64,000 nt of DNA from Balanoglossus misakiensis (GCA_040954595.2 CM082592.2:5114506-5178505); one strand, 5' to 3'; shown: positions 1 through 64,000, numbered from the stretch's first letter. Numbers and translations are program-made. The notes: generated by a model not told the origin, from the sequence alone.

Positions 1-3000
1 CTTTCCGAAATATCAAAAATTCTTCATATTTTGACAAAAATCATGGGTTATAGCCCATGAAAATCACCCAAAATGACAATTTTTCGACTTTCCGAAATAT
101 CAAAAATTCTTCATATTTTGACAAAAATCATGGGTTATAGCCCATGAAAATCATCCAAAAATGACAATTTTTCGACTTTCCGAAATATCAAAAATTCTTC
201 ATATTTTGACAAAAATCATGGGTTATAGCCCATGAAAATCATCCAAAAATGACAATTTTTCGACTTTCCGAAATATCAAAAATTCTTCATATTTTGACAA
301 AAATCATGGGTTATAGCCCATGAAAATCATCCAAAAATGACAATTTTTCGACTTTCCGAAATATCAAAAATTCTTCATATTTTGACAAAAGTCATGGGTT
401 ATAGCCCATGAAAATCATCCAAAAATGACAATTTTTCGACTTTCCGAAATATCAATAATTCTTCATATTTTGACAAAAATCATGGGTTATAGCCCATGAA
501 AATCATCCAAAAATGACAATTTTTCGACTTTCCGAAATATCAAAAATTCTTCATATTTTGACAAAAATCATGGGTTATAGCCCATGAAAATCATCCAAAA
601 ATGACAATTTTTCGACTTTCCGAAATATCAAAAATTCTTCATATTTTGACAAAAATCATGGGTTATAGCCCATGAAAATCATCCAAAAATGACAATTTTT
701 CGACTTTCCGAAATATCAAAAATTCTTCATATTTTGACAAAAGTCATGGGTTATAGCCCATGAAAATCATCCAAAAATGACAATTTTTCGACTTTCCGAA
801 ATATCAATAATTCTTCATATTTTGACAAAAATCATGGGTTATAGCCCATGAAAATCATCCAAAAATGACAATTTTTCGACTTTCCGAAATATCAAAAATT
901 CTTCATATTTTGACAAAAATCATGGGTTATAGCCCATGAAAATCATCCAAAAATGACAATTTTTCGACTTTCCGAAATATCAAAAATTCTTCATATTTTG
1001 ACAAAAGTCATGGGTTATAGCCCATGAAAATCATCCAAAAATGACAATTTTTCGACTTTCCGAAATATCAATAATTCTTCATATTTTGACAAAAATCATG
1101 GGTTATAGCCCATGAAAATCATCCAAAAATGACAATTTTTCGACTTTCCGAAATATCAAAAATTCTTCATATTTTGACAAAAGTCATGGGTTATAGCCCA
1201 TGAAAATCATCCAAAAATGACAATTTTTCGACTTTCCGAAATATCAAAAATTCTTCATATTTTGACAAAAGTCATGGGTTATAGCCCATGAAAATCATAA
1301 AAAAATGACAATTTTTCGACTTTCCGAAATATCAAAAATTCTTCATATTTTGACAAAAATCATGGGTTATAGCCCATGAAAATCATCCAAAAATGACAAT
1401 TTTTCGACTTTCCGAAATATCAAAAATTCTTCATATTTTGACAAAAATCATGGGTTATAGCCCATGAAAATCATCCAAAAATGACAATTTTTCGACTTTC
1501 CGAAATATCAAAAATTCTTCATATTTTGACAAAAATCATGGGTTATAGCCCATGAAAATCATCCAAAAATGACAATTTTTCGACTTTCCGAAATATCAAT
1601 AATTCTTCATATTTTGACAAAAATCATGGGTTATAGCCCATGAAAATCATCCAAAAATGACAATTTTTCGACTTTCCGAAATATCAATAATTCTTCATAT
1701 TTTGACAAAAATCATGGGTTATAGCCCATGAAAATCATCCAAAAATGACAATTTTTCGACTTTCCGAAATATCAAAAATTCTTCATATTTTGACAAAAAT
1801 CATGGGTTATAGCCCATGAAAATCATCCAAAAACGACAATTTTTCGACTTTCCGAAATATCAAAAATTCTTCATATTTTGACAAAAATCATGGGTTATAG
1901 CCCATGAAAATCACCCAAAATGACAATTTTTCGACTTTCCGAAATATCAAAAATTCGTCATATTTTGACAAAAATCATGGGTTATAGCCCATGAAAATCA
2001 TCCAAAAATGACAATTTTTCGACTTTCCGAAATATCAAAAATTCTTCATATTTTGACAAAAATCATGGGTTATAGCCCATGAAAATCATCCAAAAATGAC
2101 AATTTTTCGACTTTCCGAAATATCAAAAATTCTTCATATTTTGACAAAAATCATGGGTTATAGCCCATGAAAATCATCCAAAAATGACAATTTTTCGACT
2201 TTCCGAAATATCAAAAATTCTTCATATTTTGACAAAAGTCATGGGTTATAGCCCATGAAAATCATCCAAAAATGACAATTTTTCGACTTTCCGAAATATC
2301 AATAATTCTTCATATTTTGACAAAAATCATGGGTTATAGCCCATGAAAATCATCCAAAAATGACAATTTTTCGACTTTCCGAAATATCAAAAATTCTTCA
2401 TATTTTGACAAAAATCATGGGTTATAGCCCATGAAAATCATCCAAAAATGACAATTTTTCGACTTTCCGAAATATCAAAAATTCTTCATATTTTGACAAA
2501 AATCATGGGTTATAGCCCATGAAAATCATCCAAAAATGACAATTTTTCGACTTTCCGAAATATCAAAAATTCTTCATATTTTGACAAAAGTCATGGGTTA
2601 TAGCCCATGAAAATCATCCAAAAATGACAATTTTTCGACTTTCCGAAATATCAATAATTCTTCATATTTTGACAAAAATCATGGGTTATAGCCCATGAAA
2701 ATCATCCAAAAATGACAATTTTTCGACTTTCCGAAATATCAAAAATTCTTCATATTTTGACAAAAATCATGGGTTATAGCCCATGAAAATCATCCAAAAA
2801 TGACAATTTTTCGACTTTCCGAAATATCAAAAATTCTTCATATTTTGACAAAAGTCATGGGTTATAGCCCATGAAAATCATCCAAAAATGACAATTTTTC
2901 GACTTTCCGAAATATCAATAATTCTTCATATTTTGACAAAAATCATGGGTTATAGCCCATGAAAATCATCCAAAAATGACAATTTTTCGACTTTCCGAAA

Positions 3001-6000
3001 TATCAAAAATTCTTCATATTTTGACAAAAGTCATGGGTTATAGCCCATGAAAATCATCCAAAAATGACAATTTTTCGACTTTCCGAAATATCAAAAATTC
3101 TTCATATTTTGACAAAAGTCATGGGTTATAGCCCATGAAAATCATAAAAAAATGACAATTTTTCGACTTTCCGAAATATCAAAAATTCTTCATATTTTGA
3201 CAAAAATCATGGGTTATAGCCCATGAAAATCATCCAAAAATGACGATTTTTCGACTTTCCGAAATATCAAAAATTCTTCATATTTTGACAAAAATCATGG
3301 GTTATAGCCCATGAAAATCACCCAAAAATGACGATTTTTCGACTTTCCGAAATATCAGAAATTCTTCATATTTTGACAAAAATCATGGGTTATAGCCCAT
3401 GAAAATCACCCAAAAATGACGATTTTTCGACTTTCCGAAATATCAGAAATTCTTCATATTTTGACAAAAATCATGGGTTATAGCCCATGAAAATCACCCA
3501 AAAATGACGATTTTTCGACTTTCCGAAATATCAGAAATTCTTCATATTTTGACAAAAATCATGGGTTATAGCCCATGAAAATCATCCAAAAACGACAATT
3601 TTTCGACTTTCCGAAATATCAGAAATTCTTCATATTTTGACAAAAATCATGGGTTATAGCCCATGAAAATCACCCAAAATGACAATTTTTCGACTTTCCG
3701 AAATATCAGAAATTCTTCATATTTTGACAAAAATCATGGGTTATAGCCCATGAAAATCACCCAAAATGACAATTTTTCGACTTTCCGAAATATCAAAAAT
3801 TCTTCATATTTTGACAAAAATCATGGGTTATAGCCCATGAAAATCATCCAAAAATGACAATTTTTCGACTTTCCGAAATATCAAAAAATCTTCATATTTT
3901 GACAAAAATCATGGGTTATAGCCCATGAAAATCATCCAAAAATGACAATTTTTTGACTTTCCGAAATATCAAAAATTCTTCATATTTTGACAAAAATCAT
4001 GGGTTATAGCCCATGAAAATCATCCAAAAATGACAATTTTTCGACTTTCCGAAATATCAAAAATTCTTCATATTTTGACAAAAGTCATGGGTTATAGCCC
4101 ATGAAAATCATCCAAAAATGACAATTTTTCGACTTTCCGAAATATCAATAATTCTTCATATTTTGACAAAAATCATGGGTTATAGCCCATGAAAATCATC
4201 CAAAAATGACAATTTTTCGACTTTCCGAAATATCAAAAATTCTTCATATTTTGACAAAAATCATGGGTTATAGCCCATGAAAATCATCCAAAAATGACAA
4301 TTTTTCGACTTTCCGAAATATCAAAAATTCTTCATATTTTGACAAAAGTCATGGGTTATAGCCCATGAAAATCATCCAAAAATGACAATTTTTCGACTTT
4401 CCGAAATATCAATAATTCTTCATATTTTGACAAAAATCATGGGTTATAGCCCATGAAAATCATCCAAAAATGACAATTTTTTGACTTTCCGAAATATCAA
4501 AAATTCTTCATATTTTGACAAAAATCATGGGTTATAGCCCATGAAAATCATCCAAAAATGACAATTTTTCGACTTTCCGAAATATCAAAAATTCTTCATA
4601 TTTTGACAAAAGTCATGGGTTATAGCCCATGAAAATCATCCAAAAATGACAATTTTTCGACTTTCCGAAATATCAATAATTCTTCATATTTTGACAAAAA
4701 TCATGGGTTATAGCCCATGAAAATCATCCAAAAATGACAATTTTTCGACTTTCCGAAATATCAAAAATTCTTCATATTTTGACAAAAATCATGGGTTATA
4801 GCCCATGAAAATCATCCAAAAATGACAATTTTTCGACTTTCCGAAATATCAAAAATTCTTCATATTTTGACAAAAGTCATGGGTTATAGCCCATGAAAAT
4901 CATCCAAAAATGACAATTTTTCGACTTTCCGAAATATCAATAATTCTTCATATTTTGACAAAAATCATGGGTTATAGCCCATGAAAATCATCCAAAAATG
5001 ACAATTTTTCGACTTTCCGAAATATCAAAAATTCTTCATATTTTGACAAAAGTCATGGGTTATAGCCCATGAAAATCATCCAAAAATGACAATTTTTCGA
5101 CTTTCCGAAATATCAAAAATTCTTCATATGTTGACAAAAGTCATGGGTTATAGCCCATGAAAATCATAAAAAAATGACAATTTTTCGACTTTCCGAAATA
5201 TCAAAAATTCTTCATATTTTGACAAAAATCATGGGTTATAGCCCATGAAAATCATCCAAAAATGACGATTTTTCGACTTTCCGAAATATCAAAAATTCTT
5301 CATATTTTGACAAAAATCATGGGTTATAGCCCATGAAAATCACCCAAAAATGACGATTTTTCGACTTTCCGAAATATCAGAAATTCTTCATATTTTGACA
5401 AAAATCATGGGTTAATATAGCCCATGAAAATCACCCAAAAATGACGATTTTTCGACTTTCCGAAATATCAGAAATTCTTCATATTTTGACAAAAATCATG
5501 GGTTATAGCCCATGAAAATCACCCAAAATGACAATTTTTCGACTTTCCGAAATATCAAAAATTCTTCATATTTTGACAAAAATCATGGGTTATAGCCCAT
5601 GAAAATCATCCAAAAATGACAATTTTTTGACTTTCCGAAATATCAAAAATTCTTCATATTTTGACAAAAATCATGGGTTATAGCCCATGAAAATCATCCA
5701 AAAATGACAATTTTTCGACTTTCCGAAATATCAAAAATTCTTCATATTTTGACAAAAGTCATGGGTTATAGCCCATGAAAATCATCCAAAAATTACAATT
5801 TTTCGACTTTCCGAAATATCAAAAATTCTTCATATTTTGACAAAAGTCATGGGTTATAGCCCATGAAAATCATCCAAAAATGACAATTTTTCGACTTTCC
5901 GAAATATCAAAAATTCTTCATATTTTGACAAAAATCATGGGTTATAGCCCATGAAAATCATCCAAAAATGACAATTTTTCGACTTTCCGAAATATCAAAA

Positions 6001-8802
6001 ATTCTTCATATTTTGACAAAAATCATGGGTTATAGCCCATGAAAATCATCCAAAAATGACGATTTTTCGACTTTCCGAAATATCAAAAATTCTTCATATT
6101 TTGACAAAAATCATGGGTTATAGCCCATGAAAATCATCCAAAAACGACAATTTTTCGACTTTCCGAAATATCAAAAATTCTTCATATTTTGACAAAAATC
6201 ATGGGTTATAGCCCATGAAAATCACCCAAAATGACAATTTTTCGACTTTCCGAAATATCAAAAATTCTTCATATTTTGACAAAAATCATGGGTTATAGCC
6301 CATGAAAATCATCCAAAAATGACAATTTTTCGACTTTCCGAAATATCAAAAATTCTTCATATTTTGACAAAAATCATGGGTTATAGCCCATGAAAATCAT
6401 CCAAAAATGACAATTTTTCGACTTTCCGAAATATCAAAAATTCTTCATATTTTGACAAAAATCATGGGTTATAGCCCATGAAAATCATCCAAAAATGACG
6501 ATTTTTCGACTTTCCGAAATATCAAAAATTCTTCATATTTTGACAAAAATCATGGGTTATAGCCCATGAAAATCATCCAAAAATGACAATTTTTCGACTT
6601 TCCGAAATATCAAAAATTCTTCATATTTTGACAAAAATCATGGGTTATAGCCCATGAAAATCATAAAAAAATGACAATTTTTCGACTTTCCGAAATATCA
6701 AAAATTCTTCATATTTTGACAAAAATCATGGGTTATAGCCCATGAAAATCATCCAAAAATGACGATTTTTCGACTTTCCGAAATATCAAAAATTCTTCAT
6801 ATTTTGACAAAAATCATGGGTTATAGCCCATGAAAATCACCCAAAAATGACGATTTTTCGCTTTCCGAAATATCAGAAATTCTTCATATTTTGACAAAAA
6901 TCATGGGTTATAGCCCATGAAAATCATCCAAGAACGACAAGTTTTCGACTTTCCGAAATATCAAAAATTCTTCATATTTTGACAAAAATCATGGGTTATA
7001 GCCCATGAAAATCACCCAAAATGACAATTTTTCGACTTTCCGAAATATCAAAAATTCTTCATATTTTGACAAAAATCATGGGTTATAGCCCATGAAAATC
7101 ATCCAAAAATGACAATTTTTCGACTTTCCGAAATATCAAAAATTCTTCATATTTTGACAAAAATCATGGGTTATAGCCCATGAAAATCATCCAAAAATGA
7201 CAATTTTTCGACTTTCCGAAATATCAAAAATTCTTCATATTTTGACAAAAGTCATGGGTTATAGCCCATGAAAATCATCCAAAAATGACAATTTTTCGAC
7301 TTTCCGAAATATCAAAAATTCTTCATATTTTGACAAAAGTCATGGGTTATAGCCCATGAAAATCATCCAAAAATGACAATTTTTCGACTTTCCGAAATAT
7401 CAAAAATTCTTCATATTTTGACAAAAGTCATGGGTTATAGCCCATGAAAATCATCCAAAAATGACAATTTTTCGACTTTCCGAAATATCAAAAATTCTTC
7501 ATATTTTGACAAAAGTCATGGGTTATAGCCCATGAAAATCATCCAAAAATGACAATTTTTCGACTTTCCGAAATATCAAAAATTCTTCATATTTTGACAA
7601 AAAACATGGGTTATAGCCCATGAAAATCATCCAAAAATGACAATTTTTCGACTTTCCGAAATATCAAAAATTCTTCATATTTTGACAAAAATCATGGGTT
7701 ATAGCCCATGAAAATCATCCAAAAATGACAATTTTTCGACTTTCCGAAATATCAAAAATTCTTTATATTTTGACAAAAATCATGGGTTATAGCCCATGAA
7801 AATCATCCAAAAATGACAATTTTTCGACTTTCCGAAATATCAATAATTCTTCATATTTTGACAAAAATCATGGGTTATAGCCCATGAAAATCATCCAAAA
7901 ATGACAATTTTTCGACTTTCCGAAATATCAAAAATTCTTCATATTTTGACAAAAATCATGGGTTATAGCCCATGAAAATCATCCAAAAATGACAATTTTT
8001 CGACTTTCCGAAATATCAAAAATTCTTCATATTTTGACAAAAATCATGGGTTATAGCCCATGAAAATCACCCAAAAATGACAATTTTTCGACTTTCCGAA
8101 ATATCAAAAATTCTTCATATTTTGACAAAAATCATGGGTTATAGCCCATGAAAATCATCCAAAAATGAAAATTTTTCGACTTTCCGAAATATCAAAAATT
8201 CTTCATATTTTGACAAAAATCATGGGTTATAGCCCATGAAAATCATCCAAAAATGACGATTTTTCGACTTTCCGAAATATCAAAAATTCTTCATATTTTG
8301 ACAAAAATCATGGGTTATAGCCCATGAAAATCATCGAAAAATGACAATTTTTCGACTTTCCGAATTATCAAAAATTCTTCATATTTTGACAAAAATCATG
8401 GGTTATAGCCCATGAAAATCATCCAAAAATGACAATTTTTCGACTTTCCGAAATATCAAAAATTCATCATATTTTGACAAAAATCATGGGTTATAGCCCA
8501 TGAAAATCATCCAAAAATGACGATTTTTCGACTTTCCGAAATATCAAAAATTCTTCTCCAAAAATGACAATTTTTCGACTTTCCGAAATATCAAAAATTC
8601 TTCATATTTTGACAAAAATCATGGGTTATAGCCCATGAAAATCATCCAAAAATGACAATTTTTGGACTTTCCGAAATATCAAAAATTCTTCATATTTTGA
8701 CAAAAATCATGGGTTGTAGCCCATGAAAATCATCAAAAAATGACAATTTTTCGACTTTCCGAAATATCAAAAATTCTTCATATTTTGACAAAAATCATGG
8801 GT
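1..8802 (+). repeat. 88-bp satellite tandem array, forward arm (~100 monomers; runs off the window start)
   Basis: Consensus ctttccgaaatatcaaaaattcttcatattttgacaaaaatcatgggttatagcccatgaaaatcatccaaaaatgacaatttttcga (88 nt) repeats with only sparse point variants; occasional 87-nt units and one internally deleted unit near 8556. Confidence 0.99.
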
Positions 8803-11800
8803 CAAAGTATGAAGAATTTTTGATATTTCGGAAAGTCGAAAAATTGTCATTTTTGGATGATTTTCATGGGCTATAACCCATGATTTTTGTCAAAATATGA
8901 AGAATTTTTGATATTTCGGAAAGTCAAAAAATTGTCATTTTTGGATGATTTTCATGGGCTATAACCCATGATTTTTGTCAAAATATGAAGAATTTTTGAT
9001 ATTTCGGAAAGTCGAAAAATCGTCATTTTTGGATGATTTTCATGGGCTATAACCCATGATTTTTGTCAAAATATGAAGAATTTTTGATATTTCGGAAAGT
9101 CGAAAAATCGTCATTTTTGGATGATTTTCATGGGCTATAACCCATGACTTTTGTCAAAATATGAAGAATTTTTGATATTTCGGAAAGTCGAAAAATCGTC
9201 ATTTTCGGATGATTTTCATGGGCTATAACCCATGATTTTTGTCAAAATATGAAAAATTTTTGATATTTCCGAAAGTCGAAAAATTGTCATTTTTGGATGA
9301 TTTTCATGGGCTATAACCCATGATTTTTGTCAAAATATGAAGAATTTTTGATATTTCGGAAAGTCGAAAAATCGTCATTTTTGGATGATTTTCATGGGCT
9401 ATAACCCATGATTTTTGTCAAAATATGAAGAATTTTTGATATTTCGGAAAGTCGAAAAATCGTCATTTTCGGATGATTTTCATGGGCTATAACCCATGAT
9501 TTTTGTCAAAATATGAAGAATTTTTGATATTTCGGAAAGTCGAAAAATTGTCATTTTTGGATGATTTTCATGGGCTATAACCCATGATTTTTGTCAAAAT
9601 ATGAAGAATTTTTGATATTTCGGAAAGTCGAAAAATCGTCATTTTTGGATGATTTTCATGGGCTATAACCCATGATTTTTGTCAAAATATGAAGAATTTT
9701 TGATATTTCGGAAAGTCGAAAAATCGTCATTTTTGGATGATTTTCATGGGCTATAACCCATGATTTTTGTCAAAATATGAAGAATTTTTGATATTTCGGA
9801 AAGTCGAAAAATCGTCATTTTTGTATGATTTTCATGGGCTATAACCCATGATTTTTGTCAAAATATGAAGAATTTTTGATATTTCGGAAAGTCGAAAAAT
9901 CGTCATTTTTGGATGATTTTCATGGGCTATAACCCATGATTTTTGTCAAAATATGAAGAATTTTTGATATTTCGGAAAGTCGAAAAATCGTCATTTTTGG
10001 ATGATTTTCATGGGCTATAACCCATGATTTTTGTCAAAATATGAAGAATTTTTGATATTTCGGAAAGTCGAAAAATCGTCATTTTTGGATGATTTTCATG
10101 GGCTATAACCCATGATTTTTGTCAAAATATGAAGAATTTTTGATATTTCGGAAAGTCGAAAAATCGTCATTTTTCGATGATTTTCATGGGCTATAACCCA
10201 TGATTTTTGTCAAAATATGAAGAATTTTTGATATTTCGGAAAGTCGAAAAATCGTCATTTTTCGATGATTTTCATGGGCTATAACCCATGATTTTTGTCA
10301 AAATATATGAAGAATTTTTGATATTTCGGAAAGTCGAAAAATCGTCATTTTTCGATGATTTTCATGGGCTATAACCCATGATTTTTGTCAAAATATATGA
10401 AGAATTTTTGATATTTCGGAAAGTCGAAAAATCGTCATTTTTCGATGATTTTCATGGGCTATAACCCATGATTTTTGTCAAAATATGAAGAATTTTTGAT
10501 ATTTCGGAAAGTCGAAAAATCGTCATTTTTCGATGATTTTCATGGGCTATAACCCATGATTTTTGTCAAAATATGAAGAATTTTTTTATATTTCGGAAAG
10601 TCGAAAAATTGTCATTTTTGGATGATTTTCATGGGCTATAACCCATGATTTTTGTCAAAATATGAAGAATTTTTGTTATTTCGGAAAGTCGAAAAATTGT
10701 CATTTTTGGATGATTTTCATGGGCTATAACCCATGATTTTTGTCAAAATATGAAGAATTTTTGATATTTCGGAAAGTCGAAAAATCGTCATTTTTGGATG
10801 ATTTTCATGGGCTATAACCCATGATTTTTGTCAAAATATGAAGAATTTGTGATATTTCGGAAAGTCGAAAAATCGTCATTTTTGGATGATTTTCATGGGC
10901 TATAACCCATGATTTTTGTCAAAATATGAAGAATTTTTGATATTTCGGAAAGTCCAAAAATCGTCATTTTTGGTTGATTTTCATGGGCTATAACCCATGA
11001 TTTTTGTCAAAATATGAAGAATTTTTGATATTTCGGAAAGTCGAAAAATCGTCATTTTTCGATGATTTTCATGGGCTATAACCCATGATTTTTGTCAAAA
11101 TATGAAGAATTTTTGATATTTCGGAAAGTCGAAAAATCGTCATTTTTCGATGATTTTCATGGGCTATAACCCATGATTTTTGTCAAAATATGAAGAATTT
11201 TTGATATTTCGGAAAGTCGAAAAATCGTCATTTTTCGATGATTTTCATGGGCTATAACCCATGATTTTTGTCAAAATATGAAGAATTTTTTTATATTTCG
11301 GAAAGTCGAAAAATTGTCATTTTTGGATGATTTTCATGGGCTATAACCCATGATTTTTGTCAAAATATGAAGAATTTTTGATATTTCGGAAAGTCGAAAA
11401 ATTGTCATTTTTGGATGATTTTCATGGGCTATAACCCATGATTTTTGTCAAAATATGAAGAATTTTCGATATTTCGGAAAGCCGAAAAATTGTCATTTTT
11501 GGATGATTTTCATGGGCTATAACCCATGATTTTTGTCAAAATATGAAGAATTTTTGATATTTCGGAAAGTCGAAAAATTGTCATTTTTGGATGATTTTCA
11601 TGGGCTATAACCCATGATTTTTGTCAAAATATGAAGAATTTTTGATATTTCGGAAAGTCGAAAAATTGTCATTTTTGGATGATTTTCATGGGCTATAACC
11701 CATGATTTTTGACAAAATATGAAGAATTTTTGATATTTCGGAAAGTCGAAAAATCGTCATTTTTGGATGATTTTCATGGGCTATAACCCATGATTTTTGT

Positions 11801-14800
11801 CAAAATATGAAGAATTTTTGAAATTTCGGAAAGTCGAAAATTCGTCATTTTTGGATGATTTTCATGGGCTATAACCCATGATTTTTGTCAAAATATGAAG
11901 AATTTTTGATATTTCGGAAAGTCGAAAAATCGTCATTTTTGGATGATTTTCATGGGCTATAACCCATGATTTTTGTCAAAATATGAAGAATTTTTGATAT
12001 TTCGGAAAGTCGAAAAATTGTCATTTTTTTATGATTTTCATGGGCTATAACCCATGATTTTTGTCAAAATATGAGGAATTTTTGATATTTCGGAAAGTCG
12101 AAAAATTGTCATTTTTGGATGATTTTCATGGGCTATAACCCATGATTTTTGTCAAAATATGAAGAATTTTTGATATTTCGGAAAGTCGAAAAATTGTCAT
12201 TTTTGGATGATTTTCATGGGCTATAACCCATGATTTTTGTCAAAATATGAAGAATTTTTGATATTTCGGAAAGTCGAAAAATTGTCATTTTTGGATGATT
12301 TTCATGGGCTATAACCCATGATTTTTGACAAAATATGAAGAATTTTTGATATTTCGGAAAGTCGAAAAATCGTCATTTTTGGATGATTTTCATGGGCTAT
12401 AACCCATGATTTTTGTCAAAATATGAAGAATTTTTGAAATTTCGGAAAGTCGAAAATTCGTCATTTTTGGATGATTTTCATGGGCTATAACCCATGATTT
12501 TTGTCAAAATATGAAGAATTTTTGATATTTCGGAAAGTCGAAAAATCGTCATTTTTGGATGATTTTCATGGGCTATAACCCATGATTTTTGTCAAAATAT
12601 GAAGAATTTTTGATATTTCGGAAAGTCGAAAAATTGTCATTTTTTTATGATTTTCATGGGCTATAACCCATGATTTTTGTCAAAATATGAGGAATTTTTG
12701 ATATTTCGGAAAGTCGAAAAATTGTCATTTTTGGATGATTTTCATGGGCTATAACCCATGATTTTTGTCAAAATATGAAGAATTTTTGATATTTCGGAAA
12801 GTCGAAAAATCGTCATTTTTGGATGATTTTCATGGGCTATAACCCATGATTTTTGTCAAAATATGAAGAATTTTTGATATTTCGGAAAGTCGAAAAATCG
12901 TCATTTTTGAATGATTTTCATGGGCTATAACCCATGATTTTTGTCAAAATATGAAGAATTTTTGATATTTCGGGAAGTCGAAAAATCGTCATTTTTCGAT
13001 GATTTTCATGGGCTATAACCCATGATTTTTGTCAAAATATGAAGAATTTTTGATATTTCGGAAAGTCGAAAAATCGTCATTTTTCGATGATTTTCATGGG
13101 CTATAACCCATGATTTTTGTCAAAATATGAAGAATTTTTGATATTTCGGAAAGTCGAAAAATCGTCATTTTTGGATGATTTTCATGGGCTATAACCCATG
13201 ATTTTTGTCAAAATATGAAGAATTTTTGATATTTCGGAAAGTCGAAAAATCGTCATTTTTGGATGATTTTCATGGGCTATAACCCATGATTTTTGTCAAA
13301 ATATGAAGAATTTTTGATATTTCGGAAAGTCGAAAAATCGTCATTTTTGGATGATTTTCATGGGCTATAACCCATGATTTTTGTCAAAATATGAAGAATT
13401 TTTGATATTTCGGAAAGTCGAAAAATCGTCATTTTTGGATGATTTTCATGGGCTATAACCCATGATTTTTGTCAAAATATGAAGAATTTTTGATATTTCG
13501 GAAAGTCGAAAAATTGTCATTTTTGGATGATTTTCATGGGCTATAACCCATGATTTTTGTCAAAATATGAAGAATTTTTGATATTTCGGAAAGTCGAAAA
13601 ATTGTCATTTTTGGATGATTTTCATGGGCTATAACCTATGATTTTTGTCAAAATATGAAGAATTTTTGATATTTCGGAAAGTCGAAAAATTGTCATTTTT
13701 GGATGATTTTCATGGGCTATAACCCATGATTTTTGTCAAAATATGAAGAATTTTTGATATTTCGGAAAGTCGAAAAATCGTCATTTTTGGATGATTTTCA
13801 TGGGCTAAAACCCATGATTTTTGTCAAAATATGAAGAATTTTTGATATTTCGGAAAGTCGAAAAATTGTCATTTTTTTATGATTTTCATGGGCTATAACC
13901 CATGATTTTTGTCAAAATATGAGGAATTTTTGATATTTCGGAAAGTCGAAAAATCGTCATTTTTGGATGATTTTCATGGGCTATAACCCATGATTTTTGT
14001 CAAAATATGAAGAATTTTTGATATTTCGGAAAGTCGAAAAATCGTCATTTTTGGATGATTTTCATGGGCTATAACCCATGATTTTTGTCAAAATATGAAG
14101 AATTTTTGATATTTCGGAAAGTCGAAAAATCGTCATTTTTGGATGATTTTCATGGGCTATAACCCATGATTTTTGTCAAAATATGAAGAATTTTTGATAT
14201 TTCGGAAAGTCGAAAAATCGTCATTTTTCGATGATTTTCATGGGCTATAATCCATGATTTTTGTCAAAATATGAAGAATTTTTGATATTTCGGAAAGTCG
14301 AAAAATCGTCATTTTTCGATGATTTTCATGGGCTATAACCCATGATTTTTGTCAAAATATGAAGAATTTTTGATATTTCGGAAAGTCGAAAAATCGTCAT
14401 TTTTCGATGATTTTCATGGGCTATAACCCATGATTTTTGTCAAAATATGAAGAATTTTTGATATTTCGGAAAGTCGAAAAATCGTCATTTTTCGATGATT
14501 TTCATGGGCTATAACCCATGATTTTTGTCAAAATATGAAGAATTTTTGATATTTCGGAAAGTCGAAAAATCGTCATTTTTGGATGATTTTCATGGGCTAT
14601 AACCCATGATTTTTGTCAAAATATGAAGAATTTTTGATATTTCGGAAAGTCGAAAAATCGTCATTTTTGGATGATTTTCATGGGCTATAACCCATGATTT
14701 TTGTCAAAATATGAAGAATTTTTGATATTTCGGAAAGTCGAAAAATCGTCATTTTTGGATGATTTTCATGGGCTATAACCCATGATTTTTGTCAAAATAT

Positions 14801-17112
14801 GAAGAATTTTTGATATTTCGGAAAGTCGAAAAATTGTCATTTTTGGATGATTTTCATGGGCTATAACCCATGATTTTTGTCAAAATATGAAGAATTTTTG
14901 ATATTTCGGAAAGTCGAAAAATTGTCATTTTTGGATGATTTTCATGGGCTATAACCTATGATTTTTGTCAAAATATGAAGAATTTTTGATATTTCGGAAA
15001 GTCGAAAAATTGTCATTTTTGGATGATTTTCATGGGCTATAACCCATGATTTTTGTCAAAATATGAAGAATTTTTGATATTTCGGAAAGTCGAAAAATTG
15101 TCATTTTTGGATGATTTTCATGGGCTATAACCCATGATTTTTGTCAAAATATGAAGAATTTGTGATATTTCGGAAAGTCGAAAAATTGTCATTTTTGGAT
15201 GATTTTCATGGGCTATAACCCATGATTTTTGTCAAAATATGAAGAATTTGTGATATTTCGGAAAGTCCAAAAATCGTCATTTTTGGATGATTTTCATGGG
15301 CTATAACCCATGATTTTTGTCAAATTATGAAGAATTTTTGATATTTCGGAAAGTCGAAAAATCGTCATTTTTGGATGATTTTCATGGGCTATAACCCATG
15401 ATTTTTGTCAAAATATGAAGAATTTTTGATATTTCGGAAAGTCCAAAAATCGTCATTTTTGGATGATTTTCATGGGCTATAACCCATGATTTTTGTCAAA
15501 ATATGAAGAATTTTTGATATTTCGGAAAGTCGAAAAATCGTCATTTTTGGATGATTTTCATGGGCTATAACCCATGATTTTTGTCAAAATATGAAGAATT
15601 TTTGATATTTCGGAAAGTCGAAAAATCGTCATTTTTGGATGATTTTCATGGGCTATAACCCATGATTTTTGTCAAAATATGAAGAATTTTTGATATTTCG
15701 GAAAGTCGAAAAATCGTCATTTTTGGATGATTTTCATGGGCTATAACCCATGATTTTTGTCAAAATATGAAGAATTTTTGATATTTCGGAAAGTCGAAAA
15801 ATTGTCATTTTTGGATGATTTTCATGGGCTATAACCCATGATTTTTGTCAAAATATGAAGAATTTTCGATATTTCGGAAAGTCGAAAAATTGTCATTTTT
15901 CGATGATTTTCATGGGCTATAACCCATGATTTTTGTCAAAATATGAAGAATTTTTGATATTTCGGAAAGTTGAAAAATTGTCATTTTTGGATGATTTTCA
16001 TGGGCTATAACCCATGATTTTTGTCAAAATATGAAGAATTTTTGAAATTTCGGAAAGTCGAAAAATTGTCATTTTTGGATGATTTTCATGGGCTATAACC
16101 CATGATTTTTGTCAAAATATGAAGAATTTTTGATATTTCGGAAAGTCGAAAAATCGTCATTTTTGGATGATTTTCATGGGCTATAGCCCATGATTTTTGT
16201 CAAAATATGAAGAATTTTTGATATTTCGGAAAGTCGAAAAATCGTCATTTTTGGATGATTTTCATGGGCTATAACCCATGATTTTTGTCAAAATATGAAG
16301 AATTTTTGATATTTCGGAAAGTCGAAAAATCGTCATTTTTGGATGATTTTCATGGGCTATAACCCATGATTTTTGTCAAAATATGAAGAATTTTTGATAT
16401 TTCGGAAAGTCGAAAAATCGTCATTTTTGGATGATTTTCATGGGCTATAACCCATGATTTTTGTCAAAATATGAAGAATTTTTGATATTTCGGAAAGTCG
16501 AAAAATTGTCATTTTTGGATGATTTTCATGGGCTATAACCCATGATTTTTGTCAAAATATGAAGAATTTTTGATATTTCGGAAAGTCGAAAATTCGTCAT
16601 TTTTGGATGATTTTCATGGGCTATAACCCATGATTTTTGTCAAAATATGAAGAATTTTTGATATTTCGGAAAGTCGAAAATTCGTCATTTTTGGATGATT
16701 TTCATGGGCTATAACCCATGATTTTTGTCAAAATATGAAGAATTTTTGATATTTCGGAAAGTCGAAAAATTGTCATTTTTGGATGATTTTCATGGGCTAT
16801 AACCCATGATTTTTGTCAAAATTTGAAGAATTTTTGATATTTCGGAAAGTCGAAAAATTGTCATTTTTGGATGATTTTCATGGGCTATAACCCATGATTT
16901 TTGTCAAAATATGAAGAATTTTTGATATTTCGGAAAGTCGAAAAATTGTCATTTTTGGATGATTTTCATGGGCTATAACCCATGATTTTTGTCAAAATAT
17001 GAAGAATTTTTGATATTTCGGAAAGTCGAAAAATCGTCATTTTTGGATGATTTTCATGGGCTATAGCCCATGATTTTTGTCAAAATATGAAGAATTTTTG
17101 ATATTTCGGAAA
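8801..17112 (-). repeat. 88-bp satellite tandem array, inverted arm (~94 monomers)
   Basis: From 8801 the sequence is the reverse complement of the same monomer (gtcaaaatatgaagaatttttgatatttcggaaagtcgaaaaat(t/c)gtcatttttggatgattttcatgggctataacccatgattttt). Confidence 0.99.
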
Positions 17113-17141
17113 ATCATCTAAAAATGACGGTTCTTCGACCA

Positions 17142-17631
17142 AAACTTTGGTGATTTTGTCATTTTTGGACATTTTTCATGGGTTATAGCCCATGAAAATT
17201 GTCAAAATATGACAAATTCTTGACTTTGCAAACTTTGGTGATTTTTGTCATTTTTGGTCATTTTTCATGGGTTATAGCTCATGAAAACTGTCAAAATATA
17301 TCAAATTCTTGACTTTGCAAACTTTGTTGATTATGTCATTTTTGGACATTTTTCACGGTTTATAGCTCATGAAAATTGTCAAAATATGACAAATTCTTGA
17401 CTTTGCAAACTTTGGTAATTTTGTCATTTTTGGACATTTTTCACGGTTTATAGCTCATGAAAATTGTCAAAATATGACAAATTCTTGACTTTGCAAACTT
17501 TGTTGATTATGTCATTTTTGGACATTTTTCACGGTTTATAGCTCATGAAAATTGTCAAAATATGACAAATTCTTGACTTTGCAAACTTTGGTGATTTTGT
17601 CATTTTTGGACATTTTTCATGGGTTATAACC
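17142..17631. repeat. Diverged 88-bp satellite subfamily (~5.5 copies) at the array edge
   Basis: Unit aaactttggtgattttgtcatttttggacatttttcatgggttatagcccatgaaaattgtcaaaatatgacaaattcttgactttgc starts at 17142, 17230, 17319, 17407, 17495 and 17583; it shares the catgggttatagcccatg core and the gtcaaaatatga and gtcatttttgga blocks with the main satellite. Confidence 0.95.
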
Positions 17632-17654
17632 AAGCTTTCCTCGTGAAATTTCAG

Positions 17655-19612
17655 GACGAGAAAAATCAGATCATGACTGCAAGTATGTGGGTCAAACAGG
17701 TAAGCGAACAAAATAGTCGATTTGTCTAAGCTTGTACATATTACCAATTTGTTTAACTGTAGTGTAGTGTGGTGTTGTGTGGTGTGGTGTACTGCTCTGT
17801 ACTGTAATGTGCAGTACTGTATATTGCAGCGTAGTGTAGTGCACTGTAGTGTAGGGTCCACATTAACATTTTCTTTGGTTAAACAATCGTATAAAATGTT
17901 TTCGTCGGGAGCCTACAATAAGCAAACTATTACACCCAATTTTGTCCACTTCAGAAATGGCGAGATTACCAGTTACAATGGAACCCAGACCATTATGGAG
18001 GGCTGAAGATACTACACGTGCCGGCAAACATGCTGTGGATGCCCGACATTGTTCTCTACAATAAGTACTAAAAATAATTACATTATATTTTCACGGCGAC
18101 AATTATTAGATCAAGCCGTATACGTTATATCTACCTCAAGCAGAAAACGTTGTACCTTGTTGTTTAACCTGTAGTAACTTCATGTTTTTTTTTATTCTTC
18201 AGTGCCGACGGCCCCTACGTTGTCACAATGATGACAATGGCCTTGATTTCGCACGACGGGACCGTCTACTGGGTGCCGCCGGCCATCTACAAGAGCTCCT
18301 GTCAGATCGACGTGTCGTACTTCCCCTTCGACGAGCAGCGCTGCAAGATGAAATTCGGCTCCTGGAGCCACGACGGCGACCACGTGGACCTGGCGGCGAT
18401 GTCGTCCGTCATCGAGCAGGAGGACTACTGGGAGAACGGCGAGTGGGAGATCGTGGAGTCGCCGGTGGAGAGGCACGCCATCAAGTACCCGTGCTGCGAC
18501 GAGATCTACGTCGACCTGACCTTCACGTTGGTGGTGCACAGGAAGCCGCTGTTCTACATAGTGACGCTGGTCCTCCCGTGCCTCCTGATCTCCGTGCTGA
18601 CGGTGTTCGTGTTCTACATCCCGTCGGACTGCGGCGAGAAGATCACGCTGTGCATCTCCGTCCTGCTGGCGCTCATCGTCTTCCTGCTGCTCATCTCCGA
18701 GATCATCCCGCCGACGTCGAAGACCATCCCGCTGATCGGCAAGTACCTGCTCTTCACCATGGTGCTGGTCAGCCTCTCCATCGTCATCACCGTCGTCGTG
18801 CTCAACATCCACCACCGCACCTCGTCCACGCACACCATGCCGTCGTGGGTGCGCCACCTCTTCATCGAGATCCTGGCGAGGCTGCTGTACATGCAGAGGC
18901 CCGCGGACGTCGCCAAGAGACCCAAGGGCCGGCTGACGGACATCTTCAAGAAGTGCAAACTGAAAACGCTCAAGATTCGCCGGCGCGACAACGAGATCCC
19001 CAAACCCGAGCCCGGGTCAGTGGAGGCGGGGTACCAGCCCATCCCGCTGCTGCTGGCGAATAAGCTAAACGAGAAAATCCCGCCGTCTCTCCGCGAGGAG
19101 ATAGAATGGAGAGAGAGACAGGTGAAAAAAGAACTCGAAGAAAAGAAAGAAATGGAGTACGACAGCATTCCTGATGAACTTAGGGAAGCACTGACCAATA
19201 TCAATTATATTGTCGATCATTTAAAACAGGAAGATGAGGATGATGAGGTAGGCATAATACAAACCTGTAGACTATCTCTGGCTAACATGTTATCAACACG
19301 TTATCATGTGGAATTTTTTTCATCTTTCAGACAAGTATCTCGTCCTAGTCAATCTCTGTACTCTCTCTCTCTCTCTTTCTCTCTATCTCTCTCTCTCTCT
19401 CGCAGTTCAGTGAAGACTGGAAGTTCGTCGGCATGGTGATAGACAGAATATTTCTGTTGACCTTCGTGCTCGTCTGCATCACGGGTACCTGTTCCATCTT
19501 ACTCGCGTCGCCGGTGATATGGGAAAATGGAAGCGAACACAATCGGTATGTTCCAGTGCAGCCAGTCGAACTAGACAGCGGTATTCCCCTTGGCCAAGGC
19601 ATGCTTGGGTGA
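17655..19612 (+). CDS. Nicotinic acetylcholine receptor alpha subunit (Cys-loop, neuronal alpha2-6-like), 5'-partial, four coding exons
   Basis: Exons: 17655-17699 ([15 protein letters not shown], the conserved 45-nt nAChR exon), 17955-18064 ([16 protein letters not shown]...WMPDIVLYN, the conserved 110-nt exon), 18203-19247 (Cys-loop [15 protein letters not shown], loop C YPCCDEIY with vicinal Cys, M1-M3, GEK at the start of M2, cytoplasmic loop), 19406-19612 ([16 protein letters not shown]..., M4, TGA). All introns GT-AG and in frame. Signal-peptide exons are not in the window. Confidence 0.96.
17755..17853. repeat. Degenerate pentanucleotide (GTAGT/GTGGT-like) microsatellite in nAChR intron
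   Basis: tgtagtgtagtgtggtgttgtgtggtgtggtgtactg... has 5-nt periodicity. Confidence 0.8.
19361..19401. repeat. (CT)n tract serving as polypyrimidine tract of the last nAChR intron
   Basis: ctctctct... immediately precedes the cgcag acceptor at 19401-19405. Confidence 0.9.
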
Positions 19613-20390
19613 AGGGCGCGAGGCGAGATCGACCTGCATGCCTGCAAGAAATTAAACACACTGGTGTATCACAACCAAAGATTGGGGGCGCCGTTTACCC
19701 GCACCCCCCCCCCCCCCCGACCGAGAGTGTGTGGAAGTACATTGCAGACTCTATCTCTCACAGTCCCCGGCTCTCGCCGTATGACCAAAGTCGTCGTTTT
19801 GTCGCCATTTCTCATGAATTGTTCATTTAAGAGTTCTGAGCCCAGTAGAAAGAAATAAATGAATCTATTCGTTCGTATTCTACAAGAATTTATTCTTGAA
19901 AATACAAAAATGTTCATACACACGCTACTAATGTACTTGTACGATTCGAAAGTACGCAATAAAATGGCATATAAGTTGTGTTAATGGCACTATCCGATTT
20001 GAGATTCGGATATCACGATACATGTATTTTCCCTCGCAAATAATTATATGGCTACTTTACCAATGTTTTGCGCCCTCAAATAAAATGAAGATAACCCTGG
20101 AACTACAGGAACAGGTTTATGAGCTTAAAATTCAACTATGTATGACGTAATGTCGTAGAAATCGACAGACTGGTTTTGCTATTTAAAACACAGTTACTCA
20201 GCTATGGTCGCACTCGTGTGTGCGTGGCGATGGCCAGATGCAATGTTAGTATCGGGTGCTGCTATAGACGATGTTCTTCGCAGCACTAATACAGAGCTGC
20301 ATGCAAGCCAAATCGTCAACCCAGCAGCACCTGCTACAATCATTGCAGCTAAGAGACGGCCACTGTGTTTTCCTAAAAAACTCCACGGGT

Positions 20391-21040
20391 TTATTGATAT
20401 TCAGCCAACAATTCCTTGATTTCTTCCATCTCCAGCTTTTCATCCAGTTCTCGCTTGGCATCGGGGGTAAGTGTGTCCAACATTCTCACCAAGTTCCGAA
20501 GCTTACGCGCGGTGACAATGGAACCTGGCAACGAAAAGTAATTCGTGAAGGTTTAAAGGTATACGGTCACCTATGCAAATATAGCCAGAGTTACCATGGC
20601 AAACTGAGATTTTCAGTGGGTGACAAACGCGAAAAAAAAGAGCGCCACCATACGTTCTTAAGAACACTCAAATATGCCGTTTCTGCCATATATGGGCGTA
20701 TGTAAATTGGTTGTGACCGTATACCTTTAAAGCATGACACCTAAAGCTAAGGGTGATCGTTAGCGGGCGCTTTGGGGTTCGCAAAAAAACATGTACATGT
20801 ACAAAACAACTAACCTCGGGCTGGAAAGCACATCCCAGTATGCATATATTCGATGTAACGACATGTCTCTCCGTCCGGACAGTCGACACGACTGCAGTCG
20901 TCTTAATAATGAAATTAGGAAAGAAAACATATAGTGAGTTACATGTATGACAGAGAGAGGTATGACAATAGGTAGAATAGTGTTGTTGTTGTTGTCGTCA
21001 TTGTTTTTGTTGTTCTTGTTGTTAATTGACGTTATTGTTT

Positions 21041-21121
<81 letters not shown>

Positions 21122-21248
21122 TGTTTTGTTTTGTTCTGGCGAAATACTCACCACGCTTGATAGTATCCCTTTCTGGAAAGAGTATCCCAGCGTTTACGAC
21201 GAGAGGAATTGCGATCAGCAGCAGGGCAAACATGTAAAGGTGCGACAT
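20391..21248 (-). CDS. Secreted Cys-rich peptide precursor, paralog 1 (105 aa; signal peptide, KR, one FOLN-like 4-Cys peptide, helical/acidic C-terminal tail)
   Basis: Exons 21248-21152, 20901-20815 (AAG acceptor) and 20524-20391, phase-1 introns with GT donors, 318 nt: MSHLYMFALLLIAIPLVVNA-GILFPERDTIKR-DDCSRVDCPDGETCRYIEYMHTGMCFPAR-GSIVTARKLRNLVRMLDTLTPDAKR-ELDEKLEMEEIKELLAEYQ*. A non-coding first exon ends at donor 21823. Confidence 0.8.
20557..20726. mobile_element. 170-bp MITE with TTAA target duplication (Kolobok-like termini), in an intron of peptide paralog 1
   Basis: TTAA(20553-20556)|AGGTATACGGTCAC ... GTGACCGTATACCT|TTAA(20727-20730): perfect 14-bp TIR. RR...YY termini with a TTAA TSD fit Kolobok rather than piggyBac (CCY termini). 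Confidence 0.8.
21043..21120. repeat. (GTT)n microsatellite
   Basis: About 26 perfect GTT units, intronic in peptide paralog 1. Confidence 0.98.
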
Positions 21249-21941
21249 CGTGGATCCTGTCAATAAAATCATATCATACCGTTCATTGCCCTAATTATAT
21301 GAATGGTCCTACAGCGCGCATGCACACACTCTCACTTTAATCTCTTTCTGATGATTGACCTCTTCCACAGAAAAGGGCGGTGGACAATGAACGACCTCCT
21401 GAACGCCCTTGGTTTCAGATCTCCTTAGAAAATCAACCAAATACAGCATTTATCTAAATTCTTTTTGCATAAAAAAAAACTATTGGGAATGATCCTTGCA
21501 GGGTACGTTGACTCTTAGCATTTTTATTCATGTAAGGAAAACAATTGTCTTCGGACGGCCACGATCTCCATCTGCCCGGTCTACATACAGGACTGCCGAT
21601 TAAAAGCCCTTTGAAGCCGTCAACTCTGGTGAAAGCAACAGGTGTCTCGCAGACGCTAGACCGTCGTTAAGGTTGGGCGGTTGTGATTTAACCGAGATTT
21701 AACGAGCTGCACCCATAAGATATTTACGAAATGGTGTTGGGGCCGTCATCTGGTATACATGTAATGGCTTCGCGATTAACTATGGAGGCAAACGTTTCCC
21801 AAAAATATTAAGCAATGCTTACCCGGTTGTCGAAATTGTCCCGAGAGTTTGTTCTTCTCAGCGAGCAGCAGCTACTTGGTGGTCGTCGTCGCCGGACTTG
21901 ATCCTATACAGCAACCCCGGCTGAAACTCACAACACCCCTA

Positions 21942-22058
21942 ATATATATCCCTCTGAGTACGACCAAGGGTCTTTGCTCCGCCCACCAACGTATACCAGC
22001 CAATGAAATCACTGACATTATTGGTTTACCCGAAAAATACATTAGCGCTTGTCATTGG
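21942..22058 (-). promoter_or_regulatory. Pol II promoter of peptide paralog 1 (TATA, GC box, three CCAAT boxes)
   Basis: TATATA at ~21942-21949, GGGCGG at 21979-21984, CCAAT/ATTGG at 22000-22004, 22020-22024 and 22054-22058. It lies upstream of a ~90-nt non-coding exon ending in G|gtaagc (21823); all motifs are conserved in the paralog. Confidence 0.7.
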
Positions 22059-23839
22059 TGATCTCTCGGGCATGCATACCTGGGACCGAGCAGCTTCGTC
22101 CTCGTTCGGTCTGCCATGTGATAGTTACAAACACTAGTTTAATTTTCTATTCTACACTTTTTCGTGGATTTTCCTCTCACTCGCAAATTTACCATAATGT
22201 GTCGAAAATAACGTTTTGAAAGGGTAACCAACACGACGTTTTTTTGTAGAATTGACATGTTATAAAATTAAACGGTATTTATCTTCCCACTTTTGCGTCA
22301 TTTAAATACGGCGTGTACTTCGCAAAAACAACAAAAAACAGCAGATTCCATAGTCTTTGAAATCCCATGGCGCAATCTAGACCACTCCCAACAAAAAGAA
22401 CGTTCCAGTTCATATACCCCCACTTAAGAATATCGACCTGTAATTTTTAGATTCAAGTCACGTTTTGCATTCTTTTTTATGCGCTATTCTGGTGTGTTAT
22501 TGACGCCAATATTTCATGACAATTCTTGCAGTCACGTGGGAATGCGACCTTTCTGACGTACAAGCTTCCCTTGCTAATGTGACTTGTGGCATGTTGATAA
22601 AAAAAACTCGTCAAATTCAATATTTGCTGTGTTTAATCCGATCGCACACAAAAGATTAATTTACCCAATCAAAGTGAACATCTTGAATTTCGCATCCGAT
22701 AGGGGTAATACACTGGAACAGTATGAGGAGAAATGTAGCGTCGACGAAAACTACAACCTCCCAAGGTGTCTTCGCAAAGGACCGTGCCACACCCAAAACC
22801 AGACTCCCATGACGACCCCTGTTCTAAATCATGTATGCAGTACTTCGCATAGTGTAGCAAACACTCGAAATTTTAATGGCCACGGTGTGTTGACAAAGCC
22901 TCCTGTTCAGTAGAGGTGAATGAAGCGAACGGCATTCAGTGCAGAATTTAAGCTCATCTCTCTCTCTCTCTCTCAAATTGATGCCGTCGACCTTTCTCAA
23001 CAATATACGCTCCAATTACATTTCGCCCAACGCACAACCAGTGTAAACACTAGGGACCTGTTCCTTTGCACTCGAATACACAAAGCGCTACATGGTCATG
23101 CACGTAAAACACTGCGAGGTGAGTGTATTGATGTGAAGTAAGTTAACACTCATGGAAACGGTTGCAAGCATTCACTGTGACGGGCGTGACCGGTCGCATT
23201 CCAAGTTATATCGGTTCATGCTCGAAAACTATAATAGAGCTTTGAAACATGACTGATGTATAGAGATTGATTTACTTGTAAACTTGTAAGCGAAATGTAA
23301 CCTCAACAGTAAAAAAAGTAACCCCAAGCGATTACGGCTTGCAATGGTCGACAAGAGTATTCTTTTGCGAATCAATAGGTCTTTGTATAGCTTTTTAAAC
23401 TCGCCCACTCTCAAAACAAACCTAGCCTTAAAAATTTTGTTAAAGGTACACGACGTGTATCCAAAGGGCATTCGCCCCCCGAAAAACAAGTATCGTTTGG
23501 CGTTGATGGCGCACATTCAATCATTGGAGGTGGACCCGGCAGAAGATGATGTTCATGCACTAAATTAGTCCCAGTTTGATGTCTTTCCATCAGTCCACCA
23601 GTCTGGTAGGAAAATGTCCTCATAAGACAAAACAAGTCCGCGCATTTCCTGTGTCATCGAGTCGTGTAACACATAGATACTCTGTCACACACACTCACAA
23701 TACTTCATATACAGGCTTTCAAATGACAAAATAAGGTTAATGGTTAAATTTAAATTTAATCTACTTAAATGTCCTTTGAAGTGGTTAGTGATGATATCAG
23801 CCTATATTTCCTGTTGGGTCACGGTGACTCCGATTACTT

Positions 23840-26591
23840 TCAGTCACGCTGATGTTTAAGTACCAGCAATTTCTTCACTATTTTCTTTTCCTCTGCGGTT
23901 AGGTCAAGACTTTCCAGCGTCCGAACCAACTCGCTTTTCGCTGCAGACGAAAGGCAAGGCCATCAAATTAGGAAAGTTTGACTCTGCCGTGGAATCTTCG
24001 GTCAAGTGGTGATGATGCATGGTTCAAAAGCACTTTCAGAAATTAAATAACCGGTGGGAAGGGGTCAGTGATTTTGTAAACACACACACACCAAAGCACA
24101 GCGCAGAAAATCCCCCCCCCCCCCCCGTCAAAGGCCGGAGTATTAAGTGACAAGTCCCAAGAATTTGCTTTCGGAACTACTTTGGCCGAAATTTTAAATT
24201 GACTATATATCCTACTCCACCACCTGCAGCGAGGCTGGACAGCAGTGGAAGGGTTAACTGATACATTATGATGGTGCTTACCTGCCACGCAGTAAGCGTC
24301 GCCATGGTGGTTCTCTAAACACGTCTGACCTTCAGGACAATCATGGCGCCAGCAGCCATAACCTGCAAAGGACGGTGATGTGTCGTTACTAGATATATCC
24401 ATCCGCCTATGCATAAATAGTCTGAGATGCAAAGTTTTCATGCTCTCTTGTAATTAAAACCAATGGTTCCTGACATATTAAACTGTTACACTGGTAACAA
24501 ATTCCGGGACTTATTTCTGGTAAAGCATCTAACAATCGAAACGCTAGTAGATATTTACGTTTGTCACTGCTACGAAGTCCAGGGGCATCAGCTGTAAAAT
24601 GAAAAAAAAAAACAATAACTTAGGTGATGTTTTTATTTTTGTATGCATGATACTATAAGTGTGTAACATTGTTGTTTGGTAGTCACAAATTATGACGAAC
24701 CCGCTAAATGTGGAAAGCGACCTATTTGTGTGTAGAATAGCCGGCTACTACATCATACACCCAGACTGAATAGATCATGATGCGTGGAAATACTCTTGTG
24801 CTCTTACTTACTGTTTACGCAATAAGCATCTCCATATTGGTTCTCCAAACAGGTTTGTCCCTCGTCACATTCATGACGCCAGCAGCCATAACCTGCAAAG
24901 ATGTCGATTTGTGGTCATTTGAATAAATCATTCACCCATGCAATAAGAAAGTATGGATTCTTATACCTTGGTTTGACTCCTCAATGCTATCAATGTCTAT
25001 CATATAAGTATTTCTCCACTTTCCCTGAATAAATCACTGTGGTGTAACTTAAAACGCCACACGCCATCTCAAAAACTGATGCCGTGCGAATATACGTAGT
25101 GGTTATATACCATCGCTAAAGAAATGCGGAAAAATAGAAAAGATTGGAGATATTTACGTTTTTCATTGCTTCGAGTTCCAGCAGATTTTTCTGTAACGCA
25201 AAAAGAAAAGAAAACACGATGATAATATACGTAATTACGTGCATATTTTGTAAACAGCATTCGGTTCGTCAATAGGCTGGTTACAACGTAGCCATCAGAA
25301 AGAGAGAGAGAGAACACAAACAAACAAACAAACAAACAAACAAACAAACAAACAAACAAACAAACAAACAAACAAACAAACAAACAAACAAAATTACATT
25401 CACGGTATGAGTGATAGTAGAAACTAAATAACCTAGATATCATTGAATGAAATACACCGTTTCTTCAATATTCTTTTGGGTTCGAATCCTCCAGGACTCT
25501 CCATCGCCTGTAGCCAGGCTGGACAGCAGCGGTGGAAGGGTTAACTTATATATTATGATGGTGCTTACCTGCCAGGCAGTAAGCGTCGCCATGATGGTTC
25601 TCTAAACACGTCTGACCTTCAGGACAATCATGGCGCCAGCAGCCATAACCTGCAAATGACGGTGATGTGTCGTTACTAGATATATCCATCCGCGCACGCA
25701 TAAATAGTCTGAGATTCAAAGTTTTCTATGTATCCATGTAATTAAAATCACCGGTTCCGGGGCATGATGATTACTTTGGTAATGTATTCCGTGACTTAAT
25801 TCTGGTAAAGCATCTAACCAATGAATCGAAACGCTAGTAGATATTTACGTTTGTCACTGCTACGAACTCCAGGAGCATCAGCTGTAAAATGAAAAAAAAA
25901 AGCATGATGTTTTTATTTTTGTATGCATGTTAAGTGTGTAGCATTATTGTTTGGTAGTTGCAAATTAAGACAAAACAATTCTGGTGCCTATTGTATGTAG
26001 AATAGCCGGCAACTACATCATACACCCAGACTGAATAGATCATGATGCGTGGAAATACTGGATCTCTTGTGCTCTTACTTACTGTTTACGCAATAAGCAT
26101 CTCCATATTGGTTCTCCAAACAGGTTTGTCCCTCGTCACATTCATGACGCCAGCAGCCATAACCTGCAAAGATGTCGATTTGTGGTCATTTGAATAAATC
26201 ATTCATGCCAAAAAGAAAGTATGGATACTATTTGTTTAATTTTGTATGGGATCTTGCAACTACATTGGCCAAAAGAAAGCGCATGACGTCACAGAAACCG
26301 AATATCTATTAGAATATCTGAAAATTTTCAGACCAGAATCTAAACAAAGGACGGTGATATTTACGTTTGTCGCGATCGATGTCTCGATCTCCAAGAGTGT
26401 CTTCTGTAAAATAAGAATAAACATGATTATGACGACGACGACGACGATGATATTGGTGGTGATGTGGCGGTGATATTGGAATATCTCAGTTACTCACCAC
26501 TTTCCATGGTTTCCCTATTAGGAAAGAGTATCCCGGCGTTTACGACGAGAGGAATTGCGATCAGCAGCAGGGCAAACATGAAACGACGCAT
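23840..26591 (-). CDS. Secreted polyprotein peptide precursor, paralog 2 (218 aa; signal peptide, four KR-preceded FOLN-like 4-Cys peptides, helical tail)
   Basis: Ten coding exons, all introns phase-1 GT-AG: 26591-26498, 26403-26365, 26163-26083, 25881-25849, 25649-25569, 25190-25158, 24892-24812, 24591-24559, 24362-24282, 23940-23840 (657 nt). Product: MRRFMFALLLIAIPLVVNA-GILFPNRETMESEDTLGDRDIDRD-KR-YGCWRHECDEGQTCLENQYGDAYCVNTDAPGVRSSD-KR-YGCWRHDCPEGQTCLENHHGDAYCLAEKSAGTRSNE-KR-YGCWRHECDEGQTCLENQYGDAYCVNTDAPGLRSSD-KR-YGCWRHDCPEGQTCLENHHGDAYCVAAKSELVRTLESLDLTAEEKKIVKKLLVLKHQRD*. Confidence 0.85.
24230..26225. repeat. Internal tandem duplication (period ~1.28 kb) of a two-peptide cassette, introns included
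   Basis: ~24230-24957 and ~25510-26225 are near-identical in exons and introns (e.g. gaatagccggc...ctacatcatacacccagactgaatagatcatgatgcgtggaaatact); offsets between homologous exons are 1271-1290 nt. Confidence 0.92.
25317..25392. repeat. (CAAA)n microsatellite
   Basis: About 18 CAAA units, intronic. Confidence 0.98.
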
Positions 26592-27628
26592 CGTGAATCC
26601 TGTCAATGAAATCGTAGGATAACTTTTACTGCACTGATACAATTAAAAGTGAATAGACATATAGCGCGCGCGCACACACACACACACACGCACACAGATA
26701 CGAACTTACATGGAGGGAGATACAATGTATAGGGAAAGGTCACACATCACTAAATTCGTAGACAAAGTGGTCTACATATTTACTATCGATTAAAACTCTT
26801 TGATCTTCTAGTGTCTATGCTTGAAGCCGCCAACTCTGGTATAAGCAACAGGTACCCTAGACCACAGACAGCGTGTCTTATCACAAAAAATCTCACTGAC
26901 CCAACCACCAAAACAGGGAGACCCGACGTTAGGGCGGGTGGTTTTAGCTAGAAGTTGTGGTCACCTTGACCCCTGTGGCCAAGTCACTTCTGATTATTTC
27001 ATAGGTCTGTAACAACACGTAGGGACGATATGCAACTTTTCGGGGAAAATTGCCTCAGAATAACAGTCACTTGACCGGTAAATATGTGTCCCTGTAATGC
27101 GTACGATTCACGGTAAAGCTGCGAGAACTTGCGATTCGCTACTCAATCTCACGGTTTCTTTGAATAAAGCTACCCTATATCTTTTGATTTACGGTTGGAG
27201 TGTCATTTTTTAACTTCACACGCAAAAATCGCATGTGTAGTGCCTCACACCGGAGCCCTGGAAAACTCTGCATCAAACGAACCTGATAACACATTCACGC
27301 CACTCAGTTTGTCTCCTTACCGAATGAATTTATAGGGGTCGGAGTGACTTTAGGTGTCGGGGGTCGGAACGGCCAGGGGTCGAAGTGACTAGAAACCGTT
27401 GAACGAGCCCCACCCATACCAAATTTACGAAACTTCGTTATGGCCGTCATTCTGGCTACGCGATTACCTATGGAGTTAAACTTTTTCCAACAGTATAAAT
27501 CAATGCTTACCTGGTTGTCCAAATTGTCCCGAGAGTCTGGTCTTCTCAGCAAGCAGCAGCTACTTGGAGGTCGTCGTCGCCGGACTTGATCCTATACAGC
27601 AACCCAGGTTGAAGCTCACAACACCCCA

Positions 27629-27754
27629 ATATATATCCCTCTGAATACAACCAAGGCTCTTTGCTCCGCCCACCAACGTATACCAGCCAATGAAATCACT
27701 CAAGCTCACTGCATTGATTGGTTTACCCGAAAAATACAAAGCGCCGGTCATTGG
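27629..27754 (-). promoter_or_regulatory. Pol II promoter of peptide paralog 2 (TATA, GC box, three CCAAT boxes)
   Basis: TATATA ~27629-27636, GGGCGG 27666-27671, CCAAT/ATTGG at 27687, 27717 and 27750; non-coding exon ending at donor 27511 (G|gtaagc). 27500-27812 closely matches 21812-22121. Confidence 0.7.
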
Positions 27755-28004
27755 TGAACCTTCGAACGTGCATACCTGGAACATCTTCGTCCTCGTTCGG
27801 TCTGCCATGTGATGGACAGGAAATATATAGCCTGTCTTTAATTATCATTGCACTATTGACGTGAATATACATGTATATGAAAATGCAGGAATGTAACATC
27901 TCAATTTGCACTAACATCATTTCTTTGACCTCCACAAGGTGTCTTTGCAAGTGACGACACCCTACCAAAAACAGACACACCACGACGTACCCTGTTATAA
28001 ATCA

Positions 28005-28644
28005 GAATGAAGTGGTCAAGAAGCACCAACTCTTGGACACAGTGTTCTTCACTACAAACTAATTTTATTTCCGACGTTTCGTGGGCTTAATCCCACTTCA
28101 TCAGGGTAAAAATAAGAGGTTTAAACTAAAATACGCAAAGGCGGATAGGAGGCAAAGGAACACTGTACTCACTTGCCGGGAGCCAAAGTGGAGCTGACAG
28201 AGATTTTGAATGTATGGCAGGTGTTGCGTAAGACTGACAAGTCGGGGTGATTTACATAAAATGCGGGAAAATTATGATGTGTAAATTACCTTGTAGTGAC
28301 TAAAAATAGCTGGAGTACATACAGAAAGCCAAGCTGCGAGAGACTGTTGTAGCAAAAACTTGTAGTAATAAATGGAATAAAATGAACGCCTACTAAAAAC
28401 AACTCAAGATAAGATAAAATATCGAAGGAAACGGTAAACGGGTTTTACAAAATTGCAGGTATAGTGTCCAATGAAAAAATCCACTTTGTTTCTGTAATGT
28501 CCCTGGTGTGTTTATCATCTTTACACAACGATTCCAAGATGACCACTTTCGTGTTTTTTAACAGAGTGGTTGGGTTGATTAAAATGTTGGCTCACAAATA
28601 GGGCTGGATTCTCAGGGTCGTTGTTTTTACATTTTATCATACTT
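28005..28644 (-). mobile_element. 5'-truncated Penelope-like retroelement (GIY-YIG C-terminal remnant plus 3' region), 13-bp TSD
   Basis: Flanked by ctgttataaatca at 27992-28004 and 28645-28657. Minus strand encodes VSQHFNQPNHS (frameshift) NTKVVILESLCKDDKHTRDITETKWIFSLDTIP, matching the Penelope endonuclease tail pattern (V..HFN...HS...ILE...R...E..WI..L.T..P). The paralogous empty site cctgttctaaatcatgtatg is at ~22818-22837. Confidence 0.85.
28062..28115 (-). ncRNA. Minimal type-I hammerhead ribozyme motif (Penelope-associated)
   Basis: Minus strand ...ttttacc CTGATGA a gtggg-attaag-cccac GAAAC GTC ggaaataaaa: both catalytic boxes, a 5-bp stem II, the palindromic ACGT in place of stem III, and a GUC cleavage triplet; stem I is imperfect. 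Confidence 0.75.
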
Positions 28645-31418
28645 CTGTTATAAATCATGTATGTAGCACTCCATACAGTGTAGCAAACACCCGAACTTTT
28701 AATGTAGTGTTGACAAAGCCTTCTTTTTAGTTCGGTAGTAAAAGGTGAATACAATACGACATTCAGTGCAGCTCTCGTCGACCTTTAATTTCTCAACAAT
28801 ACGCACACGCCCAAACTACATTTCGCCCAATTTGTGTTAACACGGGAGACGGCCTAGTCCCTTGCGTAGAGAAAGCGCTGATCATGCACATACAATACCG
28901 TGCGCTGACCTTGTAAAACCACAGGGCTAAAGTTGAAACAGAATTGAACAGATGTATTGGGGTGCTGTGATGCTGTATGCATGTAAGGGAATTGTAACCC
29001 CACGAGACTGAGGTATCTTAAGCAGTGGTCGAGAAAGGTATGCTTTCGCGAATCAATAGGTTATTGTATGGCTTTTTACACCCACCCACTCTCAAAACAA
29101 AGTTGGCCTTTAAATGTTTACACGGAACAAGAATACATCACGGTGGGCGGCCACCGCATTCGTCGCGTTCTGATTTAAGAAAAACATCAGAATCGATAAT
29201 AACATGCAGGAATCGTTATTTCAGATTACACAGTAGTTTAATTTATATAAAGATTATTTCCATCGCTAAATATGTTGTGGAGAAGTGTTCTTGATAAAAA
29301 TTGATACAAACGCTCATTTATATTGGGATAGATGTATTGTCGACTTTTTCAAATATTCTGGCTTGTTTATGCCTATGGCTTGGTGATGGTGATGGTTGTT
29401 TATCGAGGTGAATGTACTGTGAGAATTCCCCCTTCACTGGAATACTTTTCTATTACAATGTATATGTGTTCTTTAAAGTTAATTTAGTGTTTAAGTTAGT
29501 CAGCGTACCATAACGTGGTTGAGGCCTAAAATAAGCTGGAACATTGGTTGAATGGGCGAATTTCTCTTGAAAAGGTCACCGCGCAAAACATGCGTGCGAT
29601 TTAGTTGTTTAGGATCATTGGCCGTGACTAACGTATGGATGAACGTTGACTCCGGCTGGAATCATTTCTACACACCCCCGAAGACGTCAGCAAAACGTCC
29701 GTGTCGAGTGTTACTACGGACGGGTGGCGGTTGTATTATGATGGTGACGTCATTGGTTAAGGTTGTTTGCGTGATTTGCATTTAACCGTGACGAAGTGGC
29801 TGTTCCGTAGGATATAAAAATTTCAGGAGCGGCACTTGCTGTCCTCGTTGAAAGGCCATGGGTCACTTATATGGGACGGCTTCAAAAGACAGAACTGACC
29901 GATATAATGTACATGATTAAAATTAGTGCGTTGGTTGTGAGTGGACCGTAAATGGTTGTCCATCTTTTCATGAAAACGTGTCTCGATTTCGAAGCGAGCG
30001 TCTCCTCCTCGTTCGAGTTACGGTCATAAATGTGTTCCCATTTGCATGTCCAGCTGACACAGATGGGCGGTCGGCCGGTCCTAATGTGCGGCGCAAACAT
30101 TCTACGCGATCAATCAATTGAATGCCCCTTGTACTTGTGTTCTCATCTTGACACCTCCCTTATAATTCCAGGCTTGCTTTAGTCATTATTGGACAGTCAA
30201 CAGATTGTCTTATAAAGGGACAAAGTCTCTCTCTCTCTGCCCTTTTTCCATTAATTATATTTTGATACAAGACACCGTTTATGTTATTCTACATGTGGAT
30301 ATATAGAAAAAACTCAATCGGGGACAAATTTTCAGCAAAATCATAGTCTTCTAAACCTTCCAATTATTTGCTCATAAATAGTATCGGGAGTCTAGCTTTT
30401 TGAAAACAACGTAAAAAGCATGTGTAGGGTGGGTTCAGTGGCTATCGGTTTGTTGGAAGTTTTCTCTACCTTGAGAAAGCGGCGTGAGTTTGCCGGTACG
30501 GCGAATTGAATGTCCAACAAAGCAACGTCTAGACAATTTCGTTGATCACAGAAAGGGTGGTGAGGTGACATTCAAGAAAACTGAGTTGTGACAAAGACAA
30601 GTTTTGACAGAAGAGATCATGTCAAACAATAACACAAGGGCAGACGCCACTGGGAAGAGACGTCTGAGGACGAAGGGGGAGTCTTTTCATTCTCGTCCTT
30701 CCTTGCGAAAAATCGGTTAGGTTTAAAAGGGAACTCAGCGATCGTAATCACATGTATCCCACGAGAGTTCAGTGTTTGTTTTTGATGGTATCGCCGTTAG
30801 GCTTTCCAACCAAAATTGAGTCTGTATTACGCGTTCTCTTCAGAACTGATGTTTTTCAAATTGATGATGGTGATGGTGATGATGATGATGGAGGAGGAGG
30901 AGACAGAGGAGGAGGAGGTGTGGAAATTGTACCTTGACGACCACTCGCCGACCTCTGTGTCATCGACCTCTTCAAATCAAAGCTTTGCCTGCGCGAAAGT
31001 TTTACCATAGAATGAGCGAGGTCACATGCCGGGACCTCCATTTATTATTGGTAACTGTCAGCTTCGGAACCCAGAGTTGAACGGCAATGACTTAAGATCA
31101 GTACTTTGTGTCCCCCATGGATCCGTTCATTTGTAGCCTGGGCTGAAATTCGCAATGGTGGTTGCACATGTAGGGCGCCATCTTGTGATGAATAAGTCTT
31201 GCTTTCAACACAACATTACCATTATTATATTTATTTCTCCATTTGCCATTTAAATGATGACAACAGATTTGCATTTAACATGATCAAAACACCGAATAAA
31301 TTATTTTAAAAAATCGGTCTGAAAAAGCTGGTATAAAACCCCATAGCTGATACATATAAATTACTAAATGTTTTAAAAGTAATTGACAATATTTGAATTT
31401 TGTCCAAGCATATCGCGT

Positions 31419-33965
31419 TCAATATTTATTGACTCCTTTTCTGAAGTCGTCCACGAAGTCCAGGTGCAACTTTGGAATAAATCTTTCAACCAATGATTTC
31501 GGCGAAAGATGTCCTTCAAACTGGGTAACGTTAACGGCTTTAGTCTTGTTCGGATTTCTGTAAATGCAAGTAGTTTGAAGAAAATTGCTATTTTATTGCA
31601 GTAAACACTTACACTGAGAGTATATCGAGTATGTCCGCGTATAATTGCGTATCGGTGCAGGCTGAAGTCATCAAGCTTGTTCCAAGACAACTTTCCGTAC
31701 CATACAATACTGACCCCAAAAGGCCAAAAGAGAGCGACTTTGTCCCCCGTTTGTGCTATTTGGCACGGTTGTCATGGGTTGTTAGTCCTGTGTCACATGA
31801 CAACATCCTCCATTATAAACTGCCTATAGCCACGCGAGATCTCGCAACGTCTCGTAGGTACCGGAGAGTAAGCTCAGTATCTGGTACTTACCCGTCGACT
31901 GCATAGAAGAGAAAAGCTGATGGATAATTCGTTCCCCTGACGACACCTTTCGGCGCTGGGTGGTCGGCATGCTCAATGCTGGAAACTGCAAATCAAAATC
32001 GGACAATTAATAGACCATGTCCCGAACTCTACGAGACCCTGCGAGATCACACGTGGTTAGACAGTTTACATTGGAGGACAATGGTGTCATCTGACACAGA
32101 ACAAACCCCGGACGGCCCATCGTGTTAAACGGCACAAAAGCTACGTTTTTGTAAAACGTTCCACCTTTTCTCGTTTCATAAACCGTTTGAATTGTATTGC
32201 TTGATTTTCAAACCACGGAAAAAGTGGTCTTAGTTCTTCTCTAACAAAATTAAAACTTCAATTTATGTATGTACTTACAATATACTATAGTAAGGCCACT
32301 ATCTGGCATTCTTCTTATACCAAAAACGTCTACGAAATCCCGCGGTGATACCAAACCTAGCATCAAACTCGCCGACGACGTCCGAAGAAGCTTGGCGTCC
32401 TGCCGTGTAAACGAGATAATCTCTTTTTTTTGACCAGTTTCTTTGATGTTATTCGAACTTCATTTTTCCTTCGGTACGTGCAGCGTTAAGTTTGACGTTT
32501 AAATTCGTGATTATCTTCAACGATGCTATGTGTAATCTAGACATTAACATTAGTATACATTTATGCTGTATTCAATGATTTCACTCATCACCACCCCACC
32601 CCCGATACAATAATAATATAATACCATGGTGATCAATGCAGTGGATAAAACACTGTACCTCTGAAATTGTTTCAAGTACAGTCATTTCCTTGATGGCCCT
32701 GTCGAATTGGACATGTTTCTCCGTGTCCCAAACCAAATCCAAACATTTTTCGGGCGAGGCGTCTACGCTGTACACAGCTTTGTACCTGAGAAAACGTTAA
32801 CACAAATCGTGATGACTGGTCCAGTTACACTGGCAGAAAATTCCCCTTTGGTAATTCGATCAGACTAAATGATCAACTGAAACAACGTTTCGTCCTGTGT
32901 CCTGTGGAACGCACGCCGCTCTCCGAGTAAAATCGGGGAGTTTTTGCGAAAAGAATTTCTGAAGACGAAAGCGAGTAATCCTCTCAGGCTGACCACTAGT
33001 GGCGCGCCATGAATCAAAATACACAAGCCATGGTGACTGCGGGCGGGGGGTCAGCAAGAGAACCCTTTCACACAAATCCAGGTGTAGAGAGACGTGGGAT
33101 GTGATGCAGATATGCTCAAGTTATAGTAATAATATCTCAGACGGTGAAGGATGTTAATACATATAAAAATTATACTGACTTACAGGTAACCGTTGAAGTC
33201 TGGAGACGGCTTGTTGTACACTTGCACGTCATTCTGTGACAAGATTAAGAAAATTATGTTACTCCAATCAAGAGAGCAAGAAGACAGTGTCCACAAACAC
33301 TTAGCACGACGTCGATACATGCATAATATATACACCACGTGACATACTAGTAGCCAATCACTGCCAATGTCGTGTTCATAATCCCGACCTTTGAGATGGA
33401 TTTGCATATCAATACTTCATCTGCAGTGGCTCTTACATAACAGGGACAGACTTGTGATGATTTCTTTTTCATAACAGACGTCCATAACACGACCAATCCA
33501 TCAGCATGCTACCAAACGTGACTATACACATGTATAATAACGAGTGTCTTGAAAATGTCTCCGGAAAAGCGAATTTAACAATCTGTCGAATGGCTTTCAC
33601 ACACAAAAACGCAATACAAAATGTACGTCCATCGTAATAACACTGGTTGATTAAAAATGTCGAGACTATGGACCACTGCACTGCACAAGATCGGCTAATC
33701 TTATATGTCGAGAATCGCTCTCATAATTCGTGTAAATACCCGTCAGTAGCTGGGGTGGGTTCTTTCCGTATAAATGAAAGCACATACATGTATTTCGTTG
33801 AAGCACACGCCGTCCCTTGCCGTGGCTATACAGCAGTAAATGGTCGTGGAAATAAAATGTACAACCTGAACTTACCCCGCTTTTGCAGAGTACCCAGTCT
33901 TCCTCGGCGTTGTACTTCAGTACTTTGTTGACAGTTTCGGTGGCGATCGCGCCGTAGTCAGCCAT
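31419..33965 (-). CDS. START-domain lipid/sterol transfer protein, STARD4/5/6 subfamily (STARD5-like), 206 aa, six exons
   Basis: Exons 33965-33876, 33233-33184, 32785-32659, 32399-32279, 31985-31892, 31557-31419 (621 nt, in frame). Motifs KPSPDFNGYLYKA, MLGLVSPRDFVD, SIEHADHP...VRGTNYPS, NPNKT...PKSLVERFIP; START-only architecture. Confidence 0.92.
31750..32139. repeat. Imperfect ~110-bp inverted repeat pair flanking START exon 5
   Basis: 31750-31857 (...ctgtgtcacatgacaacatcctccattataaactgcctatagccacgcgagatctcgcaacgtctcgtag) matches the reverse complement of 32029-32139 (...ctgtgtcagatgacaccattgtcctccaatgtaaactgtctaaccacgtgtgatctcgcagggtctcgtag). Confidence 0.85.
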
Positions 33966-35280
33966 GGTGCGTTGAGAAGTACAAATTGAAGCTTCAGTTA
34001 GGCTGAACCGAGATTGTGATTCCGTCTTGTGTTATATCGATCGTCTGGATTTCGTGGTCAGCGTCTGTTTGACTTCGACCCACAGACGCCGGAGTCATAT
34101 ATATGTCCGCAGAGCTGCATGATGATGTCAGGTTGCGTCACGCATATTGCCCAAGTGCCTGTGGTTTGACCAATCACGGATGTATTGCGTAACCGTAAAT
34201 CTTTCTGTGCCAATCGTACAGCAAGCAGGCTCGGGGAGGCTATGCCCACGCAGAAGGCGAAGACATTTGTCTCCTAATCTGTGACGTGTGCACAGATACC
34301 TGATGTTGTGTACTTCGGTCTCATTACGCAACATCGATGACGCGTTTGTTCCCACGTGACTTAATCATGAAATGACGAAATTATGATGAGTATTTCTGTA
34401 GGCGATTGATTGAGAAGTGTAGATAATCGAAAATAGAGGGGAGACCGATTGAGACTATAAGGTCTGGCATCTCTGCTCGGAGAGGCCAGGCTTTTCTTTT
34501 CGTCGGACTATATTCATGTAAAATACCTGCGAGGAGTGGGTCAATAAAAGTCACGTTTAGTATAAGCCGCCGTAGACCTGGACACGCGGTTACAGTTCAA
34601 CATGGCCTTCAATTGGTGACGTGAATTCAGTAAAACCACGAATCACGACTGATGACGAACTCGTTAGGGGTGTACTGCGAGACAATTGTATACGGGAAAT
34701 GGTGTCTTGAAAAAGATGCAAAGAATCTTGTTTATTAAGCATTTTTTTAGTGAAGGAAGTCCCTTCTACAGTACAATATAAAGAAAGTGTGTGATACCAT
34801 ATTATTTCACTGTAATTACATCACCAATCTTTTAACTGTGAAATGGTATAGTTTGATCTGTGAATGTCTCGATATCCGGTCCTAAGTCAATCAAATCTCA
34901 AACGACTACGACCAACTAATTTGGAATAACAGACTTAATTGTTTTGGGGAGGTCTGGGGATCAATTATATTTCAGACCTTTTTAATGGTATCAATAGAAT
35001 CACATGGACAGTGTTTCAACAAAATGAAAATTAAATGGATGGGGTTGACATTGTCCATTCTTGATAAACTTTAAAAAATCGCGTCTTGTAAGAGTATACA
35101 TAGTATAGACCATATTTATGCTATACTTTTTTATTCACTACTACAATTTGAAGCTCTAATTTAATTTGTAAATGGCATTTTGGTTTAAGGCTATACCGTC
35201 ACCAAACTGGAAAATACGGTCGCCAAATTTGACAACGCGTGGTGTTTATCATCGATCCAGTTACTCTGAGAGTGGTGGTA

Positions 35281-37524
35281 CTAAGTCTTGATGAATACAG
35301 CAAATACGTCACCCAAACCAATATCTTCGGAACCTGTCGAATAATTGTTTATGATAATGATGATTATTATTATTATCAAAGAATTACATGTAACTTTATA
35401 CAAGACGTATGCAAGCAAGTCCCGCACTTGCCTGCACCGCTCGTCATCAACAAATGCGTCCATATTTCGAAAGCGCGGATTTGTACCATCTGGTCTCGCG
35501 ATTTCGATTTTGAACGAACTGCCAGGCACCGTTTGATCAGTTTTCGTGGATACTCCGGCAGAAACTTTACCCCAGTTTGCACGGAATATATTTGGCATCT
35601 CGGTGTCAAAATATAAATTCTCAAATGTGACCATTTGCAAATTGCGGCCATTCCCCGATTTCGGACTCTACAACCGACCCCCCCCCCCTCTCTGTTATAA
35701 TTGAAAGCTCCTTGAATTATTTATTTTTATTCACCAAGCGTACACGTACTTACCACTCTGATAATTGATCCGCTGTCTTGCTTTGCCGTACAAGAAATAC
35801 GGTAGTGATTCCAAACTCGACCAATCGCATACCACATAACCAGGGTCCACGACGACGAGCCAGCCCATGTCAACAGTACAACCGCCGTAATTTCTATTCA
35901 CCATGAAACGACGTGACAAGCTACCATCGCTGTGAACATTTACAGAGGGTTTTGTGATAAAAATAGTTCAACCCAAGTATTTTAGGGTGGAAAACTGTTT
36001 GCAGAGAACTCTGCGCGCGGTGTTGTACATAATTTTGACATATCTGGGTAAATTTGCATTTCCACCGTCTTATTTGGGAAATTGTTACTTAAAATCTATG
36101 TGCCATATGACTAGTATACTCCCCCACTTGTATACACTTACCCGTAGATTGAAAAGAAATTTGTAGTGGTGGCAGAATTAAGGTCGGTGTATGAGGTATG
36201 CGTTAATCGCTGTTTGCTGAACCAGTTCATCTTATCGCTGCCTTCACCATCGAATATCATGTACATCTGTTCCTTGCCACCTTCGTAAATTGCAACCTTT
36301 ACCTATAGTATTGACGTGTATAAAAGAAATTTTCTTTAAAATGAGATTAACAAAATCATCATATAGAATTTCATTTCAATTTCTGCTTGATTTTAGGTTT
36401 CCTTTTATTAAGTTATTTCTGTCGATGGGGTCTTCAACATGCTGAGGTATGCCAATTTACGAGTGTGAAATTTTCCTGTGGCGCTTTCATCTGCGGTCAA
36501 TTTATCATCATGATAATTTTATTTCAAGATTTCCTTCCGGGATATTTTCAACCCTGTTTTCCCTCTCTGTTTTACTGTTTCGATGGAGGAATGCATACAG
36601 AAATGTTTACTCCTCCTCTGAACCCCCCCCCCCCCCCACACACACACACACAATATTACCGATCATGTGACTTAAAACTAGGGACTCTATACCTAATTCC
36701 AAGCCAATCGGACAGGCGAATTGTAAGAAGAAAATTTGAACATATTTTACCAAATGGCAAAAAATTAACTAAAATTGCAATATTGCAGATTCCTTTTAAT
36801 GTAAACAGACCTCCCAAAGTCATTCTATGTTTACGTGCATACCAAATTTCTATACAATCCCATGACGAATGTCTGAGGGGTAGCTCTTTGTGCCCAAAAC
36901 TGCAACAGTATACTTCTTCAAATGCGACCAGTTGTCTACTCACGCCGCTGTACGAAGCTATAGGCCTATACACGCCCTACACTGACTGGCCGTCAATATT
37001 GTAGCCAATCACGACGGGTAAATAAAGCCTATAGCTCTATTGCGTCAAGGAACATAGCTAGCTCGGCCAAAATGTTGGCAGCACCCATTCGTAAGGTGGA
37101 CATTGAACGAGTAAAGACCATGAAACTTTCCGTACTACTTCTAAAAATACAAGAGTAGTATACGACTTTGTTTATGGGCCACACTGTTATGATGTTACTG
37201 TCAACTTGATGGAAAATGGCACACACAATACACATAAAGCTTTGCTTAACAAAATTTCCTGTCTCCCGCATCACCCATAGACAAAGATAGACACATACAC
37301 AAGACACCATGCACTGCTTACCTTTTTGACACCCAGACTGCTCCAGCTGTCGATGCTTGCGCTTTTGTAGTGACCAGGGAAATCTTTGTTTAATTCTCTG
37401 GCCTGAGCATTATCCTCATTCTGTCCACCATTGTTACCTACCCACAGATTATATACACTTTCCCCTGCACCTGAAACTGCTTTAAATACTAGTTCCCATC
37501 CTGAAAACAGTAAAATGATATGCG

Positions 37525-37584
<60 letters not shown>

Positions 37585-38538
37585 GTAAACTGACCTCTGC
37601 CATGATAGTGCATTCGTTCTGGGACCGGCTATAACTGCCAGTTTTGCTTCGACAGGAATGGCTGAGTAAAGAATAGCATTCACGTTGCTCTTAAACCAAG
37701 TCTCAGTCAATGGCGCGTTTAAACAGTGACTTGTCGATTAGCTGCGGAGAGGTAATTTTGAACAAGGAGAGATTTGAGACTCTCATGGTTACATGCACAC
37801 TCATAGCTGTACCCTTTAGTTATTTTTTTCGGCCATTTCATTCTGTGTAGCAAAGTCAATTCTATTGTTACTCTTGATACGACAATTGAATTCTATCCGA
37901 ATTTGAATTCACTTTGCCACAATAACCTCAATAACTGACTGAACCTATAGGTCATGCTCTGATAGTGACAAGTAGCTTACGGCATGGGTGTTTCATTATG
38001 GTTCGGAAATTCGGAAAAGTAACTGAGGCAGAAATACCGAACAAAACACCAATTCAACAGCCAGAAGTAATGTAAAGGAGCCTGGCCAATGAGAGCAATG
38101 CATTCACCCGGAAACTGTGGGCAGAATCTCATTACATACATGTACGTCGTTGCATTGGACAAGACAACGACAATAAGCATGGCTATAGGTCCGTCAGACC
38201 ACAAGGTTGTATTAAACAAAAGTTGGTCTCGTACCTTCTATGATGTTTCCCAATTGTGATTTGACTTGAAGAAGCTCTTGTTGAATATCTCCAATTGTCT
38301 GTTTCAACTCCATGTTTTCGTTCTTCATTTGCGTCATATCGAGGACGGTGTTCTGGGTGGATGGGCATGCCTGGCCGTTTGGGCGCGGCAACACGAAGGT
38401 GTAGGCGCACTGTTGTCCGGATGTACACTCGTCGTGGCTGTCGAAACATCGCATACGCTCGCCGACAGTTGGTTGTTCCGTTGATAACCGACACAGCCAG
38501 AGTACAATGGCAACTTTCAAGACTATACTGTGGTACAT
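35281..38538 (-). CDS. Secreted protein (290 aa): signal peptide, angiopoietin-like CAYTF motif, coiled coil, ~190-aa Trp/Phe-rich C-terminal domain of unknown function
   Basis: Exons 38538-38235, 37500-37322, 36302-36142, 35929-35754, 35333-35281 (873 nt, in frame, GT-AG). C-terminal domain: GWELVFKAVSG..SVYNLW..HYKS..IDSW..VKVAIY..FDGEGSDKMNWFS..RL..NFFSIYG..RRFMVNRNYGGC..DMGWLVVVD..CDW..PYFLY..GDVFAVFIKT*. Confidence 0.85.
37525..37584. repeat. (GAT)n microsatellite
   Basis: About 19 GAT units, just upstream of an acceptor site on the minus strand. Confidence 0.98.
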
Positions 38539-38643
38539 GATGGCCGCCGTCGAGGGTAGTTCAAGCTATCGAAGCGCTAACGACAGTGGAAGGCAATTTC
38601 GGACGTAGACGCTTTGTTCGATTACCTAGAAAAGTTGACTTAA

Positions 38644-39377
38644 GGAAGAACGCGCCTCGACCATTTTAGTCGTTTACGCAGGGTTCTGAGCAGGGTGCCG
38701 AAAGTTAAATTTATTTCCGATGTTTTCAAACAAAGTTGTAGTGTAGTGATATCAGGTTATTTTTGTAAACACGACGTATTTATTAAATTAGGGTCAGAAA
38801 TTTCGCGCATTTGCAATCATACGTAGATCTTTGTAAAACGGCTTCATAAATAGGTATTTTAGGCGAGTCGTCGTATTTTTTCAACATTATGGAATCTACA
38901 CTTAAAGAATGTTTTATTTTAGCAATTCTGAGATTTCCTCTTCTTAAGTATGATAATCGCATATGATTTCTACAGTTAATTAAATTAAACACAGAAATTG
39001 CCTAAAATCAACTTTGATGTCATCTTTTACCACTTCCAGACTGAAACTTGATGAAATATATCAAATCAATTTAAGGGGCAAAATGGAGAGGGGGGGCACC
39101 ATGCAAATTGTTGAGACAAAGGAAGTTAAACATGGCTTATGGACGTCTTCAATATCCCCGGATAGACTGCAAAAGAGTCTGGTTGCTATAGCAACCAAAA
39201 TTATTGCATATACGCGAACATTTCTATCCCTAATTTAATAAATACATTGTGTGTATCAAAATGACCTAACAGTACTACATTACAACTTTGATTTTAAAAC
39301 ACGGGAAATAAAATTTAACGTTTGACACTGCGCAGAACCCTGCGTAAAAAACTAAAATGATCGAGGCGCGTTCTTCC
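38644..39377. mobile_element. 734-bp non-autonomous DNA transposon with ~100-bp imperfect TIRs and TTAA TSD (Kolobok-like)
   Basis: TTAA(38640-38643)|GGAAGAACGCGCCTCGAccattttagtcgtttacgcagggttctg... pairs with ...cagaaccctgcgtaaaaaactaaaatgaTCGAGGCGCGTTCTTCC|TTAA(39378-39381); no transposase ORF inside. Confidence 0.9.
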
Positions 39378-40253
39378 TTAAATGATGACGTTACTATTTA
39401 CCTTTATGCACTGGCACTGCGCCATCTGCGAAGCACGTGAAAAAATTTGCACTGGGACCACACCCACTTCCCAAGGTCCAACCACATCCAACGACTGTCA
39501 CTAGGTACCAAAGTGTGTACTTGTGCCAGGTTTCTTCCAACTTATTTCAAAGCAGCGCGAACCGCAATATAGTTTATGCTTTGGGAATATTTAGGAATAA
39601 CCACACTATAGTCAACGCCACATCATCTTTTGTGCATATTGTTTTATCCAAAATAAGTTTTGGTTTGATTTCCATCACTATACACCAATTTCACAGATAT
39701 TAAATAGATAAGGGTAAATTATCCACAAACCTATATAATTATGACGACCACCAAAAAATCCATACCTCTACTCTATAAGAATGATGGGATCATAGTTGAG
39801 AGCAAAAGTATACAATGTCATGCGTGATCCCCATTAAACATTAAGTGAACCTTAAACGATAAATACTCCTTTTCATTCTCCAAAACAGTAAATAGTGTCA
39901 AAAGAACACTACAGTACTGGCCGTAGTTGCAAACTCAAAACAGCTGAACGTCTGCGTGGTTGGTGAAAGCCCACAAAGGAGAAAATAGACCACATTGAAG
40001 AATCGACAGGGAAAAAGTAAATGCTGTCTTCAGTATTCAAATTGAAGTATTACAGCTACAACAACCCTCTAAAGTACCCCAAATCCAGAAACCCTGATAA
40101 ATTATTCAACATTGATGTCGTTGCAGGAGCATTTTAAAAAAATCATTTGCCAAAGTACTTGTTATTGTACTTGTATAAAATCAAAAGTCAAACTCTACAT
40201 ATTTTAAGCCTACTCTAAGTCTAATATTTCTGTTGATGGTCATCTACACAGTG

Positions 40254-43200
40254 TTAGAGTAATAAATAGGCAACCACGGACGCTATCATCAACACTGGCA
40301 TTCCAAACACCAATTGGCTACCATCGCTGATCACTGCAGTAAAAACGTGGAGAAAATGGCAAATACATTGTCAATGTACGCAATATCTTTTTATTGTTAT
40401 GATACATGCATAGACACACAGTACATAGACAGACAGACAAGAGCGACTTTCCAGTCTTATACCTACATCTTTCACATGATGCTCCCATAAAACCATCCAT
40501 ACATGCACACACCACTGTTGTTCCGTATACAATGCAGTCGGCTTCGTTTTCGCAGGGATTGGGGTTACACAAATCCAATTCTAAAGACAAAGGTTACACA
40601 GAGATTATTGAAACAATGAGCGATTTCTTACAGTTTGGTGCATACTGAGCCGTTGAGCTTGTAAGGTTGTAAATCGACTTTCTGAAAGTGACTCAAGCAA
40701 GGAAAAGTCCACTTACTTCGTTCACACCTATCCCCGCCGTAATCACTCGGACACACGCAGGCCGGTCCGTCGGGGGTTTTACGACAGGTACCTCGTTCAC
40801 ACGGGCCGTTGTTATCGCACATGTTCAGGCCTGTGTGAAATAATCGAAGGATTCGTTTTTACAACTCTGAAAAGGCGGCCGAATGTGGCTTTACCATAGC
40901 CGTAATGACCATAACTACTTTTAAAACATTAAGATAAAAGTCTTCGCCAGCCCTGTAAATCATACATTTTACAAACCGAGTTTAATGTAATGTGCATCAC
41001 CCCCAACCTCTCAAAACTTGCCGGATTCATACTTACTCATTTCACAGTTAAGTCCATCAAATCCATCGGGACACGTGCAGACATATCCAAGTTCCTCGTC
41101 GTCGCTCATGAAACAGACACCGTCGTTCAAACACAGACCTCGGTAGATATCGGGGCAAGCCAAGGTTTCTTGCGATAGAGAAGCAAGAAGTAAAGAAAGT
41201 AAGCGTTAAGGTGGTATGTGCCTCGAACGTCAAAGTCTTAAACTTTTTCCCGGGTTTTGCGTAGAGCAACTTAAGATTATTCTCCCTTGAAATAGAGAAT
41301 AAAAATTGGGGTGTACTGTCCATGGACTATTTTGATTGAGAGAACGAAAGTGTCCCAAATCTGAATTCAAAATGGCCGCCACTCTCTGTGTTGACTCTAT
41401 GGAAAAATTTAAAGTGGCGATTTTTTATGAAAACAAGGCAAACACCATGTTTTCTTCTTCCAAAAAGACTCCCCACACAGAACGGAAAACTAAAAGGTTT
41501 GGGGACTATAATTTTTTCTGAAAATCTTATAATGCTATATGGTTTGTACCTCACCTCGATCGCAATTTTTGCCAGTGAATCCCAGTTGACAAACGCATTT
41601 GTAGCCTCCTTGCTCTTCGGTGTCAAATACACATCTTCCACCGTTCTGACATGGTTGACTGGTCTGACAAGCATCATCTGTTGGACGTAAATGATAAGTA
41701 CTGTGATGGTTAGCTTATTCTAGGAAGACAGACAGACAAACAGAATAAACGTAACTATTACATGGAAAACTAAAATGGAGGATAAAATATATTCTACAGA
41801 CTCACGTTGTTCACAATTGTAACCAATATATCCTGGAAGACACGAACAATAATAGCCCTCCGCCATAGTTGGGTCTCTTGTACACATTCCTCCATTCCGA
41901 CACGGTCGGTAACTAACACATCGGTCAACTGCAGAACATGAGATGCCTTAATTACTACATGCATCGTCACCGAAGTTAAAACATGTGTGTGACGTGGGTC
42001 AGTGTTTGTGAACACCTGATCGTATGCAATTTGCATATTTAAGGTACAGCAATTGGAAGATCGCCGCCACATACCTTCTGCGCAATTTTTGCCCACAAAG
42101 GTCGACGCACACAGGCAAATGTAGTCTTCTGGACGATTGGGGTCACTTGCACAGGTGCCGCCGTTTTGACATGGATGACTCGAACAAGGCGCGACTGGAA
42201 CAAGAAAGAACGCGAACCACATTAAATGATTTGCATTGACAGTGAACGAATCTGCCATCGCAGACAATAAACACGTGTATCCCACCTAGCACATGCAGCG
42301 AATCTTGTTCAAAACGCAAAATCAAATTACTAAGTCCGTCCTCCTACCTACCTGCACCACAGTTTTTGCCGACATATTGTTCTGAGCACACGCATCTATA
42401 CCCGTCAGGGAGAGTCAGGTCGATCTCGCACATCCCGCCGTTTCTGCACGGCCGTCGAAGAAGGCACGGATTTTCTTTGGAGGAAAGAAAGAATTAAGAA
42501 CTTGGCGGGAAATATTTCAGCAAGGCAGGCGGTGATATTATTAGAAATAACCCGCCAATGTCAACGTATTTTTATCAAGAAGTTTAGGAGCTGGAACGTA
42601 CAATCAAAGCAGTCAACAAACATCCCTGTCATCATTAATTTGAGGCGTACTTACAGTATTTTCACCATATCAACAAAACTACATCGCCACATACCTTGGC
42701 TGCATGTCGTGCCGACAAAACCATCACGGCAAATACATACGAAGTGATTGGGTAGATTTTGGTCACGTGAGCAAACGCCACCATTCATGCATGGTTGACT
42801 GTAACAAGGATCTCCTGATAAACAGAAATGAATACGAACATTTAGCAGGTGCTTTGTACGTGGATAACTTCACATTTTGGAACATTTGTTGTATGTGCAC
42901 CCTAAAGCGGTAAAACACTTTTAGTATCGTCGATAGTTTATGTAATTCACTGCTGAGAAGCATTAAGCCACCATACCTATTTCACAATTTCTGCCCGAGA
43001 AACCCAACAGGCAGAAACACTGGTACCCTTCGGAACTGCTCGGGTCACGTGAACAGGTGCCACCATTTTCACACGGTTGACTGAGAGCACATGGATTTAC
43101 TACGAAAAAGGGAAATAAATTCAGTCATCGAAAAGTACATATCAACTAAGATTTCCACATTAAAACAAATACATGTATACACACTCTCAATGACTTACGT

Positions 43201-46200
43201 TTAAAATGAAAATGGAAATTTTGGTAGAAAGGGACAAAGGTCAAAATTTCCAGGTGCGTATGTTTTCAAGTAAAAAAGTATTTGCAATACCTTGTTCGCA
43301 GTGCAGGCCAGTGTACCCTTGGTTACAAAAACATCTGTATCCGCCGAATTGCGTTGTATCGGGTGAACACGTTCCGCCATTTTGACACGGCTGGGATATC
43401 AAACAGGCATCCACTAAAAAAATGAAAACGTCAAGGATGATATTGTCATCGTGGCCATTTTATAAGATAAACACTGTTAGTGAGAACTGTTTTCACGGAT
43501 GATTTATAGTAAAGAAATGCGTGGCCTACAAAGAAGCAAACGTGGCAACTCACCTTCTTGGCAGGTCTGCCCAGCAAAACCTTCAGAACAGACACATAGA
43601 TATCCTTCGGGTTGGGTGGAGTCTGGTGAGCAAGTGCCGCCATTTTTACACGGCTGTGAGATGCGACATGGGTTGACTGTTCAGAGAAGAATACGACAAC
43701 CCCCGTTTAAAATAAGTCTAGAAATTATAAAATTATATATGGAAACGCGAAACCTCTAATAAATTTCTCATTGCAATTTACGTCAGTTTGCGATTTTTGT
43801 TCAAAGCATATTTACACAGTATCGTAAATTTTCACGTTTGTGGCCGTTTCAATTGTAGGTTCTTTAAATACGCTGTCGTTCTCTTACCTTGCTCACAGTG
43901 TCTGCCTTCAAAGTATTCGAAACAGGTACATAAATAGCCTGTCGGTTCGGTCGGCTCTGGTGAACACGTGCCGCCATTTTGACACGGTTGTGATATGAGG
44001 CACGGGTTCACTGTTTGCAAGGGTGAAAAATATTTCAAGGCTATTGGTTAATGGATATGAATTTTCAAGTATTAATGTTAAAATGCAACAATACTAGATT
44101 TAGACTCACTCACACGGAAAGATGTGACTATCCCATGTGGTAGTATGCACAGTTCCTGTCGGATAATGACGGCTAATTGGTTTAAGGAAAATTAAGCGCA
44201 AACCCGAGATCTTACCTTGGTCACAAGTTTGTCCCGTGAACCCTTGCAGACAGAGGCAAATATATCCGGCCTGATTGGTTGGATCGCGTGAACACGTGCC
44301 GCCGTTAAGACAGGGCTCGCTGATAACGCATGGGTTCACTGTAGAAGAAGGGAAACTTTCAATTTTTCTGCCATTTTGCTTTTGGCGTTTGCTGGGTTAT
44401 TCAAACGGTCAATCTTGTGCGATACCCTTGTTAGTAGTACATCTCAAAGTGAGTCAGTCAGTTAGTCAATCAGTCAGTCAGTCAGACAGACAGACAGTAT
44501 TGCATTTGAGTGAGCGAGCGAGTAAGTGAGTGCTACCGACCAATGTGTGAGCACTTTACCTTGTTCACAGTTCTGCCCAGTGTACCCGCTAACACAGGAA
44601 CACCTGTAGCCCCCAACCTGGGCGGAGTCCGGCGAACACGTTCCGCCATTTTGACATGGCTGTGAGATGAGGCAAGGATTTACTGGGCGAGATAAAAAAA
44701 TGAATCGGTTATCAATACCTCCATTTGATTATGTGGTTATTTATAAGTATTGACTATTCGAAGGACAAGACAGGTCTCAAGTGGATGACGTCAGAAAACT
44801 AGAAATTGAGACCATTCGGATCATATGCAAGATACTAGAGCTTTTGAATACATTAATACGTCACTTGTTTCATACTTTGACTACAGTCAGGTCCAACAAA
44901 GCCTGGGAAACAAGAACATCTGTATCCGCCGGGTTGGGTCGGGTCCTGGAAACATTCGCCGCCGTTTTTACAAGGCGAGGAGCCCGAGATGAGACACGGG
45001 TTTACTGAAAGGTAAAAGATTAAGGAAACTTTCAACTGCGGATATCCTACGTGGTAACAGTTGAAATTAAATTCGTGCGCATCTTTATTGTCAGGGTCAT
45101 TGCGCATATATGCATCGTTGCACTAACTTAATACACGCATGTGGTCCTAAATATGTTCTGAAATAATTACACATGCAAAGATATCGCTGGCATGATTTGG
45201 GCTAGACTATAGCTATACTCAGGCTCGTTCTGGGGGGATCCTTACCTTGTTCACAGTTCTGTCCCGTATAACCCTGGAAGCACGTGCACCGGTATCGGGA
45301 TTGCATCGTCGAGTCCGGTATACATGTTCCGCCATTTTGACAGGGTTGGGATATCAGGCATGGACTGACTGTGAGGGGAAAATGTATTCATGTCACATTT
45401 GTCAAATCGGAACAAGTTGAAAGCTGTTTTTACTGAGTCATGAATACAGAAAAGGCGTGAGTATGCAATGGACTGGATGAAATAAAACACACCTTGTTCA
45501 CAGTTCACACCGGCGTAATCAGGCAAGCAGGTACACCTGTATCCTCCCGGTTGAGTTGAGTCACGTGAACACGCTCCGCCATTTTGACACGGCCTGGGTT
45601 GACAGGCATCGGCTGGCGACAGGAAACAGCAACAACGGTTATAAGTAGATGCACATCGCGGAGAGAGGTAATCAAAAAAATACAACTTCCTTGAAGGTCA
45701 GAAACATTTCAACAGCTTTCAAGAAACGCCAGACCGCGGCTTCATTTTGCACATCTGTGACACTCGGTATATTGTTGTAGGGTGGAATTCCATAGGCTGC
45801 AGTACTCCAGCATACCTTGCTCGCAGTTTTGTCCTGTAAATCCCTGTGGGCATGCGCACCTATACCCTCCTGGCTGACCAGCGTCTGCCAGGCACGTTCC
45901 GCCATTCACACACGGTGAAGATACGATGCAGGGATTGGCTACAAGGAAAAATAAAATTTATCTTATCGTATTACAATGTTGTGATACGTTAATTGGCTAC
46001 AAGGCAAAATAAATTTTCTCGTATCGTATTAAAATGTAGTGATACGTTAACAAATTCAGCTTATGTCATGTTACTACATATAGGCGTTTCGTCTAAGAAA
46101 AAATACAAAGAAGAACAAATTTCAAAAAGGACAAATACCTTCTGCACAATTTTTCCCTGTAAATCCCAGCATGCACGAACAGCGGTATCCTCCACTCGCA

Positions 46201-47304
46201 GACGAGTCACGTGAACAGGTTCCGCCATTTTGGCAGGGCATCGCCAAAACACATTGGTCAACTGTTAATTTAAATAATCTAAATTAGTTAATGCACCGAA
46301 AAGATAGAAGACCAAGGCAAACCAAAAAAATATCAATTTATAAATTAGCTTTTCTCATACTATTATACTGTGCATATTAATGAATATGACCGACATACCT
46401 TGCTCACAGTTGACCCCGAAGAAGCCGTGGACGCACGAACAAACATACCTTTCCGGTTGAGTTTGGTCGGTGCGACACGTTCCGCCATTTTGACAAGGCT
46501 GGGTAAAACACGTATCAACTGAAATGAAAGTGTACGCTGAAATCAATATAGTTTGTTCGCGAGAACCACATTACATGAACAGGAATGACAAAAAGCTCAG
46601 GGAATGAACACCAAAGCTCAAACTTGAGCCAGTCTTACCGTCCTGACAGTTATCTCCCGTGAACCACTGCAGACACGAACATCTGTAGCCTTCACTGTCG
46701 CTCAAATCCTGAACACAGGTGCCGCCATTTTGACAGGGCTGCGTCTGACACGGGTTGTCTGAATGCAAGGGGACACCGAAATAGATTTACATGCACAATC
46801 TCGTTTGAGTGCTACATTGAAAACAAAAAAACTTTCCACGAATGGGATTTGATCAGGTGTACATGTATTGTAGATGCACATACAGATATTACACGTTTCG
46901 CTACTCACATGTCTGACACAGTTCACCTTCATAGGGACCATTACAAACACATACTTCTGTGCCACCAGATATTACACATGCACCGCCGTTTAGACATGGG
47001 TTCGGATCACAGTATACCTCTCCTATTAGAAAAGCATTGAAATCTTACCTTAGTATAACACATGAAGCAGTTGTCAAATGTCAACGAAGACATCATTATT
47101 CGCTCATGAGCACTTTTTGTCTTTTTTAAAAGACAAAGTTACATTTTCACAATATGGTTCATATATTTCTGTCTTGATAACAGATTAATAGAGTGATGTC
47201 GACCAAAGATTATGAAATAAAATTAAACTCGATCGAAACATAGGTTTGATTTCTCTTTGGTCCATTTTCATCCAAGGAAACATGCATGCATGTCCGTGGC
47301 TGCC

Positions 47305-47347
<43 letters not shown>

Positions 47348-50300
47348 TAGTGTCTGTCTGTGTCTTTCTTACTGTCTGTCTGCCTTCTTGCCTGCCCCAA
47401 TCAGCGCACCTTCATCTGTATTTAGCATAAATGACAACCACTGACTGACGACAGCATAAAGTCGACTTGCCTTGTTCACAGTTGATTCCTGTAAAACCCT
47501 CAATGCACTGACAGCGGTAGCCGCCATTTTGGTCATTCTGGCATGTTCCTCCATTTTGACATGGCTGACTGAAGCATACATTTACTGAAATGTAAGTCAA
47601 TGAAAATCATTTTATCACAAAATGGAAACAATTTTATTGGGGAAAACGCAACAACGGTTTTGCACAAACCGATAACAATTAAGGTCAATGACGAAAGCTC
47701 ACCATCTTGACACGTCGGTCCCGAAAACCACTCCAGACATGAACATCGATATCCATTGGGCTGACTTTGGTCAGTTGTACACAAACCGCCGTTTTGACAA
47801 GGCTGGGTCGAACATTGATTGACTGCAAAGATATTGGATCATGTTTATATAGAGAGAATGCTGACAAAGTGGACAACAGGGATGTCTACGATAGTCCTTC
47901 ATACACCTGACCACCTTGTACTAAATGGATCATACTTACATATTTCACACAGCGGTCCTTCATATGGTCCATTGCAAATGCAAATCTCGTTCCCATCGGA
48001 TATGACGCAAGTTCCGCCATTCTGGCAAGATATGGTATTGCACAGCAAATTTTCTGTACAAGAAATGTGCAATCTGTTAGTAGCCTATCAGAACTGTTTT
48101 TTCTTTTGAATAATGTCAGGGGGAAAAGAAAGCAAATCTACAGAAAAAATAAGAAGAATTCGATCTACCTTGCTCACAATTCGTCCCAGTGAATTGTGAT
48201 GGACAGGAACAAAAGTAACCTCCCTGCTCAACCGGATGTCGTTGACAGATGCCGCCATTTTGACATGGCTGACTCAGGCATGCGTACACTGTAAATACCA
48301 AATGCATGAGAATGCTGAATATTGGGGTGAAAAAATGTAATCTATACTGTTCGGTTGTGTTTGTCTTCTTGATGATATGTCGTAATGCTACTTTACATAT
48401 ATATTAGAGTGCCTCTATTGAGATGAAATATGAATGGTCTGAGAGCAGAGCACCCAGATGGCGTACTCACCCTGTTCACAACGATCCCCAGTGTAGGGTG
48501 GTTGGCAATTGCAACGAACGTTTCCATCAACCACAACACACTCGCCACTGTTTAGGCACGGGTTAGTACTGCACAGTGGGTTTCCTGTTGACAAATCACT
48601 TTATTTCAGCTTTTTTCCAAAAATTTAAAATTCACAATTGATGATCATGCCTGATCGAAAAAATAATAACTCTGGTATGAAAAACGTACCTTGTTCACAG
48701 TTAAGTCCTGTGAATCCTTGAAGACAAGAACAGAAATATCCGCCTATTTCAACCGGAGATCTCTGACAGATTCCGCCATTTTGGCACGGCTGGCTTATGC
48801 ATGCGTTCACTAAAGCAGAAGAAAAACAAAAGCCATTTATATTGTTTTATCATTTTGAAAGTGCACGTGTAAACATGACGACTATTCTGTATCTGAAAGA
48901 GTCTACCGACCTTGTTCACATTCGTCTCCTGAGAAGTACTCCGAACACACGCATCGGTATCCCCTGGCTTGACTGGAGTCTGGACGACAGTTGCCGCCGT
49001 TTTTACACGGTCGACTTTTGCACGGATTAACTGAAACAAATAAATTCATGTCGCTTAATGAAAATGGTGCGAGTTGGCTATAGCATGAAATATTCCAAAA
49101 TGCTTCATATACACATCATGAGTGCACCAAAGGCGAGCCCAGTGTTTGTGACTTTGTGGCCTGCCACACCCTACTGCCTCTGATGATTTAATCAAAATAC
49201 CCGTTCACTGAAACTTTCAGGAAAGACTTACAAATCAACTAGCACTGATGTTCTCTCAAAGACATGTCCCCATTTTTTTATTTCGATAATTGAAGCCGAA
49301 TATCAACGTCGATAAAAAGGAATCATTTTCTGCGGAATGACCTTGTCACTATAACCTAAAAACATCTGACAAATAACTCACGAATTTCACATCTGTTTCC
49401 TTCGTACAGCCCCTCACAGATACAAACTTCAGTGCCTCCAGAAATAGTACAAATTCCGTTATTGAGGCATGGGTTTGCATCACAAAGAACGTTGCCTGCG
49501 AGAAAGAAAAAAAAATAATAAACGACGCCGCATTCTCGCATTGCTTACATTTCATGATTTATTTTTAAACGCTCACAGCGATCACCGTGACCTTTACAAT
49601 AAGTCCCTTTTAGTATAAAACAAAAAATTTTGCTAGAAAAGTGTTGTCTACCATTCTTCGATTTTTATCGTGACTACATTGAATGAGATTCAAACATACT
49701 GCATCGGCTTACCAGCTTGGTGCTTGCAGATTTTATAGCCTATAAATCTAAATGCTATACGCACCTTGTTCGCAATTCGTCCCAACAAAGCCTTCTGCGC
49801 ATGTACAAAAATATCCTTCCGACTGTACAGGATGGCGTTGACAAGTTCCGCCATTTTGACAAGGTTGACTTAAGCACGCGTAAACTGAAAATAAAAAACA
49901 AACTCAAAGTTCTTCCATTTTTAAGCCACAGTATTTCTGCCACATCCAACTTTCAACAAAATCCGTCAAGATATTCCAGTAAAAAATGCAGCTGGCGACC
50001 ATATTGACGGTATGGATGGATAGACCAACGGACGAAGCCAAGTCTATCATTCCCAAAGACTATATTCCGAGTTTTAAAAAAAACATATGTTATATGTTAT
50101 ATGTTAACCTTCTCACCTTCCTCGCAGTCAACACCTGAGAAGTATTCTGAACACACACACGCGAAGCCTCTTTCTTGGCTGGAGTCTTGAAGACAAGTTC
50201 CACCATTTTTACACGGGTTACTATTGCATGGGTTTACTGAAATATAATCAATTTAGTTACTTTTGTGCAAGACATTATTTATCTTCAAGCCTTTTCAAAT

Positions 50301-53300
50301 AAACGTCAGTGCGCCCAAACCTTGTCCACTCTTAACAATTTCTTTGTGGCCAAAGCTTTACATGCCTTCCTATTGGTATGAACCGCCTCTCTTACAGGAA
50401 TAATTATGTTGCATGTTTCCATGCGGACACAGACTTGTATTAATTTCATCGCCTACTACAAAAATATATAGTACTTACGTATTTCACAAGTATCCCCTTC
50501 GTAAAGCCCCTCGCATATACAGATTTCATCATCTCCGGATATAACACAGAAGCCATTATTTTGGCAAGGGTTGGGAGTACAAAGAGTATTCCCTGGAAGA
50601 TAGCAAGGGGAATGAATTGTATTGAAGGAGAACGCATTGTTGACGGTAGGATGTCTTAGTACATATACCCAAAGTATTTTTTTGAAAAATAGTATATACA
50701 CAGTCACATGTGTACTAATTTGCATAATGTGTCTACATATTCCTCATCGCCAATTGACATAAAACAAATTACCACACCTTCTTCGCAGTTGATCCCAGAA
50801 AAGCCATGTGCGCATGTGCAGAAATATCCACCAGATTGGACAGGATGACGTTGACAGATTCCGCCATTTTGACACGGCTGGCTGAAGCATGCGTACACTG
50901 CAAGTGAACATCGAAAGCAACATTGACATAAGTAGAAGTTCATATTCACGGATAATGGAAAATTGCCATTTTCATCGAACTGAAAATGCGTATTAATGAC
51001 ATATAATAAAGCTTACCGTTTTGACAATGGTCGCCAGAAAAATACTGTAAACATGCACAAGTGTAGCCGCTCGTAGAATCTGGGTTTGGAAAACAGGTTC
51101 CGCCATTTTCGCAGGGTAGACTCTTGCAAGCGTTAACTAAAACATGAAAACAGCAGATTAAGGTATAAAAATGTGTTGAGAACATGCAAATTAAAGCAAT
51201 CTGCATAAGTAGGATGGTGCTTTGAACGAAATACCTTCCATTATGTTTACACTCAAAGTGGAACATCTTCTCTCCGTACATCGCAATATTCAAATGATGC
51301 AACAGGAAATAGCAGTAGCAAAGAATACCTTCTTATCTTAATAAATATCGCCAGAAATATGACCAATTTTTGTGAAATACTGGATGCAGTGTCATATAAT
51401 GAATGAATAAATCAGTCACCAACAGACGGTCACTGGGAAAGCACATGCAGTCACTCACATATTTCGCATCTGCCGCCTTCGTACAGTCCCTCGCAGATGC
51501 AGAATTCAGTGTTTCCAGATATAGCACAGATTCCATTGTTGAGGCATGGGTTCGTGTTGCAGGGTAAATTGCCTGTAAAATTAGTGCTATTCGCTTTATA
51601 TGACGTCATATTATAGCGTGACGTACATTTATCTCACAATTCTAGAATCTAAGCCTGTCAATTGACAGAAAAAGTTGAATATGACTTAATTTTCGATAAG
51701 CAAACATCACGAATAGTTAAGGAAGGATACATGGCATCAATGCATTAGTAATAATCCCCATAAAAAAATATGTTAAAACGAAAAGAGTATAGAAAGGCAA
51801 ACAACTACTTCAGTTTGGTCTATTTGAAAGTCTAGTTACACACACCTTGTTCGCAGTTCGTCCCAGCAAAGCCTTCTGCGCATGCACAGAGATATCCTCC
51901 TGATTGGACCGGATGTCGTTGGCAGGTTCCGCCATTTTGACAGGGCTGACTGAAGCACGCGTAAACTGAAAATAAATGTACCGATTAGAAGAAAAAAACG
52001 TCATCATACAGCTGTGTTCGGTTTTGAGGGGAAAGCTATCAAGGCATTGCAGACGGTATTATTCACAGAGAAATATGCGTGATTAACATTATCTTACCTT
52101 GTTCGCATTCGATACCAGAAAAGTACTGCGAACACATACACCTATATAATCTAGCCTGGTTTCCATCTTGAACACACGTCCCGCCATTCTTACACGGGTT
52201 GCTTTTACAAGGGTTGACTGAAACAAATTTGTATCGGAATACAGAAGGTGGTCAAATGACCGAGTGGCGTGTGGCTATTTTCATTAGACTTTGTGCCGGA
52301 AATTAATTCAGAAACACCATCTGTACATATCTGGGCAGGACATTACGTTAAAACATCTAAACAAAGCACCTTCTGGGTTATGTACTGTTCTATGCCGTCT
52401 TTTGAAATTATGAGTGGCCGCCATTTATCACCCCAAATTTTATCACCCTAACATGTAAATAATAGACCTCATATGCAATACTAACGACAATTACAGTTTT
52501 ATCAAAGGGCACTTTTTACAGAACGTTTTGATGGATGTTTCCAACAATCTTACATATGTTGATTGGTGTCGTTTGATTCAAATAACGATCGATTACTCAC
52601 ATATTTCACAAAAATTTCCTTCGTAAAGTCCCTCGCACATACAGAATTCATTCCCTCCGGACACAGCACATACGCCATTATTGAGACAGGGATTGGGATT
52701 GCATAGTGTACTCCCTAAAGAAGAAAACAGTTGATATATCATGCAATAATTAGTTAGTTATCGGTGTATATTGATAGTCCATTTTAAGACTAAAAACCAC
52801 GGTCGTGCAGTGTGTTACGTCCTTTACCTTGTTCGCAGTTGGTCCCTGAAAAGCCTTGTCTGCATGAGCAGAAATATGCTCCTGATTGGACAGGGTGTCG
52901 TTGGCAGATTCCGCCATTTTGACAGGGCTGACTGAAGCACGCAAACACTACAAATCAAGTGTGATAAAATACGGTTAACGTCATGATGTGATACGATACA
53001 ACAATTGATGCGGCATGGTATTTAGTGTTAATGTGTACAGTCATGTAGTGTGATAGACTGTGATATATGACACAACATAACAACATGAAAGACGGACATA
53101 AAACATAAGATAATATAACATAATATTTATCATTAAACAGAAAAAATATAAGCATATTAAGGAAACTCTTGCCATTTTGACATTGATCCCCGGAAAAATA
53201 CTGTGTACAGAAACATCGGTAACCATCCACTTGACTTTGGTCTTGAATACACGTCCCACCGTTTAGACAGGGCAGATTTTTACAGGGGTTAACTGTAACA

Positions 53301-56058
53301 AATGTATAGCACATTTTAAGAATACATTCAAATTCGCATACCTTAATAAATTATAGATAAAATTTACCATTATTTCTATGTACATGTAGTTGTAAGACAG
53401 ACCGCCTCAGACGGGTCAGAGTTGTAAAGTGTCAACTCACTCCAAACGTGTTCCAGTTTTTATATTCAGGTACAGATGTTGAGGACTAATATGCAAATTA
53501 TAATGGGCCCACAAATAAGAGGTTAATGTCTTTTGAAATGTTAATTAACAGTCTTACGTAATTATGCTCAAATATTGAACTCACAGATTTCGCATCGTTC
53601 TCCTTCGTAAGCGCCTTCACAGATGCAAATTTCATTCCCATTATACTCAGCACACACTCCGTTATTCTGACATGGGTTTGGACGGCAAAGCGAGCTGCCT
53701 GTAAGACAGAAGTCGTTATGATTGAAAATACTTAGGTTCATGAAAAGTTACAGATTATATTTGGATCGCCGTTAACCCTGTTATTTCGGCAAAATTAACA
53801 TATTTCGTGACATACGGGACAGTTACAGAAAGTTTTACACTAAATTAAAACACGACAGACTTGTAGGTAGCTCATGCGTTTCAAGTTAGAGTGCAGTTCC
53901 TTACCTTGTTCGCAGTTCGTCCCTGAGAAGCCTGAAGCGCATGAGCAGACGTATCCTCCAGCTTGAACCGGATTTGGTTGGCATATGCCGCCATTTTGGC
54001 AGGGTTGACTGAAGCATGCGTAAACTGACAAAAAACGAAAATAAGAAATCAGTACCTCGGAGTACTAGGGTGTATAACGTCCAACAAATCAAACAATTTC
54101 ACGATAATATTCAAGCCAAGAAAAACCCGTACCTTGTTCACATTCGTCTCCGGAGAAATACTGTGAGCATGAACACGTGAATCGTCTTGCTTGACTTTGG
54201 TCTGGGACACAGGTTCCACCATTTTTACAAGGTTGAGTCCTACAGGGATTATCTGTAACACGATGTGTATTCAGTTCAACTTTCATTAGTACAGTACTAT
54301 CATGCGCAAATTACCGTGCGCGATAGCCAATTATTTGAATACTCACATGTTTGGCAAATTTCTCCCTCGAAAGCGCCCTCACACATACAGATTAAGTTCC
54401 CTCCGGCCACGACACAGGTTCCATTATTCAGACAGGGGTTTGTATTGCAGAGTAGGCTACCTGCATGAAAGTTATTTGAAGAAAAAAAATATTTGTTTTG
54501 TGCAAACGTACTAGCAACCCCTTTAAACTGAAAAGTCATATCAGCCATTCTTCAATTTTAGATGATATAAACTGCGTTTCTGAGAGAAAAATCCTCTTGA
54601 ATTATTTTTTTTCAACGAATCGCTTACCTTGCTCACAGTTTGTCCCGCCAAAACCTTGTGTACATACACAGAGGTAGGTACCGGGTTGGACAGGATTGGG
54701 TTGACAGTTTCCGCCATTTTGACATGGCTGACTCAGACATGCATTAACTGTAATTTTTAGAGGAAATGAATTCATGTAAATAGCTTCCCATGTGGCATTG
54801 CTGTAACATTTTTGATTGACAACATCACAGGCCAATCACATACATTGTATAAACTTTAGAATCATTTTCACGGTGGGGGCGTTGTCGAATTCTCACCTTG
54901 CTCACACAAATCGCCTGAAAAATACAGCGAACAGCCGCATCTAAATCCGGTCGCTTGACTCGAATCTGGCAGGCAGGTGCCACCATTTTGGCACGGTCCA
55001 TTGCTACAATAATTGACTAAGAGAGAACAAATATAAACCGTAAAACATAATAGCAGACGATGAAAGTAGTTATGCGAGATAATTGTAAGATTTTCGTGGA
55101 GTTCGGAAAAAAATTCTATATCGGACATCATGGTAACTGTGGCCATATTTGAATAGGTGACCATATATCTTTAATGATAAATACTTACCGTTTTCACAAC
55201 GATCACCTTCGAAAGGAACTTCACATATACACATCTCGTTGCCATTGACAACACCACAGAGCCCGTTATTAAGGCAGGGGTTTGGATCACAAAGTGTGAG
55301 ATCTGGGGGAAAATGGCGGGAAGACAACATTGAACTTTGAACATCTTATACTAGTAGTCCACGATACATGTATGGATGTTCTCCCCTATAAATTGCATAT
55401 AGCCAAGCGATATCTTCAGGGTCTCGTCAATTCGGAAATTGGTCTATTGTAATAGAACAGGTTCATCTTTACTGAACCTGTCGCTATGTCTGAAACAGCA
55501 ATGTATGCCGTATAATCCAACGACAACTACCACTGTTTGCACACACATCTTACCTTGCTCGCAATTTATCCCCATGAAGCCTGATGCGCAAGCGCAGTAA
55601 TATCCACCAATCTGAAACGGATGGACAAGGCAAGTTCCACTGTTTTGACATGGCTGACTTAGGCATGCAACCACTGAAATGATATGGATGAATCTTTATT
55701 TAAGCCTTTGGTACAGTAGTATAAATGTTACTGGTAAAACGTGATACTAAGCTTTCATAGTGTACAACTGGGCAGTATATTGACATGCCGTTTACGATGC
55801 AACTAGTAGAAAATGTTTGCAACAGAAGGTTATACTTCTTATAGAAACTGTGATCCTAACACTGGGTCCATTAAACAAAACCAGGGGCAGAATAAACTGG
55901 TGGCCACGTGTATGAACGATAAGGCCGATGATGACGCGAATAATTACCTTGATCACAATCGTTTCCATAGAAACCATTTGTGCACTGGCAGGAATAGCCA
56001 GACACGTCCCCGACGCAGGTTCCGCCATTTTGACAAGGTTCAGTCAAGCAGGGATCAT
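40254..56058 (-). CDS. Poly-EGF cassette B: 50 single-EGF exons plus a terminal GPI-anchor-signal exon (no own start exon found)
   Basis: From 56058-55948 ([26 protein letters not shown]...) to 40580-40467 ([16 protein letters not shown]...), each ~111-135-nt exon encodes one 6-Cys EGF module flanked by phase-1 introns (hand count 50). Terminal exon 40333-40254: (L)[25 protein letters not shown], i.e. small residues, then a hydrophobic tail with no cytoplasmic part. Confidence 0.9.
47303..47347. repeat. (CTGT)n microsatellite
   Basis: About 11 CTGT units in an EGF-gene intron. Confidence 0.95.
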
Positions 56059-58158
56059 CTGTATAAACGTATATATTTTACTATTTAAATCATACCACAG
56101 CTGCACAGGTAATCTGCATATACCGCGTGTTCATGAGTCGGACTCGCTGACGTATATTTACTAAATTCGAGCTCGGGATCAGTACGTCACAATTACGTAA
56201 CACGCTACCAAGAAACCGTTAGACCAATTTTGATGACAAAAAATTGATTCCAAATCGGTTTAATTTATTATTTACAGAGTATCATAAAATCTTGCACCAT
56301 GGCTAAATATCAAACAAAAACAATTCATATCTCAATCGCATCTTTTATATGAAAATTTTATTGCTTTTGTGTTTGTTAAATATTGTAAATTTACAAATTC
56401 CACGTTTAAAAATTACAATGAAAAAGTGTTAATATTACGAACACCTACTGTACACCTATATCAAAATAAGTAAATTTACGGATGTGTTATAAAACATTTA
56501 TTGCTAAACGTCAACTGCTTTGCACGTGATCCTGGTTGATCTTTGTTAGCCTTGTGATTTATTCTGAAACAATTACATTGTGTAAATAATTATTATAATA
56601 CTGAAAACAATACGACTGACGCTGCAATTTGTGACATTGTTTGCATAATGCTTTTGTTTATCCAATTACTTACGTCAAGAAATTAACATAATCACATGAC
56701 TTTGGGCAGCATTATGTAGAAATCAACTTATCGAATCTTTTCCTACACGATTGAAATATTCTAAAATGTATGCATACGAGTCTTGTCGGCTTGATAGGTT
56801 ACATAGGACCTTACGTAATGTCCTTATCAAACCCATCAATTCTGACAACGTATATTTCTTCCTGTAAGGGAATCTGAACACAATCTCTTTGAGTTGCATT
56901 GATAATTACATATCTTTCCCCATTTCCCTCCAAATTGAGTTAAATCGACGATCCATTAAAACTGACCAGTAAAAGGTACCTCTTCGTACCTTTATTTTTT
57001 TGTACTAAAAAACTGCCAATATTCGTGGATTTTTGTGGAGAAGATCAGAGCTACCCACTGGAACGCTAGTTACGGATATTGTTTTTACAAAATAACATGC
57101 AACTTTTTCAGTTTCCCTTGCACGTATCCCATATAAACATACCACATTGAGAATAATCATCATAAATAATATTTGCGCACCGTTTAAATTAAATGCAGTT
57201 GATTATCCCTGTGCGCAATTTTCCTTAACATTAATCTCATGAAACTTCAGTAAATAACTGTTGGGTTTAAAGTGACCTGTTGCTTGCATAGAATGTTAAC
57301 ATTATATAATTATTTTTTGCAAAATAGTAAAAAAAAATGATTTTTGAAGAGAGACTCAAAGCGATGTAAGTTAAAAACTCTTGTGAGGTATGAGTGATAA
57401 ATATTCAAAGTCTGCCTGACAGTGCAGTATAATGCTGTATTAAATGGCGTGGGTGTACATACAATTCTTGATTGAAATGAGCTTGAAAATATTGGATGGG
57501 AATGTCAGGGTTCTATAGACAAGATTCTCTAAAAACGCGAGTTAATCAAGTAAGGAAAATAAAACTCAGTCTCATTTTCCAATCTGTTTGCAATGATTCT
57601 TTCAACAGAATTTCTTACTAATATGATCTCCTCGACATACATACAGGGGTTAAAAATGCATAATCAGCACAAACTGAAAAATCGAAATACGTCCACAGGT
57701 ACATATTTCGCTCAACTGATTTCACTCTCTTATGAGAATATTAAAAGTTACCATGGAAACATTGTCTCTTGTTTGATTTATGATATAATAGGGTCCAAAA
57801 CTCATAAATATGATTTTACTACCTATGTAAGTGATAAAAATCATCATATGGACGTAACGGAAAAAATATCAAAATGTCAAAAAGTTGAACGTGTTCTTTT
57901 TATACTAAATGTAATTACACAGACAGAACTTTAAGACAGAGAGAGAGGATATGAAAAACATGTAACATACCATATCTTCAAACTTTTACTATACAGTGAG
58001 TCGTCGACCTTTTTACCCACAATGCAATTATTTAAATGTGATTTGACCACCTAGCACGAAGTAAAAACCTATTTAAGGTAGCAAGAAATGCAAGAATAAT
58101 TGGTGTGAAAAAACAACCACCGGCGAAGTACAGCGTCTTCTGTCTATACGATTGCTGA

Positions 58159-63945
<5,787 letters not shown>

Positions 63946-64000
63946 CTGCAAAGAATATGGAAAGTAACATTGTGAAAAAAATAGAGCGTGGCGGCCATCT

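Follow-up and report, generated by a model that had tools for sequence, protein, structure and literature searches.

Several short cysteine-rich exons lie on the minus strand of the window, that is, the whole 64-kb (64,000-nucleotide) stretch of Balanoglossus misakiensis DNA analysed here, raising the question of what they encode and how their products might act. The first-pass annotation had described two tandem minus-strand genes that splice in frame through phase-1 introns. Once spliced by coordinates and translated, both genes gave open frames without stops, and all 11 coding introns were GT-AG and all 11 in phase 1, which confirms the two-gene observation, with the splicing itself being predicted. 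The upstream gene has a promoter (27630..27721) with a CCAAT box at 27721, a GC box at 27671, and a TATA-like box at 27635, followed by a predicted non-coding exon 1 (27511..27606) whose start was estimated from the TATA-like box and whose donor at 27511 lies at the 99th percentile; its predicted untranslated region contains no ATG. Ten coding exons (94, 39, 81, 33, 81, 33, 81, 33, and 81 nt plus the last exon) encode a product of 218 amino acids with four modules in A-B-A-B order, as had been anticipated for this paralogue. Exon 2 (26498..26599) carries the ATG (26591), a predicted signal peptide with hydropathy up to 3.1, and the start of the pro-region. The acidic 39-nt spacer exon L0 (26365..26403) ends with a lysine codon and the first base of an arginine codon, completing an R-x-K-R site, and leads to the four-cysteine, 81-nt module exon A1 (26083..26163), which was matched in tblastn by relatives with E values down to 2e-11. 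Then come the 33-nt spacer L1 (25849..25881), the 81-nt module exon B1 (25569..25649), the 33-nt spacer L2 (25158..25190), module exon A2 (24812..24892), the 33-nt spacer L3 (24559..24591), and module exon B2 (24282..24362). The last coding exon (23840..23940) encodes a tail rich in Leu, Lys, and Glu together with the stop, and an ATTAAA lies at 23760. An intron interrupts each KR of this gene, with K encoded at the end of a 33- or 39-nt spacer exon and R completed at the start of an 81-nt module exon.

The downstream gene, also on the minus strand, is shorter, with three coding exons (97 and 87 nt plus the last exon) and a product of 105 amino acids carrying one module. Its promoter (21944..22024) contains a CCAAT box at 22024, a GC box at 21984, and a TATA-like box at 21948, and the start of its predicted non-coding exon 1 (21823..21919; donor 21823, 95th percentile) was likewise estimated. 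Exon 2 (21152..21256) holds the ATG (21248), a predicted signal peptide, a short pro-region, and KR. The 87-nt module exon (20815..20901) encodes a diverged C-x4-C-x5-C-x10-C module that is matched by the relative from Glandiceps (E 5e-4), and the last exon (20391..20524) encodes an amphipathic tail and a stop that ends at 20391, overlapped by an AATAAA at 20395. By the usual size cut-off, the term micro-exon that had been applied to the whole locus suits the 33- and 39-nt spacer exons and does not extend to the 81- and 87-nt exons. All cysteines of the two proteins (16 and 4) sit in the modules.

Matrices derived from the EGF gene nearby served to score the splice sites, which were ranked against local GT or AG sites. 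No donor among the 13 fell below the 94th percentile, and 12 of 13 acceptors reached at least the 92nd. The lone weak acceptor, the AAG of the downstream module exon (20901), reached the 65th percentile, with no other AG within 45 nt and a branch-point-like YTRAY motif 17 nt upstream. The motif C-x4-C-x5-C-x9/10-C occurred 5 times in the 17.7-40.4 kb interval, compared to a mean of 0.05 and a maximum of 1 in 200 Markov resamples, where the five occurrences are to be read as related copies and not as five independent events. A tblastn search with five relatives found no clear additional copy inside the 64-kb window. Taken with the relatives described below, both genes are very probably real precursors of a processed family.

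The two genes resemble each other most in their regulatory and signal regions. Blocks comprising the promoter and predicted exon 1 (27399-27813 and 21698-22122) aligned with 82% identity over 435 nt, and the CCAAT, GC, and TATA-like boxes as well as the predicted non-coding first exon are common to both. The signal exons were 88% identical over 93 nt, with a near-identical core that differed by 1 synonymous and 0 non-synonymous changes. Within the upstream gene, A1 and A2 are identical at 81/81 nt and B1 and B2 at 79/81 nt, and the matching introns of the A-B units agree at 64-92% of aligned bases, which is consistent with the A-B unit having been duplicated later. Between A1 and B1, synonymous differences (pS 0.81) exceeded non-synonymous ones (pN 0.13; Fisher 9e-7), and by this excess the A and B module exons are coding and under purifying selection. 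Spacers L1 and L2 gave a pN of 0.35 that was not significant; the K|R split at the end of L1, L2, and L3 was nevertheless kept. The downstream module shares only 19-42% identity with the other modules and has retained neither the aromatic-Gly at its N-terminus nor the motif of the hairpin. Constraint could be detected in its first half relative to B (p 0.003; relative to A, p 0.39), while none was detected in its hairpin half.

A profile built from the five modules of the window was then searched against 1.84 billion representatives, yielding 7 matches at E<=0.001, 5 of which share the precursor build. They are XP_002735971 from Saccoglossus (P0055, two modules), P0056 (four modules) and P0061 (one module) from Ptychodera, P0060 from Glandiceps (one module), and P0057, with three modules and the same build. 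All five have a hydrophobic N-terminus, one to four modules, and a tail, and precursor lengths in the family range from 105 to 267 amino acids. The three named genera span the Harrimaniidae, Ptychoderidae, and Spengelidae, so the proposed peptide family holds across three acorn-worm families; the records of the named relatives are all annotated as uncharacterized. The other two matches, P0058 and P0059, are long proteins with repeats but no modules flanked by KR and were dropped. Neither a stretch of the B module nor the signal exon recovered a homologue in word-index searches, a metagenome scan for the contig of P0057 returned no relative, and the profile search, in which the shortness of the profile restricts sensitivity, showed no echinoderm relative. 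A tree of the 16 modules, with low support at most nodes, was set aside. Ptychodera isoforms differ by 11 residues directly after module 1, a difference that skipping of a 33-nt phase-1 exon would produce.

To compare module anatomy across the family, 16 modules were counted (leaving out isoform P0062), of which 15 are canonical and 13 of these distinct, the diverged downstream paralogue being left out of both figures. The core shared by the three families reads [FY]-G-C-x4-C-x5-C-x-E-N-x-aromatic-G-D-[AG]-Y-C. In the canonical modules, F/Y1, G2, G20, Y23, and the four cysteines are present in 15/15, and E16, N17, and D21 each in 14/15, with H, Y, W, or F at position 19. Histidines number 0-3 per module among the 16 and the conserved position is aromatic and not His-specific, which weakens the case for the metal binding through a His-rich module that the first-pass annotation had raised. 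Net charge lies between -4 and 0 in all 16 modules. Between the four-module gene and the relatives in the three families, module identity is 48-72%; spacers and signal peptides vary among family members.

A KR immediately precedes the module in 16/16 cases over three families, which bears out the proposal of KR-processed secreted precursors, cleavage being predicted. Cleavage preferences of convertases include a basic P4 or P6, and the modules fit this pattern, with a basic P6 in 14/16 and a basic P4 or P6 in 15/16 (P0060 has neither). Cleavage at KR sites with a basic P6 also takes place outside neurons, and the peptides may thus come from another cell type. Across the 16 modules, neither a dibasic nor an amidation site is conserved on the C-terminal side. 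For the fourth module of the upstream gene, the next dibasic is a KK far into the tail; of the four free peptides once proposed, each would indeed be preceded by a KR, but release of the fourth would need a further cut and this last module may stay on the tail. The layout of a neuropeptide precursor is thus present, with a hydrophobic N-terminus (a signal peptide by hydropathy) and dibasic sites before conserved peptides. As in multi-copy neuropeptide precursors, a signal peptide is followed by repeated conserved peptides after dibasic sites, with variable acidic spacers; the differences are the 25-residue two-disulfide hairpin and the missing conserved amidation site. The convertase PC2 is expressed in Saccoglossus, according to the available portion of PMC10508912.

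Our preferred explanation, to which we give about an even chance, is that these genes encode two-disulfide hairpin peptides that are released by convertases and act as receptor-binding signals. The precursor would enter the secretory path and its modules would fold as two-disulfide hairpins. A convertase would then cut after each KR, leaving an exact aromatic-Gly-Cys N-terminus, and the acidic spacer would be trimmed off. Binding would involve the invariant N-terminus and the E-N-x-aromatic-G-D-x-Y hairpin, and copy number could change by duplication of a spacer-plus-module exon pair, which is possible because of the phase-1 symmetry. Conservation of the N-terminus and of one hairpin face, together with freely varying spacers and an acidic charge, is the pattern expected of a ligand with a conserved partner, and it is from this conservation pattern only that a signalling role appears likely.

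The first-pass annotation had named the sea-urchin exogastrula-inducing peptide precursor, in which tandem six-Cys EGF modules are released at dibasic sites, as the closest architectural analogue. Tandem cysteine-rich modules and dibasic release in an ambulacrarian are indeed common to both, but the acorn-worm modules have four cysteines and not six, and nearer counterparts are found in the KARTESH (KASH1/2) and CHUPA peptides of the sea star Asterias rubens (PDB 8V2M/8V2U), described in the available part of PMC11891777. Like the acorn-worm family, these are ambulacrarian and have the same precursor order, i.e., signal peptide (by hydropathy in our case), acidic region, convertase site, and four-Cys peptide (PMC11891777, in the part available). 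KASH2 forms a beta-hairpin (DDH) with C1-C3/C2-C4 disulfides, and by their predicted fold the acorn-worm modules would have the same pairing. In an alignment, Kartesh 2 and the modules have C-P-x-G-Q-x-C and G-x-[AG]-Y-C stretches in common. The differences are that KARTESH and CHUPA are described, in the same portion of that paper, with one mature region, compared to one to four tandem modules plus a tail in acorn worms, that the last loop of KASH2 has 8 residues compared to 9 in the modules, and that KASH2 lacks E-N-x-aromatic-G-D. KARTESH and CHUPA are the closest known peptides by build, with a weak sequence link (E 0.49, Kartesh 2 being the only one compared).

This resemblance bears on the main rival to signalling, namely that the products serve in coelomic fluid or mucus as effectors in injury, immunity, or defence, similar to KARTESH and CHUPA and acting on microbes, host cells at wound sites, or predators, a reading that we consider somewhat unlikely. 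KARTESH, to which no function has been assigned, is a protein of the coelomic fluid induced by injury, and both KARTESH and CHUPA rise after injury (PMC11891777, in the part available); the nearest analogue being injury-induced, this favours a defence role. Kartesh 2 was also recovered in the profile search and in both fold searches (rank 12 with the window module and rank 37 with the Glandiceps model). Yet the sequence matches of the module profile comprised granulin fragments (E 0.006), cobratoxin (0.2), CREMP (0.24), and Kartesh 2 (0.49/0.55), and as Kartesh 2 ranks below two unrelated proteins, granulin and cobratoxin, no kinship follows from that match; the mixed list is, by its sequence content, that of a generic framework. 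A constant signal with a divergent mature region is the pattern of toxin and skin-peptide families, and the two paralogues, with their near-identical signal core and very different mature regions, conform to it. Feature matches of the modules in the Atlas (all <0.9) include spider-toxin clusters at 0.76-0.77, which are leads only. On the other hand, the acidic to neutral modules are unlike cationic antimicrobial peptides, a candidate weakened by the lack of any net-positive module among the 16. Identity of 48-72% across three families shows that the modules of the four-module gene are not hypervariable, and the toxin reading once offered, taken as a fast-evolving one, suits that gene poorly.

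A less probable alternative, and on balance an unlikely one, is that the modules are liberated units of the follistatin-N type that modulate signalling by binding growth factors, matrix, or glycans and have no dedicated receptor. The cysteine spacing of the modules is of the FOLN type (C-x4-C-x5-C-x~9-C). AlphaFold2 predicted a hairpin of two strands preceded by a loop for the window module (pLDDT 78.5), and a module at pLDDT of about 90 for the Glandiceps precursor, the pTM of which was 0.30, thus indicating no fixed packing of module on tail. In Foldseek, the top 10 rows consisted of follistatin, SPARC, hevin, or Fstl1 chains in 9 cases for the window module and in all 10 for the Glandiceps model, although none reached E<=0.001; rmsd was about 0.7-1.7 A over 21-26 residues, with one row at 3.0 A over 32. 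VIA-align gave Z values of 2.0-2.6 only, with the best (2.4-2.6) to EGF-type chains and no follistatin chains listed, a result that argues against none of the readings. The one Atlas row listed for a Ptychodera module was a cluster with 61% FOLN, at a score of 0.75. By contrast, the Pfam FOLN family (PF09289) had no match above its curated cut-off in the exons or in 6/6 relatives, and no Kazal domain was matched in the relatives. What stands of the FOLN assignment made in the first-pass annotation is thus the cysteine spacing and a predicted follistatin-N-like hairpin at the fold level, with weak scores, and not family membership by sequence. In follistatin, SPARC, Fstl1, and hevin, which share this spacing and hairpin, FOLN precedes a Kazal domain inside larger proteins, whereas the acorn-worm modules stand between KR sites. 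Heparin binding by follistatin depends on basic residues, and the acorn-worm modules are acidic. Moreover, the framework is common to CREMP and to slime-mould spore-coat (SP75) repeats as well (PMC3068167, in the part available).

Those proteins suggest a further reading, which is very unlikely, in which the products remain uncut or partly cut and serve as structural or metal-binding proteins, like CREMP-type blocks of egg coat or mucus. CREMP and spore-coat C4C repeats share C-x4-C-x5-C-x6-10-C, two disulfides, and tandem modules, and some annotations call CREMP follistatin-like (PMC3068167 and PMC12723725, both in the parts available). The downstream module matched a CREMP structure (9PGB) with an E value of 1.3e-4 that is summed over four repeats, and P0057 exceeded the threshold of CopK, a copper protein (E 8e-6). 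The CopK match, however, was found in 1/6 relatives only and was taken as chance, with His content not conserved. CREMP-type proteins are very long and structural, with tens of modules (81 in chicken CREMP) and VWFD/C8 domains, as the available portion of PMC12723725 has it, whereas the acorn-worm precursors are short, with one to four modules, each preceded by KR. That the gene models are artefactual, or one or both genes pseudogenes, is hardly credible, since frames stay open over 10 and 3 exons with strong splice sites and purifying selection and annotated relatives map onto the exons, even if acceptor 20901 is weak and a stronger AG 9 nt downstream would shift the frame.

Returning to the reading of released signalling peptides, the simplest history would be that a single-module ancestor resembling P0060 was duplicated, after which one copy multiplied its module and the other changed its hairpin. 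The downstream tail resembles the P0060 tail (1/1000 shuffles as good). The likeness between the tails of the two paralogues themselves (LVRMLDTL..IKELL and LVRTLESL..VKKLL), to which attention had been drawn earlier, falls within the range of shuffled sequences (991/2000 and 466/1000 do as well), and direct homology of these tails was rejected. With cysteines and tail kept and the conserved hairpin face replaced, the single-module paralogue has likely changed its target, and without the conserved motif it may have taken on a new role.

Such a precursor, multi-copy and of the convertase type, which would yield two-disulfide hairpin peptides and is conserved among acorn worms, is apparently undescribed, in that searches of an open-access library turned up no description of the family. 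The papers listed in text searches with the motif and the accessions were, judged by title, on other subjects. The peptides named in the available parts of PMC4772807 and PMC10508912 include no counterpart to the modules, the latter, a paper on the Saccoglossus nervous system, naming no such peptide. The available parts of PMC13554239, PMC13409769, bioRxiv 10.1101/265579, and PMC4280546 do not name this family, and those of the supplements of PMC13554239 and PMC6188537 contain none of the accessions or motifs sought. Tentatively, and with more doubt than confidence, the family may represent an undescribed deuterostome signalling class, in which a freed follistatin-N-type module is released by convertases, has its own receptor, is kept across acorn worms, possibly shares an ancestor with KARTESH and CHUPA, and is adjusted in dose by duplication or skipping of phase-1 exon pairs, with the downstream paralogue having a changed binding face. 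Hemichordates hold a key position for tracing how deuterostome signalling arose, and most of the peptides listed for them come from homology to known families. The origin of the two-disulfide hairpin peptides of sea stars is a question posed in PMC11891777, the available portion of which reports KARTESH and CHUPA homologues only in echinoderms; if hemichordates have a counterpart with a follistatin-N-like fold, a common origin within ambulacrarians would be favoured over convergence. The family also defines a 25-residue peptide that is open to synthesis and test in Saccoglossus or Ptychodera.

With regard to the genomic setting, the locus is bordered on one side by an 88-bp satellite and a gene for a nicotinic receptor subunit, and an EGF gene with at least 61 EGF modules lies further up. 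Local EGF repeats often share the spacing of their first four cysteines with the modules; an origin of the modules from neighbouring EGF exons was rejected, as 30, 203, and 296 of 500 Cys-fixed shuffles reached the EGF-profile score. A START-like exon had no Pfam match. Glandiceps P0060 and receptor relative P0001 appear to lie on one chromosome, as do P0056 and P0061 with receptor P0008, and in Saccoglossus the precursor and receptor relatives are on different scaffolds. The best relatives of the nicotinic receptor subunit itself, which point to an enteropneust hemichordate as the probable host, are from Glandiceps (73%) and Saccoglossus (69%), with much lower scores in the remaining 52 of 54 rows.

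The two minus-strand peptide genes, whose products are predicted to be secreted precursors of four-cysteine hairpin peptides, closely resemble each other at their signal-peptide exons. Between the single-module gene (core at positions 21152-21248) and the four-module gene (26498-26591), the signal-peptide core differs only at a single synonymous site, whereas the introns flanking these exons do not align between the two paralogues. This comparison suggests gene conversion or an unusual constraint. The genes also share patches of similarity (22756-23433 and 27928-29114; 74-79% identity) located 1-1.5 kb upstream of each and spaced about 5.7 kb apart, which are candidates for conserved regulatory elements of the duplicated unit.

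The peptide genes are arranged convergently with a plus-strand nicotinic acetylcholine receptor subunit gene (18168-19700), which has a large exon carrying the CC loop motif. Its top matches were from the acorn worms Glandiceps (73%) and Saccoglossus (69%), and no 5′ exons were seen between the satellite at the window start and the large exon. On the minus strand, the spliced gene at 31900-33963 has a motif that, judged by eye, resembles that of a START lipid-transfer protein; the single exon tested gave no Pfam match. A second spliced minus-strand gene (35280-38535) encodes a likely secreted product that combines a coiled-coil stretch at the N-terminus with a domain rich in Trp, and the pieces searched against Pfam returned nothing significant. 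From 40500 to 64000, a fibropellin-like minus-strand gene contains at least 61 EGF modules of recurring subtypes, apparently with one phase-1 exon per module.

Two repetitive features were also identified. The element at 38640-39381 resembles a MITE in its terminal inverted repeats (57 nt, 91% complementary) and inner inverted arms. The AT-rich satellite (1-17609) comprises about 200 copies of an 88-bp unit, mostly ~98-100% alike, with a head-on orientation switch at ~8800 that makes the array a palindrome of ~17.6 kb.
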